Made by a program: the position numbers and the translations under genes
Part shown: piece after piece, positions 1 through 64,000 of the stretch
Layout: each line of letters starts with the position of its first letter
How positions within the stretch are numbered: the stretch's first letter is position 1
Assembly: GCA_902826515.1 (NCBI GenBank)
Contig: CADEFD010000003.1
Coordinates: 968-64,967 of the forward strand
Source: an uncultured Acidobacteriota bacterium
Lineage (GTDB): Bacteria > Acidobacteriota > Vicinamibacteria > Vicinamibacterales > UBA2999
Direction of reading: 5' to 3'
Length of the DNA stretch: 64,000 bases
The notes under the pieces: model-generated
What the model was told of the DNA's origin: nothing
The model's database searches: none
Seen by the model: only the letters and a program-made list of their open reading frames with translations

Positions 1-1
1 G

Positions 2-202
2 ATGCTGCTCGTCGAAGTGGGCACCGCGATCATGGCGCGCGTCGCGCCGTCGCTCAACCTTCTGGCCGTGGCGCCGCCCATCCGCGTCGCCGTGGGTCTG
101 CTCGCGATGGCGGCGATGGTGCCGCTCGTGCCATCGGTCGTGCGCGCCGCCGCGTCGGGCGTCGGCGAACTGGCCCTGCGCGCCGCCGGCGCCTTCCGCT
201 GA
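2..202 (+). CDS. fliR: FliR, flagellar export-gate membrane protein (C-terminal fragment, 5' end outside window)
   Basis: Hydrophobic C-terminal segment directly upstream of flhB-flhA, the canonical fliPQR-flhBA order. Only 66 aa are visible. Confidence 0.55.
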   Translation: MLLVEVGTAIMARVAPSLNLLAVAPPIRVAVGLLAMAAMVPLVPSVVRAAASGVGELALRAAGAFR

Positions 203-209
203 GTCTGCC

Positions 210-1286
210 GTGGCCGACGATCAGAGCGGAGAGAAATCCGAAAAACCTTCAGCGAAACGGCTGAAGGACGCCCGCGAGAAGGGCAACGTCCCACGCAGCG
301 CCGACCTCGTGGCGGCGCTGTCGCTGCTGGCCGTGTCGACCGTGCTCGCGCGCACCGGCGGCGCCGGCGTGGTCCGCCTGCAGCAGCATCTCGCCGAGGG
401 GCTGCGCGGGCTCGGTGACCGCGCCCATCTCACCATCACGGCCGAATCGGTCGGTACGATCGTCACGAGCGACGCCCTGGTGCTCGGTCTCATCGTGGCG
501 CCGCTCATGGCCGTGGCGGCCTTCACCGCGCTCGCCGGGAACCTGGTGCAGTCGGGCTGGGTCTTCGCTCCGGAGCGGCTGACGCCCGACTTCACCCGTC
601 TCAGTCCGGCCAACGGCTTCTCGCGGTTCGCGCCGTCGCAGGCCGGCATCACCGTGCTCAAGGCGAGCATCGCCGTCAGCATCGTCTCGGCGCTGCTGTA
701 TTCGCTGAGCGCGCGGGCGATGGCCGAGACGCCGCGCCTCGCCTGGATGTCGCCGTCGATGGCCGCCGCCGAAGGCTGGGCGTGGATCTGGCGGCTGCTC
801 ATGCAGGGCGGGCTGTCGCTGCTGCTGCTGGCCGGCGCCGACGTGGGCTGGCAGTGGTGGAAGCACTACCAGTCGCTCAAGATGACCAAGCAGGAGCTGC
901 GCGACGAATCGAAGGGCAGCGAAGGCAACCCCGAGGTCAAAGCGCGCGTGCGCCGCATCCAGCGCGACATGACGCGCCGGCGGATGCTGGCCGCGGTGAA
1001 GACCGCCACGGTCGTCGTCACCAACCCCACCCACTTCGCCGTCGCCCTCGAATACAAGCGCGGCGCGATGAGCGCGCCGCGGGTCGTGGCCAAGGGGCAG
1101 GACCTGCTGGCCGCGCGCATCAGGGAAATCGCCCGCGAACACGGCGTGCCCATCATCGAGAACAAACCGCTCGCGCAGGCCCTCTTCAAGGGTGCCGACG
1201 TGGGCGACGTCATCCCGGGCGATCTCTTCGGCGCGGTCGCCGAATTGCTCGCCTACCTCGTCCGCATCCGTCAGCTGATGCTCTGA
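210..1286 (+). CDS. flhB: FlhB, flagellar type III export switch protein
   Basis: 358 aa. N-terminal EKSEKPSAKRLKDAREKGNVPRS, four TM segments, and the NPTH autocleavage motif (VVVTNPTHFAVALEY). GTG start. Confidence 0.95.
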   Translation: MADDQSGEKSEKPSAKRLKDAREKGNVPRSADLVAALSLLAVSTVLARTGGAGVVRLQQHLAEGLRGLGDRAHLTITAESVGTIVTSDALVLGLIVAPLMAVAAFTALAGNLVQSGWVFAPERLTPDFTRLSPANGFSRFAPSQAGITVLKASIAVSIVSALLYSLSARAMAETPRLAWMSPSMAAAEGWAWIWRLLMQGGLSLLLLAGADVGWQWWKHYQSLKMTKQELRDESKGSEGNPEVKARVRRIQRDMTRRRMLAAVKTATVVVTNPTHFAVALEYKRGAMSAPRVVAKGQDLLAARIREIAREHGVPIIENKPLAQALFKGADVGDVIPGDLFGAVAELLAYLVRIRQLML

Positions 1287-1293
1287 GATCCGC

Positions 1294-3330
1294 ATGGCCA
1301 CCACCAGTTCCCCGAGGAATCCCTCCCACCTGCTCGTGCCGATCGCGCTCCTGGCGGTCGTCATGCTGATGGTGGTGCCGATGCCGCCGCTGCTGCTCGA
1401 CCTGCTGCTGTCGATCGACATCGGCCTGTCGGTCGTGCTGCTTCTGACCGTGGTCTACGTCAAGAACCCGGTCGAGTTCTCGGTCTTCCCGTCGCTGCTC
1501 CTGCTGCTCACCCTGCTGCGCCTGGCGCTGAACGTCGCCGCCACGCGCCTCATCCTGATGCGGGGCCACGAAGGGGTGGAGGCGGCCGGCCACGTCATCA
1601 TGGCGTTCGGCCAGTTCGTCGTCGGCGGCAACTTCGTCGTGGGCATCGTGGTGTTCCTCGTGCTCATCGCGATTCAGTTCATCGTCATCAACCACGGCGC
1701 GGTGCGCATCTCGGAAGTGACGGCGCGTTTCACCCTGGACGCGATGCCCGGCCGCCAGATGGCCATCGACGCCGACCTGAACGCCGGCGCCATCGACGAG
1801 GCGGAAGCGCGCGTGCGGCGCGACCGGGTGCGGCGCGAAGCCGACTTCTACGGCTCGATGGACGGCGCCATCCGCTTCACGCAGCGCGACGCGCTCGCCG
1901 CCATCCTCATCACCGGCGTGAACATCGCGGCCGGTCTCGTCATCGGCGTGCTGCAGCACGGCGTCGATCTCGCGACGGCGGCCCAGACCTACACCATCCT
2001 GACCATCGGCGAAGGCCTCGTCACCGCCATCCCGGCGCTGCTCGTGTCGATGTCGGGCGGTCTCATCACCACCCGCGCCGCATCGGAATCGCACCTCGGC
2101 GACGACGTCGCCGACCAGTTGCTGGCGCGCTGGCGTCCGCTCGCCGCCGCGGCCGCCGCCCTGGTCGCGCTGGCGCTCATTCCCGGCCTGCCGAAGTTCG
2201 CCTTCATCACCGTGGCGCTCGTGCTCGGCGGCGCCGCCTACGCCACGAAGAACGCGGCGGCGAAGCCGGCCGCGCCGGCGGCCGCCACGCCGGCCGCGGC
2301 GCCCGATGCCCTTGACGGCGGCGTCAACATCGACCCGCTCGGCGTGGAGGTGGGCTACGCGCTCGTCTCGCTCGTCGACGAAGCCCAGGGCGGCACGCTG
2401 CTCGCGCGCATCCGCTCGGTGCGGCGCCAGATCGCGACCGAAACAGGCGTGGTCGTGCCGGCCGTGCACGTGGCCGACAACCTCCAGCTCGGGCCGCGGC
2501 ACTACACGATTCTCGTGAAGGGCGTCGAAGTGGCGCGCGGCGAGCTCTACGCCGACCGGCTGCTCGCCATCAACCCGGGCACGGCCGGCGGCGGCCTCGA
2601 GGGTGTGCAGACGCGTGAACCGGCGTTCGGCCTGCCGGCCCTCTGGATCGGCATCGAGCAGCGCGACCGCGCCTCGGCGGCCGGCTACACGGTGGTCGAT
2701 CCGACGACGGCGCTCTCGACGCACCTCTCCGAGACCATCCGCGTGTTCCTGCCGGAGCTGCTGACCCGGCAGCACACCAAGGAACTCGTGGACCGGGTGG
2801 CGCAGAACTCGCCCAAGCTCATCGAGGAGCTGGTGCCCAAGATTGCCTCGATTGGCGACATCCAGCGCGTGCTGCGCCAGCTGCTGCGCGAGCGCGTGTC
2901 GATCCGCGACCTCACGACGATTCTCGAAGCGGTGGCCGACGCGGCACCCGGCGCCAAAGACACGGACGGCGTGGCCGAGGCGGTGCGGGCGGCCATCGGG
3001 CGCTCGATCTGCCGGCCCTACCAGACCGAACGCGACGAACTGCCGGCCATCTCGCTCTCACCCGCGCTCGAGGAGCGCCTGGTGGCCTCGATCGTCAAGA
3101 CCGAACACGGCGCGGTGCTCGCCATCGACCCGACGCAGGCGCAGCGCCTGGCCTCGCGCATCGGCGAGATCTTCGCCGGGGCGGTGGCACAACCTGTGCT
3201 CTTGTGCACACCGACGTTGCGTCCACACATCTGGCGGCTTTTCGCCAGGGTGCTGCCGCATCTGGGTGTGCTGTCGCACAACGAAGTGCCGCCGCAAGTG
3301 CACGTGGCCTCGATCGCGACGCTGGATTGA
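1294..3330 (+). CDS. flhA: FlhA, flagellar type III export gate protein
   Basis: 678 aa. N-terminal polytopic region, FHIPEP-type block (ISEVTARFTLDAMPGRQMAIDADL), large C-terminal cytoplasmic domain. Follows flhB. Confidence 0.96.
   Translation: MATTSSPRNPSHLLVPIALLAVVMLMVVPMPPLLLDLLLSIDIGLSVVLLLTVVYVKNPVEFSVFPSLLLLLTLLRLALNVAATRLILMRGHEGVEAAGHVIMAFGQFVVGGNFVVGIVVFLVLIAIQFIVINHGAVRISEVTARFTLDAMPGRQMAIDADLNAGAIDEAEARVRRDRVRREADFYGSMDGAIRFTQRDALAAILITGVNIAAGLVIGVLQHGVDLATAAQTYTILTIGEGLVTAIPALLVSMSGGLITTRAASESHLGDDVADQLLARWRPLAAAAAALVALALIPGLPKFAFITVALVLGGAAYATKNAAAKPAAPAAATPAAAPDALDGGVNIDPLGVEVGYALVSLVDEAQGGTLLARIRSVRRQIATETGVVVPAVHVADNLQLGPRHYTILVKGVEVARGELYADRLLAINPGTAGGGLEGVQTREPAFGLPALWIGIEQRDRASAAGYTVVDPTTALSTHLSETIRVFLPELLTRQHTKELVDRVAQNSPKLIEELVPKIASIGDIQRVLRQLLRERVSIRDLTTILEAVADAAPGAKDTDGVAEAVRAAIGRSICRPYQTERDELPAISLSPALEERLVASIVKTEHGAVLAIDPTQAQRLASRIGEIFAGAVAQPVLLCTPTLRPHIWRLFARVLPHLGVLSHNEVPPQVHVASIATLD
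3185..3200 (+). promoter_or_regulatory. Candidate sigma-54 (-24/-12) promoter inside the flhA 3' end, upstream of flhF-fliA
   Basis: TGGCACAACCTGTGCT versus consensus TGGCAC-N5-TTGCW. GG and GC have exact spacing. It lies ~130 nt upstream of the flhF ATG and is near-identical to the element at 42314-42329. Confidence 0.4.
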
Positions 3331-3331
3331 C

Positions 3332-4345
3332 ATGCTGCAGGTCAAAGAGTTCCGCCAACCCACGGTTCGCGACGCCTTTCAGGCGATTCGCGAGGAATTC
3401 GGCCCGAGTGCGGTCGTGCTGGAGAGCGGGCTCGTCAGCGCCCGCGGCTGGCGCGGCTGGGTCGGGATGCGCGAGGTGCGCGTCACCGCCCAGGCCCCGG
3501 AAGGCTGGGAGGCCGACACCGAGCGCCGGCCGGCCGTTCCCGAGCGTCGGCAGGCCGACACCCCGGCGTCGGCGAGCAGTCTCGCGGCCCGCCTCGCCGC
3601 CGCCGGCATCGACCCGGCACTCGCCGACTCGGTGGCGGCCGGTGTGCCGGCGAAGCAGCAGCGCAACCTCACGGCCGACGGCGTCCGCCAGCACCTGGCG
3701 ACGTATCTGACGCCGCACGCCGCCGGCGCCGAGGCGTTTGCCCGCGTCGAGGTCTTCGTCGGGCCGCCGGGGGTGGGGAAGACGACCACCATCGCCAAGA
3801 TCGCGGCCCAGGAGAAGGTGCGCCGCAAGCGTGCCCTGGGCGTGGTCGCGGCCGACGCGTTCCGCGCCGGCGCGGTCGAGCAGCTGCGGACCTACGCCGC
3901 CATCATCGGCGCGCCGTTCCGCACCGCCCGCACCATCGACGACATGGACCAGGCGATTGCCGCCTCGCGGCAGACGCTCCTCGTCGACACCGCCGGCCGC
4001 TCGCCCAAGGACGACGACGTGCGCGACCTGCGCCGCATGCTCGGCCGCCGCGAGGGCGTGCGCACCCACCTCGTGATTCCGGCCGACACCTCGGTGTCGT
4101 CGGCACGGCGCATCGTGGAACGGTTCGCCGACACGCAGCCCGACCGCGTGGTCGTGTCGCGGCTCGACGAAGCGGAGTCGCCGGCGGCGCTCCTCACCTG
4201 GCTGCTCGCGAGCGGCCTGCAGATTTCCTACGTGACCACGGGACAGCGCGTGCCGGAAGACCTCGAGCGCGCCACCCCGGAGGTCCTTGCCGCCGTGCTG
4301 CTCGGCGACGAGCTCGGCGTGCCGACGGCGATGGGCCTGGCGTGA
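3332..4345 (+). CDS. flhF: FlhF, SRP-type flagellar GTPase
   Basis: MLQVKEFRQPTVRDAFQAIREEFG N-terminal B-domain. GTPase motifs VGPPGVGKTTT and LVDTAGRS. ATG lies 2 nt after the flhA stop. The ORF-track start at 2843 is an in-frame extension overlapping flhA. Confidence 0.9.
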   Translation: MLQVKEFRQPTVRDAFQAIREEFGPSAVVLESGLVSARGWRGWVGMREVRVTAQAPEGWEADTERRPAVPERRQADTPASASSLAARLAAAGIDPALADSVAAGVPAKQQRNLTADGVRQHLATYLTPHAAGAEAFARVEVFVGPPGVGKTTTIAKIAAQEKVRRKRALGVVAADAFRAGAVEQLRTYAAIIGAPFRTARTIDDMDQAIAASRQTLLVDTAGRSPKDDDVRDLRRMLGRREGVRTHLVIPADTSVSSARRIVERFADTQPDRVVVSRLDEAESPAALLTWLLASGLQISYVTTGQRVPEDLERATPEVLAAVLLGDELGVPTAMGLA

Positions 4346-4382
4346 TGGCCGGGCGGATGGACAACGACAGGGAGCCACGGCA

Positions 4383-5129
4383 ATGCGTGTAATGAGCGCG
4401 ACTACCGACCAGGACACCGCGGTCCGCGACCAGCTGGTGATGGAACACGTCGGCCTCGTGAAGGCCATGGCGAGCCGGCTCGCCAACCGGCTGCCGCCGC
4501 AGGTCGAGGTCTCCGAGCTCGTGAGCGTCGGCGTGCTGGGGCTCATCGACGCGGCCGGCCGGTTCCGGCCGTCGCTCGGCGTGCCCTTCAGCGCCTTCGC
4601 CCGCCGCCGCATCCACGGCGCGATGCTCGACTCGCTGCGCGGCCTCGACTGGGCGCCGCGCGCGGTGCGCAAGCTGCGGCGCGACGTCGATGCGGCGATT
4701 GCCAACCTGCGCTTCGAACTCGGCCGCGAACCCGAGGCGGCCGACATCGCCCGCGCGCTCGACGTCTCCGAGAGCGACTACGAGAAGATGCTCGATCGCC
4801 TGAAGGTCGCCGAGCTGGCCTCGATCCGGCAGAGCGCGACCACCGAAGACGGCCGCACCGCGCTCGACGTCGAGATCGAACCCGGCGAGGGGCCGCATGC
4901 GCGGCTCGAGCGCGAGGAGATGCGGCGGCTGCTGGCCGGCGCCATCACCGAGCTGCCCGAGCGCGAACGGCAGATCCTGGCCCTCTACTACGAGGAAGAG
5001 CTGACGCTGGCGGAAATCGGCCAGGTCATCGGCGTCGGCGAATCGCGCGTGTCGCAGCTGCGCAGCCAGGCGATTGCCCGGCTCCGCTCGGTGCTCGCCA
5101 CCCGGATGACACGAAAGGACGCGGCGTAG
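4383..5129 (+). CDS. fliA: FliA/WhiG-type flagellar sigma-28 factor
   Basis: Sigma-70 region 2 (LVSVGVLGLIDAAGRFRP), region 3, and region 4 HTH (LTLAEIGQVIGVGESRVSQLRSQAIARLR). Start taken at MRVMS, the internal ATG of ORF 4287-5129. Confidence 0.9.
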   Translation: MRVMSATTDQDTAVRDQLVMEHVGLVKAMASRLANRLPPQVEVSELVSVGVLGLIDAAGRFRPSLGVPFSAFARRRIHGAMLDSLRGLDWAPRAVRKLRRDVDAAIANLRFELGREPEAADIARALDVSESDYEKMLDRLKVAELASIRQSATTEDGRTALDVEIEPGEGPHARLEREEMRRLLAGAITELPERERQILALYYEEELTLAEIGQVIGVGESRVSQLRSQAIARLRSVLATRMTRKDAA

Positions 5130-5133
5130 CCCC

Positions 5134-6117
5134 GTGAGCAAAATCCTTTCACAGGACGAGATCGACGCGCTGCTCTCGGCGCCGATCGCCGTCGATCGCG
5201 CCGACCGGACCGACGACCAGTCGCCGGCGGCGAACTTCATCCGCTACAACTTCCGGCGTCCCGACCGCATCTCGAAGGAGCAGATTCACGCGCTGCACTT
5301 CCTGCACGAGCGCTTCGCGCGCAACGTGTCGCAGTCGCTCGCCGCCTACCTGCGCTCGATGACCGACCTGTCACTCGTCTCGGTCGAGCAGTTCGCGTAT
5401 TCCGAGTTCCTGATGTCGCTGTCGGACCCGACGGCGTTCTACGCCGTGTCGATGGCGCCCTTCGACGACCTCGGCGGCCTCGAGATCAACCCGGCCGTGG
5501 CCTTCGCGATGGTCGAGCGCATGCTCGGCGGCGAAGGCAAGGGCGCGGCGGTCGAGCGCGCGCTCACCGACATCGAGCAGAACGTCATCGACTCGGTCGT
5601 CAAGATCCTGCTCGACTCGCTCACCGACACCTGGCGTCCGGTGGTGGACCTGAGCTTCGGCATCCGCGGCCGCGAGACGCGCCCGCAGATGCTGCAGGTG
5701 GCCTCGCCGAACGACACCGTCGTGATGCTGGTGTTCGACATGCGCATCGGCGAAGCGCAGGGCATGCTGAACCTGTGTCTGCCGGCGAGCGTGGTCGAGA
5801 AGACCGACTCGCACTTCGCCGGGGCGCTCGATCGGCACCGCCGCGAACCCACCGGCAAGGAACGCCTGTGGCTCAACGAGAACCTGGCGCGGGTGCCGAT
5901 GCCGCTCAGCGCCGTGCTCGAAACACGCTGCACGACGCGCGAGATGGTGGAGCTCCGGGCCGGGGACGTGCTGTCGCTCGGCGTGCCGACGAGCCGTCCG
6001 CTCGATCTGCGCGTCGGCCGCACCCTGAAGTTCCGTGGCCAGCCGGCCGCGCACGGCGGGCGGGCGAGTGTCGTCGTCTCGCACCGCTGCGACGGCGCCG
6101 GCGTGGCGGAGGCATGA
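5134..6117 (+). CDS. fliM: FliM, flagellar motor switch protein
   Basis: N-terminal LSQDEIDALL (CheY-P binding type). Middle FliM domain and C-terminal SpoA-like segment (VLSLGVPTSRPLDLRVGRTLKFRGQP). GTG start. Confidence 0.92.
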   Translation: MSKILSQDEIDALLSAPIAVDRADRTDDQSPAANFIRYNFRRPDRISKEQIHALHFLHERFARNVSQSLAAYLRSMTDLSLVSVEQFAYSEFLMSLSDPTAFYAVSMAPFDDLGGLEINPAVAFAMVERMLGGEGKGAAVERALTDIEQNVIDSVVKILLDSLTDTWRPVVDLSFGIRGRETRPQMLQVASPNDTVVMLVFDMRIGEAQGMLNLCLPASVVEKTDSHFAGALDRHRREPTGKERLWLNENLARVPMPLSAVLETRCTTREMVELRAGDVLSLGVPTSRPLDLRVGRTLKFRGQPAAHGGRASVVVSHRCDGAGVAEA

Positions 6118-6118
6118 C

Positions 6119-6907
6119 ATGGCCGCTCAGCTGACCACCGACGCCCTCCGGCTGGCGCTTGCCGGCGAGTTCCGCGCCGCCGTCGAAGCCGTCGTCGGCA
6201 ACGTGCTCACGACCACGCCGGTCGCGGCGCCCTCCGGCGCCGGCTGGAGCACGCCGATTGCCGCCTCGGGGCTGGCCGAAGGCCAGCTCACCGTGTGGGT
6301 GGATGAGACCGGTGTCGCCGGCATCGCCCGGGCGATGATGGGCATGGACGAGGCGCCCGAGCCGGGCGTCGCCGCCGACATGCTCAAGGAGCTGTGGGCG
6401 CAGGCCGCGGCCGCGGCCGCCCTCAAGGACGGCTTCGAGGGCCTCACGCTCGTGACCGGCGCGACCGCGCCCGGCACGTTGCCCGCAAACGGCGAGGGCT
6501 TCGCCCTCACCGACGGCGCGACGACGCTGGCGACACTCGCGATGACCGGCGCGGTTGCGGCCGGGCGCGGGGCCCCGGCTGGGGCGGCCGCGTCCGCGGC
6601 TTCAGCCGGCGCCGGATCCGCCGGCAGCGGCCGCGCGGAGTATCCCGGCAATCTCGCGGCGCTCCTCGACATCGACCTGCCGCTCATCGTGCGCTTCGCG
6701 CGCACCGAGATGTCGCTGCGGGCGCTGGCGCAGCTCGGTCCCGGATCGATGGTGGACATGGGCCGCTCGCCGGATGCGCCGGTGCAGCTGCTCATCGGCA
6801 GCCAGGTCGTCGCCGAAGGCGAAGTCGTGGTGGTGGCCGGCAACTACGGCGTGCGGATCACCAGCCTCGTGAGTCCCGCCGATCGACTGAGAGCGATGGA
6901 GCTATGA
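6119..6907 (+). CDS. fliN: FliN/FliY-type motor switch protein with a long N-terminal extension
   Basis: C-terminal SpoA domain LLDIDLPLIVRFARTEMSLRALAQLGPGSMVDMG...GEVVVVAGNYGVRITSL. A ~170-aa Ala/Gly-rich N-terminal region has no obvious CheC phosphatase motif. Confidence 0.88.
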   Translation: MAAQLTTDALRLALAGEFRAAVEAVVGNVLTTTPVAAPSGAGWSTPIAASGLAEGQLTVWVDETGVAGIARAMMGMDEAPEPGVAADMLKELWAQAAAAAALKDGFEGLTLVTGATAPGTLPANGEGFALTDGATTLATLAMTGAVAAGRGAPAGAAASAASAGAGSAGSGRAEYPGNLAALLDIDLPLIVRFARTEMSLRALAQLGPGSMVDMGRSPDAPVQLLIGSQVVAEGEVVVVAGNYGVRITSLVSPADRLRAMEL

Positions 6908-7410
6908 CCTCTGTGCTGACCCCGATGGCGGCCGCGGCCGCCGGCCTGGCCGTGCTGTTCGTCGTGCAGATCGTGCTGCTGTGGAAGCTGGCGCGGTCGA
7001 CGCGCGTGACCGCCGATGCGACCGTCCGTGTCGCCCAGCTCACCGCGGCCCTCGAACTGCTGACGGATACCACTGAAGAAGGATTCGTCAATGTGGCGGC
7101 GGAACTTGAACGGCTCGGCGCCAAGCCGCTCGCCGCCGGGTCGACGCGCCGGGCCACGACGCGGCGGATTGCCGCCGCCGTGCGCAAGGGCAAGGCGATC
7201 GAAGACATCGCCAGCGCCGAGGCGCTCTCGGAGAGCGAGGTGCGCCTGCACCTCGGGCTCGAGACGGCCGCCGAGCCGGTGACCGCGCGGGAAGCCGAAG
7301 AGACCGCCGAGCCCGGGCCCGGCGTGCTCGACGATCTCGAACGCTGGATGAACTCGCTCTCGAAGTCCCGCCGTCCGCGGGGAGCCCGCCATGCCGCCCT
7401 GCGCGTCTGA
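6904..7410 (+). CDS. Hypothetical flagellar-operon protein: N-terminal TM helix plus HTH-like segment
   Basis: ATG overlaps the fliN stop. TM segment AAAAAGLAVLFVVQIVLLW. Later IAAAVRKGKAIEDIASAEALSESEVRLHLGL resembles a short HTH. From memory it resembles DUF2802-type proteins of flagellar loci; this is unverified. Confidence 0.5.
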   Translation: MTSVLTPMAAAAAGLAVLFVVQIVLLWKLARSTRVTADATVRVAQLTAALELLTDTTEEGFVNVAAELERLGAKPLAAGSTRRATTRRIAAAVRKGKAIEDIASAEALSESEVRLHLGLETAAEPVTAREAEETAEPGPGVLDDLERWMNSLSKSRRPRGARHAALRV

Positions 7411-8245
7411 CACCTGCACGCGGCCGTCGCGGTGGTGGCGCTTCGGCGTCACGCGCGGGGCCACGCTCGACGGGCAGTGGCACTGCTCGCAGGGCTGCGT
7501 CGAGGCGGTCGTCCGCGAACGCCTGCACCTCGTGCCGGCCAGCCGCGACGTGCGGCCGCGCCTGCCGGGCATCCGCCTGGGCGCGCTGCTGCGGCATCAG
7601 GGCGCGGTGCATCCCGAACAGCTGACGGCGGCGCTCGAGGCGCAGACCGAAAGCCGGCTGCGGCTCGGCGAGCAGCTCCGCTCGATGGGCGCCGTCGATC
7701 CGCAGGCGCTCCTGCGCGCGCTGGCCGAACAGGCCGGCGTCAGCTACCTCTCGACCGTGGACGTCGCGCGGGTGCACGACGCTCCCGGAGGCCTGAACCT
7801 CGATGCGATCCAGGCGCTGCGGATCGTGCCGATCGGGCCGCCCGAGTCGGGCCGCATCCGCGTGGCCTTCCCGGCGCCGGTGCCGCGCACGGCGCTCACG
7901 ATCTTCCGCCAGCAGACCGGCTGGATGCCGGAGCCGTATCTGGTCGGCGACGACGAGTGGCTGGCGCTGCTCGAACACTACGGCGCCACGTCGCGCGGCC
8001 GCGTCCCGGCCGAAACGGTCTCGATGGGCTTCGCGCGCGAGCGCGATCCGCAGGAAGCGGCGCGCCGGCTGGCGCAGGTGGTCATGGCGACCGGCGACGC
8101 GCGGATGCGCGACGCCCGCTGGGGCCACTACGTGTGGGTGCGGCTCCAGGGAGCCGGCGCGGGTTTCGATTTGTTGCTGGACCAGGCCCCCGAGGGCCGG
8201 CCGGAAGGAGCAGGACCATGGCAGGCGGCCACTACGTCGCGCTGA
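7391..8245 (+). CDS. Zn-ribbon plus T2SSE_N/MshEN-like domain protein (putative c-di-GMP receptor)
   Basis: CxxxxC...HCxxxC at the N-terminus. Residues 62-114 form two RLGxxLxxxGxVxxxxLxxxLxxQ repeats separated by 5 aa. The downstream part follows the T2SSE_N-like pattern (LRALAEQAGVSYL..IQALRIVPIG..IRVAFPAP). No ATPase domain. Confidence 0.6.
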   Translation: MPPCASDTCTRPSRWWRFGVTRGATLDGQWHCSQGCVEAVVRERLHLVPASRDVRPRLPGIRLGALLRHQGAVHPEQLTAALEAQTESRLRLGEQLRSMGAVDPQALLRALAEQAGVSYLSTVDVARVHDAPGGLNLDAIQALRIVPIGPPESGRIRVAFPAPVPRTALTIFRQQTGWMPEPYLVGDDEWLALLEHYGATSRGRVPAETVSMGFARERDPQEAARRLAQVVMATGDARMRDARWGHYVWVRLQGAGAGFDLLLDQAPEGRPEGAGPWQAATTSR

Positions 8246-8934
8246 GCGGCATGCGCACGCGGCTCGACGAGCTGGATCGGCTGGCGTCCGATCTGGCCAA
8301 CGTCGGCACCGCGGGCTACAAGGCCGAACGCACCGGGCACCGCAACGTGCCGCGGCCGGTCTTCGACGACGCGCTCGAGTCGGCGATCGACTCGTCGCTC
8401 GGCGCCCGGCGGCTCGACGCCCGCGCCGGCGCCATCGAGCCGACCGGCCGGGCCATGGACGTCGCCATCGAAGGCGCCGGGTTCCTCGCCGTCGATACGC
8501 CGGCCGGACCGCGCTACACCCGCAACGGGCACCTGAGCCGCACCATCGAGGGACAGCTCGTCACCGCCGACGGCGCCGTCGTGCGCGGCGTGGACGGTCC
8601 GATCACGGTGGGTGAGGGCTCGCTCAGCGTGGATTCCGACGGCTCGGTGCTGAGCAACGGCGCCGTCGTCGGCAAGCTGGCCATCGTGCAGTTCGGCGAT
8701 CCGGGCGCCCTCGTCCGCGAGAGCGGCGCGCTGCTCAAGACGGATGAGACGCCGACGCCGGTTGCGACGCCCACCATCCGCACCGGATCGCTCGAACAGT
8801 CGAACGTCTCGGTCGTCGATCGCGTCGCCGAACTCACCGCCGTCAACCGCAGTTTCCAGGCCCTGCAGAAGGCCGTGTCCGTGCTGATGAACGACGTCGA
8901 TGGCCGCGCCATCGACACGTTCGGCCGCCGCTAG
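8218..8934 (+). CDS. flgF: FlgF, proximal rod protein
   Basis: Flagellar axial-protein N-terminus (ALSGMRTRLDELDRLASDLANVGTAGYK) and C-terminus (GSLEQSNVSVVDRVAELTAVNRSFQALQKAV). 238 aa, precedes flgG. Confidence 0.85.
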   Translation: MAGGHYVALSGMRTRLDELDRLASDLANVGTAGYKAERTGHRNVPRPVFDDALESAIDSSLGARRLDARAGAIEPTGRAMDVAIEGAGFLAVDTPAGPRYTRNGHLSRTIEGQLVTADGAVVRGVDGPITVGEGSLSVDSDGSVLSNGAVVGKLAIVQFGDPGALVRESGALLKTDETPTPVATPTIRTGSLEQSNVSVVDRVAELTAVNRSFQALQKAVSVLMNDVDGRAIDTFGRR

Positions 8935-8952
8935 CAGTTCCGAGGAGTCGTT

Positions 8953-9738
8953 ATGATTCGCGCCCTGTATACCGCCGCGAGCGGCATGAACGCCCAGCAG
9001 ACCAGCATCGACAACGTCGCGCACAACCTGGCCAACGTCAACACGGCCGGCTACAAGAAGAGCCACGTCGAGTTCGAGGACCTCTTCTACCAGCACACCA
9101 GGGTGCCCGGCGCCGCCACCACGACCGGCGATTCGCCGACCGGCCTCGAAGTGGGGCTCGGCACGCGTGTCGTCGCCACCTCGCGCGACTTCACGACCGG
9201 CAGCTTCCGGGCCACCGGCAGCCCGCTCGACATCGCCATCCAGGGCGACGGCTTCTTCCAGATCAACATGCCCGACGGCACGACGGCCTTCACGCGCGCC
9301 GGCGCGCTGCATCGCGACGGCCAGGGCCTGGTCGTGACCGCCGACGGCTACGCCCTCGAGCCGCAGATCTCGATTCCCGAGAACGCCACCTCGATCACCA
9401 TCACCCGCGACGGCGTCGTCTCGGCGACGATTCCCGGTCAGAGCGCCGCGCAGCAGCTCGGCGTCATCGAGCTTGCGACCTTCCAGAATCCGTCGGGCCT
9501 GACGCCGATGGGCGGCAACCTCTTCCAGGTGACGAGTGCCTCGGGCGAACCGCAGACCGGCCCGGCCGGCACCGAACAGCGCGGTGGCCTGCAGCAGGGG
9601 TATCTCGAAGATTCGAACGTGAGCGTGGTCGAGGAGATGGTCAACATGATTCTCGGGCAGCGCGCGTATGAAGCCAGCTCGAAGGTCATCAAGGCCGCTG
9701 ACGAGATGCTCGCCCAGGTCAACAACATCGTTCGATGA
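8953..9738 (+). CDS. flgG: FlgG, distal rod protein
   Basis: MIRALYTAASGMNAQQTSIDNVAHNLANVNTAGYKK...GYLEDSNVSVVEEMVNMILGQRAYEASSKVIKAADEML. 261 aa. Confidence 0.96.
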   Translation: MIRALYTAASGMNAQQTSIDNVAHNLANVNTAGYKKSHVEFEDLFYQHTRVPGAATTTGDSPTGLEVGLGTRVVATSRDFTTGSFRATGSPLDIAIQGDGFFQINMPDGTTAFTRAGALHRDGQGLVVTADGYALEPQISIPENATSITITRDGVVSATIPGQSAAQQLGVIELATFQNPSGLTPMGGNLFQVTSASGEPQTGPAGTEQRGGLQQGYLEDSNVSVVEEMVNMILGQRAYEASSKVIKAADEMLAQVNNIVR

Positions 9739-10430
9739 TGCGCCTCACCCTGCTCCTCGGCGCGCTCGCGGCGGCCGCTCCGGCGACGCCCGTCGCGCTT
9801 GCTCCGGCGACCCACGCGGCCGTCGTGGCGGCGGTGCGGGCGCGCATGGGCGCCGATGCCGACGTGCAGGTGCAGGCGCTCGGCGCGCCGGTGCCGCCGG
9901 TGGCGGCGGTGACCGACGCCGTGCTCGAACCCGGCGCGGCGATGGGCGCGGTGATGCGCGTGGCGCTCAGGGCGCCGGTCGACCGCGGCGGCGCGCAGGT
10001 GCTGGCACCGGTGGCGCACGTGTCGGTCAGGGTCGAGGTCGTTGTCGACCACTGGCACACGACCCGCGCGGTGCCGCGCGGCGCCCGGCTCGGCGACGGC
10101 GACCTCATGCGGGTGCGGCATCGCCTGACGCGCGGGGCGCTGCGTCCGTGGCCCGTCGAAGACGAGGTGCGCGAAGCGCGCGCCGTCCAGGATCTCGCCG
10201 CCGATGCGTGTCTCACGACGCGTGTCGTCGCGCCGACGCCGGCGGTGACCGCCGGCGCGGACGTGACCGGCATCGTGCGCGACGGCGGCATGGAAGTCCG
10301 CGCGCAGCTCGTGGCCGTCGATTCCGGCCGCATCGGCGACCTGGTGCGCGTCATGCATCCGGAGAGCCGCAGAACGTTCCGGGCCCGCGTGACCGCGCGA
10401 GCCGAAGTGGAGATTCGTCATGACCGATAA
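9735..10430 (+). CDS. flgA: FlgA, P-ring assembly chaperone
   Basis: Signal peptide. C-terminal SAF-like region (VTAGADVTGIVRDGGMEVRAQLVAVDSGRIGDLVRVMHPESRRTFRARV). Position flgG-flgA-flgH. Confidence 0.8.
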   Translation: MMRLTLLLGALAAAAPATPVALAPATHAAVVAAVRARMGADADVQVQALGAPVPPVAAVTDAVLEPGAAMGAVMRVALRAPVDRGGAQVLAPVAHVSVRVEVVVDHWHTTRAVPRGARLGDGDLMRVRHRLTRGALRPWPVEDEVREARAVQDLAADACLTTRVVAPTPAVTAGADVTGIVRDGGMEVRAQLVAVDSGRIGDLVRVMHPESRRTFRARVTARAEVEIRHDR

Positions 10431-11181
10431 CCGCAGACTCCGCCGCCGCCTGGCGGCCGCCACGATCGCCGTCGTCGTCACGATGCCCGTGGTGGCGCTG
10501 GCGCAGGCGGGCGCCCGCCCGGCCGCGTCCGCTGCGGCTGCCCCCACGCCCGCAAAGGGGAAGAAGCCCGAGCCGCCGGTGCCGCCGCCCGACGCGCAGG
10601 ACAAGGCGCTCGCGCGGTATCTCGAGACGGCGCGGTCGATGCCGTCGGCCGATCCGAACGCGTGGATGCAGGGCCTCACGCTCGACCTGCGGGCCCGGCG
10701 GGTGAACGACATCCTCACCGTGCGTGTCGAGGAGACGATTGCCGCGACCGGCACGGCCGACACCGCCCTCGGCAAGTCCACCTCGACCGGCGTCGGCATC
10801 TCGACCCTCTTCGGGCTGCAGAGCAAGATCCCGGCAGGCATCGGCCTGGGCGACCTGGCGGGCAGCCAGAGCAACACCGACTTCAGCGGCAGCGGCACGA
10901 CGGCGCGGGCGAGCGCCCTGTCGGCCACCATCAGTGCGCGCGTGGCCGAGGTGCTGCCGAACGGCGACCTGCTCGTCGAAGGTGTGCGCGAGATCGAAAT
11001 CAACGGCGACCGCCAGGTCGTCGTGCTCACGGGCGTCGCCCGTGTCGTCGACATCGGCCCGGGCAACGTCATTCCGTCGAGCGTGCTCGGACAACTCAGC
11101 ATCCGCTACTTCGGGCGCGGCCTGACCAAGGGCAGTCTCACGCCCGGCTGGCTCGTGCGCATCCTCAACAAGGTGTTCTGA
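10420..11181 (+). CDS. flgH: FlgH, L-ring lipoprotein
   Basis: Signal sequence. DILTVRVEETIAATGTADT...NGDLLVEGVREIEINGDRQVVVLTGVARVVDI is a typical FlgH core. Confidence 0.92.
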   Translation: MTDNRRLRRRLAAATIAVVVTMPVVALAQAGARPAASAAAAPTPAKGKKPEPPVPPPDAQDKALARYLETARSMPSADPNAWMQGLTLDLRARRVNDILTVRVEETIAATGTADTALGKSTSTGVGISTLFGLQSKIPAGIGLGDLAGSQSNTDFSGSGTTARASALSATISARVAEVLPNGDLLVEGVREIEINGDRQVVVLTGVARVVDIGPGNVIPSSVLGQLSIRYFGRGLTKGSLTPGWLVRILNKVF

Positions 11182-11183
11182 CC

Positions 11184-12308
11184 ATGGCTTCCAGTCTTTC
11201 CGTCGCCCGCTTCGCCGTCGCCGCCGCGCTGCTCGTCGCGCTGGCCGCGCCCACGCTCCGCGCCGACACGACCGTGCGTCTCAAGGACGTCGTGTCGATG
11301 CAGGGCCCCGAAGCGCTGCCGCTCATGGGCTACGGCCTCATCGTCGGCCTGAACAAGACCGGCGACCGCCGCCAGACCATCTTCTCCACGCAGTCGCTGG
11401 CCAACATCCTCCAGCAGCTCGGCCTGTCGGTGCGGCCGGGCGAGGTGAAGGTCGAGAACATCGCCGCCGTGCTCGTCACCGCCAGCCTGCCGGTGTACGC
11501 GCGGCCCGGCGTGCGCCTCGACGTCACGGCCTCGTCGATTGGCGACGCCCGCAGCCTCCAGGGCGGCACGCTGCTCGCGACCGCGCTGCGCGGACCGAAC
11601 GGCCAGGTGTTCGCGCTCGCCCAGGGCCCGCTCTCGATCGGCGGCTTCGGCGGCGGCTCGGGCGGCAACTCGGTGGCCGTCAACCATCTCACCGTGGGCC
11701 GGGTGCCGAACGGCGCGCTCGTGCAGCAGGGCAGCGGGGTCGTGATGGCGGTCACCGACGTGGTGCCGCTGTCGCTGCGCGAACCCGACTTCGCGACCGC
11801 CGTGCGCGTGGCCGGCGCCATCAACGCCGACCTCGGCGAAGGCAAGGCCCGCGTGCTCGATCCGGGCACCGTGGCCGTGGCCGTGCCGACGCAGTACCGC
11901 GATTCGCTGCCGGATCTCATGGCGCGGCTCGAAGCGCTCACCGTCATCTCCGACACCCCGGCGCGCGTCGTCATCAACGAGCGCTCGGGCACCATCGTCG
12001 TCGGCGCCAACGTGCGCATCGCCGCGGCGGCCGTCGCACACGGGAATCTCTCGGTGCGCATCAGCACCAAGTTCGAGGTCTCGCAGCCGAATGCGCTCGC
12101 CCGCACCGGCGACACCGTGGTCGTGCCGAACACGAACGTGGACGTCCGCGAGGGCACGGCGCGTCTCGTGTCGCTCGAGGAAGGGACAACTCTCGATGCC
12201 GTCGTGCGCGCCCTCAACACGCTCGGCGCCACGCCGCGCGACATCATCGCCATCATGCAGGCGCTCAAGGCCGCCGGGGCGCTGCATGCGGAGATCGTGA
12301 TCATCTAA
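11184..12308 (+). CDS. flgI: FlgI, P-ring protein
   Basis: Signal peptide, then VRLKDVVSMQGPEALPLMGYGLIVGLNKTGD...LNTLGATPRDIIAIMQALKAAGALHAEIVII. ATG is an internal start of ORF 10662-12308. Confidence 0.95.
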   Translation: MASSLSVARFAVAAALLVALAAPTLRADTTVRLKDVVSMQGPEALPLMGYGLIVGLNKTGDRRQTIFSTQSLANILQQLGLSVRPGEVKVENIAAVLVTASLPVYARPGVRLDVTASSIGDARSLQGGTLLATALRGPNGQVFALAQGPLSIGGFGGGSGGNSVAVNHLTVGRVPNGALVQQGSGVVMAVTDVVPLSLREPDFATAVRVAGAINADLGEGKARVLDPGTVAVAVPTQYRDSLPDLMARLEALTVISDTPARVVINERSGTIVVGANVRIAAAAVAHGNLSVRISTKFEVSQPNALARTGDTVVVPNTNVDVREGTARLVSLEEGTTLDAVVRALNTLGATPRDIIAIMQALKAAGALHAEIVII

Positions 12309-12313
12309 GAGCA

Positions 12314-12360
12314 GGGGCTCGGGGCTCGGGGCTCGGGACTGGGAGCTCGGGGCCAGGGAC
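12314..12360 (+). repeat. (GGGGCTC)x3 tandem heptamer plus degenerate G-tracts in the flgI-flgJ spacer
   Basis: GGGGCTCGGGGCTCGGGGCTCGGGACTGGGAGCTCGGGGCCAGGGAC read directly from the sequence. There are at least 6 G3-4 runs on the sense strand. Confidence 0.8.
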
Positions 12361-12379
12361 GAGGTCTCGGGACGACACC

Positions 12380-13240
12380 ATGAAGACGACACTCGAAACG
12401 CTCGCGATTGCGCAGGCGCCGGTGCAGGCGCCGACGACGCCGGCTGAGGCCGAGCGGATGCAGGTGCTCGCGCTCGTCGAGCAGTTCGAGGGCATGCTGC
12501 TCAGCGAGATGCTGCGCGACGTGCGCGCCGGCGACGAGGAGGACGAGGAAGGCTTCGGCCTCGGCGCCTCCACGATGACCGACACGATGCAGGGCGAGTT
12601 CGGCCTGGCGCTCAGCCGCGCCGGCGGACTCGGCCTTGGCGAGACGCTGGCCAAGGCGCTGCTCCGCAAGGCGCAGACCGACGCCGCGGTCGAGGCGGCG
12701 GTGGTCCCCACGGCCATCGCCGCCCCGGCCTCCGGCGCCCCGGGTGTCCCCACCACCCAGGCGCCGGCCGACGACCACGCCGGCCACGCCCACCCCACGG
12801 GCGGCGGGCCGGCGTCGGTCGTGGCCCACGGGGCGCCGGTGTCGTCGGCCTTTGGCTGGCGGAGCGATCCGTTCACGGGCAAGGCCACCTTCCACAAGGG
12901 CGTCGATCTCGCTGCCGCGTACGGCACGCAAGTGCGCGCATTTGACGGGGGTGTCGTGAAATCGGCCGGGGAACGGTCGGGCTACGGACTCACGGTCGTG
13001 GTGGACCACGGCGACGGCCGCGAGACCCTGTACGCCCACCTGTCGTCGCTCGGCGTCTCTCCTGGCGAGCCCGTGGCCGCTGGACAGCCGATTGCATTGT
13101 CAGGGAACAGCGGACGCGCGACTGGCGCACATCTGCACTTCGAGGCACGGGAATACGGCCGGCCGGTGGATGCAGGGCGGCTCGCGGCGGTCTGGAACGG
13201 CCGGGCTTCCGACACGAGTGTCGGCGCATCGGACGAATGA
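12380..13240 (+). CDS. flgJ: FlgJ-like rod-binding domain fused to an M23 peptidase
   Basis: N-terminal rod-binding motif (LVEQFEGMLLSEMLRDV). C-terminal M23/LytM block (FHKGVDLAAAYGTQVRAFDGGVV...VVVDHGDGRETLYAHL...SGNSGRATGAHLHFE). Confidence 0.85.
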   Translation: MKTTLETLAIAQAPVQAPTTPAEAERMQVLALVEQFEGMLLSEMLRDVRAGDEEDEEGFGLGASTMTDTMQGEFGLALSRAGGLGLGETLAKALLRKAQTDAAVEAAVVPTAIAAPASGAPGVPTTQAPADDHAGHAHPTGGGPASVVAHGAPVSSAFGWRSDPFTGKATFHKGVDLAAAYGTQVRAFDGGVVKSAGERSGYGLTVVVDHGDGRETLYAHLSSLGVSPGEPVAAGQPIALSGNSGRATGAHLHFEAREYGRPVDAGRLAAVWNGRASDTSVGASDE

Positions 13241-13252
13241 CGGCCGCGGTAC

Positions 13253-13279
13253 TAATGGAGTCGCGGGCATTGCCGATTG
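13253..13279 (+). promoter_or_regulatory. Sigma-28-type promoter upstream of flgM
   Basis: TAATGGAG-N11-GCCGATTG versus consensus TAAAGTTT-N11-GCCGATAA. It lies ~50 nt upstream of the flgM ATG. Confidence 0.55.
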
Positions 13280-13330
13280 GTTGGGGGAACGACCAGCGGG
13301 CGTGGGGCCCGGCCTGGGAGGGACACGACG

Positions 13331-13633
13331 ATGAAGATTGAACAGAACCGCGCCAACCTCGAGACGATTGCCGGCAACCGGGCCGACGCGGTGCGCGACG
13401 AACGCGCCGCCGCGGCCGAGAAGGCCACCGAGGCCGACCGGTCCGCCGACCAGGTCCGGGTGTCGACCACCGGACAACTGGCTGCCGCGGCCGCCGCGAA
13501 GGCCAACGAGGCCTCCGACATCCGGCCCGACGCGGTGGAGCGCGGGCGGGCGCTGCTCGAGCGCGGCGAGCTCGGGCGTGATGCCGACCGGCTGGCCGAC
13601 AAGCTCATCGACAGCATGTTCGATCGGAGCTAG
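13331..13633 (+). CDS. flgM: FlgM, anti-sigma-28 factor
   Basis: 100 aa. C-terminal IRPDAVERGRALLERGELGRDADRLADKLIDSMF is a typical FlgM sigma-28-binding region. Start at MKIEQN. Confidence 0.8.
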   Translation: MKIEQNRANLETIAGNRADAVRDERAAAAEKATEADRSADQVRVSTTGQLAAAAAAKANEASDIRPDAVERGRALLERGELGRDADRLADKLIDSMFDRS

Positions 13634-14004
13634 TGACCGTGACGCCGACCCGACCCGCGGCGGTGCTGGACCAGGCGCGCGAGCTCCGCGAGGTGCTCGA
13701 GGTGCTGGCCGCGGCGCTCGGGCGCGGGGACGCCTCGGCGGTGCTCGCCGCCGAACCGGCCCTGCAGGCGGCGGTCGCGTCGGTGGTCGCGGGCGGCGCG
13801 GTCGCCGCGGCGGATCGCACGGCCACCGCCGAGGAACTGCACCGCGCCCGCACGGCGCTGGCGCGCTGCCGGGCGATCGGCGCGGCCACCGCGGATCTCA
13901 CCGGCGTCACCCTGGACGTGCTGGGCGGCGCCGGATCCTACAGCCGGCACGGCGCCGGCCAGCCGCGCGCCCCGCGCGGCCGTGATCTCCACGCGAGGGT
14001 GTGA
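13633..14004 (+). CDS. FlgN-like export chaperone candidate (hypothetical)
   Basis: 123-aa helical, Ala/Leu-rich protein between flgM and flgK, coupled to both by overlapping codons. The assignment is positional only. Confidence 0.35.
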   Translation: MTVTPTRPAAVLDQARELREVLEVLAAALGRGDASAVLAAEPALQAAVASVVAGGAVAAADRTATAEELHRARTALARCRAIGAATADLTGVTLDVLGGAGSYSRHGAGQPRAPRGRDLHARV

Positions 14005-15368
14005 TGGCCGGACTCTTCTCCAGTCTGTCGATGGCGGCCCGGTCGCTCGAAGCGCAACGCGCCGGGCTCGACACGGCGGGCCAGAACATCGCCAACCTGA
14101 ATACGCCCGGGTATGCGCGCCGGCGTCTCGATCTGGCCGAAGTCACCAACGGCACCGGCGGCGTCGAAGTGCTCGGCACGCGCGCCATGCGTGACGCCGT
14201 GCTCGATGCCCGCGCCCGTACCGCCATTCCCGACGAAGCCCGCGAAGGCGCCATCGTCGACACGCTCGCCCTGGTCGAGACCTCGATCGGCGCGCCCGGA
14301 CAATCGCTCGACGGGCGCCTGGCGGCGTTCTTCGACGCGGTGTCGGCGTTGTCGGTCGATCCGACCTCGGCCGTCGCGCGCGATGGCGTGGTGCTGCAGG
14401 GACGGCAGCTGGCCGCGTCGTTCGCCGATGTCGCCGGACGATTGGCCGACAGCGCCCGACTCGCCGACAACGGCGTGCGGGATGCCGCCGCCGAACTGAA
14501 CTCGCTCACTGCGCAGATCGCCGAACTGAACGACGCCATCGCCACCGGCGGCGGCGCCGACGTCGAGGCGCTGCGCGACCGCCAGCAGATCGCGCTCGAA
14601 AAACTCTCGGGGCTGACCTCGGTGGCCGTGCTCACGCGCGCCGACGGCGGCGTGGACGTCACGATTCCCTCGGGTCGCGCCCTCGTCATCGGCGGCTCGT
14701 CGTACGACGTGCAGGTGGGCACGGCGCCCTCGACCGGTTACGCCACGCTCTCGCTCAACAACATCGACGTGACGAGCGAGTTCACGAACGGCAAGATCGG
14801 CGGCCTGTCCTACGCGCGCGACACGCTGATTCCCGGCTATCAATCGCGCCTCGACGACATCGCCTACGGCGTGGCGCAGCAGGTCAACACGCTGCACCAG
14901 GCCGGCTTCGATCTCAACGGCAACGCCGGCGTGGCCTTCTTCACGCCGCCGGCGGCGGTGGCCGGCGCGGCCGCCAATCTCGCGGTGAACCCGGCGCTCA
15001 CCGCCAACCCCAGTCTGGTCGCCGCCTCGCAGACCGGCGCGCCCGGCGACAACCAGATCGCGCGGCAGATCGCCGCGCTCCGCGATTCGCAGGTGCTGCT
15101 CGGCGGCACCGCCACCTTCACCGAAGGCTGGGCGCAGCTGGCCTACCGCGTCGGCGCCGATGTGGATGCGGCGCGCGCGCAGCAGCAGAGCAAGCAGGAC
15201 GTCGCCGAGCAGGTGGCGCGGCTGCGCGATCAGGTCTCGGGCGTGTCGCTCGACGAAGAAGCGGCGTCGATGATCAAGTTCCAGCGCGCCTACGAGGCCA
15301 ACGCCAAATATTTCAGCACCGTGGACGAGATGCTGCTCACGCTCATGCGCACGGTGGGAGGCGGGTAA
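14004..15368 (+). CDS. flgK: FlgK, hook-filament junction protein 1
   Basis: MAGLFSSLSMAARSLEAQRAGLDTAGQNIANLNTPGYARRR...VSLDEEAASMIKFQRAYEANAKYFSTVDEML. A GTG at 14001 is an alternative start. Confidence 0.93.
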   Translation: MAGLFSSLSMAARSLEAQRAGLDTAGQNIANLNTPGYARRRLDLAEVTNGTGGVEVLGTRAMRDAVLDARARTAIPDEAREGAIVDTLALVETSIGAPGQSLDGRLAAFFDAVSALSVDPTSAVARDGVVLQGRQLAASFADVAGRLADSARLADNGVRDAAAELNSLTAQIAELNDAIATGGGADVEALRDRQQIALEKLSGLTSVAVLTRADGGVDVTIPSGRALVIGGSSYDVQVGTAPSTGYATLSLNNIDVTSEFTNGKIGGLSYARDTLIPGYQSRLDDIAYGVAQQVNTLHQAGFDLNGNAGVAFFTPPAAVAGAAANLAVNPALTANPSLVAASQTGAPGDNQIARQIAALRDSQVLLGGTATFTEGWAQLAYRVGADVDAARAQQQSKQDVAEQVARLRDQVSGVSLDEEAASMIKFQRAYEANAKYFSTVDEMLLTLMRTVGGG

Positions 15369-16255
15369 TGCGGGTCACCTTCCGGACCGCCTACGGCGGC
15401 AGCGAATACCTCGAGGCGTCGTCGAGCCAGATGGCGAAGGCGCGCCAGCAGGTGATGAGCGGCAAACGGGTCGAGAAGGCGAGCGACGACCCGGCGGCGA
15501 TGCAGCGGTCGGTCGAAGGCCGCGGCGAAATCGGCGCGCTCGAGACCTACTCGCGCACGGCCGATTCCGCCCTCGCGAAGCTCACCACCATGGACACGGT
15601 GCTCGGCGCCGTCGTCGACAAGCTCCAGCAGGCCAAGGTGGCCACCGTGTCGGTGCAGGGCTCGATCGCCACGACGCAGCAGCGCGAGGCCGCGGCGCTC
15701 ACCCTCGAAGGGATCCGCGACGCCCTCGCCGCCGACCTCAACACCGAAGTGCGCGGCGCGTATGTCTTCGCCGGCAGCCAGGCGACCACGCCGCCGTGGG
15801 CGAAGATCGCCGGCTCGTGGACCTATCAGGGCAACGCCGCGCCGGTCGCGGTGGACATCGGCCCCGGCCAGACGGTGGACGTGGCGCTCGACGGCCAGGC
15901 GCTCGCGCAGGGCACCGACGCCACCAACGTGCTCAACGAACTCGAGACGCTCATCGTGGCCGTGCGCGCCGGTGACAACCCCGGCATGGCCGCCGGCACG
16001 GCCGCCATCGACCGCGCCTTCGTGCGGGCCACGCGCGCGCAGAGCTCCGTCGGCGTGGACGAGCAGGGCATCGACGAACGCCAGCTCCAGATCACGTCGG
16101 CGCGCCTCTCGGTCGTGACCCGCGTGTCGAAGGACGAGGATGCCGACCTCGCGCTCGCCATCTCCGAGATGAACCGCGCGCAGACCGCCTACCAGGCGGC
16201 GCTCGGCGCCATCGGCACCGCGTCGCGCGCCTCGCTTCTGGACTACCTGCGATGA
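15368..16255 (+). CDS. flgL: FlgL, hook-filament junction protein 3
   Basis: Flagellin-like N-terminus (MRVTF..QMAKARQQVMSGKRVEKASDDPAA) and C-terminus (DADLALAISEMNRAQTAYQAALGAIG). Follows flgK. Confidence 0.9.
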   Translation: MRVTFRTAYGGSEYLEASSSQMAKARQQVMSGKRVEKASDDPAAMQRSVEGRGEIGALETYSRTADSALAKLTTMDTVLGAVVDKLQQAKVATVSVQGSIATTQQREAAALTLEGIRDALAADLNTEVRGAYVFAGSQATTPPWAKIAGSWTYQGNAAPVAVDIGPGQTVDVALDGQALAQGTDATNVLNELETLIVAVRAGDNPGMAAGTAAIDRAFVRATRAQSSVGVDEQGIDERQLQITSARLSVVTRVSKDEDADLALAISEMNRAQTAYQAALGAIGTASRASLLDYLR

Positions 16256-16695
16256 CCACCGCGCCGCCGCTCCCGCCGGCCACCGTCGAGACCCGCTTCG
16301 GCACCTTCCCGGTGGCCGCGGCCGACATCGTGCACTTCGCGCACGGTCTGCCCGGCTTCGAGTCGTGCCGCCAGTTCGTGCTCATCGCGGCGCCGGAACT
16401 GCTGCCGTTCACCTGCCTGCACGGCATCGACGCGCCGGGACCCTCGTTCCTCACGCTCGATCCGCGGCAGATCGTCGCCGGATACGCGTCGCCCCTCGGC
16501 GCCGCCGAACGCCACCGCCTCGAGGCGGCTCCCGAGGAGCCGCTGCTGTGGCTCGCGATCGTGCACGTGGACGATCTGGCCATCACCGCCAACCTGCGCG
16601 CGCCGATCGTCATCAACCCGCGCCGCATGCTCGGCCTGCAGGTGATGGGGGCCGACACCGCGTGGGCCACCGATCACCTCCTGACGGACGAGTAG
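16252..16695 (+). CDS. fliW: FliW, flagellin-binding assembly factor and CsrA antagonist
   Basis: VETRFGTFPVAAADIVHFAHGLPGFESCRQFVLI...ITANLRAPIVINP is a typical FliW. Immediately precedes csrA. Confidence 0.9.
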   Translation: MTTAPPLPPATVETRFGTFPVAAADIVHFAHGLPGFESCRQFVLIAAPELLPFTCLHGIDAPGPSFLTLDPRQIVAGYASPLGAAERHRLEAAPEEPLLWLAIVHVDDLAITANLRAPIVINPRRMLGLQVMGADTAWATDHLLTDE

Positions 16696-16699
16696 GGCG

Positions 16700-16951
16700 A
16701 TGCTGGTCTTCACACGCAGGCGCGACGAAGCCATCGTCATCGGCGACGGGATCGAGGTGCGCGTGCTGCGCACCGGCAAGGACGCCGTGCGCATCGGCGT
16801 CACCGCGCCCACGCAGGTGCTCGTGCACCGCCGCGAGGTCTACGACGCCGTGCGCGCCGCCAACCAGACCGCCGCGCAGGCGGTGCTGCCGCCGGTGGCG
16901 CACCTGGCCGGCCGGCTGCGGCTGCAGCCGCCGCTCGAGCGCGTGGAGTAA
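16700..16951 (+). CDS. csrA: CsrA, carbon storage regulator (flagellar-type with C-terminal extension)
   Basis: MLVFTRRRDEAIVIGDGIEVRVLRTGKDAVRIGVTAPTQVLVHRREVY. 83 aa, longer than the 61-aa enterobacterial type. Confidence 0.95.
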   Translation: MLVFTRRRDEAIVIGDGIEVRVLRTGKDAVRIGVTAPTQVLVHRREVYDAVRAANQTAAQAVLPPVAHLAGRLRLQPPLERVE

Positions 16952-16954
16952 GCC

Positions 16955-17893
16955 GTGCGCCGCTGTCTGCCCTGGGCGGACGCCCCGTCCGCCGCCATGT
17001 CGGCGGTCTTCGCGGCCGAAGCCGCGCGCTGGCGCGACCGGCTCGCGTGGGAGACGGCGCCGCTCTGGCCCGTCCTCGAACACGCCCGCCTGACACGCAC
17101 GCTGCCGGGTTTCGTGCTGCGCGAGGCCAGCGGCGCCGTCACCGGCTGGACCTACGCCGCCGTGCGCGACGGCGAACTGCTGTGCGGAGCGTTATCCGCG
17201 CCGGACATCGCCGGCACCGCGCAGCTCCTCGACGGCGTGCTGGCGCTGCCGGAGGCGGGCACCTCCACGCGCATCGTCTGCTTCGCCTTCACCGACGCCC
17301 CGGACCTTGCCGCCGCCCTCGCCGCGCGCGGCTTCCTGCTCGACCCGCACGAGTACCTGACCCGGCCGCTCGCCGGGGCGCCGGCGGCGCGACGCCCGGG
17401 CCGCGCCTGGGACGTCCGCGATCTCGACGCCACCGCCGAACTCTTCCGCGCCAGTTATCCGGCAGGTGATCCGGGACGGCCGTTCGCGCCCTACAGCCGG
17501 CCCGCCGAGTGGCAGCGATACGTCGCCGATCTCGTCCTCGGCCAGGGGTGCGGCCGCTTCCGTCCGTCGCTGTCGATTGCCGTGCCGGGCCCCGGCGGCA
17601 CGCTCGACGCGGCCGCCATCGTGACCGATCTCGGCGCCGGCACGGCGCACCTCGCGCAGCTCGCGGTGCGGCCGGGCCTGCGCGGCGCCGGCCTCGGCGC
17701 GGCGATGCTCGCCAGTCTCTCGGCCTCGTGTCTCGCCGCCGGGTTCACGCGGCTCTCGCTGCTCGTCGGCGCCAGCAACACGACGGCACGGCGCCTGTAC
17801 GCGCGGGCCGGCTTCACGCCGTGCGCGTGGTTCGTGTCGGCGACGCGGGCCGGACGGGCGGGCGAGACGCGACGCGAATCGACCGCCGCCTGA
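16955..17893 (+). CDS. GNAT-family N-acetyltransferase (two-lobed)
   Basis: C-terminal acetyl-CoA motif A (LAQLAVRPGLRGAGLGAAMLASL...ARRLYARAGF). GTG start 4 nt after the csrA stop. Confidence 0.65.
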   Translation: MRRCLPWADAPSAAMSAVFAAEAARWRDRLAWETAPLWPVLEHARLTRTLPGFVLREASGAVTGWTYAAVRDGELLCGALSAPDIAGTAQLLDGVLALPEAGTSTRIVCFAFTDAPDLAAALAARGFLLDPHEYLTRPLAGAPAARRPGRAWDVRDLDATAELFRASYPAGDPGRPFAPYSRPAEWQRYVADLVLGQGCGRFRPSLSIAVPGPGGTLDAAAIVTDLGAGTAHLAQLAVRPGLRGAGLGAAMLASLSASCLAAGFTRLSLLVGASNTTARRLYARAGFTPCAWFVSATRAGRAGETRRESTAA

Positions 17894-17939
17894 CCGGCGG
17901 ACACTTCGGCGGAACGGGTGTGGGGAAGGCGGCGGCTGG

Positions 17940-18413
17940 TCAGCCGCGCCGATCGACGAGGGAGGCCTGGCTGATCGACGGCGTGAGCACGCGCCGGTAG
18001 GCGGCGAGCGTCGTCTCGCCCTGTTCCAGGCTGGCGACGGCGGCCCGGCGCGCCAGTTCGGCGTCGGCGAGCGACTGCATCGACTCTTCGTCGGTGGCGA
18101 GGATGCGCGCGACGAGCCCCGACGCCTGCTGACGGAGGGCGACCACCTCGGCATATCCACCGAGCGTGGCCACCCGGTCACGGGCGGCGCTGAGCCGGGC
18201 GCGCACCGGCTGCAGGCCTTCTTCCACGGCGACGAGCGCGCGCGTCAGCCGATCGCGTTCGTCGCCTTCGATGCCCAGTTGTTCGAAATCGCGCCGTGCC
18301 GTGACGCCGCGCTGCCGCGCCGCGACCAGGGCGAGCTGCTCGAGCAGCGCGATCTCGGCGTCGAGGCCGGCGCGGTACTGCGCCAGCGCATCGACGAGGG
18401 CATGGTCGTTCAC
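17940..18413 (-). CDS. Hypothetical helical protein downstream of fliS (FliT/FlgN-like chaperone candidate)
   Basis: 157-aa, all-helical-looking. Start overlaps the fliS stop, in the position occupied by fliT in fliDST operons. No diagnostic motif. Confidence 0.3.
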   Translation of the reverse strand: MNDHALVDALAQYRAGLDAEIALLEQLALVAARQRGVTARRDFEQLGIEGDERDRLTRALVAVEEGLQPVRARLSAARDRVATLGGYAEVVALRQQASGLVARILATDEESMQSLADAELARRAAVASLEQGETTLAAYRRVLTPSISQASLVDRRG

Positions 18414-18811
18414 GCCGCGCCCCGCACCGCCGCGTCGGCGGCCGGCGTGGCGATGGTGACCCAGCTGTCGCGCAGCACGGTCAGCACGCGCGTGGCGTCG
18501 TCGATCGGGCCGACGCTGTTCTCGGCGGCGGCGGCGATGATGCGGCCATTCACGTAGATGTAGAGCTCGTCGAGGCGCTGGGCGAGTTCGCCGCCCTGCT
18601 CCATGTTGAGCGTGCTCTGCAGCTCCGAGATGATCGTGATGGCACGTGAGGAGGCATCGCGGCGGGCGGCGATGTCGCCGCGCTCGATGGCCTCGCGGGC
18701 CTGGTGCAGGAACGTGAGGGCGCCGTCGTAGAGCATCACCACGAGCTCGAGCGGCGTGCGCGACTGCACCTGGGTCTGGCGATACGTTGTCAGGCCACGC
18801 TGAAGTGACAT
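18410..18811 (-). CDS. fliS: FliS, flagellin-specific chaperone
   Basis: TPLELVVMLYDGALTFLHQAREAIERGDIAARRDASSRAITIISELQSTLNMEQGGELAQRLDELYIYV is a canonical FliS. Confidence 0.93.
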   Translation of the reverse strand: MSLQRGLTTYRQTQVQSRTPLELVVMLYDGALTFLHQAREAIERGDIAARRDASSRAITIISELQSTLNMEQGGELAQRLDELYIYVNGRIIAAAAENSVGPIDDATRVLTVLRDSWVTIATPAADAAVRGAA

Positions 18812-18831
18812 CCGTCGGATCTCCGTGAGGG

Positions 18832-20196
18832 TTAGAGCGACGCCCCGAAGTTCGCGAGTGATCCCGACTGCCCCTGCAGCTGGCTCATGGCGGCGTCGGC
18901 GGCGATGAACTCGCGCTGGAGGGCGGCACGGCGCACCGCCAGGCGGTTCTGCATGTTGGCGATCGAATCGGTCAGGCGCGTCGCCTGTTCGGTCATCTGC
19001 TTGCGCGCGCCAGGGATCATGCCGTCGGTTTGCGTGTAAGCGTCGAGCTGCGTGTCGAGCGTGGCGAACGCTCCGGGAATGCCGGTGGAGCCTGCAAACA
19101 GCTTCTCGATGTCGGCGGTGCCCGAGGCGAGCGCCGAGGTCAGCCTCGCTTCGTTCAGCTCGAGGGTGCCGGTCCGCGTGAACTCGATGCCCACCTGTGA
19201 CAGCGCCGAGAAGGCGCCGCCGGTGCCGAACTGGCCGACCAGCGTGGACCGGATCTGGTCCTTGATCTGGCGCAGCAGCGGGTCGCGGCCGATGCTGGCT
19301 GTGTTGCCGTTCTGCGCCGACGTGCCCTGCTCGGTCACGAACTTCTGGAAGTCGTTGTACGCCTTCACGAAGTCCTGGATCTTCGTCTTGACGCCGGCGG
19401 TGTCGGTGGCCACGTCGACGACGATGCTCTTCGTCGGGTCCTTCTGGAAGGCCGTGATCGTCACGCCCGGCACCGCCGAGGTGATGGTGTTGGTGGTGCT
19501 CGTGATCGGGATGTTGTTCACGAGCAGCGACGCGTCGCTCGCCTGCACGGCGTTGTCGGCGGCCGAGTCGCCCGAGATGCCGTCGCTGTCGTCGTCGCCG
19601 AAGCTGACGCCGGAGCCGCCCGTGAGGTTGTTGGTGATCGTGAAGGCGTTGGCCTGGCCGGTGTCCTTGGCCGACAGCACGAGCCGGTAGCTGGACGGCC
19701 CCGACTGCACGACGCTCGCCCGCGCCGGCGGATTGCCGGCGGCGTTGATGGCGTCGGCGAGCTGGCGCAGTGTCGTGGATCCGGCCAGGGTGACCGTCAC
19801 GCCGCCGATCGTGATGGTGCCGCCCGAGGCGACGACCGTATCGGGATCGGGCGCAGCGGTCGTGGACGCGGTGACCTGCGCCTTGGCGAGCTCGTTCACG
19901 ACCACGTCGTAGCGGCCGGGAATCGCCGCGGACGTGGCCGAGACCGAGAGAGCCGACGTGTTGCTGCTCGTGGCGGTATACCCGCTGAGCTGCGACGTAT
20001 CGGCCAGTTTGGCGGCCGCCTGCTGCACGGCCAGGGCGCGCGTCGTCAGCGTGCCGAACGTGGCCGCCTTCGACTGCAGCGCGGCCTGCCGGTTCTGCAG
20101 CGCGACCAGCGGCTGACTCTCCTGAGTCATGATGATCGACAGGATCTGGTTGAAATCGATCCCGTTGGCGCCACTGAACGTGATGGGCGAACTCAC
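18832..20196 (-). CDS. fliD: FliD, filament cap protein
   Basis: SGANGIDFNQILSIIMTQESQPLVALQNRQAALQSKAATFGTL at the N-terminus. C-terminal RRAALQREFIAADAAMSQLQGQ. GTG start with a GAAGGAGGA RBS. Confidence 0.93.
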   Translation of the reverse strand: MSSPITFSGANGIDFNQILSIIMTQESQPLVALQNRQAALQSKAATFGTLTTRALAVQQAAAKLADTSQLSGYTATSSNTSALSVSATSAAIPGRYDVVVNELAKAQVTASTTAAPDPDTVVASGGTITIGGVTVTLAGSTTLRQLADAINAAGNPPARASVVQSGPSSYRLVLSAKDTGQANAFTITNNLTGGSGVSFGDDDSDGISGDSAADNAVQASDASLLVNNIPITSTTNTITSAVPGVTITAFQKDPTKSIVVDVATDTAGVKTKIQDFVKAYNDFQKFVTEQGTSAQNGNTASIGRDPLLRQIKDQIRSTLVGQFGTGGAFSALSQVGIEFTRTGTLELNEARLTSALASGTADIEKLFAGSTGIPGAFATLDTQLDAYTQTDGMIPGARKQMTEQATRLTDSIANMQNRLAVRRAALQREFIAADAAMSQLQGQSGSLANFGASL

Positions 20197-20244
20197 ACGT
20201 CCTCCTTCACCGGCCCTGGACGCGGGCCAGTCCCCAAGAAAAGC

Positions 20245-20260
20245 TGCGAAAACCCTGCCA
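20245..20260 (-). promoter_or_regulatory. Candidate sigma-54 promoter upstream of fliD
   Basis: Minus strand reads TGGCAGGGTTTTCGCA. The GG-N10-GC spacing is exact. It lies ~50 nt upstream of the fliD GTG. Confidence 0.4.
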
Positions 20261-20269
20261 ACGTGAAAG

Positions 20270-20300
20270 GACGGGCAGGCGGTGGGGGCGCCCGCCCGTC
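20270..20300 (-). terminator. GC-rich hairpin after fliC (possible terminator or attenuator)
   Basis: GACGGGC...GCCCGTC 7-bp stem plus inner GC pairs. On the minus strand it is followed by CTTTCAC, only a short T run. Confidence 0.35.
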
Positions 20301-20344
20301 ACTTCACTGATCCGTCACCCCGGCGAACCGGGGCGCTCCGGGGT

Positions 20345-21142
20345 TTACCGGAGGAGCGACAGCACCTGCGAGCTCTGCTGGTTGGCCTGCGCGAGGGCGG
20401 CGATACCGCTCTGCGTCAGGATGTTGTAGCGCGCCAGGTTGGCCGACTCTTCGGCCACGTTGGCGTCGCGGATGCGGCTTTCGGCGGCCTTGGTGTTGAC
20501 CGCCTGATACTGCGCCAGGCCGGTCGCGTACTGGAGGCGGTTCTGCAGCGAACCGACGCTGCCGACCACGGTGCCGACCGTGCCGACGGCCGTCGTGATC
20601 GCGGTGACCGCGCTGGCGGCGCCGCCCGCGGTCGAGATGTTCAGCGCGGCGATGCCCAGCGTGGTGGTATCGGCCGCGCCGATGGTGCCGCCGACGGTGC
20701 CGGAGGCGCCGCTGCTCACGAAGACCGAGAAGCCCTGCGCGGTGCCGAGACCGGCCACCGTGACTTCACGGGCGATTTCCGAGACCACGTCGGTGAACTC
20801 GTTGTTCAGCGTGGTGCGGTTGCCGGTGAACCCGGCCGAGGCCGACTGCGACGCCAGCGTCGCGAGACGGTCGAGAAGCGTGCTCACGTTGTCGAGCGCG
20901 CCGTTCTTGATCTGCAGCGTGGAGAGTCCGTCGTTCGCGTTACGAATGCCCTGGTTGAGAACCGCCTGTTCCGACCGGTACGAGTTGGCCACCGCGAGGC
21001 CGGCCGCGTCGTCGCCCGCCTGGTTGATGCGGAAGCCGCTCGACAGCCGCGTGAGGGTGCGCTGCAGGCCGATGTTCGTCGTGTTGAGGTTCGCCTGCGC
21101 GTTCTGCGCCGACACGTTGCTGACAACTGAGAATGAAGCCAT
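20345..21142 (-). CDS. fliC: Flagellin (short, 265 aa)
   Basis: MASFSVVSNVSAQNAQANLNTTNIGLQRTLTRLSSGFRINQAGDDAAGLAVANS...IRDANVAEESANLARYNILTQSGIAALAQANQQSSQVLSLLR. GGAGGAG RBS. The ORF-track start at 21307 is an upstream extension. Confidence 0.95.
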   Translation of the reverse strand: MASFSVVSNVSAQNAQANLNTTNIGLQRTLTRLSSGFRINQAGDDAAGLAVANSYRSEQAVLNQGIRNANDGLSTLQIKNGALDNVSTLLDRLATLASQSASAGFTGNRTTLNNEFTDVVSEIAREVTVAGLGTAQGFSVFVSSGASGTVGGTIGAADTTTLGIAALNISTAGGAASAVTAITTAVGTVGTVVGSVGSLQNRLQYATGLAQYQAVNTKAAESRIRDANVAEESANLARYNILTQSGIAALAQANQQSSQVLSLLR

Positions 21143-21150
21143 CTGAAGTC

Positions 21151-21185
21151 TCCTCCGTGAGTCCGGGCCGGCGTCCCTGCCGGCC
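21151..21185 (-). promoter_or_regulatory. Putative CsrA binding sites in the fliC 5' leader
   Basis: Leader RNA has hairpin GGCCGGC-AGGGAC-GCCGGCC (21166-21185) presenting GGA in its loop. It also has CACGGAGGA overlapping the Shine-Dalgarno (21151-21159). Confidence 0.5.
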
Positions 21186-21221
21186 GTGCGCGCGGGGCAT
21201 GTGACCCACGCGTCGGGGAGG

Positions 21222-21248
21222 TAATCGGAGGTCGCCCGCGGAGCTTTA
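21222..21248 (-). promoter_or_regulatory. Sigma-28-type promoter of fliC
   Basis: Minus strand reads TAAAGCTC-N11-TCCGATTA versus TAAAGTTT-N11-GCCGATAA. It lies ~80 nt upstream of the fliC ATG. Confidence 0.65.
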
Positions 21249-21266
21249 ATGCGGGTGTCGGCGGGT

Positions 21267-21282
21267 TGGCATGGATCCGGCT
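21267..21282 (+). promoter_or_regulatory. Weak sigma-54-like element upstream of the glycosylation operon
   Basis: TGGCATGGATCCGGCT. The GG/GC spacing is correct but the -12 region is poor (CGGCT). It lies 26 nt upstream of ATG 21308. Confidence 0.2.
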
Positions 21283-21307
21283 CTGGTGGAGGCCGGAGAC
21301 ACGTCAC

Positions 21308-21916
21308 ATGGTCGACTGCCTGGTCAACGACATCCCGGAACGCTTCGATTTCCTGCCGGAAACGTGGGGAGCGCTGCTCGCCGGCCTCGATCGCCGCATC
21401 AGCGCCGGCCGCCGGGTGGTGACGGCCGTGCGATTCGATGGTGTCGACCAGCCGTCATTCCGGCACCCCGACCTGGCCGGCGTGGCCCTCGAACGGATTG
21501 CACGGATCGACGTCGAGGCCGAGGATGCCGGGGCGCTGCTCAGGGCCGCGGTGGACGCGGCGACCGACAGCCTGCCCGACCTCGTGGCCGGCGTCGGCCA
21601 GACGGCGGCCGCGCTGCGCGGCGGCGCGCCCGACGCGCAGACCCAGCTCGGCACGCTCGTCGTCGCCCTGCAGTCGCTGATGTCGCTGACGGTCGCCGCC
21701 GGCACCGCGGCTGACATCTCGTATGGCGCCGAGGACGGTGCCGACGCCGTGGTGCGCGGCGCCTGCGCCCGCATCGAAGCGGCGCTTGCCACCCTGGTCG
21801 CCCGGCAGACCGACGGCGACCCGCGCGCGGTGGCCGACGCCCTCGACGAACACCTCGCGCCGGCCGTCGCCGGCTGGTCCGATGTCCTGACTCCTATTCG
21901 CATGAGGGCCGCATGA
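21308..21916 (+). CDS. Hypothetical protein, first gene of the glycosylation operon
   Basis: Strong GC3 coding pattern. The stop overlaps the next start. No recognisable motif. A TTG start at 21266 is possible. Confidence 0.5.
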   Translation: MVDCLVNDIPERFDFLPETWGALLAGLDRRISAGRRVVTAVRFDGVDQPSFRHPDLAGVALERIARIDVEAEDAGALLRAAVDAATDSLPDLVAGVGQTAAALRGGAPDAQTQLGTLVVALQSLMSLTVAAGTAADISYGAEDGADAVVRGACARIEAALATLVARQTDGDPRAVADALDEHLAPAVAGWSDVLTPIRMRAA

Positions 21917-22422
21917 GCGTCTCCTACGGACACCCCGCCCCGGGGATGAGCACGATCTTCTTCGCTTCCACCGGACTGCACCTCCGCTACCGCTGCGATC
22001 CGCTCGGCCACCAGATCGTGGTGACCGACGACGCCGGCGAAGTCGTGCGCGTCTTCGGCGGCTTCGGCCGCAAGGCCGGCGCGCTCGACACGCCGCTCGA
22101 CGTCGTGTTCGTGCGGCCCGAGTTCGCCGGCGAACGCCTGCCGGTCGATTCGGCCGACGCCGTGTGGGTGGCGGTGGCCGACTACGGCAACCGCCGCGTG
22201 CAGGTCTTCGAGCTCGACGGCAGCACGGTGGGCGAGTTCTCGCTCGACGCGTCCGACGGCACCCCGTGGTCGCCGACCGGTCTCGTGTGGCGCTCGCCGG
22301 TGCTCGAGGTCGAAGGCCTCGACGGCGCGCGGACGGCGGTGCATCTGAGCGCGGCGCTCCTTGCCGGCGCCGGCCGCACCACCTTCAGCCGGACCCTGCA
22401 GGGCGGCGAGGCGCGGCACTGA
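21913..22422 (+). CDS. NHL-repeat-like beta-propeller fragment protein
   Basis: LDTPLDVVFV...VAVADYGNRRVQVFELDG resembles an NHL repeat (P.GvavD..g.iyVaD..N.RvqvF). Confidence 0.4.
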   Translation: MSVSYGHPAPGMSTIFFASTGLHLRYRCDPLGHQIVVTDDAGEVVRVFGGFGRKAGALDTPLDVVFVRPEFAGERLPVDSADAVWVAVADYGNRRVQVFELDGSTVGEFSLDASDGTPWSPTGLVWRSPVLEVEGLDGARTAVHLSAALLAGAGRTTFSRTLQGGEARH

Positions 22423-23588
22423 TGGCGCCCGTCACCACCACCGCCGTGCGATTTGCGCCGCCGGTCATCGGCCGCGGCGAAATCGACGAAGTGGTTGCCG
22501 CGCTCGAGTCGGGCTGGCTCTCGACCGGCCCGCGCGTGCGCCAGTTCGAGACGGCCTTTGCCGCCTACACCGGCGCGCCGCACGCGCTGGCGCTCAACTC
22601 GTGCACGGCGGCGCTGCATCTGGCGCTGCTCGCCTACGAGGTCGGGCCGGGCGACGAGGTGGTGACGACGCCGCTCACGTTCTGCGCGACGGCGAACGTC
22701 GCCATCCACACCGGCGCCACGCCGCGATTCGCCGACATCGATCCGCACACGTGGAATCTGTCGCCGGCCGCCGCCGAGGCCGCGGTGACCACGAAAACGC
22801 GCGCCGTCGTGCCGGTGCACTTCGCCGGCCGCCCGGTGGACGTGGCCGCGTTCCGCGCGCTGGCCACGCGGCATCGCCTGGCGCTCATCGAAGACGCGGC
22901 GCACGCTGTCGAAGCGGTGTCGGCGGGCCGGAAGATCGGTGCCACGGCCGACGTCACGTGTTTCAGCTTCTACGCCACGAAGAATCTGACGACGGGTGAG
23001 GGCGGCATGCTCACGACGGCCTCCGACGAGGTGGCGCGTTTTGCCCGCACGGCCTCCCAGCACGGCATCAGCCGCGACGGCTGGGCCCGCTACAAGGAAC
23101 TCGGCAGCCCGCACTACGACGTGCTGTTCCCGGGTTTCAAATACAACATGATGGACCTGCAGGCCGCCATCGGCCTGCACCAGCTGGCCGGGCTCGCCGC
23201 GCGCACGGCGCGCCGCGAGTCGGTGTGGGGGATCTACGACGAGGGGCTCGCCGACCTGCCGCTCGGGCGGCCGGCGCCGGTGCCTTCGGGCGACGTGCAC
23301 GCGCGGCACCTGTATTCGGTGCTCGTCGGACCGGAGTCGGGCTGGACGCGCGACGACCTCATCGCCCACCTCGCCACGCGCGGCATCGCGACCAGCGTGC
23401 ACTTCCGCGCACTGCACCTCCACCCGTACTACCGCGAGCGCTACCGCCTCACGCGCGGCATGTTCCCCGAAGCGGAACGGGTCTCGGACCAGATCGTGTC
23501 GCTGCCGTTCGGCGGCGGCATGACCGACGACGAGGCCTGGACGGTCGTGGATGTGCTGCGGCGGGCAATTCCGGGACGGACGCGCTGA
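22422..23588 (+). CDS. pseC: DegT/DnrJ/EryC1-family PLP aminotransferase (PseC-like)
   Basis: GRGEIDEVVAALESGWLSTGPRVRQFETAFAAYTG..ALALNSCTAALHLAL...FSFYATKNLTTGEGGML (catalytic Lys context). Confidence 0.8.
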   Translation: MAPVTTTAVRFAPPVIGRGEIDEVVAALESGWLSTGPRVRQFETAFAAYTGAPHALALNSCTAALHLALLAYEVGPGDEVVTTPLTFCATANVAIHTGATPRFADIDPHTWNLSPAAAEAAVTTKTRAVVPVHFAGRPVDVAAFRALATRHRLALIEDAAHAVEAVSAGRKIGATADVTCFSFYATKNLTTGEGGMLTTASDEVARFARTASQHGISRDGWARYKELGSPHYDVLFPGFKYNMMDLQAAIGLHQLAGLAARTARRESVWGIYDEGLADLPLGRPAPVPSGDVHARHLYSVLVGPESGWTRDDLIAHLATRGIATSVHFRALHLHPYYRERYRLTRGMFPEAERVSDQIVSLPFGGGMTDDEAWTVVDVLRRAIPGRTR

Positions 23589-24568
23589 TGCCGATTATCC
23601 GACACGTGGCGGTCGTCTTTCGCATCGCGGCCGGCCCCCGCCTGGGTTTCGGCCACCTGATCCGGTGCCGCGCCATCGCGCGCGCCCTCGGCGTCATGCC
23701 GCGCGTCTCGATCCGCGGCACCGCGGCGACGCGTCGCGCCGGCGCCGCGCTCGGGCTGCGTGTGATTGACGGCGGTCCGGGCCTGCTCGACCGCGAAATG
23801 CCGCAGATCCTCGTGGTGGACGACCCGTCCGCCCCGGCGGCGCGCCCCTGGGTGTCGGCGGCCCGACGCCGCGGCATTCCGGTCGCGACCATTCACGACG
23901 CGGGCCTGGCCCGCGTGGACGCCGACCTCGTCATCGACGGCAGCGTGCGCACGGCGCCGCAGGCCGATGCCACCCGGCTCTTCGGGCCGCGTTACGCCGT
24001 CATCGACCCCCGCGTCGCGGCGCTCGGCGCCGGACGCCGGCCCACGAAGGGGAGCGTGCTCGTGGCGGTGGGCGGCGGCGCTCATGTCTTCGCCCTCGTG
24101 CCGGCCGTCGTGGCCGCTCTGGCCCGGCGCGTGCCCGGCCTCGACATCCAGGTGGCGGCCGGGTTCACGCCGCGGCATCGGCGTCCGGCGCTGCCGGCGG
24201 GCCGCTGGCTCGCGCCCGGGAAGCTCGGCCGCGCGCTCGCCTCGGCGCAGGTCGCGATCGTGGCCGGCGGCCTCACCGCCTACGAAGCCTGCGCGCTCGG
24301 CGTGCCGGTCGTAGCCGTGTCGGTCGTGCCGGCGCAGCAGCCCACGGTGCGGGCGCTGGCCCGGCGCGGCGCGGCAGTGGACGGCGGTCCGCTCGGGACG
24401 GCCGGCGCGGCGCGCCGCGTCGCCGAGCACTCGACCCGCCTGCTGGCGGCGCCGGCCGCACGGCGGCGGCTCGCAGCCAACGGCCGCCGGCTCGTCGATG
24501 GCCGCGGCGCGGCTCGCGTCGCCGTGGCGCTGCGCGCGCTGGCGCGGCAGGGAGGGACCCGTGGCTGA
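23588..24568 (+). CDS. pseG: PseG-like UDP-sugar hydrolase (GT28 C-terminal-like)
   Basis: N-terminal FRIAAGPRLGFGHLIRCRAIARAL matches the PseG FRxD..xIGxGHxxRC signature. C-terminal AIVAGGLTAYEACALGVPVV. Confidence 0.65.
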   Translation: MPIIRHVAVVFRIAAGPRLGFGHLIRCRAIARALGVMPRVSIRGTAATRRAGAALGLRVIDGGPGLLDREMPQILVVDDPSAPAARPWVSAARRRGIPVATIHDAGLARVDADLVIDGSVRTAPQADATRLFGPRYAVIDPRVAALGAGRRPTKGSVLVAVGGGAHVFALVPAVVAALARRVPGLDIQVAAGFTPRHRRPALPAGRWLAPGKLGRALASAQVAIVAGGLTAYEACALGVPVVAVSVVPAQQPTVRALARRGAAVDGGPLGTAGAARRVAEHSTRLLAAPAARRRLAANGRRLVDGRGAARVAVALRALARQGGTRG

Positions 24569-25259
24569 GCGTCGCGCCATCCTGTTCGATCTCGACGACA
24601 CGCTCTATCCGCTCGAGCGGTTCGTGATGAGCGGCTTCCGCGCCGTCGCGGCCGCCGTCGACGCCCGCTGGCGGGTGCCGCGGGCCGCCGCGCTCGAAAC
24701 GCTCGTGAGCGCCGTCGCGGCCTCGCGGGGGCGTGAACTGCAGGTGCTCGCCGAACGGCACGGCCTCGCCGCCGATGTCGTGCCGGAACTCGTGGACGTC
24801 ATCCGCCGGCATGTGCCCGAACTGCGCCTGCCCGAACTCAGCCTGTCGGTGCTCGGCGCGCTGCGCCGCGACTGGCGTCTCGGCATCGTCACGAACGGCC
24901 GGCCCGACATCCAGGCCCGCAAGGTGCGCGCGCTCGGCGTGCACCGCCTCGTGGACGTCATCGTCTACGCGCACGGCGTCGGCACCGGCGCCGGCAAACC
25001 GGACGCGGCGCCGTTCCTCGATGCCTGCCGGCAGCTCGGTGTCGCCCCGGCGGCGACCGTGTTCGTCGGCGATGACCCCGACTGCGACATCGCCGGCGCG
25101 CATGCCGTCGGCATGAAGACGATCTGGCTGCCCGCCCGTGTCGCCCCGCAGACGGCGCGCCCGGCGGAGCTGGCCGATGTGATCGTGGCCTCGCTGGCCG
25201 ATGTGCCGGCGGCTGCCACCCGACTCCTTGCGCCCGAATGGAGGGCCCATGTTGCCTGA
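24561..25259 (+). CDS. HAD-superfamily hydrolase
   Basis: ILFDLDDTLY (DxDxT motif I), TNG (motif II), VFVGDDPDCDIAGA (motif IV). GTG start overlaps the pseG end. Confidence 0.75.
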   Translation: MAERRAILFDLDDTLYPLERFVMSGFRAVAAAVDARWRVPRAAALETLVSAVAASRGRELQVLAERHGLAADVVPELVDVIRRHVPELRLPELSLSVLGALRRDWRLGIVTNGRPDIQARKVRALGVHRLVDVIVYAHGVGTGAGKPDAAPFLDACRQLGVAPAATVFVGDDPDCDIAGAHAVGMKTIWLPARVAPQTARPAELADVIVASLADVPAAATRLLAPEWRAHVA

Positions 25260-26325
25260 CGCCACTCAACTGCGTATCGGCGGCCGTGTGGCCGGCGACG
25301 GCGCGCCGCTCTTCGTCATCGCCGAGATCGGCCTCAATCACGACGGCTCGCTCGATCGGGCGCTCGCGCTCGTGGACGCGGCGGCTGCGGCCGGCGCCTC
25401 GGCCGTGAAGGTCCAGGCGCTCATCGCCGAGGAACTCGTGGCGCCGGGCGCGCCGGCGCCGATGCACGTCGAGGCGGCCTCGCTCGTGGACTTCTTCCGC
25501 CGCTTCGAACTCGACGAAGACAGCTACGCGCGCATCGCCGCCCGCGCCCGCGAACGCGGCCTGGCCTTCATCGCCACGCCGTTCTCCGAGGCCGCCGTGG
25601 ACATGCTGGAGCGGGTCGGTGTGGACGCCTGGAAGATCGCGAGCGGCGATGTGACGTGGGAACGCCTCATCGCCCGCTGCGGCGCCACCGGGAAGCCACT
25701 CATCATCTCGACCGGCATGTCGTCGCTCCAGGAAGCGCAGCGCGCGCTCTACTGGGCGATGCGGGCCGGCGCCTCCGGTGTGGCGCTGCTGCACTGCGTC
25801 TCGGCCTATCCGGTGCCGAAGGGCAGCGAGAACCTGCGCGCCATCGCCACACTCGGCATGGCCTGCCGCGCGCTGGTCGGTTTCTCGGACCACGGCGGCG
25901 ACGGCTTCTCGGTGCCGCTCGCCGTCGCCATGGGCGCAGCCCTCTACGAACGCCATCTCGTGCTCCAGGCCGACGACGACAGCATCGATGCCGAGGTCTC
26001 GAGCACTCCGGGAGAACTGGCCGGCATCGTGCGCGCCGCGGCGCGGACCCAGGCGGCCCTCGGGACCGGCGTGAAAGTGTGCCTGCCGGCGGAGAAGGGC
26101 AATGTCGAACCGAGCCGCCGCGCCCTGTACGCGCGCCGGCGGCTGCCGGCCGGACACGTCGTGTCGGCCGCCGATCTCATCGCGCTCCGGCCGGCGCACG
26201 GCCTCGGCGCCGACCGCCAGCGCGAGCTGGTGGGCCAGCGGCTCAGCCGCGACGTGGACGCCGGCGCGCCCTTCCAGCTCGCCGACCTGCACGCCCTCGA
26301 CAAGGGAACCGAACATGTCGCTTAA
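25249..26325 (+). CDS. pseI: NeuB-family nonulosonic acid synthase (PseI-like)
   Basis: PLFVIAEIGLNHDGSLDRALALVDAAAAAGASAVKVQ, FIATPFSEAAVDML, KIASGD. C-terminal SAF domain (RRALYARRRLPAGHVVSAADL). Confidence 0.85.
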   Translation: MLPDATQLRIGGRVAGDGAPLFVIAEIGLNHDGSLDRALALVDAAAAAGASAVKVQALIAEELVAPGAPAPMHVEAASLVDFFRRFELDEDSYARIAARARERGLAFIATPFSEAAVDMLERVGVDAWKIASGDVTWERLIARCGATGKPLIISTGMSSLQEAQRALYWAMRAGASGVALLHCVSAYPVPKGSENLRAIATLGMACRALVGFSDHGGDGFSVPLAVAMGAALYERHLVLQADDDSIDAEVSSTPGELAGIVRAAARTQAALGTGVKVCLPAEKGNVEPSRRALYARRRLPAGHVVSAADLIALRPAHGLGADRQRELVGQRLSRDVDAGAPFQLADLHALDKGTEHVA

Positions 26326-27319
26326 CGTCCTCATCACCGCCGGGTCGCGGCGGGTGCCGCTCGTGCGCGCCTTCCAGCGCGCCGTGGCGCATCACCGCGG
26401 CGGCAACGTCATCGTCACCGACGTGAATCCGCTGTCGCCGGCCGTGCACGCCGCCAACCGCGCCTACCGCGTGCCGCTCTCGGCCGCGCCGGGCTACATC
26501 GACGCCATTCTCGACATCTGCCTCGGCGAGCGGGTCTCGCTCGTCGTGCCGACCATCGACGACGAACTCGTGCTCTTCGGCGGCGCCGTCGCCCGCTTCC
26601 GCGAACACGGCATCCGCGTGGCGGTGTCACCCACGCCCACCTCGGCGCTCTGCGAAGACAAGTACGCGACCTGCCGCTACCTGCACGAACGCGGCATTCC
26701 GGCGGCGGCCTCGTGGCTGCCGTCCGACCTGCCGGCGGCGCCCGCGTTCCCGCTGTTCATCAAGCCGCGCCGCGGCCGCGGCAGCGTCGGCGCGCACGCG
26801 GTGCGCACACCGAAGGAGCTCGACTTCTTCTCCGGCTACGTGGCCGATGCCGTCATTCAGGCGTATCTCGACGGACCGGAGTTCACGATCGACATGCTCT
26901 GCGACTTCAGCGGCCAGCCGCTCAGCATCGTGCCGCGCCGCCGCGACGTGATCCGCGCCGGCGTCTCCGACCGCGGCCGCACGGTGAACGACCCGGCGCT
27001 CATCCAGGTGGCGCGCACCTGCGCGGCCACGCTGCCGTTTGCCGGCGCCGTCAACATCCAGTGCCGCCTCGTGGACGGCCAGCCGGTCATCTTCGAGATC
27101 AACCCGCGCTTCTCGGGCGGCATTCCGCTCACGATTCACGCCGGGGCCGATTTCCCGCGGATGCTGGTCGATCTCACGGCCGGCGTGCGCGTGGCGCCGG
27201 CCATCGGCAAGTTCCGCGACAACCTGTGGATGGCGAGCTACGAGACGTCGGTATTCCTCGACGGCAGCCGCGTCAGTCTTCCCGAATATCACCCGACCCG
27301 TGTTGAGGACGTAGCATGA
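26315..27319 (+). CDS. ATP-grasp domain enzyme
   Basis: MSLNVLITAGSRRVPLVRAF...LFIKPRRGRGSVGA...GPEFTIDML...GAVNIQCRLVDGQPVIFEINPRFSGG is the ATP-grasp fold pattern. Confidence 0.7.
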   Translation: MSLNVLITAGSRRVPLVRAFQRAVAHHRGGNVIVTDVNPLSPAVHAANRAYRVPLSAAPGYIDAILDICLGERVSLVVPTIDDELVLFGGAVARFREHGIRVAVSPTPTSALCEDKYATCRYLHERGIPAAASWLPSDLPAAPAFPLFIKPRRGRGSVGAHAVRTPKELDFFSGYVADAVIQAYLDGPEFTIDMLCDFSGQPLSIVPRRRDVIRAGVSDRGRTVNDPALIQVARTCAATLPFAGAVNIQCRLVDGQPVIFEINPRFSGGIPLTIHAGADFPRMLVDLTAGVRVAPAIGKFRDNLWMASYETSVFLDGSRVSLPEYHPTRVEDVA

Positions 27320-28035
27320 GTGCCCGCGCTGCCATCGTCGTTCAGGCCCGTATGGGCTCGTCCCGCCTGCCCGGCAAGTCGCTGGCGCCGATTGCCGGCC
27401 GGTCGCTGCTGGCGCACGTCGTCGAGCGGCTGGCCGATCAGCGGGAGCTCCCGGTCGTGCTCGCCACGACGACGCTCCTCGAAGACGACCTGCTCTGCGA
27501 CGAAGCCGACCGCCTCGGCATCGCCGTGCTGCGCGGCTCGGCCGACGACGTGCTCGGGCGCTATGCGTTCGCGGCGTCGCTGCTCGGCGTGCCGGCGATC
27601 ATCCGCGCCACCGCCGACAACCCGGCCGTGGACCTCGCCGCGGCCGTGCGCACGCTCGACATCCTGCAGCGGTCCGGCGCCGACTACGTCGTGGACTACG
27701 GCCTGCCCACCGGCGCGACCGTCGAGGCGATGAGCGTGCCGGCGCTCGTGCGCGCGGCGGCGCTCGCGACCGACGCCTACGACCGCGAACACGTGACGCC
27801 GTTCATCCGGCGCGACGGCCGCTCGCGGGCCGTGGACGCGCTGGCGCCCACAGAGCTGCGGCGGCCCGACCTCCGCTTCACCGTCGATACGCCCGAAGAC
27901 CTCGACTACATGCGCCGGGTCTACCTCGAGGCCGGGCCGGCCGAACGGCCGTGGCCGCTCGCCGCGCTCATCGCCGCGGCCGACCGCGTGCGCGAACGCG
28001 CCGAACTCGAACAGACGGGAGCAGATGCGCGGTGA
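27316..28035 (+). CDS. pseF: Cytidylyltransferase (PseF/SpsF-like CMP-nonulosonate synthetase candidate)
   Basis: AIVVQARMGSSRLPGKSLAPIAGRSLLAHVVERL...LRGSADDVLGRY is an acylneuraminate cytidylyltransferase-family N-terminus. Confidence 0.6.
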   Translation: MSARAAIVVQARMGSSRLPGKSLAPIAGRSLLAHVVERLADQRELPVVLATTTLLEDDLLCDEADRLGIAVLRGSADDVLGRYAFAASLLGVPAIIRATADNPAVDLAAAVRTLDILQRSGADYVVDYGLPTGATVEAMSVPALVRAAALATDAYDREHVTPFIRRDGRSRAVDALAPTELRRPDLRFTVDTPEDLDYMRRVYLEAGPAERPWPLAALIAAADRVRERAELEQTGADAR

Positions 28036-28862
28036 CGACGCCCCGACGTTTCTCCGACGCCGCGTTCCTGTTCAGCGTGCCGCTGACGGTGGCGCTCGTC
28101 GTCGGCGCGCAGTCGCTCGACGGCGGCCGGCTGGCGACGCTGCTGCAGCCGGCGGCGGCCCTCATCGTCTTCGGCGGCACGTTCGTGGCGGTGGTGTTCA
28201 GCTTCCCGCTGCAGCTCCTCGCCCGCACCGGCCGGGCGCTGGCGGCGGCGTTCGGACGGCGGCCCGAGTCGGACACGGCGCTGCTGGCGCGGATGGGGGA
28301 GTATGCGACGCGCGCCCGCACGCGCGGCAAGCTGTCGCTCGAGAACGAACTGGGGAAACACGACGATCCGTTCCTGCTGCGCGCGCTGTCGCTCCTCGTG
28401 GACGGCGTGCCGGCGGCCGACGTGCGCCACACCCTCAAGACCTTCAGCCAGGTGCGCGAAGAAGCCGATGCCGAATGTGCGCTCGTGCTCGAAGCCGCCG
28501 GCGGCTACGCCCCCACCCTCGGCATCCTCGGCGCGGTGCTCGGCCTCATCCAGGCCATGGATCACCTGACGACGCCGGCCAGCGTCGGCCCCGGCATCGC
28601 CGTGGCGTTCGTGGCCACGGTCTACGGCGTCGGCGCCGCCAACCTCGTGTTCCTGCCGCTGGCGACGCGGCTGCGCAGCCTCGGCCGCCAGGCCGCGCTC
28701 AGCCGTGAAGTCGTGATCGAAGGCGCCGTCGCCATCCAGCAGGGCATCCATCCCACGCTCGTCGACGGACATCTGCGCAGCCTGCTCATGGCCTGGCACG
28801 GCGCCCCGCACTACGCGGTGCCGACCGAGGCCACGACGCGGGCCCGTCTGGTGAAGTCATGA
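28032..28862 (+). CDS. motA: MotA/PomA-family stator protein (set 1, PomA/MotP-like)
   Basis: GGYAPTLGILGAVLGLIQAM...GPGIAVAFVATVYGVGAANLVFLPLATRL (MotA/TolQ/ExbB channel helices). GTG start in a GTGA overlap with the upstream stop. Confidence 0.85.
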   Translation: MTTPRRFSDAAFLFSVPLTVALVVGAQSLDGGRLATLLQPAAALIVFGGTFVAVVFSFPLQLLARTGRALAAAFGRRPESDTALLARMGEYATRARTRGKLSLENELGKHDDPFLLRALSLLVDGVPAADVRHTLKTFSQVREEADAECALVLEAAGGYAPTLGILGAVLGLIQAMDHLTTPASVGPGIAVAFVATVYGVGAANLVFLPLATRLRSLGRQAALSREVVIEGAVAIQQGIHPTLVDGHLRSLLMAWHGAPHYAVPTEATTRARLVKS

Positions 28863-29548
28863 ACATCCGGCTCTCCGCCACCCAGGTCTCGCGCGACCGC
28901 TGGCTCATCTCGTACGCGGACTTCATGACGCTGCTCTGCGCGTTTTTCATGACCGTCTACGCGGCCACCCTCGCCGAGACGCCGGCGGCCACGGCCGCCG
29001 CGCCCGTCGCCGCGGCCGCGCCGGCCGTCGAGACGGCGCCCGAGCCGCCGCCGGTCGATCCGTCAGTCGCGCTTCGCGAACAGGTGGAGCGGGCGCTGGC
29101 GCCGGAACTTGCCGCGGGATACCTGCAGCTCGTCGAGGATCCGCGCGGCCTCGTCATCGAAGTGCCCGAAGCCGGCGCGTTCGATGTGGGGCAGGCGGCG
29201 CTCGCGCCCGAGGCGCAGGCGATGCTCTCGCGCATCGCGACCATGCTCACGACGCTGCCGAACGCGGTGCGCATCGAAGGCCACTCCGACACGACGCCGA
29301 TCCGCACGCCGCAGTACGCGTCGAACTGGGATCTCTCGACCGCGCGCGCGACCAGCGTCGTCGAGTTCCTCGTGACCACGGCGGGCCTCGTGCCGTCGCG
29401 GCTGTCGGCCGCGGGCTACGCGGAGTTCAAGCCGCGCGCCTCGAACGACACGCCGGAGGGCCGGGCCCGCAACCGTCGCGTGGACCTCGTGCTGCTGAAC
29501 GACGCGACGGCACGCGCCGAGGAACCGGCAGGGAGCCTGCGGCCATGA
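28859..29548 (+). CDS. motB: MotB/PomB-family stator protein (set 1) with OmpA-like domain
   Basis: RWLISYADFMTLLCAFFM (conserved Asp in the TM helix). C-terminal OmpA motif (IEGHSDTTPIRT..NWDLSTARATSV...NRRVDLVLL). Confidence 0.9.
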   Translation: MNIRLSATQVSRDRWLISYADFMTLLCAFFMTVYAATLAETPAATAAAPVAAAAPAVETAPEPPPVDPSVALREQVERALAPELAAGYLQLVEDPRGLVIEVPEAGAFDVGQAALAPEAQAMLSRIATMLTTLPNAVRIEGHSDTTPIRTPQYASNWDLSTARATSVVEFLVTTAGLVPSRLSAAGYAEFKPRASNDTPEGRARNRRVDLVLLNDATARAEEPAGSLRP

Positions 29549-30693
29549 GGTGCCCGTTCACCAACGCGGAACTCGAGCGCCTGCTCGACCGGCCGGTGCG
29601 GCACCTGCTCGGCGCCGCGGATCGAAAGCGCTACTCGGGGCGGCGGCTGCTCATCACCGGCGCCGGCGGCTCGGTGGGCTCGGAACTCTCGCGCCAGCTC
29701 GCCGACTGCCGGCCCGAGGTGCTCACGCTCGTCGATCACTCCGAACTGCATCTCTTCGAGATCAGCAAGGAGCTGTCCGAACGTGTCCCCGGCCTGGCCA
29801 TCGAGCCGGTGCTCGCCGACATCTGCCAGGCGCCGCTCATGCGCCGCACGATCCTGCAGGCGTCGCCCGACGTGGTCTTCCACGCTGCCGCCTACAAACA
29901 TGTGTCGATGATGGAGCGCGATGTCTGCGCGGCCGTGGGCGCCAACGTCCTCGGCACGGCCAACGTGGTCGAGGCGAGCCGCGAGGCGGGCGCCCGCTTC
30001 GTGCTCATCTCGTCCGACAAGGCGGCCGCGCCGCGCAGCGTGATGGGGGCGACCAAGCGGCTGGCCGAACTCGTGGCGCTCGCCGCCACGCCCGGCGGCG
30101 CGCGGCCGATCGTGGTGCGTTTCGGCAACATCCTCGGCAGCAGCGGCAGTCTCCTCGCGATCTTCCGCGACCGCATCCGCCAGGGCCTGCCGCTCGCCCT
30201 GACCGACCCCTCGGCGACGCGCTACGTGATGACGGCCGGGGAAGCGGTGGCGCTCGTGATGAAGGCCGATCTGCTGGCCCGGCGTCCCGAGACCTACTGG
30301 CTCGACATGGGCGAGCCGATCGAGATCGGCGGCCTGACGGAGCGGCTGCTGGCGCTCGAGGCCGAGGCGGGATTCGCCCGCGTGCCGATTGAGATCGTGG
30401 GCCTCGGGCCCGGCGAGAAGCGGTGTGAGGAACTGACCACCCAGGGCCTGCGGATGTGCCCGACGGCGCACCGCCGCATCTGGGTGGCGCGCCAGAAGAC
30501 GAGCGACGGCGAGGCGGTCACGCGGGTGATCGCGCGGCTGCGGCGGATCGTGGAACAGGGCGACGCCGAGGCGGCGCTCGACCTGCTGGCCGGCGCGGTG
30601 CCCGATTTCGAAGCGAGCGATGAGGCGTGGGCGTGGGCCCGGCGCCGGAGCGCCCCGGTGGTCCGCCGCAGCGGACTGTCGCGGAGCGCATAA
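29545..30693 (+). CDS. pseB: CapD/Polysacc_synt_2-family UDP-GlcNAc 4,6-dehydratase (PseB/FlaA1-like)
   Basis: LLITGAGGSVGSELSRQL...FHAAAYKHVSMME...FVLISSDKAAAPRSVMGATKRLAE. ATGA overlap with the motB stop. Confidence 0.7.
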   Translation: MRCPFTNAELERLLDRPVRHLLGAADRKRYSGRRLLITGAGGSVGSELSRQLADCRPEVLTLVDHSELHLFEISKELSERVPGLAIEPVLADICQAPLMRRTILQASPDVVFHAAAYKHVSMMERDVCAAVGANVLGTANVVEASREAGARFVLISSDKAAAPRSVMGATKRLAELVALAATPGGARPIVVRFGNILGSSGSLLAIFRDRIRQGLPLALTDPSATRYVMTAGEAVALVMKADLLARRPETYWLDMGEPIEIGGLTERLLALEAEAGFARVPIEIVGLGPGEKRCEELTTQGLRMCPTAHRRIWVARQKTSDGEAVTRVIARLRRIVEQGDAEAALDLLAGAVPDFEASDEAWAWARRRSAPVVRRSGLSRSA

Positions 30694-30704
30694 CGGAGAC
30701 TGTT

Positions 30705-31829
30705 GTGCGGATTCTTCATCTCATGGCGTTCGTCAGCGGCGCGGCCGGCAAGGCCGTGGCCGAACTGGCGGTGGGGCAGAAGCGCGCCGGTCACCACGTG
30801 ACGGTCGTGACGTCGAAGACGCCGGCCGGCGGGGTGATGAACCAGCCGGTGCTCATGCGGAAGCTGAGCGACGGCGGCGTGTTCGTACACGCGGTCGATT
30901 CGCTGGCCTCGCGGCAGACCGCCCCCAATGCCGACGTGGTGCAGTTCATCCACGACCACCTCGGCACGGCGGCGGCCTTCGACGTGCTGCACACCCACGG
31001 CACGGTGCCGAGTGTCATCGCCATCGCCGCGGCGCGCCGGGTCACGGCCCGCGTGCCCATTCTGCAGACCTCGCACGAGTGGACGGTGTCGCGTCCGGGC
31101 GGCGGCCGCCAGGCCTACGACCTCGAGGTGATGAACCTCGTGGATCGCGCGGTCGTGCCCACGTGGTCGGTCGCCGAACACTTCGTGTCGCGCGGCGTCG
31201 TGCGGCGGCAGCTCGCCGTCGTGCCCTACGGCGTGCTGCCCGATCCGCCGCCCTCGTCGGGCGACATGCTCGAGCGCGAGATGCATGCGTGGCGCGCGGC
31301 CGGCGGCCTCGTGCTCTGCTATGTCAGCGCGACGACCACCTCGCACGACCAGCGCCTGCTGCTGAACGCGCTGCCGTTCGTGGACGCGCGCCTCAAGATC
31401 CTCTGCGTCTTCTTCGGTGGGCAGGAATCGCGGGCGACCGCGCCGTGGCCCACCGACGGCCCGGTCACCGTGCGCGTGGCGCCGCAGGAGGCCGCCGTGC
31501 GCCAGTACTCGCACGAAGCGGACTTCCTGGTGCTGCCGTCGGGCGACGGCGAACAGCCGCTCGCCGTGCTCGAAGCCTTCTGCGACCAGGTGCCGGTCGT
31601 AGCCAGCCGCGTGCCGGAACTCTCCGAGTTCATCGATGACGGGCAGACCGGCTGGCTCTTCGATCCGACCGACACGCGGGCGCTCGCCGAAACGCTGACG
31701 CTGGCGCGATCGACGGCGCCGCACGCGCTGCGCGCGCTCTGCCAGCGGGCCCGCGTGCGGTACCAGCAGGAGTTCACCATCGATCGGATGGTGACCGGCT
31801 ACATGCGCGAATACGCCCGGCTCGGGTGA
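30705..31829 (+). CDS. GT4-family glycosyltransferase
   Basis: VRILHLMAFVSGAAGKAVAELAVGQKRAGHHVTVV. C-terminal DFLVLPSGDGEQPLAVLEAFCDQVPVVASRVPELSEFIDDGQTGWL (E-x7-E). GTG start with a GGAG RBS. Confidence 0.8.
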   Translation: MRILHLMAFVSGAAGKAVAELAVGQKRAGHHVTVVTSKTPAGGVMNQPVLMRKLSDGGVFVHAVDSLASRQTAPNADVVQFIHDHLGTAAAFDVLHTHGTVPSVIAIAAARRVTARVPILQTSHEWTVSRPGGGRQAYDLEVMNLVDRAVVPTWSVAEHFVSRGVVRRQLAVVPYGVLPDPPPSSGDMLEREMHAWRAAGGLVLCYVSATTTSHDQRLLLNALPFVDARLKILCVFFGGQESRATAPWPTDGPVTVRVAPQEAAVRQYSHEADFLVLPSGDGEQPLAVLEAFCDQVPVVASRVPELSEFIDDGQTGWLFDPTDTRALAETLTLARSTAPHALRALCQRARVRYQQEFTIDRMVTGYMREYARLG

Positions 31830-31942
31830 GCACGCCGCGATGTCGGCGCGGCGACGGGCGCCGCGCGGCCAAGGGTCGGCGGACCGACATCCACAGGGTG
31901 CGAATTGCACAGGATTGTCGCCCGTGACCACCGCTACCTGAA

Positions 31943-31958
31943 CGGCACACTCGTTGCT
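31943..31958 (+). promoter_or_regulatory. Candidate sigma-54 promoter upstream of the pyruvyltransferase-MTase gene
   Basis: CGGCACACTCGTTGCT versus TGGCAC-N5-TTGCW, with exact spacing. It sits in a ~220-nt gap after the GT4 gene. Confidence 0.45.
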
Positions 31959-32051
31959 CAGTTGACGGGCATGGTTCTCCCAACCGTCCGTCACGAAGTT
32001 CCGCCGACCGGCGCCGACGCCGGACACCAGCGGCGCACCGGCCCGGCCACG

Positions 32052-33629
32052 ATGCCGCTGGCCGTCGGTCTCTTCAACGACAGCGGCGATGACGCGCAGG
32101 TCGTGAGCCTCGCCGTCTCGCAGGCCCACCGCCGCATGCTCCAGCGGGCCGGCGCCCACGTGCGCCACGCCTACTACCGCAGCGACTGGCAGGAACTCGG
32201 CACCGGCACCCTCGACGAGGCCGTCGCCGCCGCCCTGGCCTCGGCGGAACTGCGCCGCGTGTTCGCCGATGTCGATGTCATCGTCGTCGCCGGTGACACC
32301 TTCGCGAGCCGCGGCCACCGCCACCTCCTCGCGATCCTCGGCGCCGCCCAGCACCTCGACCTCCCGACCTACCTCGTGAATGCGACCATCGGGCCGCTCA
32401 CCGAAGGCCGCGAGATCCTGCAGGGCCTGGCCGACTGCACGGTGCGCGACCTGGCGACGAGCCGGGTGCTCAAGGCGCTCGGGATCGGCCATCGCCGTGT
32501 GCCCGACGCCGTCTTCGGCGCGCCCTTCGCGGCCACCGCCCGCCGCGACTTCTCCGATCACCTCGTCGTGACCGACTGCCACCCGTCGCGCCGTATCGAG
32601 TTCACGGCCGACCTGGCCGTCGTGCGCGGCGCCTGGCCGGGCATGGTGGCGGACTACCCGCTCGATGCGCCCGGCAGCACGCACGACTGGGCCTCCGCGG
32701 TGGCCGATCTCGGCACCGCCTCGGCCATCCTCACGGGCGGCCGCGACGGCGCGGCGCTGGCGCTGCGCGCCGGGGTGCCGTTTGTCGCACTCGGCCTGGC
32801 CGGCGAGGCCAACGACTTCATCGAGACGCTCGACGGCTATCCGGCGGCCGCGGCCGACCCGACGCGGTCGCTCGACGCCCGCCTGGCGTCGGCGATCGAC
32901 GCGCGGACCTGGTTTGTCGAGGCGGCGGCGCGCTGCCAGACGCGCGGTCCCGCCGATGCGTTCTCGCGGCTGCGCCCGAGCATGGCGCTCACCGGCCGCG
33001 ACGACACGTGGAGTGGCGCCATCGACGGCGCCGTGGACGTGGTGCGCGGGCTGACGCCCGCCGGCGGCAGTGTGCTGCACGCCGGCGCCGGCCAGGGGCA
33101 GCTCGTCGAAGCGCTGGCCCGCATCGGCCTGCGCTCGTGGGGCACCGATGTGGCCCGCCGGCTCGACCGGCCCGACCGCAATCGCTACTCGAAGGCAACG
33201 CCGATGGCGCTGCCGTTTGCCGACCACGTCTTCTCGACGGTGGTGGTGTCGGCCGACTGGCTCGAACATCTCGAAGCCGCCGACCTCGATGCCGCCGTCG
33301 CCGAACTGGCGCGCGTCGGCCGCGACACCCTTGTCGTCGAAGTCTCGGGCCGCCCGGTGCGCGCCGAACGCGCCTTCGCCGAGCGCCTGAGCGACGAGTG
33401 GTGGCGCCGCCGCCTCGGCACGCTGGGGCTCACGCCGCACGAAGCCTCCGATACGCTCGTCACGCACGGCGCCGGGCCCACCGGCGGCACGCTGCTCGTC
33501 ATGTCGGCGCACGCCCAGCTCTGCCCGAGCTGCCGGCGCGTGCATGCGCCGGTCGATCACGTGGAGCCGGTGCACGCCGGCGTGCTCATGGCCGCCGCCG
33601 AGGCGCGGGTCCTGTCGCTTCGCCGCTGA
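32052..33629 (+). CDS. Polysaccharide pyruvyl-transferase-like domain fused to a class I SAM methyltransferase
   Basis: N-terminal VDVIVVAGDTFASRG..AQHLDLPTYLVNATIGPL...CTVRDLATSRVLKALGI...VPDAVF (PS_pyruv_trans pattern). C-terminal GGSVLHAGAGQGQLVEAL...LPFADHVFSTVVVSADWLEHL (MTase motifs I-III). Starts at 31905 or 31971 are alternatives. Confidence 0.55.
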   Translation: MPLAVGLFNDSGDDAQVVSLAVSQAHRRMLQRAGAHVRHAYYRSDWQELGTGTLDEAVAAALASAELRRVFADVDVIVVAGDTFASRGHRHLLAILGAAQHLDLPTYLVNATIGPLTEGREILQGLADCTVRDLATSRVLKALGIGHRRVPDAVFGAPFAATARRDFSDHLVVTDCHPSRRIEFTADLAVVRGAWPGMVADYPLDAPGSTHDWASAVADLGTASAILTGGRDGAALALRAGVPFVALGLAGEANDFIETLDGYPAAAADPTRSLDARLASAIDARTWFVEAAARCQTRGPADAFSRLRPSMALTGRDDTWSGAIDGAVDVVRGLTPAGGSVLHAGAGQGQLVEALARIGLRSWGTDVARRLDRPDRNRYSKATPMALPFADHVFSTVVVSADWLEHLEAADLDAAVAELARVGRDTLVVEVSGRPVRAERAFAERLSDEWWRRRLGTLGLTPHEASDTLVTHGAGPTGGTLLVMSAHAQLCPSCRRVHAPVDHVEPVHAGVLMAAAEARVLSLRR

Positions 33630-33637
33630 GGTCCGCC

Positions 33638-35551
33638 ATGTCCACCCCCGACCAGCTCTTCGACCTGCCGCGCCTGCGGCCGCGCGTCGGCGCGGCGCGC
33701 GACTCGCTCCGCCTCCTGCATGTGATCGTCGGCCGCGACCTGCATCCGGGGCCGCTCGCCGACGAGATCCACGCCGCCAGCCGCGGCGCCATCCGCGTCG
33801 AGTGTGTGGCCGGGCTCGGCCGCGCCCTCGATCACCTGCGGGCGCATCCGGCCGCGCTCGTGCTGCTGCAGGCCGACGATCTCGACGTCGGCCGCGTGGC
33901 CCTCGCGGAGCTGAAACTCGCGCAGCCGGCCCTGCCGGTGGTGCTGCTGACCGAAGCCGAAGACGACGAGGCCGCCGTGGCCGCCGTGCGGGCCGGCGCC
34001 GAAGACTGCCTGTGGCGCGGGGCCGCCAGCGGCGCCCGCATCGTGCGCGTCATGCTCTGCGCCCTCGAGCGCACGAGTCACGCCGCCACGCTGCGCACGC
34101 AGGCCGTGACCGACCCGCTCACCGGCCTCCCGAACCGCCACGCCCTCCAGAAGGCCATCGACCACGCGATCGCGATGGCCCGCCGGAAGGGTCGTGCCCT
34201 CGCCGTGCTCTTCGTGGACCTCGACGGCTTCAAGGACGTCAACGACGCGTGCGGCCACGAGACCGGCGATCGCGTCCTCCAGGAGATCGCGCGCCGCTTT
34301 GCCGGCCGCACCCGCGACATGGACACCGTGGCCCGCATCGGCGGCGACGAGTTCGTCGTCGTGATGGAGGACCTCGACGACGGCCGCTTCGCCGCGACCC
34401 TCGCCGCCAAGCTGCTCGGCGCCGCCGCCGAACCGCTGGTCGTGCAGGGGCGCGCGACCGCACTCACGGCGAGCGTCGGCATCAGCGTGTTCCCGGGCGA
34501 CGGCGATGACGCCGCGGCACTCATCCGCCACGCCGACACCGCGATGTATGCGGCCAAGGCGGCGGGGAAGAACCAGTACCGCTACTACCGCGCCCGCATG
34601 AACGAACACTCGCGGGCCCGCACCGCGCTCGACGCGGCGCTCGAGCGTGCCTTCGAGCAGGAGGAATTCGACCTGCACTACCAGCCGGTCTGGCAGGCCT
34701 CGACGAAGCGGATCTCGTCGTGCGAAGCGCTGCTGCGCTGGCGCCGGCCCGGCCACGGCGTGCTGCTGCCGGCGGCGTTCCTCGACACCGCGGACGAGGC
34801 CGGCCTGGCCGGACGGCTCGCCCAGTGGGTGCTGACGCGGGCCGCCGCGACCGCGCGGCGGATGCGCGAGGCCGGCTTCGACGTGCCGGTCTCGGTGAAC
34901 CTGTCACGTCGTCAGCTCCTCGACGGCGACATCGCGGCGTGCGTGCAGCGTCTGTTCGCCGACGGGCTCGACGACGCCGCACTCCAGATCGAGATCGCCG
35001 AATCGGTACTCGTGTCGGACGAGCCGCGGCTCCAGCAGGTGCTCGCGGAACTGGCGGCACTCGGCCTCGGCCTGGTCGTGGACGACTTCGGCAGCGGCGT
35101 CTCGTCGCTGCGCGCGCTGCGACGCGTGCGCCCCGCCAGCATCAAGATCGACGGCGCGCTCGCCCGCGAACTGCCCGAAGGGCAGGATACGGCGGCCCTC
35201 GTGAGCGCGGTCGTGGCGCTCGGCCGCACGCTCGGGGTGCACGTGGTCGCCGAAGGTGTCGAAACGGAGGCGCAGTCGCGCCAGCTGCTCGCGCTCGGCT
35301 GCGACGACCTGCAGGGCTTCTACTACGGGCACGCGCTGCCCGACGGCGAATGGATCGGCTATCTGCGCTGGGCGTGCACGGCGGTCGTCGGCACCGATGG
35401 CCGCACCCCGGCCGTGCCCGTCCTGCCCGGCGCGCGCCGCCGCCGTGGCGGCGTGACCCGTTTTCCCGGGAGCGCGGGTCTGCCGGGGATTCCCGGCGCT
35501 CCGCGCGTGTCGAAAGCCGGGCACGTGGTGTTCGGCCGCTTCAGGAGTTGA
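33638..35551 (+). CDS. Degenerate-receiver / GGDEF / EAL protein
   Basis: GGDEF intact (RDMD-TVARI-GGDEF, with an RxxD I-site). EAL motifs present: EALLRW, NLS, EIAE, DDFGSG, KID, EGVE, QG. The N-terminal REC-like fold lacks the DD pair and Lys (HVIVGRD, LVLLQADD). Confidence 0.9.
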   Translation: MSTPDQLFDLPRLRPRVGAARDSLRLLHVIVGRDLHPGPLADEIHAASRGAIRVECVAGLGRALDHLRAHPAALVLLQADDLDVGRVALAELKLAQPALPVVLLTEAEDDEAAVAAVRAGAEDCLWRGAASGARIVRVMLCALERTSHAATLRTQAVTDPLTGLPNRHALQKAIDHAIAMARRKGRALAVLFVDLDGFKDVNDACGHETGDRVLQEIARRFAGRTRDMDTVARIGGDEFVVVMEDLDDGRFAATLAAKLLGAAAEPLVVQGRATALTASVGISVFPGDGDDAAALIRHADTAMYAAKAAGKNQYRYYRARMNEHSRARTALDAALERAFEQEEFDLHYQPVWQASTKRISSCEALLRWRRPGHGVLLPAAFLDTADEAGLAGRLAQWVLTRAAATARRMREAGFDVPVSVNLSRRQLLDGDIAACVQRLFADGLDDAALQIEIAESVLVSDEPRLQQVLAELAALGLGLVVDDFGSGVSSLRALRRVRPASIKIDGALARELPEGQDTAALVSAVVALGRTLGVHVVAEGVETEAQSRQLLALGCDDLQGFYYGHALPDGEWIGYLRWACTAVVGTDGRTPAVPVLPGARRRRGGVTRFPGSAGLPGIPGAPRVSKAGHVVFGRFRS

Positions 35552-35578
35552 GCCGCCGTCGCCGCTGCGGCCCCGTCC

Positions 35579-36715
35579 ATGCGGATCCTGCATCTCACGA
35601 CGTTCCTCCAGGGCGGCGCCGGCCGCATCATCGCCGCGCTGGCCGTGGCGCAGCGTCGCTCGGGCCATGACGTGACCGTCGTCGCCGACGATGGCGGCGA
35701 GGACGGGTACGGGTCCTACCCGGAGTATCTGGCGGCCCTCGCGACGGCCGGCGTCGGCTACGCGACGGTGCGGTCGACCTTCAAGCGGGAGCTGCCCCTC
35801 GCGATGCAGGCGGCGCAGCAGCTGCGCGCGATCGCCGGTCCGTCTCCGCCCGACATCGTCCACACGCACGCATCCATCCCCACGCTCGTGGCGCGGGTCG
35901 CGTTCGGGCCGGCGCGGGTCCGGCTCGTCCAGACGATGCACGGGTGGGGTGTTCGTAAGACGCCCGACCAGGTGACCACCGACCTGTCCCTGCTGGCCGC
36001 GGCCGATGCGGTCGTGACGCCGTCGGACGCGGCGCGACGGTTCCTGCACGCCCTCGGTCTCGTCCATCCGGCCATGCATGTCATTCCCTACGGGCTGGAT
36101 CCCGCCGCGTCAACGGCGCCGGTCGATGCGGCCGACGTCGCGCGGCTGCGCCAGGTGCGCGCCGGCGGCGCCCGGGTGGCCGTGTGCCTCGGCACGATCG
36201 GCGCGCGCAAGAATCAGGCGCTCCTCGTGGCGGCGCTGACGTCGCTGCCGGAATTCGCGGCGGTCTTCATCGGCGATGGCGAGGGTGACGCACTCGAGGC
36301 GATGGCGGCGGCCCAGGGGGTCGGGGCGCGGGTGCACGTGCTGGGCTATCGCAGTGATGCCAGCCGCTACCTGCCGTACGCCGATGTGCTCGTGCTGCCG
36401 TCCCGCAACGAAGGTCTGCCCATCGCGGTGCTCGAGGCGCTGCGCGCCGGGGTGCCGGTGGTGGCGAGCGCAATTCCCGAGATTGCCGAAGCGATCGAGG
36501 ACGGGCGCACGGGCTATCTCTGCACGCCCGACGATCCCCTGGCGCTGGCCGCGGCGCTGCGCCGCAGTGTGGTGCCCGAGGTGCGCGCCTCCATGGCGGC
36601 CGCGGCGCGTGCGACCTTTGCCGCCCGCTACGAGCTGACGTCGATGACCCGGGCCTACGATCGTGTCTACCGCGGTGAGTTCGGCCCCGAGCAGGAGCGC
36701 GTCGCCGCGCGATAG
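35579..36715 (+). CDS. GT4-family glycosyltransferase
   Basis: MRILHLTTFLQGGAGRIIAALAVAQRRSGHDVTVV. LVLPSRNEGLPIAVLEALRAGVPVVASAIPEIAEAIEDGRTGYL. Confidence 0.85.
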   Translation: MRILHLTTFLQGGAGRIIAALAVAQRRSGHDVTVVADDGGEDGYGSYPEYLAALATAGVGYATVRSTFKRELPLAMQAAQQLRAIAGPSPPDIVHTHASIPTLVARVAFGPARVRLVQTMHGWGVRKTPDQVTTDLSLLAAADAVVTPSDAARRFLHALGLVHPAMHVIPYGLDPAASTAPVDAADVARLRQVRAGGARVAVCLGTIGARKNQALLVAALTSLPEFAAVFIGDGEGDALEAMAAAQGVGARVHVLGYRSDASRYLPYADVLVLPSRNEGLPIAVLEALRAGVPVVASAIPEIAEAIEDGRTGYLCTPDDPLALAAALRRSVVPEVRASMAAAARATFAARYELTSMTRAYDRVYRGEFGPEQERVAAR

Positions 36716-37539
36716 GCGGGCTCGTCGGCCAGGCACCACTCGAAGGGCGTGCCGCGCAGCGCGGCTTGCAGCTGCGCGAAGTTGGCGATCGTCTGGTCGA
36801 GCGGCAGCGACGACTGCCTGGTGAGCGTCGCCCGGTTGGTGAAGGTGTCGCCCACGCCGAACCACGCCGCGAGCTGCTGCAGCGCGCCCGGCGCCATGGC
36901 GCCCGAGCCGTCTGGAAAGAGATCCGTGTACTCCACTCGCAGAAAGCGGGCCCAGTCGAGAAACGCGCCCGCCACGCCGTTGTCCTCGAACGCCCAGTGC
37001 TCCATCGTGGCGAGCGCCTCGGCCGGCGGCACGGTCACCTGCAGGTCGGGCGGCGCCACGCCGTCACGCACGTAGTAGCGCCCGGTCGCGCGGCCCTTCA
37101 GCGTGGACAGCAGGCAGCGCAGATGGTTGTGGCGGGTGAGCTGGATGACGCCGAGGCCCCGGGCCTTGATGAGCTCGAACAGCGTCGGCGATCCGATCGA
37201 GCGCCAGACGCCGCCGATGTGGTGCGTGCTGTTGTACTTGACGTCCACGACGATGTGCCGCTTCGGCGTCAGGCCGCGCAGATACGTCAGGTAGTCGTCG
37301 AAGAGCTGGTCGTGACGGTCCGGGAACGCCCGGGTGACGTCGCCCGCGCAGTACGCTTCGAGGAACGTGAAGTAGTTGCTCGCGCGGACCCGGGGGTCGG
37401 ATGAACGCCGGTCCTCGAACTTGAACACCTCATCGAAACAGCAGATGTCGGGGTGGGTGTCGAGGACCGACCGCAGCGCGTTGGTGCCGCTGCGCTGGCG
37501 CGCCAGCAGCACGGTCACATCCGGAAAGGTCATCGCCAT
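36667..37539 (-). CDS. NodH/Stf0-like sulfotransferase-family protein
   Basis: VTVLLARQRSGTNALRSVLDTHPDI (5'-PSB-like loop) and GVIQLTRHNHLRCLLSTLKGRATGRY (3'-PB-like region). The pattern was recalled from NodH-type enzymes. Confidence 0.55.
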   Translation of the reverse strand: MAMTFPDVTVLLARQRSGTNALRSVLDTHPDICCFDEVFKFEDRRSSDPRVRASNYFTFLEAYCAGDVTRAFPDRHDQLFDDYLTYLRGLTPKRHIVVDVKYNSTHHIGGVWRSIGSPTLFELIKARGLGVIQLTRHNHLRCLLSTLKGRATGRYYVRDGVAPPDLQVTVPPAEALATMEHWAFEDNGVAGAFLDWARFLRVEYTDLFPDGSGAMAPGALQQLAAWFGVGDTFTNRATLTRQSSLPLDQTIANFAQLQAALRGTPFEWCLADEPAYRAATRSCSGPNSPR

Positions 37540-38316
37540 TTACCGGACCGCCGCGGCATCGATCTGCGCGTCGAGGGTGGCGTGCAGCGCGCTGAACGGC
37601 GCCGGCAGCGCGACGTGCCACCGGGTTGGCGCATGTTCCCATGGCCGGGCCAGCAGCGTCCGGGCCAGCGGCACGAGGGCGGTCAGGTCAGCGGGGAGAC
37701 GCACCGCGCCGATGTTCTGCTGCGGGCCGCCGGCCAGCTTTTCGAACGGCCACTCGTCGAACAGCCACTTGGCGCCCCACGCGGCATACTGCGGCGCCAG
37801 GCGCGGCAGGTCGATGTCGTGGAGGATGACCCACGACTGGCGTCGAGCCAGCACGCTCACGTGCAGCAGGTCGAGCAGCGGCCAGGGGTGATAGTGGTTG
37901 GCGTCGATGAACGTGAGGTCCACGCTCCCGGCGGGCAGCGCCTGCGAGAGCCGGCGGGCGTCGGTGTCGGTATCGAGTACCCACGTCGTGCACGGCTGCG
38001 GATACATCGTGCGCACGGCCTCGCCGGTGGCTCGCGCCGCGTCGAAATAGCAGGTCGGTGTGATATCGCACGAGCGAAGCCGCCGCGGCCGCGCACCGGC
38101 GGGCAGTGCGTCGAGGGCGTGCAGCAGGTACGCCGACGAGACCCCCGAGGCGACGCCGAGTTCGAGCATGTCCGCCGGTGCGTGGGCGGTCACCATCGCC
38201 TGCAGAAACTCAGCGTCGCCGGGCGGTATCGCACCGCGCACCCACGACGGCGCGGGCTGCACCTCGGGCCGCGGACGGCCGACGTCGTCGGCGCGGCAGG
38301 AGGCCGCGACGGTCAT
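37540..38316 (-). CDS. Class I SAM methyltransferase (Methyltransf_24/CmcI-like), stand-alone copy
   Basis: MLELGVASGVSSAYLLHAL (motif I) and VDLTFIDANHYHPWPLLDL. ATGA overlap with the upstream 1029-aa gene. The ORF-track N-terminus (to 39027) is an out-of-gene extension. Confidence 0.7.
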   Translation of the reverse strand: MTVAASCRADDVGRPRPEVQPAPSWVRGAIPPGDAEFLQAMVTAHAPADMLELGVASGVSSAYLLHALDALPAGARPRRLRSCDITPTCYFDAARATGEAVRTMYPQPCTTWVLDTDTDARRLSQALPAGSVDLTFIDANHYHPWPLLDLLHVSVLARRQSWVILHDIDLPRLAPQYAAWGAKWLFDEWPFEKLAGGPQQNIGAVRLPADLTALVPLARTLLARPWEHAPTRWHVALPAPFSALHATLDAQIDAAAVR

Positions 38317-39030
38317 GCCGTCACCAGCTCCGGCCGGGCGGTGAGCCGGGCGGAGAGCGCGTTGCGCACCGCCGCGAACGCCGCCGGCAGTTGCGTGTGT
38401 TCGATCGAAGGCGCCTGCTCCCACGGGCGCTCGAGCAGCGCCAGGGCGACCGGTATGAGGCGCGAGGGATCGGTGGGGAGCTGCACCGCGCCGATCGACG
38501 TCCAGCGGCCCACACCTTTCACCTTGTTGAACGGCCACGCCTGGAACAGCCAGCGCGGCCCGAACACCTGATGGTCCGGATGTTGTACCGGCAGGTCGAT
38601 GTCGTGCAGGATGACCCACGAGCCCGGCCTGGCGAACGCGGTGACGTGCAGCAGGTCGAGCAGCGGCCAGGGGTGTGAGTGATTGGCGTCGATGAAGGTG
38701 AGATCCGCGCCGCCCGGCGGGAGCGCTGCCGCGAGCGTACGGGCGTCGGCGGCGAAGGCCCGGTGCCACGCGGCCCGCGGCGCGGGATACATCTCGCGGC
38801 ACGCCTGTCCGGTCTCGTAAGCCTCGTTGAAGTAGCAGGTCGCGCGGACGTCGCACGAGTAGAGCGCGCGGGCCGGGCCGGCTGGCAACTGGTCGAGCGC
38901 ATACAGCAGGGCCGCTGACGAGGCCCCGGACGCCACGCCCAGTTCGACGACCGTCGAGGGCTGCAGCGCCGACACCATGTGCAGCAGGAACGCCGCGTCT
39001 TCGCCGCTGACGTACCCGGTGGCCCACGCC
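37540..39030 (-). repeat. Tandem duplication of a ~750-bp methyltransferase module
   Basis: The stand-alone MTase and the C-terminal domain of the 1029-aa protein align over ~235 aa. Shared blocks: ELGVASG.SSA.LL.ALD.LPAG, DLTFIDANH.HPWPLLDLLHV, SWVILHDIDLP, WLF..WPF, IGAVQLP/VRLP, LLERPWE/LLARPWE. DNA blocks such as GTGCAGCAGGTCGAGCAGCGGCCAGGGGTG also recur. Confidence 0.8.
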
Positions 39031-41402
39031 GGCGGCTGATACATGTCCTGCAGACCGGCGAGGTTCACGGGCACGGCACCGAAACGGTTCGTGAGGCGTG
39101 TGGCCGTGGACGGCTCAGGGCGGGGGGGAGGGTCCCGGTAGAGCAGCACGTGTTCGACTGGGACGTGCTGCAGGCGCGCGTACATCTCGTGCTCGAATTC
39201 CCGCGACGAGTAGACGACGACGTCTGCGAGGTCACGGCGGAACTCGTCGGGCGTCACACACGGCAGGCCGAGGAACGGCGCCGACGCCTGGCGGTCGATG
39301 AAGCCGCCGAGGAAGCGGCCGAGCTCCGGGCAGATCGCCAGCAGCCGGCGCGTATGTGTGCCGGTGCCATAGACGAAGACCCGAGGCTCGCTGACGTGCC
39401 AGCGTGTCACGAGCGCGTGCAGCCGCTGACGGACCGCCATGAGGTCGCGCACGTAGGGATCGCGGCCCGTGGGCGGCACCAGCCCGGCATACACGGCCAG
39501 CAGGTCATCGGGCATCGAAAAGAACTGCGCCAGCGTCGCCAGATCCGCCTGCGTCCCGGTCGACGAACCACCGGCGCGGGCCGACTTCAGCGTCCAGCCC
39601 AGGTCGAGCCCCGCGGGCCGTCGCGCATGGTACTGCCGGATCACTCCTTCGACGTCGGCATAGCCGCTTTCGAATGCGGCGGCCGGCACGGTGTAGAGCA
39701 CGGCGGGCACGACGGCCTGCGACAGGCCGCTGCAGGCGGTGGCCGCGTATGCCGGCCAGAAGGGCAGCGTGCCGTGGGTCGCCGCCGAGGCGATGGCGGC
39801 AAAGGCGCGTGGGTGGGCGGCAAAGCAGGGCCCGCCGAACGTGTTGTCACGCCAGCCGGTTTCGAGACTGGCGCCGAGCGGCGTCACACATTCGTCCGTC
39901 CCCGCCGGCGTCTCTCGCACGAAGTACGACGTCGCGATCGAGACGCCCGGCTGGGCGACGGCCGCCAAGAGACGCGCCAGCCCGCCGGGCTCCGGCTGCA
40001 CGCGCCCGTCGAGCACGATGGCCGGGGTGCTCGCGGCCGCGCCCGTCCAGTCCTCGAAGCGCAACCAGCGTCCCGCCTGCGCGGCGGCGTCGTGTCGCAC
40101 CACGCGGTCCCTGATCTCCTGGAGCCCGGCGTCGTCGCCGGCGTTCGTGACGACGACATCGAAGGCGGCGCCGGCCGCGATGCGCTGCGGCGCCGGCCGG
40201 GCCAGCAGGTCGCGCACGAAGTCGACGTGTGCCGAGTTGGCGGTCTGCACGTCGTAGCCGGACCGGTAGTCGATGGCGACGCGGCCCTCACGGCAGATGC
40301 GCCCGACGGTGGTGGCGAGCGCCAGGGCCGTCGGTTCGGCCAACAGGTGGCGGTTGGCCGCGCCGACGATCTCGGGGATGCCGCCGATGGCCGTCGACAC
40401 GAAGGGAATGCGGCGGGTGTAGAGCTCGATGACCGCGTATGGCAGGTTGTCGACCAGACTCGGGGCCACGACCAGCACGTGCGGCTGGGCCGCCAGCCAG
40501 GTCTGCGCTTCGAAGGAGCCGGCGTCGCCGATGATGGTCCAGGCGATCTCGGGAAGTGTCGCCATGTGAGCGGCGATGTAGGTGTCGCTCGGCTGGCCCT
40601 CGACGCTCGACGGCTTGCCGAGGAACGTCACGCGATCGATCTGCCCGCGCAGGGCGGGCGCGGCCAGCGCCTGGCAGAACAGGTGCAGGCCCTTGCGCGT
40701 CTCGAGCCGTCCGAAGAACACCAGGTGACGGAACGGCCCGGAATGTTCGATCGCGGTTGGCGCCTGCGCCAGCGTGGTGTCGAAACAGTACGGGATCACG
40801 GCACCCGGCTGCGCCAGCCGCCAGCGCGAGGCCGCCCAGTCAGCCATGTGCTGTGACGGAAAGATGGCGGCATCGGCCAGTCGGGCGGATTCCTTCTCGA
40901 GGAAGTCGACCGCCGCATCGGCCGGCGAGGCCGGCAGGCGTTTCATGCCCTCGTAGACCCATTGCCGCGACGAGTGCAGGGTCGTCGCCATGCGGACGCC
41001 GTCGAATGCCGCCGCCGCGTGGCGCGCCTGCAGTGCTCTGGCCCCGTGACCCAGGAACTCCTGGAAGAGCACGAGATCGAACCGGCGCGTCTGCAGCCAG
41101 GCCAGCACGGCGTCGGCCGTCTCGCTTTCGGTGCAGGCATAGCCGTCGCGCGGCGGGTGCACCACCGCGTGATCCTCGGCCCATCGCCCGAGGTCCACGT
41201 AGCGAAACGGCGCGGTGGCGGCAAAGTGTGTTTCCCAGTGGGCGGGTGTCTCGCGCTCGGTCCGTCCGGTATAGAGCACGGTGACGTCGTGCCCGGCGGT
41301 GCCCAGCGTGTGGGCCTCCCAATAGCAGGCGGTGCCGACGCCGCCGTTGGGAAACGGGCCGATGAACTCCGGCGAGACGATGCAGATGCGTGCGCGTGAC
41401 AT
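38313..41402 (-). CDS. 1029-aa multidomain enzyme: GT4 glycosyltransferase, unknown or GT-A-like middle, Rossmann-like segment, C-terminal Methyltransf_24-like domain
   Basis: N-terminal ARICIVSPEFIGPFPNGGVGTACYWEAHTLGTAGHDVTVLY plus VVAPSLVDNLPYAVIELYTRRIPFVSTAIGGIPEIV (GT4). C-terminal VVELGVASGASSAALLYAL...FIDANHSHPWPLLDL (MTase). Confidence 0.75.
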   Translation of the reverse strand: MSRARICIVSPEFIGPFPNGGVGTACYWEAHTLGTAGHDVTVLYTGRTERETPAHWETHFAATAPFRYVDLGRWAEDHAVVHPPRDGYACTESETADAVLAWLQTRRFDLVLFQEFLGHGARALQARHAAAAFDGVRMATTLHSSRQWVYEGMKRLPASPADAAVDFLEKESARLADAAIFPSQHMADWAASRWRLAQPGAVIPYCFDTTLAQAPTAIEHSGPFRHLVFFGRLETRKGLHLFCQALAAPALRGQIDRVTFLGKPSSVEGQPSDTYIAAHMATLPEIAWTIIGDAGSFEAQTWLAAQPHVLVVAPSLVDNLPYAVIELYTRRIPFVSTAIGGIPEIVGAANRHLLAEPTALALATTVGRICREGRVAIDYRSGYDVQTANSAHVDFVRDLLARPAPQRIAAGAAFDVVVTNAGDDAGLQEIRDRVVRHDAAAQAGRWLRFEDWTGAAASTPAIVLDGRVQPEPGGLARLLAAVAQPGVSIATSYFVRETPAGTDECVTPLGASLETGWRDNTFGGPCFAAHPRAFAAIASAATHGTLPFWPAYAATACSGLSQAVVPAVLYTVPAAAFESGYADVEGVIRQYHARRPAGLDLGWTLKSARAGGSSTGTQADLATLAQFFSMPDDLLAVYAGLVPPTGRDPYVRDLMAVRQRLHALVTRWHVSEPRVFVYGTGTHTRRLLAICPELGRFLGGFIDRQASAPFLGLPCVTPDEFRRDLADVVVYSSREFEHEMYARLQHVPVEHVLLYRDPPPRPEPSTATRLTNRFGAVPVNLAGLQDMYQPPAWATGYVSGEDAAFLLHMVSALQPSTVVELGVASGASSAALLYALDQLPAGPARALYSCDVRATCYFNEAYETGQACREMYPAPRAAWHRAFAADARTLAAALPPGGADLTFIDANHSHPWPLLDLLHVTAFARPGSWVILHDIDLPVQHPDHQVFGPRWLFQAWPFNKVKGVGRWTSIGAVQLPTDPSRLIPVALALLERPWEQAPSIEHTQLPAAFAAVRNALSARLTARPELVTA

Positions 41403-41408
41403 GGGGCC

Positions 41409-42275
41409 TCAGGCGCGTGCGGGCAGAGCCGGCGCGTATTTGAAGTAGTCGACCCATGCCGGGGCCGCGCTCACGGTGGCGTCGAAGATGGCCACCGCGT
41501 CGTCGACCTGCCCGAGCGACAGGCAGAGCGAGACGAGGTTGCACTGCTGGGCGGTCCATTCGCGGCCGCCGGGCTCGAATCGCTGCGCGCGCGCCGCCAG
41601 CGCGCGCAGCCGATCGGCGCCGAGATCGCGCAGGCGCGCCGGCAGTTCGCCGGGGGCCAGAGGCCGTTCCCACCGGTAGTAGGCCGTGGCCCACGGCATC
41701 GATCCCATGTAGGTGACGTGGTCGGCCAGCAGCTCCATCGTGATCGAGATCCAGGGCGTGTGCGGCCAGTGGTAGTCCTGCTGGATCACCGTGGAGACGC
41801 CCGGGATGAGGCGCGGGAAGAACTGCGCGACGAGGAAGTCGTTGGTCTCCCAGCTCTTGGCCACGTCGATGAAGAGGATCTCGATCGGCGTCGGCTCGGG
41901 CCATGGGAACGTGGCGATGTCGCCTTCGTGGACGGTCACGAACGAGGCGACGTCCGCGATCGTGCGGTCGTAGACGGGCCGCGTCGAGGCGCCTTCCGGC
42001 ACGCCATCGACGAACTGGCGCGCGAAGTGATCGGCCACGAAGATGTCGTAGGAATGGACGCGACCCGCGCGTTCGGCGACGCGCGGGTTGTCGCGCAGGC
42101 CGGTGGCCAGGGCCAGCGTCGACCCGCCCAGGAACGCGCCGCCGTCGATGATCTCGCCGCGGCCCGTGTACGAGTCGCGGGCGAGCGTGTAGAGCAGCTC
42201 GAGTTCCTGCGCGCTCAGCATCGTCCGCGCCTGGCGGACTTCGGGGGGGAGGAGTGTGGATTCGGCGGGTCTCAT
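41409..42275 (-). CDS. Methyltransferase-like (class I fold) hypothetical protein
   Basis: EIIDGGAFLGGSTLALATGL...IEILFIDVAKSWETNDFLV has the same overall layout as the Methyltransf_24-like genes downstream. Start taken at MRPAEST with a GGAG RBS. Confidence 0.4.
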   Translation of the reverse strand: MRPAESTLLPPEVRQARTMLSAQELELLYTLARDSYTGRGEIIDGGAFLGGSTLALATGLRDNPRVAERAGRVHSYDIFVADHFARQFVDGVPEGASTRPVYDRTIADVASFVTVHEGDIATFPWPEPTPIEILFIDVAKSWETNDFLVAQFFPRLIPGVSTVIQQDYHWPHTPWISITMELLADHVTYMGSMPWATAYYRWERPLAPGELPARLRDLGADRLRALAARAQRFEPGGREWTAQQCNLVSLCLSLGQVDDAVAIFDATVSAAPAWVDYFKYAPALPARA

Positions 42276-42313
42276 GGGCGCTCCGGGTGTGTGTGGATCT
42301 CGTCTGGAGCGAC

Positions 42314-42329
42314 AGCAACGGTTGTGCCA
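42314..42329 (-). promoter_or_regulatory. Candidate sigma-54 promoter for the MTase / GT-MTase / MTase / sulfotransferase operon
   Basis: Minus strand reads TGGCACAACCGTTGCT (15/16 to TGGCACG-N4-TTGCW). It lies ~40 nt upstream of ATG 42275, in the 163-nt gap after maf. Confidence 0.55.
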
Positions 42330-42438
42330 GCACTGCCGGATCGCCGACCCCGCAAGACGACGGTGTGAAACGTGCGGTGACGGCGGGCGCGGCATGTCGG
42401 CGTGCCGGCCGCGTCCGGAACACCGACACCAGGAGGTG

Positions 42439-44049
42439 TCAGGCCGGCTGGCCGGACGACAGCACCCGGCGGATCTCGTCCGCCGTCACGGCGCCGGCGG
42501 AGAAGTCCATCCACTGCGCCAGGGTCTCGCGGGCGCCGGGAGAGGTGGGCTGCGCGAGGAGCTCGCGACGCCGGGACGTAAGGCCGTCGTGGGGCCGCGC
42601 CTGCGCGCGGGCCGACCGCAGGATGTCGCGGACGTGGCCGCCGAGGGGCGCGTGCGGCCCGAGGACGTCGTGGAGCGTGGCGTGTTCGAGGTTCGCGCCG
42701 TGCAGGATGCCGGCGCCGGTGGTGTTCACGTACCGCCGTGAGCTGTCGGCACTGACCTGCTGGCACAGCCAGTCGCGAAAGGAGATGAGGTGCGGTGAGG
42801 TGAGGACCGGCCGGCCGTGCAGGTCCGGCACGCGCAGATCGGCGAGGCGTCCGAAGTAGTCGTCGACCAGCTGCTCCCACGTGCAGCCGTAGGTCGCCAT
42901 CGCCTCCCGCCACGTCGCGTCGTAGATGGTGTTGGCGCAGTACGGGCGTCGCACCGGATACGACAGGTCGAGGCCGGCGAACACGATCGGCGCGCAGCCG
43001 AGACGCACCGCAAGATCGAAGGCCGTCGTGACCACCGACCCCCACGCGCGCAGCGTGCCGCGGTCGAGCCCGGCGGCGCGCAGCCACGGCCAGGGCTCGT
43101 GGTCGCTGACCTTGAACACGAAGGTGCGGCCGGCGAAGCCGGTGAACGCCGAGGGGTGCAGGCTGCCTTCGGCGGCCAGGAAGATACCGTCCAGATCGTC
43201 GACGCCGGCGAGATGGCGCGCGTTCAGCTCGGCCGGATCGACACCGGCGACGAGGTGGGGCCGTACGCCACCGGCCAGCAGTGGCCGCAGCGTCGTGTCG
43301 GCGCCGATGACGACGGCACGATCCTGGAGCGCCGCCAGCGCCGGCAGCTGGTCGTCGAGCGAGGGTCCGGCACCGACGATGACCGCCGGGTGACCCGCCA
43401 GCAGCCCGTCCAGTGCGGCCGCATCCCCTTCGCGCGCGATGACCGGAAGATTGGCCAGCGTCTGCAGGAGGTACCGTCCAGCGAAGCGCCGGCGCGCGTC
43501 CGCATTCGCCCGGGCCTCGGCGACCAGGCGGCCGGCCACGGCCTCGGCGGCCTTCGCGTCCGCGGCGCGACAGGCGGCCAGGGCGCCGTTCACGATCAGG
43601 GTCGGCGGCGCGCTCACATCGACGAGGCGTCCGCAGTTCATCGCTCCGCCGTAGTCGGGACCCGTGAGCAGACACAGGCGGCCGTTCGTGATCCACGACG
43701 TCAGGTCGCGTCGCGCGAGCAGCAGCGCCGCGATGCCGGGGTCCGGTTCGAGCAGCACGAGGCGCGTGGACGCGCCCGATCGTTCGAGGTCGTCGATGAA
43801 CTCGCCGAGGGCCGGCCCGATGACGAAGAGCTGGCGGGGCCAGGTGGCGATGCGGGGGGCGTTGAGCGACTGCCACTCTCCCGTGGGGTGCCGCAGTTCC
43901 AGGCGCACCCCGTCCGCGCCATCTGCCACGGCCCGGGTGTGCGCCTCGTCGAGGCGTGCCAGCCCGGGGCGTTGTCCCTGCGCGCGTTCGAGCGCGGCAA
44001 GATTGGCGGCAAGGGTCGTCTCACTGAACACGCCAGATCCGGACTGCAC
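42439..44049 (-). CDS. maf: Maf-family (DUF115/MptE-like) motility accessory factor, putative flagellin nonulosonic-acid transferase
   Basis: AVIVGAGPSLDDQLPAL..AVVIGADTTLRPLL...GSVVTTAFDLAVRLGCAPIVFAGLDLSY is a typical DUF115 core. It is the C-terminal third of the artefactual 1523-aa ORF 42439-47010. The start is uncertain (GTG 44049 or 44031). Confidence 0.65.
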   Translation of the reverse strand: MQSGSGVFSETTLAANLAALERAQGQRPGLARLDEAHTRAVADGADGVRLELRHPTGEWQSLNAPRIATWPRQLFVIGPALGEFIDDLERSGASTRLVLLEPDPGIAALLLARRDLTSWITNGRLCLLTGPDYGGAMNCGRLVDVSAPPTLIVNGALAACRAADAKAAEAVAGRLVAEARANADARRRFAGRYLLQTLANLPVIAREGDAAALDGLLAGHPAVIVGAGPSLDDQLPALAALQDRAVVIGADTTLRPLLAGGVRPHLVAGVDPAELNARHLAGVDDLDGIFLAAEGSLHPSAFTGFAGRTFVFKVSDHEPWPWLRAAGLDRGTLRAWGSVVTTAFDLAVRLGCAPIVFAGLDLSYPVRRPYCANTIYDATWREAMATYGCTWEQLVDDYFGRLADLRVPDLHGRPVLTSPHLISFRDWLCQQVSADSSRRYVNTTGAGILHGANLEHATLHDVLGPHAPLGGHVRDILRSARAQARPHDGLTSRRRELLAQPTSPGARETLAQWMDFSAGAVTADEIRRVLSSGQPA

Positions 44050-44171
44050 GTTCCGTACCGGTGCGACGGCGCGGCGGACGCGTGGTGGCGACCCGACGTG
44101 GCACCGGCGCCGGCGTCGGCGCATCGACACCTGTGGACCCGCCCGGCCTGCAAAGTGCGGCGCGCCGGGGA

Positions 44172-44187
44172 GGGCACGGCATTTGCG
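44172..44187 (+). promoter_or_regulatory. Candidate sigma-54 promoter upstream of motA (set 2)
   Basis: GGGCACGGCATTTGCG. GGCACG-N4-TTGC matches the consensus core with exact spacing. It lies ~90 nt upstream of the ATG. Confidence 0.4.
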
Positions 44188-44207
44188 ACAGGCCCCGGGG
44201 AAGCGGG

Positions 44208-44234
44208 TCAAGGAATCCGGCAGCGCGCCGATTG
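44208..44234 (+). promoter_or_regulatory. Sigma-28-type promoter upstream of motA (set 2)
   Basis: TCAAGGAA-N11-GCCGATTG. The -10 is identical to the flgM and HK promoters. It lies 44 nt upstream of the ATG. Confidence 0.45.
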
Positions 44235-44277
44235 CCCCAATGGTTCCGGACCGTCGTCCTGGCCAACACAACACGAC

Positions 44278-45150
44278 ATGTTCGTCATTATCGGCACGCT
44301 CATCGTCATCGGCTCGGTGCTTGGCGGCTACGTCATGCACCACGGCAAGATCGCGCTGCTCAACCAGCCGAACGAGTTCCTCATCATCTTCGGCGCCGCC
44401 GTCGGCCAGCTCCTCATCGGCACGCCGCTGCCGACGGTGATGAAGCTGCTCAAGCAGATGGGCGAGGTGATGAAGCCCGGGCTGGCCAAGAGCGACTACG
44501 CGGACCTGCTGGCGATGCTCTACCAGCTCTTCCGCCTGTCGCAGCAGACCGGCATCATGGCGCTCGAAGGCCACTTCGAGAACCCGAAGGACAGCTCGAT
44601 TCTCTCGAGGTATCCGAAGTTCCTGTCGCGCCACGAGTCGCTCGACTTCCTCTCCGATTCCATCAAGGTGATCATCGTCGGCGGCATGGCGCCGCACGAC
44701 CTCGACGCGCTGATGGATGAAGACCTCTACGTCCATCACCACGAGGCGAAGGCGCCGGCCGGCGCGCTGGCCAAGACCGCCGACGCGTTCCCCGGCCTCG
44801 GCATCGTCGCCGCCGTGCTCGGCGTCGTCATCACGATGCAGTCGATCGACGGCCCGCCGTCGGAAATCGGCGAGAAGGTCGGCGCCGCGCTCGTCGGCAC
44901 GTTCCTCGGCATTCTGCTCTCCTACGGCATCTTCGGGCCGCTCGCGACCATCATCGAGACCCGCGTGGACGACGAGGGCAACTACGAGAAGTGCATCAAG
45001 GCGGGCGTGCTCGCGACCTTCAAGGGGCTGCCGCCGGCGATTGCCATCGAGTTCGCGCGGCGCGTGCTGCCGCATCAGGTGCGGCCGAGCTTCGAAGAGA
45101 CGGAAAAGTTCTGCAAGGCCGCGGGCAAGCCCGAAGCGGCAGCGGCCTAA
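44278..45150 (+). CDS. motA: MotA stator protein (set 2, enterobacterial MotA-like)
   Basis: MFVIIGTLIVIGSVLGGYVMHHG...AFPGLGIVAAVLGVVITMQSI...ALVGTFLGILLSYGIFGPLATII. Internal ATG of ORF 42817-45150. Confidence 0.93.
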   Translation: MFVIIGTLIVIGSVLGGYVMHHGKIALLNQPNEFLIIFGAAVGQLLIGTPLPTVMKLLKQMGEVMKPGLAKSDYADLLAMLYQLFRLSQQTGIMALEGHFENPKDSSILSRYPKFLSRHESLDFLSDSIKVIIVGGMAPHDLDALMDEDLYVHHHEAKAPAGALAKTADAFPGLGIVAAVLGVVITMQSIDGPPSEIGEKVGAALVGTFLGILLSYGIFGPLATIIETRVDDEGNYEKCIKAGVLATFKGLPPAIAIEFARRVLPHQVRPSFEETEKFCKAAGKPEAAAA

Positions 45151-45153
45151 GTC

Positions 45154-46047
45154 ATGAAACCCACGCAGCCGGTCATCATCATCAAGAAGAACCGCGGCGG
45201 CCACGGCGGCCACCACGGCGGCGCCTGGAAGGTGGCCTACGCCGACTTCGTGACCGCCATGATGGCGTTCTTCCTCGTCATGTGGCTCGTCGGCGCCAGT
45301 CCCGACGTGAAGAAGTCGGTGGCCGGGTACTTCCGCGACCCGGGCGTGTTCGACTTCGAGAAATCCACCGGCATGATGGCCGGCGGCATGACCGGCATCG
45401 ACGAAGGCCGCGCGCCCGAGACGGTGCAGCAGCCCGATGCCGCGGCGCTCACCGTCGAACGCCAGAAGCTCGAAGAGTCGGCCTCGCGCATCAAGGACAG
45501 CCTGGCCGACGCCGGCGGCCTCGAGGAACTGCGCGACCAGATCGAGTTCTCGGTGACCGAGGAAGGTCTGCGCATCGAACTGCTCGAGAAGGACGCCTCG
45601 AGTTTCTTCGGCAGCGGCAGCGCCGCGCTGCGCGGCGAGAGCGTGCGCATCCTCGGCATCATCGGCCGCGAGCTGGGCCAGATGACCAACGACATCGTCG
45701 TCGAAGGGCACACCGACAGCCGGCCCTTCGGTGCCGGCCAGACCTACTCCAACTGGGAACTCTCGGCCGATCGCGCCAATGCCGCCCGGCGGGTGATGGA
45801 GGCCGTCGGCCTCAATCCCGGCCAGGTGCAGGGGGTGCGAGGGTTCGCCGCCACGCAGCTCCGCCTCGCCGAGGCGCCGATGGACCCGCGCAACCGGCGC
45901 GTGTCGATCGTGGTGCGCAGCCAGTCGCGCGCCCGCCTGGAAGACTCGCTGCGTCGCGGCACGGCGCCGGCCGCCGCCCCGCCGCCGCCCGAAACCACCA
46001 CGCCATCCGGGGTGTCCCCGGCGACCGCGCCGCCGCCGGCGCATTAA
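45154..46047 (+). CDS. motB: MotB stator protein (set 2) with OmpA-like domain
   Basis: GGAWKVAYADFVTAMMAFFLVMWLV (conserved Asp). VEGHTDSRPF...SNWELSADRANAARR...NRRVSIVV. Confidence 0.93.
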   Translation: MKPTQPVIIIKKNRGGHGGHHGGAWKVAYADFVTAMMAFFLVMWLVGASPDVKKSVAGYFRDPGVFDFEKSTGMMAGGMTGIDEGRAPETVQQPDAAALTVERQKLEESASRIKDSLADAGGLEELRDQIEFSVTEEGLRIELLEKDASSFFGSGSAALRGESVRILGIIGRELGQMTNDIVVEGHTDSRPFGAGQTYSNWELSADRANAARRVMEAVGLNPGQVQGVRGFAATQLRLAEAPMDPRNRRVSIVVRSQSRARLEDSLRRGTAPAAAPPPPETTTPSGVSPATAPPPAH

Positions 46048-46071
46048 AGCTTTGCCCCCGGAGGCCGATTG
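46045..46071 (+). promoter_or_regulatory. Sigma-28-type promoter overlapping the motB stop, upstream of the HK-DGC-PDE genes
   Basis: TAAAGCTT-N11-GCCGATTG versus TAAAGTTT-N11-GCCGATAA; this is the best match in the window. The TAA of motB forms part of the -35. It lies 80 nt upstream of ATG 46151. Confidence 0.6.
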
Positions 46072-46150
46072 GCCCACCGGGGAACAACCGCCGGCCATAC
46101 GGCCGGCAACGGCGGGCCTGCCCGCCGGTGCACGTTTCCGCGAGGTGCCG

Positions 46151-47716
46151 ATGTCAGCCGCGCAATCCGCCGCTCCCGTACCGTCCACGTCCGCTGCGCC
46201 GGGCGCGCCGTTCGCGGAGCCGGTGGCCGAACTGGTCGTGTCGCCGGATGGGCGCATTCTCGAATGTGGCGCCGCCGCCGCGCGCGTGCTCGGGCTGACC
46301 GACCCGCGCGAGGCGATGGGCGTCCACCTGAGCCTGTTCTGCCGCGATGCCGATCGCCTCGCCGAAGCCCTCGGCGCCGCCGCCGTGACCGGCCGACTCG
46401 AGCGCTGGGACGCGGATCTGGTGCGGCTCGACGGCAAGGCGCTCCCGGCCGTCGTCGATCTGGTGGCGTCCTTCGATGCGCCGCGCACGCTCACGTCGCT
46501 GCGGGTGGCGATCAAGCCCGTGACGGCCTGGCCCACGCCTGCGCCCGGCCCGGTGGCCGTGCCGGCGAAGCGTGACGAAGCGAGCCAGCTCTCGCACGAG
46601 CTGAACAACCTGCTGGCCATCATCAGCGGCCACGCCGAGTGCCTGATCACGCCCGGCGCCAGCGCGGCCGACGCCGGCGCCGTCGAGGCCATCCGGCGCG
46701 CCGTCGCCTCGGCCGCCCAGGTCTCGGCGCGCGTGCGCGGCCTCAGCCAGCGCCGCGCACAGGAAGCGCGGGCGGTCGACATCGACGCGCTGCTCGCCGC
46801 CGTGCAGGACGACCTGCGCCGCACCTTCGGACACCGTCTCGCCGTGGCCGTGCAGCCGGCGCCGCATCCGTGGACGGTGTCGATCGACCGCGCGGTCGTG
46901 CACCACGCGCTGGCGGCCCTTGCCGCCGAAGCCCTCGAGTCGATGCCGCACGGCGGCACCCTGACCTTCCGCACGATGAACGTCGAAGTAGGCACGCGCC
47001 GTCCGCACACCCCGGTCGGCGCCCGTCCCGGCCGCTACGTGCGCGTCGAAGTCAGCTACCTCACGAGCGACATGCCGGCGCCGCCCAACCAGCAGCGCCG
47101 CGATACCGACGACGCCGGCGTGGCGGCCATCGACGCCCTGCGTCGGGCCGGCGGCCGCGTGATGGTCGACACCGACGGTCACCGCGTGGCCAGTGTCGTG
47201 CTGCTGTTGCCGTCGGACGGGGTGACCGTGCTGCGTCCGCGCAGTGCCGAGACGCCGCGCCACTCGGGCCAGACCGTGGTGCTCGTCGAAGGCGACCCCA
47301 CCCATCGCCGGCTGCTGCAGGCGGTGCTGCGCGGGCAGGGCCACGACGTCGAAACCGTGAACACCGCCGAGGAGGCCGACCGCCTCGCGTCGCATCAGCC
47401 GGGCCTCGTGCTCGTGACCGACCGCCTGCCCGGCGCCTCGGCGACCGAGGCGGCTGCCTGGGTGGCGGCGCGCCCGTCGCTGCGCCTGCTCGGCACCTCC
47501 GATGACGTCGCGCGGGCGCTGGCGCTCGTGACCGACCCGCGCCAGGCGCTGGCGATCTCGCGGCCGCTCGCGGCCGGCCAGATCACCGACGCCGTGAAGG
47601 CCCTCTTCGACGGCGACGTCGCGCTCGACGCTGCCGATGCCGGCGCCGACGTGCTCGCACCGCTGTGGTTCAAGCGCGACGGCACGCAGCCGATTCACCC
47701 GCTGGAGGCGTCCTGA
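46151..47716 (+). CDS. PAS / HisKA / degenerate HATPase / receiver-like hybrid sensor kinase
   Basis: PAS (VVSPDGRILECGAAAARVLGL). H-box ASQLSHELNNLLAIISGHAECL. In the N-box position LAALAAEALESM lacks the usual Asn residues. C-terminal REC-like (VVLVEGD..LVLVTDRLPG..LLGTSD..ISRPL). Confidence 0.75.
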   Translation: MSAAQSAAPVPSTSAAPGAPFAEPVAELVVSPDGRILECGAAAARVLGLTDPREAMGVHLSLFCRDADRLAEALGAAAVTGRLERWDADLVRLDGKALPAVVDLVASFDAPRTLTSLRVAIKPVTAWPTPAPGPVAVPAKRDEASQLSHELNNLLAIISGHAECLITPGASAADAGAVEAIRRAVASAAQVSARVRGLSQRRAQEARAVDIDALLAAVQDDLRRTFGHRLAVAVQPAPHPWTVSIDRAVVHHALAALAAEALESMPHGGTLTFRTMNVEVGTRRPHTPVGARPGRYVRVEVSYLTSDMPAPPNQQRRDTDDAGVAAIDALRRAGGRVMVDTDGHRVASVVLLLPSDGVTVLRPRSAETPRHSGQTVVLVEGDPTHRRLLQAVLRGQGHDVETVNTAEEADRLASHQPGLVLVTDRLPGASATEAAAWVAARPSLRLLGTSDDVARALALVTDPRQALAISRPLAAGQITDAVKALFDGDVALDAADAGADVLAPLWFKRDGTQPIHPLEAS

Positions 47717-47752
47717 TACGACTGGCCCCGGCGGGCAGCGTGCGAAGGGTTC

Positions 47753-48829
47753 ATGGCGAATAACGCGGTCATCTCGCTCGACCTCAGGCGTCGCGGGCAC
47801 GAGAGCGACCATGCCATGGTCCTGCGCCTGCTCGACGAAGTGCTGGCCTGGGCCCGCGACTTCCTCGCCGCCGACGAAGAAGCCGGCTGGCAGCCGCTCG
47901 CGCAGCGCTTCGAGGCGTGCCGCACGGCCGTGGCCGCCGGCGCGCCGTCCACCGAAGTGGAAGCGCTCGCCAGCGCCTGTCTGGCCGAAGGACGCGAGCT
48001 CATCGCCCAGCTCCAGCAGCTGCGCACGCAGCGTGTCGAAGAGTCGTTCGCGGTGGTCGAGGCGCTGCGCGACGTGATGGCGACGATGGGTGCCGAGATG
48101 AGCACCATGCACACCAGCCTCACGCAGTCCACTGAACGGTTCGAGGCGATCGGCCAGTTGAACGACGCACGCCAGATGAAGGCGCGCCTGATGGCCGAAG
48201 TGCTCACGCTGAAGCAGGTCGCCGCCAAGCGGCGCAAGGCGTGGGAGGAAACCGCGCGCTCGCTCACGCAGAAGGTCGCCGCCCTCGAGAAGGACCTGTC
48301 GGCCGTGAAGGGCGAAGCTTCCACCGACTCGCTGACCGGCGTGGCCAACCGCCGCGGCTTCGACGAGACCCTCGAGCGCTGGCTCGGGCCGTCGCACCCG
48401 GGCTTCGTGCTCGCCGTGCTCGACATCGACGACTTCAAGGGCATCAACGACGCGCACGGCCACGCCGTGGGCGACGACGTGCTCCGCTACGTGGCGAAGT
48501 GCCTGATGCAGTCGTTCCGCAGCGACGACCTGGTGGCGCGCGTGGGCGGCGACGAGTTCGCCGTGCTGGCCGCCGGCCTCACCTCGCGCCAGGCGGAACA
48601 CCGGCTGCACGGCGTGCTCGCCCGCATCGCCAACGGCAAACCCGGCGAGGAGGGGCGTCCGCCCTGCGTGCCCACGATCAGCGTCGGCCTGTCCGAATGT
48701 GCCGCCGGCGACACCGCCGCCAGTCTCTACGAACGCGCGGACGACGCGCAGTACACCGCAAAACGGCAAGGAAAGAATCGTGTGATCGCCAAGGACGCCC
48801 GGCTCCTGCGCGACCTCGCGAGGCATTGA
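47753..48829 (+). CDS. GGDEF diguanylate cyclase with N-terminal coiled-coil sensor region
   Basis: DSLTGVANRRGF...AVLDIDDFKGINDAHGHAVGDDVL...RSDD-LVARV-GGDEF (I-site plus active site). Confidence 0.9.
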   Translation: MANNAVISLDLRRRGHESDHAMVLRLLDEVLAWARDFLAADEEAGWQPLAQRFEACRTAVAAGAPSTEVEALASACLAEGRELIAQLQQLRTQRVEESFAVVEALRDVMATMGAEMSTMHTSLTQSTERFEAIGQLNDARQMKARLMAEVLTLKQVAAKRRKAWEETARSLTQKVAALEKDLSAVKGEASTDSLTGVANRRGFDETLERWLGPSHPGFVLAVLDIDDFKGINDAHGHAVGDDVLRYVAKCLMQSFRSDDLVARVGGDEFAVLAAGLTSRQAEHRLHGVLARIANGKPGEEGRPPCVPTISVGLSECAAGDTAASLYERADDAQYTAKRQGKNRVIAKDARLLRDLARH

Positions 48830-48837
48830 GGCACGAC

Positions 48838-49875
48838 ATGCGCGATACCGGGGCTCGCCGCGTTCTCATCGTCGACGATTCGCCCGCGTTCACTGACGCA
48901 CTGAAGCGACTGCTGACAGCCGAAGGCTTCGTGGCCGACGTGCTGCACGACAGCGAGGGCGTGATCGGCGCCGTGGCGCAGTTTGCGCCCGACGTCGTGC
49001 TGCTCGACGTCGATCTGCCGGGCGCGAGCGGCTTCGAAGTGTGCCGCCGCCTGAAACGCTTCGAAGCGACGCGGCTCATTCCGGTGGTGCTGCTCACCGG
49101 CCTCGTCGGCCGCGAACATCGCCTGGCCGGCATCGAAGCGGGCGCCGACGACTTCCTGACCAAACCCTTCGATTCTTCGGAGCTCACCGCGCGCGTGCGG
49201 TCGCTCTCGCGCCTCAAGCGGTACACCGACGAACTCGAATCCGCCGAGTCGGTCATCGTCAGCCTGGCGCTCACCGTGGAGGCGCGCGACGCCTACACGG
49301 AAGGCCACTGCGACCGCCTGTCGACCTATGCCGTGGCCCTCGGCCGCGCCATCGGCCTTTCGGCCGACGACCTGTGGGCGCTGCGCAAGGGCGGCCTGCT
49401 GCACGACGTGGGCAAGGTGGGCATCCCCGACGCCATCCTGCTGAAGCAGGGCCGGCTCACGGCCGAGGAATACGAGATCGTGAAGTCGCACACCGTGATC
49501 GGCGAGCGGCTCTGTTCCGGCCTGCGCTCGCTGGCCTCGGTGCGGCCGATCATCCGTCAGCACCACGAGCGCCTGAACGGCACCGGTTACCCGGACGGAC
49601 TGAAGGGCAGCGAGGTGTCGCTGCTGGCGCAGATCATCGGCGTGGTGGACGCCTTCGACGCGATGACGACCGACCGCCCGTACCGCAAGTCGCTCGGCAT
49701 CGAGCGCGCCTTCGAGGAACTGCGCGGCGACGTGGCGAAGGGGGCGATGGACGCGACGCTCGTCGAGCGCTTCATCGAACTCGCGCCCGGCATCTTCGCG
49801 TCCACGCCGCCGAGCGCGGGCTGGGATGCGGCCCGCGTCGAGCGCGCCGCTGAACTCTCGCCGGCGACGGCCTAG
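48838..49875 (+). CDS. Response regulator with HD-GYP c-di-GMP phosphodiesterase domain (RpfG-like)
   Basis: REC: VLIVDDSP, VVLLDVDLPG, VVLLTG, LTKPF. HD-GYP: EGHCDRLS, LLHDVGKVGIPD, RQHHERLNGTGYPDGL. Confidence 0.92.
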   Translation: MRDTGARRVLIVDDSPAFTDALKRLLTAEGFVADVLHDSEGVIGAVAQFAPDVVLLDVDLPGASGFEVCRRLKRFEATRLIPVVLLTGLVGREHRLAGIEAGADDFLTKPFDSSELTARVRSLSRLKRYTDELESAESVIVSLALTVEARDAYTEGHCDRLSTYAVALGRAIGLSADDLWALRKGGLLHDVGKVGIPDAILLKQGRLTAEEYEIVKSHTVIGERLCSGLRSLASVRPIIRQHHERLNGTGYPDGLKGSEVSLLAQIIGVVDAFDAMTTDRPYRKSLGIERAFEELRGDVAKGAMDATLVERFIELAPGIFASTPPSAGWDAARVERAAELSPATA

Positions 49876-51116
49876 CGGCCGCCGGGACCGCGCGGCACGG
49901 CCGTGCGATCGCCGCCGCCGCCCGAGAAGCCGCCCGAGTAGCCGGAGCCGCTCACGCCGCTGCTGCCCGAGGACGTGCCCGACGACGTGTTGCCGGTGCT
50001 CGTGGTGCCGTTGCTGCCGCCGTCGCCGGGCATCGAGAAGGTGGTCTCGATCGGCCGCACCTGCGTGTAGCCGCGGCCGTTGACGACCCGGCCTTCCGGC
50101 TGCGGCTGCGGGGGCGTGACGCCGCCGCCGACGCCGGGCTGCGTCACCACCCAGTCGGGTCCGAACGCGCCCCAGTAGCCGTAGTAGTAGCCCGGGAACA
50201 TCGCATACATGCGCGGGTCGTAGCCGGAGCAGTTGCCCCAGTAGCTCGAGGCCGCCCAGCCGTAGGCCGCATAACAGTTGAAGAGCGCCGCCGGGCCGAC
50301 GATCGGCGTGAAGAACGGATCGGCCATCATGTTGATACCGGCGCCGCTGCCGGCCCAGCCGCCGCCGCCAACGGCGCGTTCCACCTGGAACTTCGCCGGG
50401 TAGGTGACGCCCACCATGAGGTCGATCACGCGGTCGCCCACGCCGGCATCCGCCATCGCCGCGAGGTTCTTCGCGTTCAGCCGGAACGGCGTGGGCGCTT
50501 CGGCGAGCGCCGCCTGCACGCCGTCGGCGGGGAGCGCCGTGCTCAGGTCGATCACGTCGTCCACCGTGAACTTCGCCGTCGCCTCGGCCGACGGAGCACG
50601 CGCGCCGGCGGGGCGGGCAAGCGTGCCGTCGGGCAGCGTCTGGTTCGCGGCGCGCACGAGACGGCTCACACGCACGCTGGTTTCGCCGTCGTGTTCGACC
50701 GTTTCCACGTCCACCCAGGCCGGACCGGCGACGAAGAACGAGGCGGTCGAAAGCGTGCGCGGCGCGCCGCCGTTGCAGGCGATCGTGGCCTTGCGGTACA
50801 GACGCAGGCCGCTCGCCGACCAGCGCGCGGTTTCGGTGCCGCGGCAGCCGTCGGCATCGACCGCGCGCGCGGTGCCGTCGGGGACGCGGGATTCGAGGCC
50901 GACGCGCTGACCGCCGACGATGGTGGTGACGGTGGCGCCGTCTGTCGCCGGCGTCACGCAGACACGCGCGCCGGTGCCGGCCGGGTCGTCCGCGGCGCGC
51001 CAGCAGCCGAGGAAGGCCGACCAGCGGGCGTCGGCGGGCGGAGCCGCGGGCTGGGCGAACGCGGACGTGGAGGTGGCGAGGGCAACGAGCGAGACGCCGA
51101 GGATTGTGCGGGTCAT
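49872..51116 (-). CDS. Secreted hypothetical protein with Gly/Tyr/Trp-rich and Ser/Gly-rich C-terminus
   Basis: Signal peptide MTRTILGVSLVALATSTSAFAQP. C-terminal YYGYWGAFGPDW and SSGTSSGSSGVSGSGYSGGFSGGGG low-complexity tail. GGGAG RBS. Confidence 0.6.
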   Translation of the reverse strand: MTRTILGVSLVALATSTSAFAQPAAPPADARWSAFLGCWRAADDPAGTGARVCVTPATDGATVTTIVGGQRVGLESRVPDGTARAVDADGCRGTETARWSASGLRLYRKATIACNGGAPRTLSTASFFVAGPAWVDVETVEHDGETSVRVSRLVRAANQTLPDGTLARPAGARAPSAEATAKFTVDDVIDLSTALPADGVQAALAEAPTPFRLNAKNLAAMADAGVGDRVIDLMVGVTYPAKFQVERAVGGGGWAGSGAGINMMADPFFTPIVGPAALFNCYAAYGWAASSYWGNCSGYDPRMYAMFPGYYYGYWGAFGPDWVVTQPGVGGGVTPPQPQPEGRVVNGRGYTQVRPIETTFSMPGDGGSNGTTSTGNTSSGTSSGSSGVSGSGYSGGFSGGGGDRTAVPRGPGGR

Positions 51117-51133
51117 GGTGATGGCTCCCGGAC

Positions 51134-51925
51134 CTAGAACACCAGCTTCAGACTGGCGCCCAGACGCGCGCCGGCCAGATCGAGCGGCTCGAAATCCACG
51201 AAGTCGGCGCTCAGTTTCGCCGAACTCCAGGTGTAGCGGGCTTCCCCGGTGAGATAGAGCCTGCGATAGACGCGCAGGTCGGCGCCGGCCAGCGCATGCA
51301 CGGCGGGCGCCCAGCCTTCGGAATTGAACGTGTCGTTGAAGACGCGCAGCGTCTGGAAGTCCACGAAGCTGCCGTACTGCTCGAAGCGGTATTTGATGGC
51401 GCCGGCACCGGCGCCCACGAACGGCGTGAACGTGCGCGGGATCCACGCGAAGCGGCTGATGCGGCGGCCCGAGGGCAGCAGCGACCAGCGAACGGTGGCG
51501 GCAATCTGGTGATCCTGGCGCCGTGTGGTCTGCGTGATCGGCAGGCCGGCGTTGTCGATGAAGTCGCGGTATTCGGAGGCCGTCTGCGACTTGGCGTTCT
51601 CGTAGAGCACGCCCACTTCGAGCCGCGGCGACAGTGACACCCCGACGCGCCCGCCGATGACCGGCGTGTTGAAGTTCTTCTTCTCGACCGTGAGCTGGTC
51701 GGTGATGAACTCGTAGAGGTCGCTGCCGGCGCTGGCAAAGAGGAAACCGCCGTCCACGGAGATGAACCCCTTCGGACGGCCGAGCATGAAGTCTGACGGC
51801 GGGGGAGGCGAGACCACCGGGGAGCGCGGCGACGACTGCGCCGAAGCGCCGGGCGCGGTCGCGGCCAGAGCCGCGAGTGCGATGACGACCGCGCGAAGGA
51901 CGAGGACTGACCGCTGATGGATCAT
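51134..51925 (-). CDS. Outer-membrane beta-barrel protein (OmpW/OprF-N-like small barrel)
   Basis: Signal peptide ending APGASAQ. Alternating hydrophobic beta-strand pattern. C-terminal LGASLKLVF ends in a terminal Phe. Confidence 0.55.
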   Translation of the reverse strand: MIHQRSVLVLRAVVIALAALAATAPGASAQSSPRSPVVSPPPPSDFMLGRPKGFISVDGGFLFASAGSDLYEFITDQLTVEKKNFNTPVIGGRVGVSLSPRLEVGVLYENAKSQTASEYRDFIDNAGLPITQTTRRQDHQIAATVRWSLLPSGRRISRFAWIPRTFTPFVGAGAGAIKYRFEQYGSFVDFQTLRVFNDTFNSEGWAPAVHALAGADLRVYRRLYLTGEARYTWSSAKLSADFVDFEPLDLAGARLGASLKLVF

Positions 51926-52193
51926 GTGCGCCTCCCGACAGGACACGGCTATCGCGTCTACCAAGCTAGCACGGCGATGTTGGAGGGACACCGGGAAATC
52001 ATAGTGTGCCACAGCTTGCCCCTGAGCTGGCGGGGGGACGCCTCGGGACGGCGCGGCGCCGCCCTCGAGCTGCCGCGGCAGCTCCCGTCGCCTCGCGCTC
52101 GGCGGGCGCCCGCCCAACGCGAGGCCGGTGGCCGGTTGGGGCAGAAACGGCGGGCTGGCCATCAATCTCGGCGCCGGAAGCCGCCGCGACAGC

Positions 52194-53441
52194 TCAAGGG
52201 CGGCTGTGGTCGGCTGATGCCGCTTCGTGTGGGGCTACAGCGGCCTGGTCTGTCGAAAGGGACACAGTGTCGTCGATCCATTTGCTGAGTCTGGAGCGAA
52301 CTTCCGGCAGTTCGTGCACGAAATGGTACATGTCAAGGCGCGCACCGCGATACCGGTCGATTCGGACATTTAGTAGCGGGCCCTCCCAACCAGATGGAGT
52401 TGAATCGACGTGGACGTCGTTCATGAAGAACACAAGTGGCGAGGCGGAGCCGAAGGCCAATGTTTGCAGAATCGCGCTCGGGAACAATGTGAGGCTCGCT
52501 CCAAAGAGGGACATCGCTATGCCCGCGGTCACGACGGTCGGTAGCCACAGCGCCGGGTGGAGAGCCGGGAAGTCCGGAGCGCCGAAGCGGGGCGCAAGAG
52601 GCGCTAACAGTCCCAGGCAGTAGGTTGCCAATAGGAGCCTTGGCGGCAGCCGTTCCATGGGCAGGAATAGAGTCCGGTGGGCTAGGCCCAGGGCCGTCGC
52701 GCTGGCACGTGCGGCCAGCTGAGCCACTGACAGGACTAGGGTCGCCTCATCCCCGGTCGCTCTGACCACGAACAACCGCGAACCGACAGGGGCAAAGTGG
52801 GAGGGGAGCCGCCATCGGCGTAAGCGTCTGTCGATCGACCGAATGCGTGTATGCAAGGTCAGAATCCACAAGCCTGCAGCGAGGGAACCCACGCCGATTC
52901 CCCAACTGAGCACTTGAAGCAGCGGGAAGCCCGGGTTGAACCAGGCGACGAGTGCGGCCCCGGCTGTTGTCGTGGGCCAGAAGATCACCGGGTACAACCG
53001 GACGGCTCGTTGAAGGGCGCTACCGGAGGCTCCGCGGAATAGCAGAAACGGTGTAGCTAGCGCTGCGATCCCGGCGACCGCGGTGCGATCGTCGGGCGGC
53101 ATTGTTGCGAGAGCACGGAGAACGACGTTTCCGCCATGACTATGGGCAATGACTAGATGCACGCCGTGCGGATTCCGTTGTCGCTCACGAGCAAAGTGAC
53201 CTCTGAACTCAACGGCTGCGTGTTCTCGCGCCTGGATGCTATTCGAGCCGCTCCACGGAAACTGCACAAACCGAATTTGAGCTCCGGACGACGCAAGGAT
53301 CGCTTCTCTGAACTTGCTGCCCTTCTCGAACCACTGTGGTGCCGTACCACGCCGGCGCCGAACGCGACCCAGTATGCCGCCTGGCCACGTGCCGTGCACC
53401 AGGTGAATCGTTGTGAGTAGCCCGCTGTTCGGCATTGTCAC
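52194..53441 (-). CDS. Alpha/beta-hydrolase-like domain fused to a polytopic membrane domain
   Basis: TIHLVHGTW...FPWSGSNS...HLVIAHSHGGNVVLRAL (GxSxG-type nucleophile elbow AHSHG). At least 4 predicted TM helices in the C-terminal half. Confidence 0.55.
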   Translation of the reverse strand: MTMPNSGLLTTIHLVHGTWPGGILGRVRRRRGTAPQWFEKGSKFREAILASSGAQIRFVQFPWSGSNSIQAREHAAVEFRGHFARERQRNPHGVHLVIAHSHGGNVVLRALATMPPDDRTAVAGIAALATPFLLFRGASGSALQRAVRLYPVIFWPTTTAGAALVAWFNPGFPLLQVLSWGIGVGSLAAGLWILTLHTRIRSIDRRLRRWRLPSHFAPVGSRLFVVRATGDEATLVLSVAQLAARASATALGLAHRTLFLPMERLPPRLLLATYCLGLLAPLAPRFGAPDFPALHPALWLPTVVTAGIAMSLFGASLTLFPSAILQTLAFGSASPLVFFMNDVHVDSTPSGWEGPLLNVRIDRYRGARLDMYHFVHELPEVRSRLSKWIDDTVSLSTDQAAVAPHEAASADHSRP

Positions 53442-53442
53442 C

Positions 53443-54132
53443 CTACTGTGTCGGCTTTGAAATCCGGAGGACCTGCTGCAATTCGCCCACCCACTCGGCG
53501 AAGCGAAGCAGCATCGAATCTGGAACGTCGCTCGCGGATTGAAGAGCCGCGCGTGGGGAGCAACTCCCGGCGGCGTAGGAAAGTACGTGCAGGTACTCGC
53601 GGGCTGCGTTTAAGTACATGAGACTCGGCAGCATCACGTCCGATTCGAACGGCTCTAAGTACGATCGATGGGTCTTGTCGACGAGCGCAAGCATTCGCAT
53701 TTCGTACCCAGCCAGTGAGCGCCTGTTTGACTCGATCTCGACCCTCTCAGTCTCGAGCTGTCGGCCGAGGGCTTCAATTTCGGCTCGTCGGGCTTCGAGC
53801 GAGGGTCGTTCACGTTCCAGAGTCCGACGGTAGCCCTCTGCGGAACGGAGCAAGGCCGCTACGGACGTGTCGGGGCTCTTGCATGATGAAACCGCCCGAA
53901 GTGCGTTTGGAAGGTCTCGTAATTCAATCTGCTGGCGCTCCGCGACTATGGGCGCCCAGTTCCGCTGAACACGGTCTCGGCCGCGCTGCAGTGCCGCCCA
54001 CTCGTCCGAGAGGGAGCGCTGCTGAGAGGTCGCCGATACCTGGCAGAGCAGCAGAAGGGGCGCGACCGACCAGCGGAACCGGCGAAGACGGTTGGCAGTG
54101 GCGATGCTGCGCCCAGAAGGGGGAGTGCGCAT
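53443..54132 (-). CDS. Hypothetical signal/TM-anchored coiled-coil protein
   Basis: N-terminal hydrophobic WSVAPLLLLCQVSA. Central heptad-like RRTLERERPSLEARRAEIEALGRQLETERVEIESNRR. The stop is 1 nt before the next gene's start. Confidence 0.45.
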   Translation of the reverse strand: MRTPPSGRSIATANRLRRFRWSVAPLLLLCQVSATSQQRSLSDEWAALQRGRDRVQRNWAPIVAERQQIELRDLPNALRAVSSCKSPDTSVAALLRSAEGYRRTLERERPSLEARRAEIEALGRQLETERVEIESNRRSLAGYEMRMLALVDKTHRSYLEPFESDVMLPSLMYLNAAREYLHVLSYAAGSCSPRAALQSASDVPDSMLLRFAEWVGELQQVLRISKPTQ

Positions 54133-54619
54133 CGAGTAACCTCGCTGCCGCTGCCGGAAGGGGGCGGAGCGGCGTGGCGAAGACCTTAGCTCTAGTGAGT
54201 CCCGCCGTCAAACTCGACACATAAGCGATCGGCGCGATGGGCTCCCTTGAGGATGCGCGTTGCCGAGCCGTTGCTCGCGGCAGCTTGAGCCCTCGGCCCT
54301 ACGAGCCCCGCTCAAGGCGTGCCAACGTCACCTGTCCCAATCCGCGTCGTACGGCCGTCGATTGAAGCGGTCCCAGTCGAGAGGTGGTCCAGGTCTCGCG
54401 CGGGGCCGGACCAGAGCACCTCGAGCGCTACGTGGGCCGGCGGAACGGTTTCGCAACCGGGCCACCACCGCCGGGACGATGCAGTCGGTACAACCTCGCC
54501 TGATCGCCGTGTTCGTGCGCCAGGGCTGCCTGTGCACGTCCCGGGCGGCCCCGGACGGGAATCCCTATTCGATGCTGCTGTCCAGGCGCTCACGTGGCGC
54601 AACTGACGTGCAGCGCTGG

Positions 54620-55030
54620 CCTGCCGGGAGTTGGTATCTCTGCAATAAAGGCCACCGACAGCGGCAGCAGCGCCAGCGCATGAAGGCGGGGAAGGACTGG
54701 CGGGAGGGCGGCTTCGTGTTCACGGTGACGCGCCGCGCCGTCGGCCGCCAGCTGGCTACGCCGCTCCACCCGCGAAACGTCCTGAGGACGCTCCACGAGC
54801 TACTGAGGGCCGCGGACCTGCCGCGAGTCCGGTTCCACGACCTGCGCCACAGCGCGGCATCGCACCGCTGCTGGCGTCGGGCGTGCAGCTCGCCGAGGTC
54901 TCAAAGTTGCTGGGACACGCTGAGCTGCGTCTCACGTCAGACGTTTACGGCCACCTGCAACGCGAGACCGCAGCCCGGGCGGCCGAGCGGATGGACGTGA
55001 TGCTCGGATCAAGGGCTACGCAGGCGATCG
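54620..55030 (+). pseudogene. Tyrosine recombinase (phage integrase family) remnant, 5'-truncated and frameshifted
   Basis: One frame reads HRQRQQRQRMKAGKDWREGGFVFT...LPRVRFHDLRHSAAS. It continues in another frame as LLASGVQLAEVSKLLGHAELRLTSDVYGHL (HxxR ... LGH ... Y catalytic box split near 54868). Confidence 0.7.
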
Positions 55031-55039
55031 GGCGGCCAG

Positions 55040-55873
55040 TTGCTGCTACGCTTGCGCAGACCCCTACTGGCGGAGGCTCGAATGTCGTTTGCTTTTGGCG
55101 TACCTGTGCGGGACCGTTGGCGCGCCCGGTCGATGACGCTGGTGCAGTGGCTTACGCGGCCGGGCATGCGGCTTGGTGATCCCGTGTGTGAGTTGGATGT
55201 AGATGGAGTCCGGCAAACGCTCTCGATGCCGTCACGGCTCATGCTCCCGGGCGATCTCGCGGATCCGCTCTGGCATTACGTTGCAGAAGGCGGCGAGGTC
55301 GGTCCTTGGGGGACGCTCCTAGAGGCCACGTCGTCGTATTCCTCGCCCGGTCCGCGTAGATTCCACGCTTCGACTCGGAGGCCTCTCCAACGCCGCGCCA
55401 GGTATCCCAGGATCTTCATCAACTACCGCCGGTCCGACAGTGAGGTGTGGGCCGGACGAATACACCAGGCCTTGGCCGCGGCATTCGGTGACGACGAAGT
55501 GTTCTTAGCTGAGTTCAGCATCGTGCCAGGCGAGGACTTCGCATAGACAATTCAGCAGGCGGTCGCCCACGCTCACGTGGTTGTAGGGGTGGTGGGACCT
55601 GCTTGGACGCAGGTCAGGGACGAGAAGGAGCAAAGGCGCATTGACAAGTGGAATGACTTCGTCGCGTTGGAGTTGACGGCTGCGTGGGATCTGGGCAAGC
55701 AGATCATCCCGATCCTAGTTCCAAACACTCCGCAGGACGTATTCTCGAGCGACTTGCGTGAACCGCTGGGCCAACTAGCCGAGCTTCAGTGGCTTGAGGT
55801 GTCGGGACGTTACTGGAGTCAGTCAATCGAAGCCCTCCTCGCCGCTGTTCGATCGGGGCTTGAGCGCGGCTGA
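55040..55873 (+). pseudogene. TIR-domain protein interrupted by a single in-frame TAG (55544-55546)
   Basis: YPRIFINYRRSDSEVWAGRIHQALAAAFGDDEVFLAEFSIVPGEDFA*TIQQAVAHAHVVVGVVGPAW...GKQIIPILV fits the bacterial TIR_2 pattern. ORFs 55040-55546 and 55577-55873 share one frame. The true start is uncertain. Confidence 0.6.
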
Positions 55874-55891
55874 ACGAACCGGCACCGGACT

Positions 55892-56665
55892 TCAAGGCTC
55901 AGGCTTCGGGTTGAGGATCGTCAAGCCCGGTGTGGGCGAGCGCGGCCAACTGTGGCCTGTGCTTTCCATGGATCCGGGTCCCATCTCCAGCAATTCACGC
56001 GTCGTGATTTGCTGCTCCAACTCGACGACCTGAACGACCTCGTTGTCTGCCTGCTTAAGCGTGGCGTCGCCAAGCGGCACGAAGTGCGTGTACATTGTCG
56101 AGCGGTCGTCGAGCGCCTTCACGATGACCCACATGAGCACCCGGCGTTCCGTCGTAGATGCCGGCTCGCCGAGGGCAACTCGCCAAGCCTTCTTCATGTC
56201 GAAGTCGATCGTTAGTTCAATTGGTGCTGCGCGGCCACCCGCCACCACGATCGGGCCGGTGGCAGGGCCGCGCCCTGGCTCCGCTGGCAGGAACTGCTTC
56301 GGGTATTGCCCGCTGTCCGGGGATACGAAGATGAGCTCAGGCGCCAGAACAATGACGTCTCGATTTCCAAGGTTTTGTGCGACCATCCGCACCGTGAGTC
56401 CCGCTTCGGTGGGCCGCAGTTCGGCCATCGTGATCGTGGCCCTACGCGAAATAGACAGGTACTCGCTGTAGTAGGTGACGCTAGAGACGATCAGGGCCGA
56501 CCACGCCACTGCGGTCGTCCACGGCAGTTCTCTGAGTCTTAGCAACCACTTGCGTAGACCTGTCGCCTCGCGGCCTATCGCTACTGCCGCCGACGTGGCG
56601 TCCTCAGGCTGCACCGCTTCGGATTCGGGTGGACTCGGACGGCGGTCTCGCTGTCGTCTTCTCAT
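55892..56665 (-). CDS. Hypothetical single-pass membrane protein
   Basis: 257-aa ORF with TM segment WTTAVAWSALIVSSVTYY followed by a beta-rich region. No recognised motif. Confidence 0.4.
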   Translation of the reverse strand: MRRRQRDRRPSPPESEAVQPEDATSAAVAIGREATGLRKWLLRLRELPWTTAVAWSALIVSSVTYYSEYLSISRRATITMAELRPTEAGLTVRMVAQNLGNRDVIVLAPELIFVSPDSGQYPKQFLPAEPGRGPATGPIVVAGGRAAPIELTIDFDMKKAWRVALGEPASTTERRVLMWVIVKALDDRSTMYTHFVPLGDATLKQADNEVVQVVELEQQITTRELLEMGPGSMESTGHSWPRSPTPGLTILNPKPEP

Positions 56666-56744
56666 CCCCTGAGGGTGTCAGATTGGGTGTAGAAAAACCG
56701 CTGGAGGGTGCGGAGCGCCGCCAAAACTCAAAAAGCCTGAAATC

Positions 56745-56820
56745 TGGAGCCGGCGATAGGACTTGAACCTACGACCTGCTGATTACGAATCAGCTGCTCT
56801 ACCAACTGAGCTACGCCGGC
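56745..56820 (-). tRNA. tRNA-Thr (anticodon CGU), CCA encoded
   Basis: Minus strand reads GCCGGCGTAGCTCAGTTGGTAGAGCAGCTGATTCGTAATCAGCAGGTCGTAGGTTCAAGTCCTATCGCCGGCTCCA. It folds by hand into a cloverleaf with a 7-bp acceptor stem, anticodon loop TTCGTAA and T-loop TTCAAGT. Confidence 0.93.
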
Positions 56821-56920
56821 TCGGCGTGGGGCCTTAGCGGATCGGGAACCCGATGGCCAAGACTCCGGATTCTATCACCGCCGGGCACGGGCGGGGAAGC
56901 TGGAAACGCGTCGGGCGAGC

Positions 56921-58747
56921 TCAGGAGGCCTGGACGGCCGTGTCTGACCCGCGGCGGCGCCGTGCGGAGCCCGGGGCGTTGCCGGCCCACCAGTCGGTGC
57001 CGGCCGTGGCGTCCAGTTCGAGCAGGCGCAGCAGGTCGTCGGCCGGGACGGCGCGGGAGAACAGGAAGCCCTGGCCCAGCGGGCAGCGGAGCTTCTTGAG
57101 CGCCTGCAGTTCGGACGGCGTCTCGATGCCCTCGGCCACGACCTCGATGCCGAGGATGGCCGCCAGTTCGATGGCGTACTGCACGATGGCGGCGCTGCCG
57201 CCGTGCTGCGGGTTGCCGCCGAGGTAGCTGCGGTCGATCTTCAGCGTGTGCACGCCGAGCGCGCGGATGTGTTCGGTGGCGGCGAGCCCCAGGCCGAAGT
57301 CGTCGAGCGCCACCTTGAACTCGGCGTCGCGCAGGGCCTGCGACACCTGCACGGCGCGGTCGAAGTTGGCCATTGCGTCCAGTTCGGCGATCTCGAGTTC
57401 CAGATCCCCCGGCTCCACCCCCGCGTCGCGCACGGCGGCCGTGAGGCGGCCCACGAGGTCTGGCGCGAGCAGCTGCGAGCTCGACAGGTTCACCGAGATG
57501 CGCATCGCCTGTGCCGGCGGATGCCCGCTACGCCACTGCGCCAGCGACCGGCACGCGTTGGTGATCGTCTGCCAGCCGAAGGGCACGAGGCGGCCGGCCT
57601 GCTCGAGCAGCGGCACGAAGATGTTCGGGCGCAGCAGGCCGCGTATCGGGTGACGCCAGCGCAGCAGCGCCTCGGCCCGCACGATCGATCCGTCGCCGAG
57701 GTGTACGGTGGGCTGGAACCACATCTCGAACTGGCCGTCGCGCATGGCCGCTTCGAGGTCGGAGGCGAACTCCATGAACTCCGACGGCGCGGCGCGGGCC
57801 GAGTCGTCGAAGAGCTGCGTTTCGGCCGGGCCGCGGGCCTTGGCGCGCACGAGCGCGGAGTAGGCGTCGCGCAGCAGGTCGTCCACCGAATCGTGACCGG
57901 CGCTGTTCATCGCGATGCCGACGCAGGCCGACGCGAACAGGCGATGTCCGGCGATCGGGAATGCGGCGGCGAGCGCGTCGTGCAGGCGCGCGGCCACGCG
58001 CAGCGCGTCGCGGGCGTCGATGAGATTCGAGATGACGAGCGCGCACTCGTCGCCGCCGAGCGGCGGCAGCGCCACGTCGCCGGCCATGGCCTGCGTGTCG
58101 TGCACGCCGATGCGGGCCACGAGATCCCCTTCGCGCAGACAGCGCGCCAGCCGGCGCAGCGCCTCGCGCAGCAGCACGTCGCCGCCGTCGTGGCCGAGCA
58201 GCTCGTTGAGCGCGCCGAAGCGATCGAGGTCCACGAGCAGCAGCGCGAAGCGCGAGGCCGGTGTGTCGCGCGCCGCTGCCACCAGGCGGTCGACGTGAGC
58301 ACGCAGGGCGAAGAGGCCCGGCAGGCCGGCGAGCGTATCGGTGCGGTTGCGCTCCTGCACGTCGGCGAGGGTGCCGGCCAGACGCACGGCGCGGCCGCTG
58401 GCGTCGCGGTCGGCCACCCCTTCGGCCACCACCCATCGGAAGGCGCCGCCGTGCGCGCGCAGGCGATGTTCGCAGCGGAAGGCCGGCGCCGCCCCGCTCA
58501 GGTGGCGGTCGAGCGCGTGCATGACCGACGCGACATCGTCGGGGTGCACGCGGCCGAGCCAGGCGTGGAGGGATTCGGTGGTGTTGCCCTTGGCGTCGCC
58601 GAGCAGGGCATGCCACGCCGCGGAGTAGGCGACGCGGTCGGACGTGACCGTCCATTCCCACGTCGCGCTCGTCGGCGCGTCAGGCATCCCGGAAGGGAAA
58701 GGTGTGCCAGCCACAGGGTGGAGCGATGGTAGCCCCGCGGCGCTCAC
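56921..58747 (-). CDS. PAS / degenerate GGDEF / EAL protein
   Basis: PAS (HPDDVASVMHALDRHLSG..FRCEHRLRAHGGAFRWV). The GGDEF region is split: REGD-LVARI-G[VHDTQAMAGDVALPPLG]GDEC. EAL motifs EALLRW, NLS, EIAE, DDFGLG, KID, EGIE, QG are present. Confidence 0.88.
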   Translation of the reverse strand: MSAAGLPSLHPVAGTPFPSGMPDAPTSATWEWTVTSDRVAYSAAWHALLGDAKGNTTESLHAWLGRVHPDDVASVMHALDRHLSGAAPAFRCEHRLRAHGGAFRWVVAEGVADRDASGRAVRLAGTLADVQERNRTDTLAGLPGLFALRAHVDRLVAAARDTPASRFALLLVDLDRFGALNELLGHDGGDVLLREALRRLARCLREGDLVARIGVHDTQAMAGDVALPPLGGDECALVISNLIDARDALRVAARLHDALAAAFPIAGHRLFASACVGIAMNSAGHDSVDDLLRDAYSALVRAKARGPAETQLFDDSARAAPSEFMEFASDLEAAMRDGQFEMWFQPTVHLGDGSIVRAEALLRWRHPIRGLLRPNIFVPLLEQAGRLVPFGWQTITNACRSLAQWRSGHPPAQAMRISVNLSSSQLLAPDLVGRLTAAVRDAGVEPGDLELEIAELDAMANFDRAVQVSQALRDAEFKVALDDFGLGLAATEHIRALGVHTLKIDRSYLGGNPQHGGSAAIVQYAIELAAILGIEVVAEGIETPSELQALKKLRCPLGQGFLFSRAVPADDLLRLLELDATAGTDWWAGNAPGSARRRRGSDTAVQAS

Positions 58748-58774
58748 AGGCCAAGAGGGAAGCTGCGCGGATTC

Positions 58775-59167
58775 TTACGAGGGGAGCAGCTTTTCGACGC
58801 TTTCGACCAGGTGCTCGACATCCACCGGCTTGGCTTCGAAGGCATCGCAGCCCACGCGCATGGCCAGGTTGCGCGAGTCGGTCTGCGTATTCTCGGAGAG
58901 CGCCACCACGAGGATGTGACGTGTCACCGGGTCGGCCTTGAGCCGCCGCGCGGACTCCCAGCCCTCGAGGGCGGGGGGATCCATGTCCATCAGAATGACG
59001 TCCGGCTTGTCGGTCCGGACACTTTCGAGCGCCTCGCGCCCGGAACGCGCCGTGCGCGCCCGGAACCCCCGGGCGAGCAGCGTCCGCACCATGGCCTGGC
59101 GCAGCGCGTCCTGATCGTTGACGACGAGGACGCTCCGTCCGGCGGTCGTTGATGCCATTGGATTCAT
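58775..59167 (-). CDS. Single-domain response regulator receiver (CheY-like)
   Basis: VLVVNDQD, VILMDMDPP, VVALSE, EAKPV. An ATG at 59158 is an alternative start. Confidence 0.85.
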   Translation of the reverse strand: MNPMASTTAGRSVLVVNDQDALRQAMVRTLLARGFRARTARSGREALESVRTDKPDVILMDMDPPALEGWESARRLKADPVTRHILVVALSENTQTDSRNLAMRVGCDAFEAKPVDVEHLVESVEKLLPS

Positions 59168-59393
59168 CCCAGTGCGAACACCGGGTATCAGGATTCGTGC
59201 CAGCGGGCCGCGCGACGCCGTTCCGTGCATCGTTGTGCTGTTGAAGGGCCGAAATTATGGCTGCGGGTCAAAATTCGGGGCGTCCCGACAGGAATTGTTG
59301 TCGGCGGGCCGGACGGTCGAGCTGCATTTCCGGCGGCGTGCACGCCGCTGCCCACGCGGCGCTGGCGTTGCGCTACCATCTAGGGTTCCCGCC

Positions 59394-62294
59394 ATGTCAT
59401 CCGCCCGGACCCCAGCCCCCCTCGTCGTGAAGGGGGCGCGCACCCACAATCTCAAGAACATCGACGTGACCCTGCCGGCCAACAAGCTGGTGGTGCTCAC
59501 CGGGGTCAGCGGGTCGGGCAAGTCGTCGCTCGCCTTCGACACCATCTACGCGGAAGGGCAGCGCCGTTACGTCGAGTCGCTCTCGGCCTACGCCCGGCAG
59601 TTCCTCGAGCGGATGGAGAAGCCCGACGTCGATCGCATCGAAGGCATCGCGCCGGCCATCGCCATCCGCCAGAAGAACAGCGTGCGCAATCCGCGCTCCA
59701 CCGTGGGCACGGTGACCGAGGTGCACGACTACATGCGCCTGCTGTTTGCGCGCGTCGGGCGCACCTTCTGCACGACCTGTGGCGTCGAGGTGGTGCGGGA
59801 AACCGCGGAGGTGGTGGCCGACCGGCTGCTGGCGCTTCCGGCCGGCACGCGGCTGCTCATCGGCTTCGACATGCCGGTGTTCACGGAGGCACCGCCGCCG
59901 CACACGAAAGCCGACGACGACGGCGACGACGCGGCGGAGGGCGATGATCGCCCGGCCGAGGTGCCCGCCCCGTCAGGTCCGGCCTCGCCCGGGCGCGCCG
60001 CCGTCGAGTCGCTCCGCCGCAAGGGCTTCGGCCGCCTGCTCGTGGATGGCCGCGCCGTCGCCTTCGAAGACCTGACGCCCGCCGACATCGAGAAGAAGAC
60101 CACGCTCGCCGTGGTCGTGGACCGCCTGCGCACGAGCCCGGACGAACGCTCGCGCCTGACCGACTCGGTGGAAGTGGCGTATCAGCAGGGCGGCGGCGCC
60201 GCCTGGGCGATCCAGCTCGGCGAGGACGGCGCGGCCGACACGCGCCACGTCTTCAGCGAACGCTTCGAATGCCGCGCCTGCGGGCTGCCGTACGAAACGC
60301 CGCAGCCGCGCCTCTTCTCGTTCAACAACCCCTTCGGCGCCTGCCCGTCGTGCCACGGCTTCGGCAACATCATCGAACTCGACGTCGACCTGGTGGTGCC
60401 CGATCAGGCCAAGTCGATCGCGCAGGGCGCCATCGAGCCGTGGACCAAGCCGCATTACCGCTCGCACGTCGCCGATCTGAAGAAGGTGGCGAAGAGCCTC
60501 GACGTGCCGCTCGACGTGCCGTGGCGTGACCTCACCGACGCGCAGCGCACGGTGGTCATCGACGGCGACGGCGGCGACTGGACGGGCGTGCGCGGCTTCT
60601 TCGCCTGGCTCGAGCGCAAGAAATACAAGGTGCACGTCCGCGTGTTCCTGAGCCGCTACCGCGGCTACCAGACGTGTCCGGAATGCGCCGGCACGCGGCT
60701 GCGCCGCGAGGCGCGCGCGGTGCGCGTCGGCGATCGCACGATCGATCAGGTGTCGGCGCTCACGACGCGCGAAGCGCAGACCTTCTTCGACGGCCTGGCG
60801 CTCGGCGCGCAGGAGGCCGCCATTGCGGAGAAGGTGCTGGTCGAAATCCGGCGGCGCCTCGGCTTCCTGGCCGACGTCGGCCTCGACTACCTCACGCTCG
60901 ATCGCCTGTCGGCCACGCTCTCCGGCGGGGAAGCGCAGCGCATCAGCCTGGCGACGTCGCTCGGCGCCTCGCTCGTCGGCACCCTCTACGTGCTCGACGA
61001 GCCGTCGATCGGGCTGCATCCGCGCGACAACCAGCGGCTCATCACCATCCTGCGCAAGCTGCGCGATCAGGGCAACTCGGTGCTCGTGGTCGAACACGAC
61101 GCCGACATGATCGCCGTGGCCGACCACGTCGTGGACATGGGGCTCGGCGCCGGCGAACACGGCGGCCGCGTCATCTTCAACGGGCCGCTCGCGGACCTGG
61201 CCGCCGAGCCGCGGTCGCTCACGGCGAAGTACATGCGCGGCGAACTGCAGATTTCGGTGCCGGCCCACCGCCGCAAGGGCTCGCCGCAGAAGATCCGCCT
61301 CATCGGCGCCCGCGAGCACAACCTGCAGAACGTGGACATCGAGTTCCCGCTGAACACGCTCACCTGCGTGACTGGTGTGAGCGGCTCGGGCAAGTCCACG
61401 CTCGTGCACGACGTGCTCTATGCCGGACTCAAGCGCGCCAAGGGCGACTGGGATCGCAAGGTGGGCTTCCACCGCCGCCTCGAAGGCGCGGAACTGCTGA
61501 GCGACGTGGTGCTCGTGGACCAGGCGCCGATCGGCCGCACGCCGCGCAGCAATCCGGTCACGTATCTGAAGGCGTTCGATCCGATCCGCGAACTGCTGGC
61601 CGCGACGAAAGACGCCCGCAGCCGCGGGCTCACGGCCAGCGCCTTCTCGTTCAACGTGCCGGGTGGCCGCTGCGAGGCCTGCCAGGGCGAGGGCGAGGTG
61701 AAGGTGGAGATGCAGTTCCTCGCCGACGTCTCGGTGCCCTGCGAGCAGTGCGACGGAAGACGCTTCAAGCAGACCGTGCTCGACGTGAAGTACAAGGGCC
61801 GCAACGTCACGCAGATCCTCGACCTCACCGTGCGCGAGGCGCTGCAGTTCTTCAGCGGCTCGCTCAAGGTGCTGCGCCGCCTGCAGGTGCTCGACGAAAT
61901 CGGGCTCGGCTACATCCGCCTCGGCCAGCCGGCCACGACGCTCTCGGGCGGCGAAGCGCAGCGCGTGAAGATCGCCTCGCATCTGGCGTCGGCCGGCGGC
62001 GAGCGCCTGCTCTACATCCTCGACGAACCCACGACCGGACTGCATTTCGACGACATCGCCAAGCTGCTCGCGGCCTTCCGGAAGCTGCTCGAAGCCGGCA
62101 GCACGCTCGTGGTCATCGAACACAACCTCGACGTCATCAAGACGGCCGACTGGGTCATCGACCTCGGCCCCGAGGGCGGGGCCGCCGGCGGGCAGGTGAT
62201 GGCGATGGGCACGCCCGAGCAGGTGGCGCGGGTCAGTGCCTCGCACACCGGCCGGTATCTGGCGCCGCTCCTCGTCGCCCGGGACGACCAGTGA
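59394..62294 (+). CDS. uvrA: UvrA, excinuclease ABC subunit A
   Basis: [61 protein letters not shown]. Two ABC modules, zinc-finger Cys pairs and LSGGEAQR signatures. Start at the internal ATG of ORF 59118-62294. Confidence 0.98.
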
Positions 62295-62404
62295 CTTCCC
62301 GCCGCTTCGCCGTGTCTCATGGGCAGGTCTTCCAGAATGCTGCCCGTGGTCTGTCCGCGCCCGCGTCGGTTCCGGCCGGTAGAATGGTCCGGACGAGCTA
62401 GCCC

Positions 62405-62989
62405 GTGGCCGACGCTCCGCTGTCTCCCGACGATCCCGATGCCGACCTCGTGGCGCGCGCCCGCCGCGCGCCCGGCGGCGACACCCGCGCCTTCGACGAG
62501 CTCATGGCCCGGCATCGCAGCCGGGTGGTCGCCAACTGCCGCTACCTCACGTCGGGCAACGACGCCGAAGACCTCGCGCAGGAGGTGCTCGTGAAGGCCT
62601 ACTTCGCGCTGAAGAAGTACGAACACCGCGCGAAGTTCTCGACCTGGCTCTACCGCATCAAGGTCAATCACTGCCTGAACCACCGCCGGGCCGGGAAACG
62701 GCACGACGGGGATGTGGCCATCGACGACGCCGCGCCCGACAGCGCCGCGCTGACCGTGCCGGCCGATGCTGACGTGGCGCTCGACCGCGCGGCCGACGTG
62801 ACCCGCGTGCGGGCCGCCGTCGCCAGCCTGTCGGAGACGCTGCGGCAGCCGCTCGTCATGCGCGAGCTCGACGAGATGAGCTACGAGGAAATTGCCGCCG
62901 CGCTGGGCCTCTCGCTCTCGGCCGTGAAGATGCGCATTCTGCGCGCCCGCCAGGAACTCCGCGTGGCGCTCGGAGTCGCGCATGGCTGA
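62405..62989 (+). CDS. ECF (RpoE-like) sigma-70 family factor
   Basis: Region 2 (AEDLAQEVLVKAYFAL..FSTWLYRIKVNHCLNHRR). Region 4 (LVMRELDEMSYEEIAAALGLSLSAVKMRILRARQELR). GTG start. Confidence 0.85.
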   Translation: MADAPLSPDDPDADLVARARRAPGGDTRAFDELMARHRSRVVANCRYLTSGNDAEDLAQEVLVKAYFALKKYEHRAKFSTWLYRIKVNHCLNHRRAGKRHDGDVAIDDAAPDSAALTVPADADVALDRAADVTRVRAAVASLSETLRQPLVMRELDEMSYEEIAAALGLSLSAVKMRILRARQELRVALGVAHG

Positions 62990-63224
62990 GCCGCCGCTGC
63001 CCGAGGAGCCGCGCGACGAACCGCTCGGGCTCGCCGGCTTCCTGGAGGAAGACGTCGAGTGGCAGCGCCTCATGACGCGGGTGCACCAGTCGATCGCGCG
63101 GCGCGAGCTGTCGGGGCAGGCCGTGGAACTGGGCGCGCAGGGGTTCACCGGCGTCGTGCTGGAATACCTCAAGGCAATCTTCGAACTGTTTGGCGGAACC
63201 GGAGGCGGACGGCGTGCTGACTGA
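62982..63224 (+). CDS. Small hypothetical protein downstream of the ECF sigma (possible anti-sigma or partner)
   Basis: 80 aa. Overlaps the sigma stop by 8 nt. No TM segment or zinc motif visible. Confidence 0.3.
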   Translation: MAEPPLPEEPRDEPLGLAGFLEEDVEWQRLMTRVHQSIARRELSGQAVELGAQGFTGVVLEYLKAIFELFGGTGGGRRAD

Positions 63225-64000
63225 GCATCTTCTGACGGCGTGGAATGATCTCGTGGCCACGGTCACCGGCGTGCTGCCGCGCATCGTGATGGGCATCACC
63301 GTTGCGATCGTGCTCGTGCTGACGGCGAAGTTCATCCGCCGCATGACGGCGATGGCCTGCCGGCGCGCCCAGGTGGACAAGCTGAGCGACGCGCTCGGGC
63401 TCGCCGCCCTCGTCGGCCGCCTCGGTGTGCGCCAGCCGGCGAGTGAGTGGATTCCGGCCGTGGTCTATGCCGGCACGCTGCTGCTCTTCGCGCAGACGGG
63501 CGCCACGATGCTTGGGCTGGCGCCGATCGCCGATTCGATCCGCGCCTTCTTCTCGTACCTGCCGAACGTCATCGCCGCGATCGGCGTGCTGCTGGCCGGC
63601 AGCGCGGCCGCGGATTTCGCCGGCAACGCCGTGCGGCGCGCCGCCGAGGATTCCGGCATCGATCTCGCGCCCACGCTCGGCAGCGTGTCGTCGGCGCTCA
63701 TCCTGTTCGTCACCGGGATCATGGCGCTCTCGCAGTTGCGGATCGACACCGAGATGATCCGCATCGTGACGATCTGCGCGCTCGGCGGCATCGCGCTCGC
63801 GTTCGGGTTGTCGCTCGGGCTCGGCAGCCGCGAAGTCACCCGCAACATGATCGCCGGCTTCTACGCGCGCAAGGTGCTGCGCCCCGGCGACACCGTCACG
63901 GTGGGGGAGCGCACGGGCACGCTCGTCATGATCACGCCCACGCAGACCGTGATTGCGCTTCCGACCCGCGAGGAACTGGCGGTGTCGAACGGCGTGTACC
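63214..64000 (+). CDS. MscS-like / TM-helix-repeat mechanosensitive channel family protein (3' end outside window)
   Basis: Not in the ORF track because it is open-ended. Manual translation from GTG 63214 (GGAGG RBS) is stop-free to the window end. Multiple TM helices, then NMIAGFYARKVLRPGDTVTVGERTGTLVMITPTQTVI (MscS beta-domain-like). Confidence 0.5.
   Translation, partial: MLTEHLLTAWNDLVATVTGVLPRIVMGITVAIVLVLTAKFIRRMTAMACRRAQVDKLSDALGLAALVGRLGVRQPASEWIPAVVYAGTLLLFAQTGATMLGLAPIADSIRAFFSYLPNVIAAIGVLLAGSAAADFAGNAVRRAAEDSGIDLAPTLGSVSSALILFVTGIMALSQLRIDTEMIRIVTICALGGIALAFGLSLGLGSREVTRNMIAGFYARKVLRPGDTVTVGERTGTLVMITPTQTVIALPTREELAVSNGVY

Follow-up and report, generated by a model that had tools for sequence, protein, structure and literature searches.

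Filament assembly, surface charge, bundling, and recognition by phages and the immune system all depend on flagellin glycans, and the decorations known on bacterial flagellins comprise nonulosonic acids and methyl, acetyl, amino-acid, phosphate and taurine groups. The locus described here raises the question of whether sulfate esters may belong on this list. It lies in a 64-kb stretch of DNA (the window), which is a flagellar cluster of a Vicinamibacterales-like soil acidobacterium (a placement drawn from UvrA) with flhBA, fliA, fliM, flgGAHIKL, fliW, csrA, fliS, fliD, flagellin, nonulosonate genes and two motAB pairs. The motility apparatus of the Acidobacteriota is, to our knowledge, essentially unstudied. 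A first-pass annotation had singled out one gene of this cluster as a NodH/Stf0-like sulfotransferase, and we asked what this protein is and what it might modify.

A sulfotransferase gene at the end of a Maf operon

The gene occupies positions 36667..37539, the coordinates given by the first-pass annotation, lies on the minus strand, which that annotation had left unstated, and runs from an ATG start to a TAG stop, encoding 290 amino acids. The junction with the preceding methyltransferase gene reads ...GTC CGG TAA ATG GCG... on the coding strand, the stop codon (37542-37540) being followed by the sulfotransferase ATG (37539-37537) with a gap of 0 nt, as had been proposed. The 49-nt overlap reported between its 3' end and a convergent glycosyltransferase gene is likewise present (36667-36715); it is confined to the non-conserved C-terminal tail, and the conserved core of the family stops at about residue 277. 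GC content by codon position (0.65/0.49/0.93) follows the pattern of the window's other real genes (window GC 72%). A word-indexed search recovered 165 homologues at E<=1e-3, and an exhaustive search 399 cluster representatives at E<=1e-30 (clusters at 50% identity), while pairwise dN/dS values against orthologues of 0.22-0.49 point to purifying selection. Because of the codon-position GC, the homologue counts and the dN/dS values, the open reading frame is far beyond chance and is a real gene. All the relatives found are metagenomic, and members of the subfamily are mostly annotated as 'hypothetical'.

The sulfotransferase gene is the last of an operon with the order Maf, O-methyltransferase, GT4-methyltransferase, O-methyltransferase, sulfotransferase, in which junctions are 0-nt or ATGA overlaps, in agreement with the earlier description of it as the end of a Maf operon. 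The first gene (42439..44049, minus strand; alternative start possible at 44031) encodes a Maf (motility accessory factor, MptE-like) flagellin glycosyltransferase, matched by PF01973 at 1.4e-32 and by the NCBIfam PseD domain. It is followed on the same strand by a gene for a 328-aa Methyltransf_24-like protein (41409..42395), which stays below the Pfam threshold (25.1 bits vs a cut-off of 26.3), and by one for a 1029-aa protein (38313..41402) in which Pfam finds a GT4 glycosyltransferase at the N-terminus and a Methyltransf_24 domain at the C-terminus. The gene next to the sulfotransferase (37540..38316, minus strand), whose own ATG overlaps the upstream stop (ATGA), encodes a 258-aa Methyltransf_24 O-methyltransferase (PF13578 at 4e-11); a single-sequence search of the PDB with this protein found nothing, and a 12-sequence profile led to family-3 (CCoAOMT-like) O-methyltransferases.

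The operon is flanked by nonulosonate-sugar genes and motAB. The convergent gene (35579..36715, plus strand) encodes a 378-aa GT4 glycosyltransferase, identified by Pfam. A nonulosonic-acid biosynthesis block on the plus strand (22164..28035, given as ORF limits, several true starts lying further downstream) comprises, by Pfam and NCBIfam, a DegT aminotransferase, an unknown ORF, HAD, a NeuB-type synthase, ATP-grasp and a CMP-sugar cytidylyltransferase that matches CTP_transf_3. Also on the plus strand, positions 29545..33629 hold a PseB-like 4,6-dehydratase, a GT4 enzyme and a 574-aa protein combining pyruvyltransferase-like and methyltransferase domains (Pfam, NCBIfam). Flagellin is encoded at 20345..21142 of the minus strand (265 aa from ORF Met56; Pfam Flagellin_N and Flagellin_C) and has a centre rich in Ser, Thr, Gly and Ala; it is the presumed carrier of the glycan. 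The mature protein contains only four Tyr, none of them outside the conserved helical regions at its ends. The locus is thus a Maf-type island, with a Maf (PF01973) gene and with nonulosonate and CMP-activation genes near flagellin. No match to the sigma-28 consensus TAAA-N14-16-CCGATA was found in the window, and no genes for polysaccharide export or polymerase (Wzx, Wzy, Wzm/Wzt) were seen in it.

Fold, cofactor loops and catalytic residues

The Pfam search that the first-pass annotation had recommended, for Sulfotransfer_3 or Sulfotransfer_1, gave a match to Sulfotransfer_3 (PF13469) at E 3.7e-5, but one limited to residues 15-62 and, with 24.5 bits, below the cut-off of 27. The same family is matched by 47 of 55 relatives at E<=0.01 (best E 7.8e-8), and the window protein is most sensibly placed in a divergent subfamily that is sister to Sulfotransfer_3. 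A profile of the family searched against the PDB matched 9VKI, the structure of Stam10, at E 2.6e-7, with both cofactor motifs covered; the deposition title of this entry is 'LPS sulfotransferase NodH'. An AlphaFold2 model (pLDDT 93.5, pTM 0.90) forms one alpha/beta domain around a central parallel sheet and places the motifs on the expected strand-loop-helix elements. Known sulfotransferases are structurally closest to it: in a Foldseek search of the PDB the best 28 matches are all sulfotransferases (TPST, Stf0, 3-OST, NST, SULT) that use 3'-phosphoadenosine 5'-phosphosulfate (PAPS), and shikimate and adenylate kinases appear far lower in the ranking.

The Pfam match, the 9VKI profile match and the 28 Foldseek matches support a sulfotransferase fold of the broad NodH/Stf0/Sulfotransfer_3 type, and to this extent the NodH/Stf0-like label holds. 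It does not extend to orthology. Searching NCBIfam with the window protein returned no usable family model, and the NodH and NoeE equivalogs were not matched full-length; NoeE was the sole match, at E 0.11 and 11 bits vs a cut-off of 500, over 32 residues. The Stf0 family of Pfam (PF09037) gave no match to the window protein and was weakly matched by three of the 55 relatives (E>=7.6e-4), and the resemblance to Stf0 is structural only. Since no equivalog model matched, the protein is not an orthologue of NodH or Stf0.

Both sequence blocks that had been pointed out as sulfotransferase-like are present. The putative 5'-phosphosulfate-binding (5'-PSB) strand-loop-helix spans residues 11-26, LLARQRSGTNALRSVL (37462..37509, minus strand), of which R16, G18 and T19 are invariant, and in the model it forms beta1 (8-13), the loop Q-R16-S-G18-T19 and a helix (19-26). 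This loop aligns with R13/S16/S17 of Stam10 and with the R-S-G-T PSB loop of TPST; the Walker-A pattern GxxxxGK[ST] is absent from the protein. The putative 3'-phosphate-binding (3'-PB) motif, residues 132-155, IQLTRHNHLRCLLSTLKGRATGRY (37075..37146, minus strand), corresponds to the later of the two blocks and is modelled as a strand (130-135) followed by a helix (139-152). Its invariant R136 and S145 align with R108 and S117 of Stam10 at the same 9-residue spacing. An invariant Glu37 (codon 37429..37431, minus strand), the putative catalytic base that would contact the acceptor hydroxyl, aligns with Stam10 E34 and also with the second Glu of the 'GEE' of TPST1, the TPST catalytic base (E99 in TPST2).

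Experiments have established Stam10 as an oligosaccharide fucose 2-O-sulfotransferase in which R13, S16, S17, E34, R108 and S117 are essential by mutagenesis, and E34 contacts the fucose O2 in a docking model (PMC13291958). These six residues correspond to R16, T19, N20, E37, R136 and S145 of the window protein. In an alignment of 55 diverse relatives, over which invariance was scored, R16, T19, E37, R136 and S145 are invariant, and N20 is neither invariant nor among the positions conserved in at least 90%. The protein thus possesses the elements expected of the superfamily, namely a 5'-PSB with a basic residue and G-S/T, a 3'-PB Arg/Ser pair and a putative Glu base, and appears to be a divergent but intact sulfotransferase that would use PAPS.

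Conservation of the locus and the possible acceptor

The set of Maf, GT4-methyltransferase, sulfotransferase and convergent GT4 recurs in more than 12 related loci (L001, L003, L014, L029, L032, L034, L035, L036, L037, L039, L041 and L046-L051), with sulfotransferase identities of 52-75%. The GT4-methyltransferase is kept beside the sulfotransferase at 58-71% identity and the convergent GT4 partner at 57-68%. The methyltransferase genes are variable; that for the 328-aa protein is present in L001, L003, L035 and L037 and absent from L029, L034 and L036. In most of these loci FlgK/FlgL/FliW/CsrA or FliS/FliD/flagellin lie within 10 kb; around the Maf cassette of L029 there is no flagellar gene over that distance. 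Some close relatives (58-59% identity; L002, L004/L031, L043) are orphans without glycosylation neighbours.

More distant relatives (27-48% identity), from Actinomycetota, Planctomycetota and Verrucomicrobiota, are found in clusters rich in GT2 and GT4 genes, where a Methyltransf_24 gene and a gene for a 900-1000-aa GT4 protein are common neighbours. Across phyla the sulfotransferase family adjoins or is fused to the Methyltransf_24 family, and the fusion proteins occur in both domain orders. A further 440-aa methyltransferase-sulfotransferase 'fusion' (P0099), independent of the fusions counted here, is not reliable, its contig having many fragmented genes. A sugar is the most likely acceptor, since the distant relatives always lie in glycosyltransferase clusters and many of them adjoin a member of this methyltransferase family or are fused to one. 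The triad of GT4, methyltransferase and sulfotransferase is also found without Maf in non-flagellar glycan clusters, and the module is therefore not intrinsically flagellar.

The supply of the sulfate donor was also considered. APS kinase makes PAPS, and no PAPS-synthesis gene was found in the window by Pfam on the remaining ORFs or by tblastn with E. coli CysC, a query that recovers the APS kinases of the PDB at E 1e-34 to 1e-58. With the same query no APS kinase was found in 108 related loci, a set separate from the P0060 locus. The latter provides the single case of an APS kinase gene directly upstream of a sulfotransferase orthologue, in the order flagellin, DegT, NeuB, ATP-grasp, CMP-transferase, MotAB, PseB, APS kinase, sulfotransferase, adjoined by GT4-methyltransferase and Maf. 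This placement is the one indirect pointer to PAPS binding and sulfuryl transfer by the family.

The reading that we favour, and regard as reasonably probable, is a PAPS-dependent O-sulfation of an O-methylated flagellin glycan. The protein would be a soluble cytoplasmic sulfotransferase of a large uncharacterised Sulfotransfer_3/NodH/Stf0-type subfamily, with PAPS as donor. R16, S17, G18 and T19 in the beta1-alpha1 loop would hold the 5'-phosphosulfate, R136 and S145 the 3'-phosphate, and Glu37 would activate a sugar hydroxyl for attack on the sulfuryl group. The NeuB, CMP-transferase, PseB and DegT genes close by would provide a CMP-activated nonulosonic acid, which Maf would attach to Ser/Thr of flagellin in the cytoplasm; GT4 enzymes may then extend the glycan and Methyltransf_24 enzymes O-methylate it. 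Finally the sulfotransferase, whose gene closes the operon and is translationally coupled, would add a sulfate ester, so that flagellin would bear a methylated, sulfated and hence anionic glycan by the time it is exported. What the analysis shows is the fold, the cofactor and catalytic motifs, the structure of the operon, its conserved arrangement and the constant glycan setting of the family; we infer the use of PAPS, which sugar is the acceptor, whether sulfation precedes or follows the transfer to flagellin, and the role of flagellin as carrier. On this reading the lineage probably puts sulfated sugars on its flagella.

Other explanations have to be weighed against this one. The protein may be a genuine carbohydrate sulfotransferase that serves another glycoconjugate (an envelope polysaccharide, a lipo-oligosaccharide or another glycoprotein), the triad merely lying beside Maf. 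The Planctomycetota and actinobacterial-type clusters in which the triad occurs with GT2 and an ABC exporter, free of Maf and flagellar genes, are compatible with this, as are the orphan copies and the L029 locus. However, in the window's own clade the sulfotransferase gene runs in the same direction as Maf and is translationally coupled with it, the relative order of the two is preserved in the more than 12 loci, most of them between flagellin/FliD/FliS and FlgK/FlgL/FliW, and polysaccharide export genes were not seen in the window, so we consider another acceptor unlikely. Sulfation might instead fall on a nucleotide-activated sugar or a free nonulosonate precursor, before transfer by Maf or GT4, which would make the enzyme biosynthetic rather than tailoring and yield the same end product with another timing. 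The P0060 locus, where the sulfotransferase ends a sugar-biosynthesis operon (PseB, APS kinase, sulfotransferase) and not the Maf operon, would fit such a role. Yet in most loci the sulfotransferase follows glycosyltransferase and methyltransferase genes, and Stam10, the closest characterised relative, acts on assembled oligosaccharides of at least seven sugars (PMC13291958); early sulfation therefore seems distinctly improbable.

We reject two further readings. Direct sulfation of Tyr, Ser or Thr in flagellin or another flagellar protein, as by TPST or RaxST, might be suggested by tyrosylprotein sulfotransferases being the best single-sequence PDB matches and the top Foldseek match, but the sequence similarity to TPST is confined to the cofactor loop and catalytic Glu (residues 15-38), and the profile favours the carbohydrate enzyme Stam10 with an E-value better by five orders of magnitude. 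All relatives examined, bar the orphan copies, also lie among glycosyltransferases, and with the few Tyr of mature flagellin restricted to its terminal helices this reading is very improbable. A degenerate P-loop-like protein lacking catalytic activity, or an enzyme of kinase type with another chemistry, has the sub-threshold Pfam score and the low-ranking kinases of the Foldseek results on its side; it is opposed by the invariance of cofactor and catalytic positions over the 55 sequences, by purifying selection on the gene and by an R-S-G-T loop in place of Walker-A, and we give it hardly any credence.

Our search of the literature turned up neither a report of a sulfate ester on bacterial flagellin nor one of a flagellar glycosylation island with a sulfotransferase. 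If O-sulfation of the flagellin glycan is confirmed, it would represent a new, strongly anionic chemistry on bacterial flagella, open a first functional route into a large, mostly 'hypothetical' sulfotransferase subfamily and provide a functional context for its tight partnership with Methyltransf_24 O-methyltransferases. A wider proposal, which we make tentatively, is that a soil/freshwater Vicinamibacterales-like lineage of Acidobacteriota may carry O-sulfated, O-methylated flagellar glycans, with the first sulfate ester on a bacterial flagellin, and that the sulfotransferase/Methyltransf_24 pair may be a general two-enzyme unit for glycan tailoring or capping. Were this true, the pair, which occurs side by side or as a fusion in hundreds of protein clusters of different phyla, could resemble WbdD, the kinase and methyltransferase terminator of O-antigen synthesis. 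Bacterial glycan sulfotransferases with defined acceptors are wanted as tools for enzymatic sulfation.

Comparison with known systems

Stam10/Sam10, from saccharomicin biosynthesis (PDB 9VKI; PMC13291958), is by profile the closest solved relative. It shares with the window protein the 5'-PSB and 3'-PB motifs, the Arg-to-Ser spacing of 9 and a Glu after beta2, and its target is a hydroxyl on a sugar within an already assembled glycan. The two proteins align only in the two motif regions, however, the substrate-specific H37, Q87 and H155 of Stam10 are not conserved in the window protein, and the context of Stam10 is an actinomycete antibiotic gene cluster whereas that of the window protein is a flagellar operon. 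TPST2 gives the best Foldseek E-value (3AP3, 2.4e-6), and the RSGT...C.(D/E)E loop of TPST1/TPST2 hardly differs from that of the window protein, but TPSTs act on protein tyrosines in the Golgi whereas the window family, orphan copies aside, resides in glycan clusters. The mycobacterial trehalose 2-sulfotransferase Stf0 (1TEX; PF09037) reaches the highest target-normalised TM-score among the PDB matches (0.56-0.57) and has a Glu-type base and a carbohydrate acceptor, although it is only about 15% identical to the window protein. NodH and NoeE, the rhizobial Nod-factor sulfotransferases, are of the same broad fold and motif type, and differ in their lipo-chitooligosaccharide acceptor, their genomic context and the lack of an equivalog match; one relative of the window protein carries the JGI name 'LPS sulfotransferase NodH'. 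NoeE sulfates a 2-O-methylfucose, a methylated acceptor that parallels the pairing of sulfotransferase and methyltransferase in the window.

At the level of the glycan, the sulfonated peptidylamido-glycan on type B flagellin of Clostridium difficile (PMC5207245, PMC5207246) resembles the one proposed here in bringing an SO3 group and O-methylated sugars to a bacterial flagellin. Its SO3 group is a taurine C-sulfonate and not a sulfate ester, and the locus contains no glycosulfotransferase according to its authors (PMC5207245, PMC5207246). In Halobacterium salinarum the sulfotransferases VNG1056C and VNG1057C act on the N-glycan of archaellins and S-layer (PMC11980604), so that in that organism, as in the system proposed here, the subunit of a motility filament bears sulfated sugars and the glycosylation pathway has sulfotransferases of its own. 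The H. salinarum glycan differs in being archaeal, N-linked and built on a lipid carrier, and the archaellum is unrelated to the bacterial flagellum. The Maf-dependent islands described in Campylobacter, Helicobacter and Aeromonas caviae (PMC4065374) share with the window Maf, a NeuB-type synthase, a CMP-transferase, PseB and an aminotransferase beside flagellin, and the window island differs from them in its sulfotransferase, its three Methyltransf_24 domains or genes and its giant GT4-methyltransferase protein.

The sulfotransferase gene and its operon

By Pfam and NCBIfam, the window is a flagellar regulon throughout, encoding FlhB, FlhA, FliA, FliM, FlgG, FlgA, FlgH, FlgI, an M23 peptidase, FlgK, FlgL, FliW and CsrA, together with FliS, FliD and a short flagellin. 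It also carries a nonulosonate pathway (DegT, HAD, NeuB-type synthase, ATP-grasp, CMP-transferase and PseB-like dehydratase), two GT4 genes, a pyruvyltransferase-like plus methyltransferase protein and a GGDEF-EAL regulator. The sulfotransferase gene is coupled to Maf as the last member of a minus-strand operon, the place given to it by the first-pass annotation. Maf (42439-44049) comes first, followed by a Methyltransf_24-like gene (41409-42395), a 1029-aa GT4 plus Methyltransf_24 protein (38313-41402), a Methyltransf_24 gene (37540-38316) and the sulfotransferase (36667..37539), with 0-nt or ATGA overlaps at the junctions; a divergent motAB comes after the operon. The Methyltransf_24 profile matches PDB family-3 (CCoAOMT/COMT-like) O-methyltransferases.

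Since a GC content of about 72% makes long spurious ORFs common in this window, codon-position GC is a useful filter, and the values for the sulfotransferase ORF (0.65/0.49/0.93) match those of the genuine genes around it. The coordinates stand as first annotated, the minus strand being the only addition; both motif blocks named then occur in the 290-aa translation, one spanning residues 11-26 and the other residues 132-155. Read along the coding strand, the boundary between the last two operon genes is ...CGG TAA ATG GCG..., the methyltransferase stop directly abutting the sulfotransferase start with the 0-nt gap previously reported. The reported 49-nt overlap at the other end is also found: the TAG stop (36667-36669) lies within the convergent GT4 gene (35579..36715). 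This overlap takes in only the non-conserved tail (residues 278-290), the conserved core ending ...DEPAYR at about residue 277 in a 55-sequence family alignment.

Several other features of the window deserve mention. The nonulosonate operon contains a second MotA/MotB-like pair (27951-29548, plus strand), flanked by the genes for the CMP-sugar cytidylyltransferase and the PseB-like dehydratase, in addition to the canonical motAB at 44278-46047; the insertion is kept in related locus L035 and at the locus of related protein P0060. At 31905-35551 (plus strand), among glycosylation genes, a 574-aa protein with a class I methyltransferase domain and a weak polysaccharide-pyruvyltransferase domain precedes a GGDEF-EAL response regulator, a pair conserved in loci L034 and L035; pyruvylation of the glycan is a further possibility, as is a connection of the island with c-di-GMP signalling. 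For the flagellin, listed as an ORF of 320 aa at 20345-21307 (minus strand), Met56 (MASFSVVSNVSAQ...) is almost certainly the true start; the resulting protein is short (265 aa), with a Ser/Thr/Gly/Ala-rich centre and no large outer domains. Over 52000-57000 the GC content falls to 0.63-0.67, from about 0.72, and none of the ORFs matches Pfam; this stretch may be an island or of foreign origin. At the window end, UvrA (59118-62294, plus strand) shares 95% identity with an 'Acidobacteria bacterium' protein and 84-86% with 'Vicinamibacterales bacterium' proteins, which identifies the lineage of the host, and it is 100% identical to a protein on a 77.5-kb NCBI contig. Its relative P0279 shares the 33.65-kb contig of L034, so that the linkage of uvrA to the flagellar cluster extends to relatives.

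A divergent PAPS sulfotransferase

A Pfam search, as proposed with the first-pass annotation, matched the window protein to Sulfotransfer_3 at 24.5 bits (E 3.7e-5), below the cut-off of 27 and over the N-terminal loop only; NCBIfam gave no useful family match, and phmmer against the PDB with the single sequence found TPST1 as best match at E ~0.2. A word-indexed search retrieved 165 homologues, nearly all labelled 'hypothetical protein', and an exhaustive search of 1.84 billion representatives found 399 proteins at E<=1e-30, 3669 at E<=1e-10 and 8318 at E<=1e-3. Sulfotransfer_3 is matched individually by 47 of the 55 aligned members, and the family profile has one good match among solved structures, 9VKI (E 2.6e-7, across two stretches). 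This is Stam10, a homologue of Sam10, fucose 2-O-sulfotransferase of saccharomicin, in which alanine substitutions showed R13, S16 and S17 (5'-phosphosulfate-binding), R108 and S117 (3'-phosphate-binding) and E34 each to be essential, E34 contacting the acceptor O2 in a docking model (PMC13291958). With the numbering of the PDB chain corrected for its 20-residue tag, the HMMER alignment places these six residues at R16, T19, N20, R136, S145 and E37 of the window protein, respectively; the Arg-to-Ser spacing of the 3'-phosphate-binding motif is 9 residues in both proteins. R16, G18, T19, E37, D99, K101, R136, R141 and S145 are invariant in 55/55 sequences.

The AlphaFold2 model, of high confidence (pLDDT 93.5, pTM 0.90), has the sulfotransferase fold, with the motifs on canonical elements (beta1 at 8-13, loop, helix 19-26; strand 130-135, helix 139-152). 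Foldseek against the PDB returned only PAPS-dependent sulfotransferases at ranks 1-28 (TPST1/2, an Alicyclobacillus sulfotransferase, Stf0, 3-OSTs, NST, SULTs), above the P-loop kinases. With modest TM-scores (0.33-0.57) and 11-16% identity, the protein belongs to a divergent branch; as beta1 begins at residue 8, it has no signal peptide or membrane segment. The sub-threshold Pfam match, the profile match and the Foldseek ranking thus uphold the broad family first assigned. The protein is a new and divergent addition to the PAPS sulfotransferase superfamily, very probably functional, and orthologous to neither NodH, NoeE nor Stf0.

Close and distant relatives

We collected 108 loci from GTDB genomes, metagenome contigs and exact-protein look-ups, and screened them by tblastn with the window proteins. 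Close relatives (52-75% identity) nearly all lie in one cassette, in which Maf, GT4-methyltransferase, sulfotransferase and convergent GT4 follow in this order, a methyltransferase gene being optional both before and after GT4-methyltransferase (L001, L003, L014, L029, L032, L034, L035/L040, L036/L099, L037, L039, L041, L046-L051). Synteny with the window exceeds 15 kb in L034 and L035, and in L036, L037, L014, L032, L047 and L048 the cassette is flanked by FlgK/FlgL/FliW/CsrA and FliS/FliD/flagellin. Exceptions are orphan genes in a sub-group of 58-59% identity (L002, L004/L031, L043), and L029, where no flagellar gene lies within 10 kb of the Maf cassette. The P0060 locus (58% identity), the most informative one, encodes in order flagellin, DegT, HAD, NeuB, ATP-grasp, CMP-transferase, MotA, MotB, PseB, an APS kinase (PF01583) and the sulfotransferase, which GT4-methyltransferase and Maf adjoin. 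A dedicated PAPS-forming kinase directly upstream of the orthologue, in a flagellin glycosylation island, is what the proposed sulfation would predict; it is a single case, tblastn with a validated query finding no APS kinase in the window or in the 108 loci screened as DNA. The L037 island has an extra canonical Sulfotransfer_3 gene (17058-17939), a transposase and an additional Methyltransf_24/CmcI-like gene; sulfation capacity appears to vary among these islands.

Distant relatives (27-48% identity) occur in Gaiellaceae, Solirubrobacterales, Verrucomicrobiota and Planctomycetota. Among the loci screened theirs lack Maf, and the gene sits in GT2/GT4-rich clusters, very often with Methyltransf_24 and a GT4 protein of 900-1000 aa as neighbours. 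Fusions of the sulfotransferase domain with Methyltransf_24 exist in both orders among the exhaustive-search proteins; four of 1100-1500 aa (P0125, P0126, P0133, P0141) combine a canonical Sulfotransfer_3, a coiled coil, a window-type sulfotransferase domain and Methyltransf_24. WbdD-type O-antigen chain terminators consist of kinase, methyltransferase and coiled-coil ruler domains, an architecture that these proteins recall. In one planctomycetotal locus (L033), a GT, sulfotransferase and methyltransferase triad is preceded 3 kb upstream by a gene (5865-6665) of the Inositol_P family, to which the PAP phosphatase CysQ belongs. From the glycan clusters and the fusions we infer that the family acceptor is a glycan and not a polypeptide. 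The recurring association of sulfotransferase, O-methyltransferase and large GT4 suggests a tailoring module of ancient origin, one that became coupled to Maf-dependent flagellin glycosylation in the Vicinamibacterales lineage.

Probable sulfation of the flagellin glycan

We consider it reasonably probable that the product is a sulfated flagellin glycan. The R16-S17-G18-T19 loop would bind the 5'-phosphosulfate of PAPS, and R136 and S145 its 3'-phosphate. In-line sulfuryl transfer would follow deprotonation of a sugar hydroxyl by E37, with K101 perhaps stabilising the leaving group, a role that Lys has in other sulfotransferases. The substrate would be a flagellin O-glycan sugar, with Maf attaching a nonulosonate, GT4 enzymes extending it and Methyltransf_24 enzymes adding O-methyl groups; sulfation would take place in the cytoplasm, either before or after glycan transfer and ahead of export via the flagellar type III system. 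That the enzyme acts on another glycoconjugate is rather unlikely; we see a small chance that it sulfates an activated sugar precursor, which would be a variant in timing. Direct protein sulfation of the TPST kind is very improbable, as TPST similarity is found only in the cofactor loop and the profile favours a carbohydrate enzyme. A degenerate protein is hardly credible, and dN/dS against orthologues is 0.22-0.49.

The original reading, a sulfotransferase ending a Maf operon and a possibly sulfated flagellin glycan, is supported as far as sequence analysis reaches. The proposal is testable and depends on chemistry in an uncultured lineage; a sulfated glycan there would plausibly be a first, although it would extend the known chemistry of flagellin glycans only by a step. 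Full-text literature searches, with subscription journals mostly outside their coverage, returned no paper on a sulfotransferase together with Maf or a flagellin glycosylation island, and none on an O-sulfated bacterial flagellin glycan. The system is a Maf-type flagellin glycosylation system with a sulfotransferase plus O-methyltransferase tailoring module. Its nearest precedents are Clostridium difficile type B flagellin, which bears a taurine (C-sulfonate) cap and in whose locus the authors explicitly found no glycosulfotransferase (PMC5207245, PMC5207246), and the Halobacterium archaellins, whose sulfated N-glycan is made by VNG1056C and VNG1057C (PMC11980604).

Follow-up and report, generated by a model that had tools for sequence, protein, structure and literature searches.

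A four-domain glycosyltransferase-methyltransferase and its tandem methyltransferase paralog in a flagellin/nonulosonic-acid glycosylation island of an Acidobacteriota bacterium

Does a protein of 1029 residues that joins glycosyltransferase and methyltransferase modules, encoded next to a separate copy of its own methyltransferase, represent domain duplication and fusion still in progress in a glycan-tailoring assembly line, as the original prediction held, and what might the two proteins do together? Both genes lie in the window, i.e. the whole 64,000-nucleotide stretch of contig CADEFD010000003.1 from an uncultured Acidobacteriota bacterium. The large gene (38313..41402, minus strand, ATG start) had been assigned its correct coordinates and frame; its ORF is intact and is not a frameshift artefact, because about 60 homolog clusters (1022–1097 aa) are colinear with it end to end. 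The domain order of its product is GT4, degenerate GT-A (GT2), Methyltransf_14/PglD_N-like Rossmann, and Methyltransf_24, the anticipated first and last domains both giving Pfam matches above cut-off. Neither Pfam nor the AlphaFold model of residues 395–790 revealed a kinase domain in the protein. Comparison with the PDB found no close solved structure, and the curated NCBIfam library lacks models for the large protein, the stand-alone methyltransferase, the protein of a third, upstream gene, and the sulfotransferase-like protein described below.

The N-terminal GT4 (GT-B) domain (residues 1–395; 40218..41402, minus strand) is matched by Glyco_transf_4 (residues 20–210) and Glyco_trans_1_4/Glycos_transf_1 (residues 226–369), and is probably active: G20-G23, R232, K237 (in the GRLETRKG block), and D318-x7-E326 are invariant in 60 homologs, the first acidic residue of the EX7E motif being Asp, not Glu. 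Its named relatives in NCBIfam, TuaC and EpsE, are weak, both scoring far under cut-off. The next domain (about residues 413–605; 39588..40166, minus strand) had been suspected to be a degenerate GT-A from the segment FDVVVTNAGDD, and both its fold and its motifs bear this out. In the AlphaFold model of residues 395–790 (pLDDT 88), the GT-A region is matched in the PDB (Foldseek) best by WrtF (E=9.5e-7), followed by GalNAc-T, SpsA, and hyaluronan synthase. Alignment with GT2-bearing relatives of about 835 aa shows that the DDxS, NxGxxARN, DXD, and ED motifs are gone in the query family, and that a PLGxSLExGWxxNxFGGPC block is retained; Pfam GT2 does not match the large protein, whereas it scores 83 bits in the relative P0071. 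Judged from its motifs, the domain is catalytically degenerate, having lost those of the donor side.

An α-helix-rich stretch separates the GT-A domain from the small Rossmann-like domain (residues 669–756; 39135..39398, minus strand), the "Rossmann" segment of the original prediction, which comprises four β-α units of high pLDDT entered by a long helix (residues 649–671). Residues G679, G681, H683, D703, S733, and E735 are invariant, and PglD_N matches 9/10 homologs, one of them above cut-off. An exhaustive search with this domain returned just 90 representative clusters; the distant clusters match via their Pfam Methyltransf_14 C-terminal domain. The ∼835-aa GT4-GT2-Rossmann relatives (P0071–P0092, from Verrucomicrobiota, Opitutales and others) are homologous to the large protein over residues 1–755 (31%–38% identity) and share its domain order and conserved mini-Rossmann domain, but they keep an intact GT2 (DDxS, DAD, and ED) and have no methyltransferase. 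Since conservation of the Rossmann-like domain is just as high in these methyltransferase-less proteins and in GT2-only proteins, the domain is part of the glycosyltransferase core, not of the methyltransferase.

The C-terminal class I O-methyltransferase domain (residues 790–1029; 38316..39035, minus strand) scores 49.4 bits against Methyltransf_24 (residues 819–935; cut-off 26.3), and its PDB profile matches are cation-dependent O-methyltransferases. As predicted, about 235 residues of this domain are colinear with the product of the next gene (37540..38316, minus strand, 258 aa), whose start ATG overlaps the TGA of the large gene as ATGA at 38313–38316. BLASTP aligns residues 791–1022 with residues 23–254 of the stand-alone protein (128/233 identities, 55%, 2 gaps, E=5e-76), and the blocks ELGVASG.SSA.LL.ALD.LPAG, DLTFIDANH.HPWPLLDLLHV, SWVILHDIDLP, and LL.RPWE are all present; BLASTP and tree agree that the stand-alone gene is a tandem paralog of the C-terminal domain. 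The stand-alone protein (Methyltransf_24, 44.2 bits; AlphaFold pLDDT 94, pTM 0.91) has about 80 clusters of stand-alone homologs, and its model retrieves Rv0187, SafC, COMT, and MeT1 by Foldseek. The fold is shared with these enzymes and with CCoAOMT (E=1e-9 to 1e-7, TM 0.5–0.6), and SAM motif I, an acidic residue following strand 2, and the FxDA-block Asp are shared with Methyltransf_3/24 O-methyltransferases, although identity to the latter is only 12%–23%. The metal-site motifs, FIDANHxHP and LHD, are not the canonical D/D/N found in catechol-type enzymes, with family-specific invariant His residues (NHxHPWP, LHD) in place of the Asp-Asn pair of cation-dependent O-methyltransferases, and about 45 residues of extra helical sequence extend the C terminus. 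All groups conserve E820, G822, G826, S828, D851, D905, H908, H910, H933, and D934. A set of 70 positions is conserved to at least 85% in each of three groups (stand-alone, near-clade fused, and far-clade fused), including motif I, D84/D851, D138/D905, H141, H143, H166, and D167; only three fixed differences separate stand-alone from near-clade fused copies. Because both copies retain every conserved motif, both are probably active.

The two genes belong to a minus-strand operon of five (Maf, a remote methyltransferase-fold protein, the large enzyme, the methyltransferase copy, and a sulfotransferase-like protein) that is part of a flagellin/nonulosonic-acid glycosylation island. The window contains flagellin, FliD, PseC-like, NeuB, CMP-transferase, PseB-like, ATP-grasp, and HAD genes; with Maf heading the operon and PseB/PseC/NeuB/CMP-transferase homologs and flagellin nearby, the flagellin/pseudaminic-acid context implied by the assays first proposed is supported. 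A pyruvyl-transferase-like gene and further GT4 genes also lie near the operon. The Maf (motility accessory factor, MptE-like; 42439..44031, minus strand; Pfam PF01973, 113 bits versus a cut-off of 34.6), which we take to be the predicted transferase placing nonulosonic acid on flagellin, shares 68% identity over 532 aa with its counterpart in the syntenic locus L002, and its reading frame is backed by a GC frame plot. A 534-aa ORF (42272..43876) and a 777-aa "MotA" ORF were rejected as artefacts of high GC content. At the operon end, the sulfotransferase-like gene (36667..37539, minus strand, 290 aa) starts at the base that follows the stop codon of the methyltransferase copy; its product scores 24.5 bits with Sulfotransfer_3, under the cut-off of 27, and carries the motifs RQRSGTNAL and TRHNHLRCLLS. 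Orthologs occupy the same position in L005–L007, and in L086 a 280-aa gene fills the slot. L002 and L086, the closest relatives, are syntenic with the window. Apart from L007, each full-length homolog locus with upstream DNA has a same-strand Maf immediately upstream of the large gene; in the far-clade locus L084 the pair of Maf and large enzyme stands alone amid unrelated genes.

On balance, we lean toward a role for this operon in elaborating the O-linked glycan of flagellin, the large enzyme extending it and the two methyltransferases methylating separate hydroxyls. Maf would attach a pseudaminic/legionaminic-type nonulosonic acid, supplied by the neighboring PseB/PseC/NeuB/CMP-transferase genes, to flagellin Ser/Thr, as family knowledge suggests, and the GT4 domain would add the next sugar to the flagellin-linked glycan. 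The GT2-derived domain would no longer bind or use a nucleotide-sugar and, together with the small Rossmann-like domain, would probably act as a module that holds the acceptor or provides a scaffold. The C-terminal O-methyltransferase and its paralog, which may form a hetero-oligomer, would then each methylate a different hydroxyl of the newly attached sugar(s). The ATGA overlap, and the in-frame fusion of both methyltransferase copies through a Pro/Ala/Thr linker in the relative P0003, suggest that the two are functionally linked.

Methylation might instead precede transfer, acting on a CMP-nonulosonic acid or NDP-hexose held by the Rossmann-like domain, with Maf or GT4 transferring the product. 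That domain immediately precedes the methyltransferase and is remotely homologous to PglD_N and to a sugar C-methyltransferase-type C-terminal domain, both of which accompany nucleotide-sugar-using enzymes and so leave room for this order of events; modified Pse/Leg derivatives are, moreover, commonly made at the nucleotide-sugar level. Yet sugar O-methylation in natural-product pathways usually follows glycosyl transfer, and we consider this alternative unlikely: the Rossmann-like domain is as well conserved where the methyltransferase is missing, and the methyltransferase fold is of the cation-dependent O-methyltransferase type, whose neighbor MeT1, an oligomannoside O-methyltransferase, acts on oligosaccharides (PMC9883506).

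The co-inheritance of the copies is strict and, with their translational coupling through the overlap, their natural fusion in P0003, and their very few fixed differences, would also fit a stand-alone copy that serves the fused domain as an obligate partner subunit, the two forming a heterodimer that imitates the homodimer of catechol-type O-methyltransferases but in which a single site does the chemistry. Class I cation-dependent O-methyltransferases are typically dimers. However, neither copy looks like a pseudo-enzyme, since every motif residue is intact in both, and the fused domain occurs alone in far-clade genomes and in L005–L007; absence from L005–L007 indicates that the stand-alone copy is dispensable in some lineages. 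We regard an obligate partnership as distinctly improbable.

Very unlikely, in our judgment, is an operon serving another glycoconjugate (exopolysaccharide, LPS, or capsule) whose flagellar location is incidental. TuaC and EpsE are polysaccharide enzymes, the pyruvyl-transferase-like and additional GT4 genes are close by, and no Maf was found next to the distant GT4-GT2-Rossmann relatives in L014–L018. Against this, almost all full-length loci have Maf directly upstream, including loci outside flagellar regions, and Maf likewise precedes many GT4 relatives in Acidobacteria that are 39%–40% identical; the genes scanned (18.8–48.8 kb) included no Wzx/Wzy, ABC-transporter or polyprenyl-phosphate initiating transferase.

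For flagellin glycan elaboration, the large enzyme and the methyltransferase copy would be a fairly ordinary variant of known glycan-tailoring machinery. WsaE, a trifunctional methyl-rhamnosyltransferase of the Geobacillus stearothermophilus S-layer glycan, has an O-methyltransferase that acts on the sugar just added, and its cluster contains overlapping genes (PMC2943079). Likened by domain make-up, not sequence, WsaE and the large protein both unite glycosyltransferase modules and an O-methyltransferase in one polypeptide, but WsaE has two active glycosyltransferase domains rather than a GT4 and an apparently dead GT-A, and has no counterpart of the extra paralogous methyltransferase; its methylation caps a lipid-linked rhamnan exported by an ABC-transporter, in contrast to cytoplasmic Maf-dependent flagellin glycosylation. 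Among multi-module O-antigen assembly and terminator proteins (WbdD, ORF6 of Klebsiella O7, and WbbB), the catalytic modules, glycosyltransferases and methyltransferase, reside variably in single- or multi-module proteins across relatives (PMC11231755), a pattern that recurs here in the fused, split, permuted, and methyltransferase-less versions; those proteins use a coiled-coil ruler with a kinase or Kdo terminator, and the methyltransferase here is instead of the Methyltransf_24, catechol-O-methyltransferase-like type. In Aeromonas, Maf installs a sugar of the pseudaminic-acid type on polar flagellin, and island-encoded glycosyltransferases, Fgi-1 among them, extend it into Pse-linked heteroglycans with methyl and phosphate (PMC7874193). 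The window, in a different phylum, resembles such islands in having Maf, nonulosonic-acid genes, extra glycosyltransferases, methyltransferases, and a sulfotransferase-like gene, although Fgi-1 is a 327-aa single-domain GT-A with an intact DxD, unlike the GT4, degenerate GT-A, mini-Rossmann, and O-methyltransferase combination.

The DNA identity runs noticed around 37861 versus 38645 include a 32-nt exact match (37859..37890 to 38644–38675), well beyond codon-shuffled controls (longest run mean 11, maximum 17 nt), with further runs of 18, 14, 14, and 13 nt in register at the same offset; the same motif region in three other genomes has runs of 15–20 nt. The copies also have 87 identical codons, slightly above the 72 expected from codon usage. 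The long run, however, encodes the invariant HPWPLLDLLH in a genome with a GC3 of about 90%, and the copies overall are only 65% identical in nucleotides and 57% at third codon positions, with a four-fold-site identity of 0.60 versus 0.43 expected from composition. In the tree, the stand-alone copies from many genomes cluster with one another (79% bootstrap) and away from the fused domains encoded beside them (100%); relative to the far clade, placement of the stand-alone clade as sister to the near clade has 36%. Across 15 genomes the copies co-diverge (r=0.83, Mantel p=2e-4) while their within-genome distance stays constant at 0.44–0.54, which gives no indication of concerted evolution. That the duplication and fusion are recent or still under way, with similarity between the copies possibly maintained by gene conversion, is thus scarcely credible. 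As read from these alignments, synonymous sites between the copies are nearly saturated and the duplication is old; together with phylogeny and co-divergence, this shows that the stand-alone gene arose by a single ancient partial tandem duplication of the large gene's 3′ end and has passed down with that gene ever since.

Domain shuffling holds at the family level, as re-fused, methyltransferase-less, and permuted versions, but not as a current process in this genome. The P0003 fusion is a re-fusion of two separate copies. The permuted relatives P0075 and P0078 have the methyltransferase at the N terminus, first in domain order as in WsaE, and the neighbors of a permuted homolog form a NeuB/ATP-grasp/HAD/CMP-transferase/sulfotransferase-like cluster.

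The gene between Maf and the large gene (41409..42275, minus strand, 288 aa; start codon set by ortholog alignment) had been taken for a third related module. It encodes a class I methyltransferase-fold protein with a motif I (DGGAFLGGST) and a FIDVAKSW block, scoring 25.6 bits with Methyltransf_24, just under the cut-off of 26.3. BLASTP detects no similarity to the large protein, so it is not a copy of the same module, but hhalign against the methyltransferase family (E=0.013, 22% identity, motifs colinear) supports a remote relationship. The gene is confined to the near clade, with orthologs of 67%–84% identity at the same position in L001, L002, L005, L007, L008, and L086.

The window has a G+C content of ~72% and, because of this, contains many long spurious open reading frames; genes were assigned from third-position GC and homology. 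The large gene (38313..41402, minus strand) encodes a protein of 1029 residues, and the gene after it (37540..38316, minus strand) encodes a 258-residue methyltransferase whose own ATG shares the tetranucleotide ATGA with the TGA of the large gene; the coordinates and reading frames thus confirm the original prediction of a large ORF overlapped by a stand-alone copy of its methyltransferase module. Pairwise alignment by BLASTP pairs residues 791–1022 of the large protein with residues 23–254 of the small one (128 of 233 positions identical, 55%, two gaps, E = 5e-76) and includes every conserved block that had been quoted as shared by the two copies. The aligned codons are 65% identical at the DNA level, and the DNA identity runs noted earlier comprise an exact 32-nt run (37859–37890 = 38644–38675) and four shorter runs, also in register, compared with a longest run of at most 17 nt in codon-shuffled controls. 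Homologues of the large protein form ~60 clusters (1022–1097 residues, 48–83% identity) that are colinear with it and align end to end, which rules out a frameshift artefact as the origin of the intact large ORF.

The N-terminal domain of the large protein (residues 1–395) is a GT4 domain of the GT-B type, for which the Pfam matches at residues 20–369 exceed the curated cut-offs (Glyco_transf_4, 49.2 bits versus 28.5; Glyco_trans_1_4, 38.0 versus 27; Glycos_transf_1, 27.9 versus 26.4). The glycine-rich loop (Gly20–Gly23), Arg232 and Lys237 of the GRLETRKG motif, and the acidic pair Asp318-x7-Glu326, in which the first position of the EX7E motif is an aspartate rather than a glutamate, are all invariant in 60 homologues. 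Such conservation agrees with GT-B activity without proving it.

The middle of the large protein (residues ~413–605) is a degenerate GT-A domain derived from GT2, as identified by an AlphaFold model, Foldseek and alignment with GT2-bearing relatives. No GT2 family match to the large protein was found with Pfam at E ≤ 0.1; the AlphaFold model of residues 395–790 (pLDDT 88) nevertheless recovers a GT-A fold, matching WrtF in the PDB (Foldseek, E = 9.5e-7), followed by GalNAc-T, SpsA, hyaluronan synthase, K4CP and RmlT. Distant relatives of ~835 residues span query residues 1–755 and have a bona fide GT2 domain (83 bits on PF00535 for P0071, one such relative), enabling motif losses to be judged against them. 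In the query family the first β-α unit (~35 residues) and the NxGxxARN loop are deleted, the nucleotide-binding DDxS motif is replaced by NA, the DXD motif has changed from FFDADNEA to IVLDGRVQP (DAD to DGR), and the catalytic-base ED region from EDWELF to PFWPAYAA (EDW to FWP), while a PLGxSLExGWxxNxFGGPC block is retained. These losses hold in 48 family members. The modeled fold is thus present in a domain that, judged by its sequence, has lost every catalytic motif, and the earlier suggestion of a possible degenerate GT-A was right.

A small Rossmann-like domain (residues 669–756), reached through a flexible linker and then a long helix, follows and resembles Methyltransf_14 and PglD_N; Gly679, Gly681, His683, Asp703, Ser733 and Glu735 are invariant in it. 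When the segment was compared with the PF08484 and PF17836 profiles, the window's own copy gave a single weak match (Methyltransf_14, E = 0.11), whereas nine of 10 homologous segments matched PglD_N (E = 5.7e-6 to 0.11), with a single segment exceeding the cut-off at 27.2 bits. Only 90 clusters with this domain emerged when 1.84 billion representative proteins were searched exhaustively. Among these, distant matches run through the C-terminal Methyltransf_14 domain of GT2 or methyltransferase proteins of ~400 residues, and the remote phmmer matches P0283, P0300 and P0303 overlap above-cut-off Pfam Methyltransf_14 domains. In one 1613-residue protein (P0250), which has no significant Pfam domain, 13 separate stretches match part of the mini-Rossmann query (its residues 68–128); it may be a repeat array of this element or a low-complexity artefact.

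We propose that Maf, the motility accessory factor encoded at the head of the operon, would put a nonulosonic acid on flagellin, that the GT4 domain would then lengthen the glycan, and that the inactive GT-A and mini-Rossmann domains may serve as an acceptor holder or scaffold. The relatives of the Rossmann-like domain would favor a different order of events, in which a nucleotide-sugar is methylated before transfer, but the domain also occurs in proteins without a methyltransferase, and we consider this order unlikely.

In the proposed pathway, methylation of the glycan would fall to the C-terminal domain of the large protein (residues 790–1029) and its stand-alone paralogue, both predicted class I O-methyltransferases (Methyltransf_24, 49.4 bits at residues 819–935 and 44.2 bits at residues 51–168, respectively; cut-off 26.3). 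A profile of the methyltransferase family weakly matches solved cation-dependent O-methyltransferases in a PDB profile search. For the stand-alone copy, the AlphaFold model (pLDDT 94, pTM 0.91) matches Rv0187, SafC, COMT and MeT1, the last an oligomannoside O-methyltransferase (PMC9883506), by Foldseek at E = 1e-9 to 1e-7 (lowest 2.6e-9) and 12–23% identity. No close solved structure was found for any part of the large protein, and NCBIfam has no named family for the large, stand-alone, 288-residue or sulfotransferase-like proteins.

The class I Rossmann methyltransferase fold is accompanied by SAM motif I and the acidic residue past strand 2: Glu52, Gly54, Gly58, Ser60 and Asp84 of the stand-alone copy, equivalent to Glu820, Gly822, Gly826, Ser828 and Asp851 of the fused copy, are conserved in all groups. 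Asp138/Asp905 aligns with the first metal ligand of cation-dependent O-methyltransferases, the second site reads His166-Asp167/His933-Asp934 where canonical enzymes have Asp-Asn, and His141 and His143 are invariant. The stand-alone copies and the fused domains of the two groups of full-length homologues (the near and far clades) have the same residue, at least 85% conserved, at 70 positions, including motif I, Asp84/Asp851, Asp138/Asp905, His141, His143, His166 and Asp167. Fixed differences separate the stand-alone copies from the near-clade fused domains at only three positions, and at one of them (201/969) the stand-alone copy retains the far-clade state. From these residues, neither copy looks like a pseudo-enzyme. 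The two O-methyltransferases might act on two positions of the glycan, possibly as a hetero-oligomer; an obligate heterodimer with a single working site would be a distinctly unlikely arrangement.

The 288-residue protein encoded by the second operon gene (41409..42275, minus strand) had been put forward as a third related module. BLASTP detects nothing in common between it and the large protein, its match to Methyltransf_24 falls slightly short of the cut-off, and a profile-profile comparison (hhalign) with the methyltransferase family gave E = 0.013 and 22% identity with colinear motifs. We therefore reject the view that it is a copy of the same methyltransferase; by sequence it is probably another protein of the class I methyltransferase fold. 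A 565-residue protein from ENA (P0093, on a 118-kb contig) joins residues 115–279 of the 288-residue protein to residues 4–356 of the large protein; it is a true fusion or else the product of a broken gene prediction.

The original prediction had also proposed that duplication and fusion are ongoing. Stand-alone homologues are common (~80 clusters), and in a neighbor-joining tree they fall into a single clade, including the second methyltransferase domain of a re-fused protein (P0003), that lies apart from the C-terminal domains of the adjacent large proteins. The stand-alone clade has 79% bootstrap support and the group of near-clade fused domains 100%; the placement of the stand-alone clade with respect to the far clade, whose members carry no stand-alone copy, receives 36%. 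Among 15 genomes with both genes on one contig, the distance matrices of the two copies correlate (r = 0.83, Mantel p = 2e-4), and the within-genome distance between the copies is always 0.44–0.54. For the window's two copies, third-position identity is 57%, and identity at four-fold sites is 0.60, versus 0.43 expected from composition. Neither low synonymous divergence nor closer within-genome copies, either of which would mark a recent tandem duplicate, were found. These separate clades, the co-divergence, the constant within-genome distance and the third-position and four-fold identities point to a single, old and stably co-inherited duplication, and argue against an ongoing one. Gene conversion is not needed to account for the 32-nt run, which encodes the invariant HPWPLLDLLH motif in a genome of ~90% GC3 (other genomes have runs of 15–20 nt in the same motif region), and is also disfavored by the within-genome copies being no closer than between-genome copies.

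Domain shuffling is nonetheless real at the level of the family, and the survey of relatives found fused, split, permuted and methyltransferase-less versions. P0003 (L001, 3034–6855; 1273 residues), on a contig found in two samples, carries the large protein in frame with the stand-alone methyltransferase via a Pro/Ala/Thr linker, TATPTAAVAAPPP, and has two Methyltransf_24 stretches in its tandem methyltransferases (residues 776–1273). P0065–P0068 have no methyltransferase, P0075 and P0078 have it at the N terminus, three loci (L005–L007) lack the stand-alone copy and retain the sulfotransferase-like gene, and the far clade lacks both the stand-alone copy and the 288-residue gene. The family offers a clean natural series of domain gain and decay in one glycan-tailoring enzyme, running from an active GT4-GT2-Rossmann protein through GT2 decay, addition of a methyltransferase at either end and partial 3′ duplication (giving the stand-alone copy) to re-fusion in one lineage, which would be useful for studying the retention of pseudo-enzyme domains and paralogous tailoring enzymes.

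The large and stand-alone genes are the third and fourth in a tightly packed minus-strand operon, headed by Maf (42439..44031; PF01973, 113 bits; 68% identical to its counterpart in a syntenic relative) and ending with a sulfotransferase-like gene (36667..37539) that has the PAPS-type motifs RQRSGTNAL and TRHNHLRCLLS and a Sulfotransfer_3 score of 24.5 bits, below the cut-off. Flagellin and FliD are among its neighbors, and the surrounding island has nonulosonic-acid genes (DegT/PseC-like, HAD, NeuB, ATP-grasp, a CTP_transf_3 CMP-transferase and PseB-like Polysacc_synt_2), two more GT4 genes, a pyruvyl-transferase-like/methyltransferase fusion, a REC-GGDEF-EAL gene and MotA/MotB. PF01973, nonulosonic-acid synthesis and flagellin thus occur at one locus, as in a Maf-type island, and a target other than flagellin seems very unlikely for this operon. 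The gene order is shared by GCA_031419095.1 (L002) and by the closest relative with context (L086), which has the same five genes. Maf lies directly upstream in all full-length homologue loci having upstream DNA, except L007; many GT4 relatives of only 39–40% identity likewise have Maf upstream, and at one far-clade locus (L084) Maf and the large gene stand as a pair by themselves among unrelated genes. The permuted homologue P0078 sits in a NeuB/ATP-grasp/HAD/CMP-transferase cluster with an adjoining sulfotransferase-like gene. Named relatives are Vicinamibacterales/Acidobacteriota MAGs, with at most 62% identity in the species-representative set.

Enzymes that combine several glycosyltransferase and methyltransferase modules are already known, as are Maf-linked heteroglycans; the family overturns no concept and fits known logic: Aeromonas flagellin has Pse-linked heteroglycans carrying methyl and phosphate groups (PMC7874193), WsaE combines a methyltransferase with two glycosyltransferase domains (PMC2943079), and these two module types are variably distributed in O-antigen systems (PMC11231755). 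Literature descriptions of chain capping by WsaE/WbdD, where a methylated non-reducing terminal sugar halts elongation, provide an analogy (PMC2943079; PMC11231755). A decidedly speculative extension of our proposal is that the family is a so far undescribed "extend-and-cap" device, complete in itself, for the O-glycosylation of proteins in the cytoplasm, in which the inactive GT-A and mini-Rossmann domains would hold glycan or flagellin, GT4 would attach one particular sugar to the nonulosonic acid put in place by Maf, and a di-O-methyl cap from the fused/stand-alone heterodimer would fix glycan length before sulfation. If true, this would be methyl-capping control of chain length without a lipid carrier or ABC-transporter checkpoint, and the first flagellin glycan chemistry described in Acidobacteriota; a full-text literature search turned up no publication dealing with flagellin glycosylation among Acidobacteria. 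If the general reading is right, Maf, the GT4/inactive GT-A/Rossmann/O-methyltransferase enzyme, its twin O-methyltransferase and the sulfotransferase-like protein would constitute a concrete, testable flagellin-glycosylation gene set for this abundant soil phylum.

Sulfotransferase-like orthologues directly follow the large gene in L005–L007, and a larger Sulfotransfer_3-like gene lies upstream of the permuted homologue in L085. These genes hint at a sulfated flagellin glycan, and sulfation may come after methylation. ATP-grasp (PylC-like/carbamoyl-phosphate-synthase-like) and HAD hydrolase genes lie beside NeuB, CMP-transferase and PseB/PseC homologues (22164–30690, plus strand); the ATP-grasp/HAD/NeuB trio, also found with distant homologues at L010, L028, L044, L057 and L085, suggests a modified Pse/Leg derivative. 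A 574-residue fusion (31905–33626, plus strand; 62% identity in L002) joins a sub-threshold polysaccharide pyruvyl-transferase-like region to Methyltransf_11. Between it and a GT4 gene, in mid-island, is the REC-GGDEF-EAL gene for c-di-GMP turnover (33638–35551, plus strand), syntenic in L002.

The Maf gene is buried inside a 1523-residue open frame and absent from a plain ORF list. Although as long as genuine Maf proteins, an ORF at 42272..43876 (534 residues) was rejected as Maf, being in the wrong frame and a poor match; tblastn and a GC frame plot gave 42439..44031. A 777-residue "MotA" ORF (42817–45150, plus strand) is over-extended, with the true MotA start near 44287. Of two MotB-type genes, one belongs to the MotA/MotB pair (44287–46044, plus strand) divergent from the Maf operon, and the other is a lone MotB-like/OmpA gene in the sugar-synthesis cluster (28859–29545, plus strand). 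Two contigs, CAZZGM010000048.1 (L007) and CALQBJ020000094.1 (L011), are labeled as MAGs of Bifidobacteriaceae and Bifidobacterium breve, yet carry the Acidobacteria-type operon and are probably mis-binned.

Follow-up and report, generated by a model that had tools for sequence, protein, structure and literature searches.

A three-gene c-di-GMP module behind the flagellar stator genes motAB of an uncultured soil Acidobacterium, with three sigma-28-type promoter motifs

In an uncultured soil Acidobacterium (Vicinamibacterales), known from MAGs only, the main stator operon motAB is extended by three genes related to the making, breaking and control of c-di-GMP, and the whole set is probably a late one, dependent on sigma-28 (FliA). 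The placing of c-di-GMP genes behind sigma-28-type promoters and next to a stator, proposed in the initial annotation, is supported by comparative evidence, since relatives share both the promoter boxes and the gene order. The window, i.e. the whole stretch of DNA analysed, is 64 kb long. The five genes follow each other on the same strand as initially described, and their domains were checked with Pfam and NCBIfam:

44278..45150, + strand: motA, flagellar stator channel protein of 290 aa (Pfam MotA_N 1.6e-25 and MotA_ExbB)
45154..46047, + strand: motB, stator peptidoglycan anchor of 297 aa (Pfam MotB_plug 7e-17 and OmpA)
46151..47716, + strand: kinase-like gene, 521 aa (PAS / DHp / degenerate CA-like / REC-like)
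47753..48829, + strand: GGDEF diguanylate cyclase gene, 358 aa (Pfam GGDEF E=3.5e-36)
48838..49875, + strand: REC-HD-GYP phosphodiesterase gene, 345 aa (Pfam Response_reg 4.8e-26, HD_5 3.1e-33)

MotA matches the NCBIfam model TIGR03818 (MotA1) with 351 bits (cut-off 304), while the top NCBIfam match of the motB product is MotB with 232 bits, under the cut-off of 277; a YADF segment in MotB resembles the conserved Asp-containing motif of this protein. The gap between the stop of the GGDEF gene and the start of the REC-HD-GYP gene is 8 nt, and no terminator-like site was detected on the + strand in the intergenic gaps of the module. A second stator set, a MotC/MotD-like pair, is found in the window at 28032-29548.

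Both enzymes of the module carry intact motifs, as had been read from the sequence initially. The cyclase has an RSDD I-site (aa 256-259) five residues ahead of GGDEF (aa 265-269), and this RxxD-N5-GGDEF arrangement is kept in every intact orthologue; the protein is predicted to be active from its GGDEF motif and product-inhibited from its I-site. Its N-terminal region is helical and family-specific, a search with the N-terminal 190 aa returning orthologues and no other matches. The phosphodiesterase shows LLHDVGK and HHERLNGTGYP (aa 242-252) and a receiver with the canonical DD, D and K and the Thr of LLTG at the expected T/S position. Activity is predicted for this enzyme too, with phosphorylation of its canonical receiver as the presumed switch. 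Of the module's proteins the phosphodiesterase is the most strongly conserved (82-96% identity): each of the 14 orthologues checked keeps HHERL(N/D)GxGYP, and 13 keep LLHDVGK, L028 being unmatched by the pattern used.

The first gene of the module had been annotated as a PAS-HisKA hybrid kinase. The domain order PAS-DHp-CA-like-REC stands, as do the conserved His149 of the H box (HExxN motif) and the receiver-like Asp424, but the PAS, HisKA and REC matches fall below the Pfam gathering thresholds, every Pfam and NCBIfam score is far under its cut-off, and HATPase_c is not matched by Pfam even at E<=10. Precomputed HATPase_c annotation is present in none of 48 orthologues, while the relative P0050, unlike the kinase-like protein, scores 82 bits for this domain. 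In the orthologues the Asn of the N box is swapped for Glu, Asp or Gln, and alignment to bona fide hybrid kinases shows LAALAAEALESMPHGG in the kinase-like protein where those have LMNLAVNARDAMPEGG; G1 reads VSYLTSDM without DxGxG, and neither the F box, which is deleted, nor G2 remains. As the loss of the N, G1, F and G2 boxes is common to all 15 orthologues, the protein is probably a pseudokinase with a phosphotransferase or phosphatase role. Its AlphaFold model is HK-like in fold, the lid being short and disordered, and the structural matches of this model include sensor kinases and DivL (4q20); the orthologue P0045 matches the ChpT-type HPTransfase family weakly and below threshold (E=0.038). 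Glu or Asp at the N box could in principle still coordinate Mg-ATP, and the loss of kinase activity is a prediction from these motifs.

An active PAS hybrid histidine kinase, phosphorylating the REC-HD-GYP protein as RpfC does RpfG, would agree with the domain order, with the conserved His and Asp, with a model fold resembling sensor kinases and with the adjacent canonical REC-HD-GYP gene. However, with every ATP-binding motif lost in all orthologues, HATPase_c unmatched and all family scores low, the sensor kinase acting on REC-HD-GYP that was initially proposed is unlikely. EnvZ N347D is reported to be kinase-negative and phosphatase-positive, which again speaks against an active kinase.

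Five sigma-28-type motifs scoring at least 10/11 were found by a motif scan of the window, where 0.8 would be expected:

44208..44234, + strand: P1, TCAAGGAA-N11-GCCGATTG, with its end 44 nt ahead of the motA ATG (10/11)
46045..46071, + strand: P2, TAAAGCTT-N11-GCCGATTG, overlapping the motB stop codon (11/11)
47670..47696, + strand: P3, TCAAGCGC-N11-GCCGATTC, within the last 16 codons of the kinase-like gene (10/11)
13253-13279, + strand: flgM motif, TAATGGAG-N11-GCCGATTG
21248-21222, - strand: flagellin motif, TAAAGCTC-N11-TCCGATTA

All five have N14 spacing and each lies 46-109 nt upstream of a start on the same strand, the genes behind them being flgM, motA, the kinase-like gene, the GGDEF gene and flagellin. 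PMC4183435 and PMC13432727 give flgM, motA and flagellin as classic class III genes. P2, which the initial annotation had rightly singled out as the best match, is the sole exact TAAAG-N13-16-GCCGAT match on both strands of the 64 kb (0.02 expected) and alone scores 11/11; the motB stop TAA (46045-46047) forms part of its -35 box. The stretch CATTAAAGCT upstream in the flagellin motif matches that of P2 exactly. P1 and P3 had not been reported and strengthen the idea of a sigma-28-driven module. P3 ends about 57-59 nt upstream of the GGDEF ATG, and the Ile codon in its -10 box is the rare ATT (47 ATT against 468 ATC in the genes of the window, 9% usage). The sigma factor presumed to read P1 to P3 and the two other genes preceded by such motifs are encoded in the window:

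4392..5129, + strand: fliA (NCBIfam NF005413 238 bits, cut-off 201; TIGR02479 FliA_WhiG 235 bits, cut-off 190; Pfam sigma-70 r2, r3 and r4)
13331-13633, + strand: flgM, anti-sigma-28 (Pfam FlgM 1.2e-7)
20345-21142, - strand: flagellin gene (Pfam Flagellin_N and Flagellin_C)

To assess conservation, both strands of 14 loci from related Vicinamibacterales (267 kb) were scanned, and 39 of the 41 motif matches are at the positions of P1, P2 or P3. A P1-type motif with a variable spacer precedes motA in all 14, and the deeper lineage L028 has one as well. P2 is present in 14/14 and in L028 and L035, the alignment showing high information content at T-AAG and GCCGAT and a variable spacer; its -35 box is partly constrained (TAA or TGA) because it contains the motB stop codon. 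P3, again with boxes kept and spacers variable, was found in eleven of the fourteen and in L035, is under the scoring threshold in the three others and is not present in L028. Since the P3 boxes overlap the coding sequence for a peptide which is itself conserved (F/L-K ... PIHPLEAS), only codon choice separates selection on DNA from selection on protein, and the ATT codon of the -10 box is retained in 14 of 15 sequences. P1 and P2 are kept even in L028, whose kinase-like protein shows just 42% identity and no longer contains the PAS domain, and flgM of L032 is likewise preceded by an equivalent sigma-28-type motif.

P1 could be the only functional promoter, with transcription reading through into the module as the distal part of the motAB operon and P2 and P3 being non-productive FliA sites or chance matches. 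Such a reading is compatible with the short gaps, in which terminators were not found, with the lineage L028 devoid of P3, and with PMC4183435, according to which many FliA sites of E. coli, including most of those inside genes, yield no detectable transcript. It appears quite improbable, as P2 is the best match of the window and, while its spacer varies, is kept in all 14 loci and in two deeper lineages, as P2 is still present, inside the annotated start, where the gap between motB and the kinase-like gene is only 2 nt, and as P3 keeps its rare ATT codon. Even if it were true, the module would still depend on sigma-28 through P1.

Downstream of P2, the ATG of the kinase-like gene is preceded by a GAGG Shine-Dalgarno; in the relatives compared GAGGT and ATG are invariant and the bases between them nearly so. 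A leader structure was predicted by RNAalifold:

46079..46150, + strand: predicted 5' leader of the kinase-like gene

In the predicted structure GGGGAAC pairs with GUUUCC just upstream of the Shine-Dalgarno, enclosing two GC-rich hairpins. The model comprises 21 base pairs, of which 7 show compensatory changes. Paired cells make up 91.6%, as against 84% for shuffled controls and 25-51% when the register is slid; a single sequence reaches a z-score of only -1.4, and no match was found in Rfam.

The initial annotation had proposed conservation of the neighbourhood in relatives as a check, and gene order as well as promoter boxes proved to be kept. The order motA, motB, kinase-like gene, GGDEF gene and HD-GYP gene is found in 12 of the 13 loci with MotA at least 81% identical, and also in L028-30, L035 and one JGI contig, persisting even where identity of the kinase-like protein falls to 42%; the L031 contig is too short to show more than motA, motB and the kinase-like gene. 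In a second lineage (L017 and L019) a sigma-28 motif and a gene for a REC-like-HD-GYP protein are located directly before motA. The module is not indivisible, since L009 and L018 have no HD-GYP gene and L034 carries the kinase-like gene without motAB, the GGDEF gene or the motif. The neighbours of the L034 gene are flagellin-glycosylation-type genes, NeuB and a CMP-sugar transferase. These exceptions, together with the absence of the module from Gemmatimonadota motAB loci, would suit a general c-di-GMP unit (e.g. for matrix or adhesion) adjacent to motAB without a motility function, its motif being read by another factor, but this is very improbable given that the same motif precedes flagellin, flgM and motA, that synteny extends across lineages to 42% identity, that HD-GYP and motA are linked independently, with the same motif, in L017 and L019, and that even the L034 gene has flagellin-related surroundings.

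A possible reader of the c-di-GMP signal is encoded in the basal-body operon of the same window, between fliM/fliN and flgF:

7391..8245, + strand: gene for a stand-alone MshEN-type protein of about 283 aa

The MshEN-like protein noted initially at 7391 is real. It carries tandem RLGxxLxxxGxxxxxxLxxxLxxQ motifs with a 5-residue spacer, passes the NCBIfam model NF053729 for the MshE-related c-di-GMP motif (52 bits, cut-off 38) and matches PilF (6f8l, 8e-15) and MshE (5HTL, 5e-6) in the PDB, with both RLGxxL...Q motifs aligned; its synteny within the flagellar operon is kept at 45% identity. Binding of c-di-GMP is predicted, and the protein is a plausible candidate for the output of the circuit, the link being co-occurrence in the flagellar cluster.

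For the late gene set we propose the following sequence of events. P1, P2 and P3 would act as three nested FliA-type promoters, and with no terminator detected between the genes, release of FliA at the FlgM checkpoint would result in stators, diguanylate cyclase and HD-GYP phosphodiesterase being made together, the enzyme pair receiving the summed output of all three. The kinase-like protein, with its PAS-like sensor, would most likely act as a ChpT/DivL-like histidine phosphotransferase or phosphatase, controlling whether the HD-GYP receiver is phosphorylated, the phosphate coming from a kinase encoded elsewhere. The net result may be a make-and-break c-di-GMP pulse or set-point tied to motor completion, read by the MshEN-type protein. 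Feedback from completed flagella to local c-di-GMP can reasonably be inferred from the canonical FlgM/FliA checkpoint.

Parts of this arrangement have counterparts in known systems. ChpT and DivL of Caulobacter combine DHp with a degenerate CA and perform phosphotransfer or regulation without autophosphorylation; the kinase-like protein is similar, but has no significant sequence relationship to them, carries PAS-like and degenerate receiver domains in addition and keeps the His which is replaced by Tyr in DivL. In Xanthomonas, according to work ascribed to Ryan and Dow, the REC-HD-GYP protein RpfG is reportedly encoded beside the hybrid kinase RpfC and forms complexes with GGDEF proteins. The same proximity of a REC-HD-GYP gene and a hybrid-kinase-like gene is seen here, with the GGDEF protein as a likely partner. 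RpfC is a bona fide kinase with intact HATPase_c in a system sensing DSF, whereas the kinase-like protein has no ATP-binding box; to our knowledge the Rpf system belongs to neither a stator operon nor the FliA regulon. Known MshEN domains (V. cholerae MshE 5HTL, T. thermophilus PilF, E. coli NfrB) have the same tandem motifs, but are N-terminal in pilus or secretion ATPases or glycosyltransferases, while here the domain stands alone between fliN and flgF; a literature search for MshEN and flagellar found no case of such a stand-alone protein.

Pseudomonas aeruginosa (MotAB/MotCD, SadC, FlgZ) has two stator sets, as does the window, and its stators influence c-di-GMP production (10.1101/483339); in P. 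putida FliA controls the c-di-GMP effector gene flgZ and the phosphodiesterase gene bifA (PMC6093933, PMC5300878). Cyclase and phosphodiesterase are encoded elsewhere in Pseudomonas and coupling is at the protein level, whereas here the linkage, as judged from the genes, is genetic and transcriptional. A parallel in regulation is found in E. coli and Salmonella, where, according to PMC4183435, pdeH (yhjH) and ycgR are transcribed by FliA along with the stators, and an intragenic FliA promoter in flhC of E. coli drives motAB-cheAW, similar to the embedded P3; the FliA-driven c-di-GMP genes listed in that paper, as read here, are yhjH and ycgR only, with no cyclase. As pdeH and ycgR are already late-class genes, the concept is less novel than the initial annotation implied. 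In E. coli the late-class enzyme, an EAL phosphodiesterase, stands alone at a locus of its own, while the motAB operon described here is joined by genes for a putative pseudokinase, a GGDEF cyclase and an HD-GYP phosphodiesterase, with three nested promoter motifs, in an Acidobacterium host and with a candidate effector of MshEN rather than PilZ type. The genes to make and to break c-di-GMP after motAB thus constitute a new arrangement of a known theme.

With a G+C content of about 72%, the window contains a large flagellar gene cluster. Gene calls came from a codon-score model, with clear ORFs as its training set, and were annotated with Pfam and NCBIfam; the main features are as follows.

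flhB, flhA and flhF, in this order, ahead of fliA
4392-5129, fliA, passing the NCBIfam models NF005413 and TIGR02479
fliM, fliN and a small ORF, between fliA and the 7391-8245 gene
7391-8245 (+), gene of a stand-alone MshEN-type protein
flgF/G/A/H/I and an M23 peptidase gene, after the 7391-8245 gene
13331-13633, flgM, followed by flgK/L, fliW and csrA
fliS, fliD and flagellin (20345-21142), minus strand
21.3-42.3 kb, a long sugar-modification island holding a second stator pair
42439-44031 (-), MptE-like (Maf-type) gene, followed by the five genes below
44278-45150 (+), motA
45154-46047 (+), motB
46151-47716 (+), kinase-like gene
47753-48829 (+), GGDEF (cyclase) gene
48838-49875 (+), REC-HD-GYP (phosphodiesterase) gene

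The last five genes lie where the initial annotation had placed them, and Pfam backing is strong for motA, motB, the GGDEF gene and the REC-HD-GYP gene. The stator proteins carry MotA_N and MotA_ExbB domains (MotA) and a plug and an OmpA-like peptidoglycan-binding domain (MotB). MotB also carries AYADFVTAMMAFFL, which resembles its conserved Asp-containing motif and whose Asp we take, by analogy with E. coli MotB, to be the transmembrane one. The second stator pair (28032-29548, plus strand) is MotC/MotD-like and lies within the flagellin-glycosylation island, so that two stator systems are probable for this organism, the c-di-GMP module (kinase-like, GGDEF and HD-GYP genes) being attached to the MotAB set only.

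Three other observations concern the surroundings. At 56921-59158 (minus strand), about 7 kb from the module, a single-domain receiver gene is followed by the gene of a PAS-GGDEF-EAL protein of 588 amino acids; the distant locus L028 likewise has a gene of this type downstream of its module. The stretch at ~52000-56700 has 63-67% G+C against ~72% for the genome, adjoins a tRNA (56748-56820, minus strand) and contains ORFs with weak phage-integrase and TIR matches only, or none; it is probably the remnant of an integrated element. fliW and csrA lie at 16252-16951 (plus strand), and the flagellin leader (21143-21221, minus strand) has AGGGA and ACGGAGGA motifs around its Shine-Dalgarno sequence, an arrangement which would fit control of flagellin translation by FliW-CsrA, known from Bacillus and Campylobacter.

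The sigma-28 class was represented by a -35 TAAA(G) and a GCCGATAA-like -10 box at fixed spacing (TAAAGTTT-N11-GCCGATAA). Every position was scanned for TAAAG-N13-15-GCCGAT with a minimum of 10 core matches out of 11 and, within the -10 box, of 5 out of 6, which gave five matches against 0.8 expected.

ahead of flgM, TAATGGAG-N11-GCCGATTG
21248-21222 (-), ahead of flagellin, TAAAGCTC-N11-TCCGATTA
44208-44234 (+), P1, ahead of motA, TCAAGGAA-N11-GCCGATTG
46045-46071 (+), P2, ahead of the kinase-like gene, TAAAGCTT-N11-GCCGATTG
47670-47696 (+), P3, in the last codons of the kinase-like gene, ahead of the GGDEF gene, TCAAGCGC-N11-GCCGATTC

Spacing is identical in all five (N14 between cores, N11 between octamers), and each site lies 46-109 nt upstream of a gene start on the same strand. 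P2 starts with the TAA stop codon of motB, matches the core at 11/11 positions and has the string CATTAAAGCT in common with the flagellin site. As the sole exact TAAAG-N13-16-GCCGAT match on both strands of the window, with 0.02 expected in shuffles, it deserves the place of best sigma-28 match which the initial annotation had given it. Flagellin, flgM and motAB are textbook FliA-dependent genes (PMC4183435, PMC13432727); here the motif precedes such late flagellar genes of a genome which also carries fliA. Ahead of the second stator pair (28032) there is no sigma-28 motif, a GCCGATTG at 27387 being without a -35 box. From these matches, three promoters and not one appear to feed the region. 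No sigma-70-type promoter was found there, and no terminator-like site occurs on the coding strand in any intergenic gap of the five genes, the four terminator-like matches (2.6 expected) all being inside genes and three of them on the minus strand. The GGDEF and HD-GYP genes are separated by 8 nt, and no evidence of an operon break between the five genes was found.

Conservation of the neighbourhood, which had been proposed as a check, was followed by a MotA-anchored scan of 185,579 species genomes. It returned 27 loci, whose gene content was determined by tblastn with the proteins of the window; the closest (MotA 96-81% identical) are from MAGs labelled Acidobacteriota or Vicinamibacterales. 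Among the loci with MotA at least 81% identical and sufficient flanks, 12 of 13 have the order motA-motB-kinase-like-GGDEF-HD-GYP, and in these the same two minus-strand genes come next. The search from the kinase-like protein gave only 48 orthologues, followed by true hybrid kinases at 26-29% identity. A deeper group of relatives (P0045-48), 42% identical, is without the PAS domain; its loci L028-L030 keep the order motA-motB-X-GGDEF-REC-HD-GYP, and L031, which is too short, shows motA-motB-X only. The same five-gene order is found in L035 and in a JGI contig. Natural variants of the module are L009 and L018, with kinase-like and GGDEF genes and no HD-GYP gene, and the exceptional L034, which has only the kinase-like gene, next to NeuB and a CMP-sugar transferase and lacking the motif. 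In L006 and L009 the kinase-like gene, the GGDEF gene or both contain frameshifts, which may be long-read assembly errors or mark pseudogenes. The motAB loci of Gemmatimonadota and other distant bacteria (L020-L025, L027) do not carry the module, and those scanned for the motif (L020, L022, L023) gave no match.

In a distant Acidobacteriota lineage (MotA ~63% identical) a sigma-28-type motif precedes a REC-like-HD-GYP gene situated directly before motA-motB (L017, 6039-11035; L019, 2319-5000), so that the same linkage has arisen or persisted in another arrangement. In L017 this gene lies between a motCD-like pair and motAB, and its product has a degenerate HD motif (HE) and no HHE motif.

Fourteen related loci (267 kb, both strands) were scanned at the threshold used for the window, and 39 of the 41 matches fell at P1 (14/14), P2 (14/14) or P3 (11/14). 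Alignment of the sites on the -10 box shows T-AAG and GCCGATT almost unchanged and the 14-nt spacer variable, with high information content in the boxes and low content between them; in this pattern the motifs behave as functional promoter boxes would. In L028, motB and the gene after it are only 2 nt apart, and TGAAG-N14-GCCGATTC still spans the motB stop; P1 is kept and P3 absent. These data, together with the motifs before flagellin, flgM and motA, favour the initial proposal of a sigma-28-driven, late-class gene set. P3 is within a coding region, and selection on the protein might in principle explain its conservation. Its -10 box uses the Ile codon ATT, which accounts for 47 of the 517 Ile codons in window genes and is kept in 14 of 15 sequences; retention of this rare codon points to selection acting at the DNA level. 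The kinase-like protein ends in PIHPLEAS (47690-47713, plus strand), nearly invariant in orthologues although the ~40 residues before it vary; since this stretch overlaps both P3's -10 box and the presumed start-site region, constraints on DNA and on peptide are not fully separable. Many relatives (L001-L003, L006, L008, L009, L018, L026) also have a conserved (C/G)GATTATAGG or GGAATTATAGG element ~40-60 nt upstream of the motA sigma-28 motif, which is absent from the equivalent place in the window and may be a second promoter or operator.

The two c-di-GMP enzymes have the residues expected of active proteins of their families, in agreement with the motifs first reported. The cyclase scores 124.8 bits with the Pfam GGDEF model (cut-off 23.8), has GGDEF at residues 265-269, conserved in its orthologues, and shows the DIDDFK/INDxxGH region. 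Its I-site, RSDD-LVARV-GGDEF, has RxxD exactly five residues upstream, and RxxD is present in 15/15 intact orthologues. For the N-terminal 190 amino acids, domain annotation gave only low-scoring coiled-coil matches and a search of 5.8 billion proteins returned orthologues only. The phosphodiesterase (HD_5, 115 bits) has both LLHDVGK and HHERLNGTGYP, as in RpfG-type proteins, and its receiver (91.6 bits) has the canonical DD, D and K, with the Thr of LLTG at the expected T/S position.

The kinase-like protein, initially annotated as a PAS-HisKA hybrid kinase, fits this description only in part. Its PAS, HisKA and REC scores are all under the Pfam gathering thresholds (HisKA 22.4 bits against 26.9), and HATPase_c has no match in the CA-like region even at E<=10; the relative P0050 scores 82 bits. 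Single-sequence PDB matches are weak (KinB, E=0.035). Motifs were read from alignments with bona fide relatives and with 14 orthologues. The H-box SHELNN is retained; it fits the HExxN pattern of HisKA proteins, and its His149 is invariant in 51 aligned sequences. The ATP-binding boxes are replaced or lost: the N-box reads LAALAAEALESMPHGG against LMNLAVNARDAMPEGG in kinases, with Glu, Asp or Gln for the Mg-ATP Asn in all members, VSYLTSDM stands in place of the G1 motif DxGxGM, the F box is deleted, and G2 is lost, 4 more residues being deleted there. The receiver-like domain (17.9 bits against a cut-off of 30.2) keeps Asp424 and Thr449, with DD replaced by E-G-D and Lys by Arg471. The AlphaFold model (mean pLDDT 73.6) shows PAS (26-123), DHp (143-203), CA-like (211-359) and REC (375-487) domains, the CA-like domain being alpha/beta and having, at the expected place of the ATP lid, no more than a short disordered loop. 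Best PDB matches of the model are PAS-kinases, and they include non-kinase relatives (plant phytochrome output modules, DivL) and the c-di-GMP-regulated ShkA; the orthologue P0045 has a weak match to the ChpT-type HPTransfase family. EnvZ N347D, reportedly kinase-negative and phosphatase-positive, and ChpT, of histidine-kinase fold and without kinase activity, offer a comparison. By its residues the protein is probably not a kinase; we infer a kinase-fold protein whose His and Asp could carry or remove phosphate without taking it up from ATP.

The kinase-like gene starts at ATG 46151 behind GAGG; GAGGT and ATG are invariant in the relatives compared and the bases between them nearly so. Its 5' leader of ~72 nt (46079-46150, plus strand) has a conserved outer helix, GGGGAAC/GUUCCC, just before the Shine-Dalgarno sequence, enclosing two hairpins whose sequences change while pairing stays. 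The fold has 21 pairs, 7 of them with compensatory changes; the share of paired cells is 91.6%, compared with 84% for shuffles and no more than 51% for slid registers. Whole-set MAFFT/RNAalifold on all 14 leaders recovered the outer helix only, because hairpin lengths differ, and a subset of 8 was needed for the full fold. Thermodynamic stability alone is not significant in DNA of 72% GC (z = -1.4), and the structure is supported by covariation only. A stabilising or protein-binding 5' structure is tentatively favoured over a riboswitch, given the poor conservation of unpaired nucleotides and the absence of any Rfam match, such as c-di-GMP-I/-II, in the motB-to-kinase-like gap (46072-46150) even at E<=10; the whole window at gathering thresholds gave a tRNA only. 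GGGGAAC as a CsrA site, considered since csrA and fliW are in the window, was set aside, as it pairs with GUUCCC instead.

The MshEN-like protein which had been suggested as a possible output of the module is encoded between fliM/fliN and flgF (7391-8245, plus strand; 284 amino acids), and its assignment is upheld by NCBIfam NF053729, the MshE-related c-di-GMP motif, at 52 bits against a cut-off of 38. Its RLGALLRHQGAVHPEQLTAALEAQ-TESRL-RLGEQLRSMGAVDPQALLRALAEQ aligns to the MshEN domains by which MshE and PilF bind c-di-GMP; the two tandem 24-residue RLGxx(L)(L)xxG(hh)xxxxLxxxLxxQ motifs are intact, as is the spacer of 5 residues between them. The protein itself has no Pfam T2SSE_N match, and many homologues carry a precomputed PF05157 annotation. 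The N-terminus is Cys/His-rich. Members of the family, about 283 amino acids long, keep the fliN-flgF position at 45% identity (6001-6846 in L032). With this predicted c-di-GMP-binding domain the protein may be a non-PilZ flagellar c-di-GMP effector, and a role as output of the module is plausible. A literature search returned no precedent for a flagellar-operon MshEN protein.

At the level of sequence, the promoter, the late-class assignment and the conservation hold up, and the genes, motifs and catalytic residues on which a mechanism could be built are present and conserved. Completion of the hook-basal body would lead to export of FlgM and free FliA, which would act on P1-P3 as well as on the promoters of flagellin and flgM. 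Stator subunits would then be made at the same time as a cyclase limited by its I-site and an HD-GYP phosphodiesterase switched by phosphorylation, these two enzymes receiving most transcription because the promoters are nested. The PAS pseudokinase would set the phosphorylation of the HD-GYP receiver with phosphate from a kinase encoded elsewhere, and the resulting c-di-GMP level or pulse would be read by effectors, for which the 7391-8245 protein is a candidate. The widest form of this reading we consider unlikely: an undescribed, self-contained, checkpoint-timed c-di-GMP circuit, in which three nested FliA promoters co-express stator, product-inhibited cyclase, phospho-switched HD-GYP protein and a pseudokinase phosphotransferase, the stand-alone MshEN protein is a new class of flagellar effector replacing a PilZ brake like YcgR, and a conserved three-way-junction leader RNA on the pseudokinase mRNA adds a further layer of control.

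If the finding on the stator operon is confirmed, c-di-GMP synthesis as well as degradation would be wired directly into this operon, under the FlgM/FliA checkpoint, in a major soil phylum most of which is uncultured, with a natural case of a pseudokinase within a c-di-GMP module and an MshEN-type protein indicated as possible flagellar effector. Three short promoters and three soluble proteins would make a compact system for studying how motor completion reports to second-messenger levels. For annotation of Vicinamibacterales MAGs, the sigma-28 consensus T(A/C)AAG-N14-GCCGATT can serve as a rule, and the kinase-like protein should not be called a histidine kinase.

What is understood of flagellar control by c-di-GMP comes mainly from Proteobacteria and Firmicutes, whose late class includes a phosphodiesterase and PilZ brakes. 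E. coli has well-established c-di-GMP genes under FliA, yhjH/pdeH and ycgR, and an intragenic FliA promoter in flhC which drives motAB-cheAW (PMC4183435); in P. putida FliA controls flgZ and, partly, bifA (PMC6093933, PMC5300878). In P. aeruginosa stators stimulate c-di-GMP production (10.1101/483339), and in V. cholerae the assembly status of the flagellum feeds c-di-GMP signalling (PMC7098655). The concept is therefore already known; what is new here is the phylum, the physical fusion of cyclase, HD-GYP protein and pseudokinase genes to motAB, the triple nested promoters, and the pairing with an MshEN protein of the flagellar operon.
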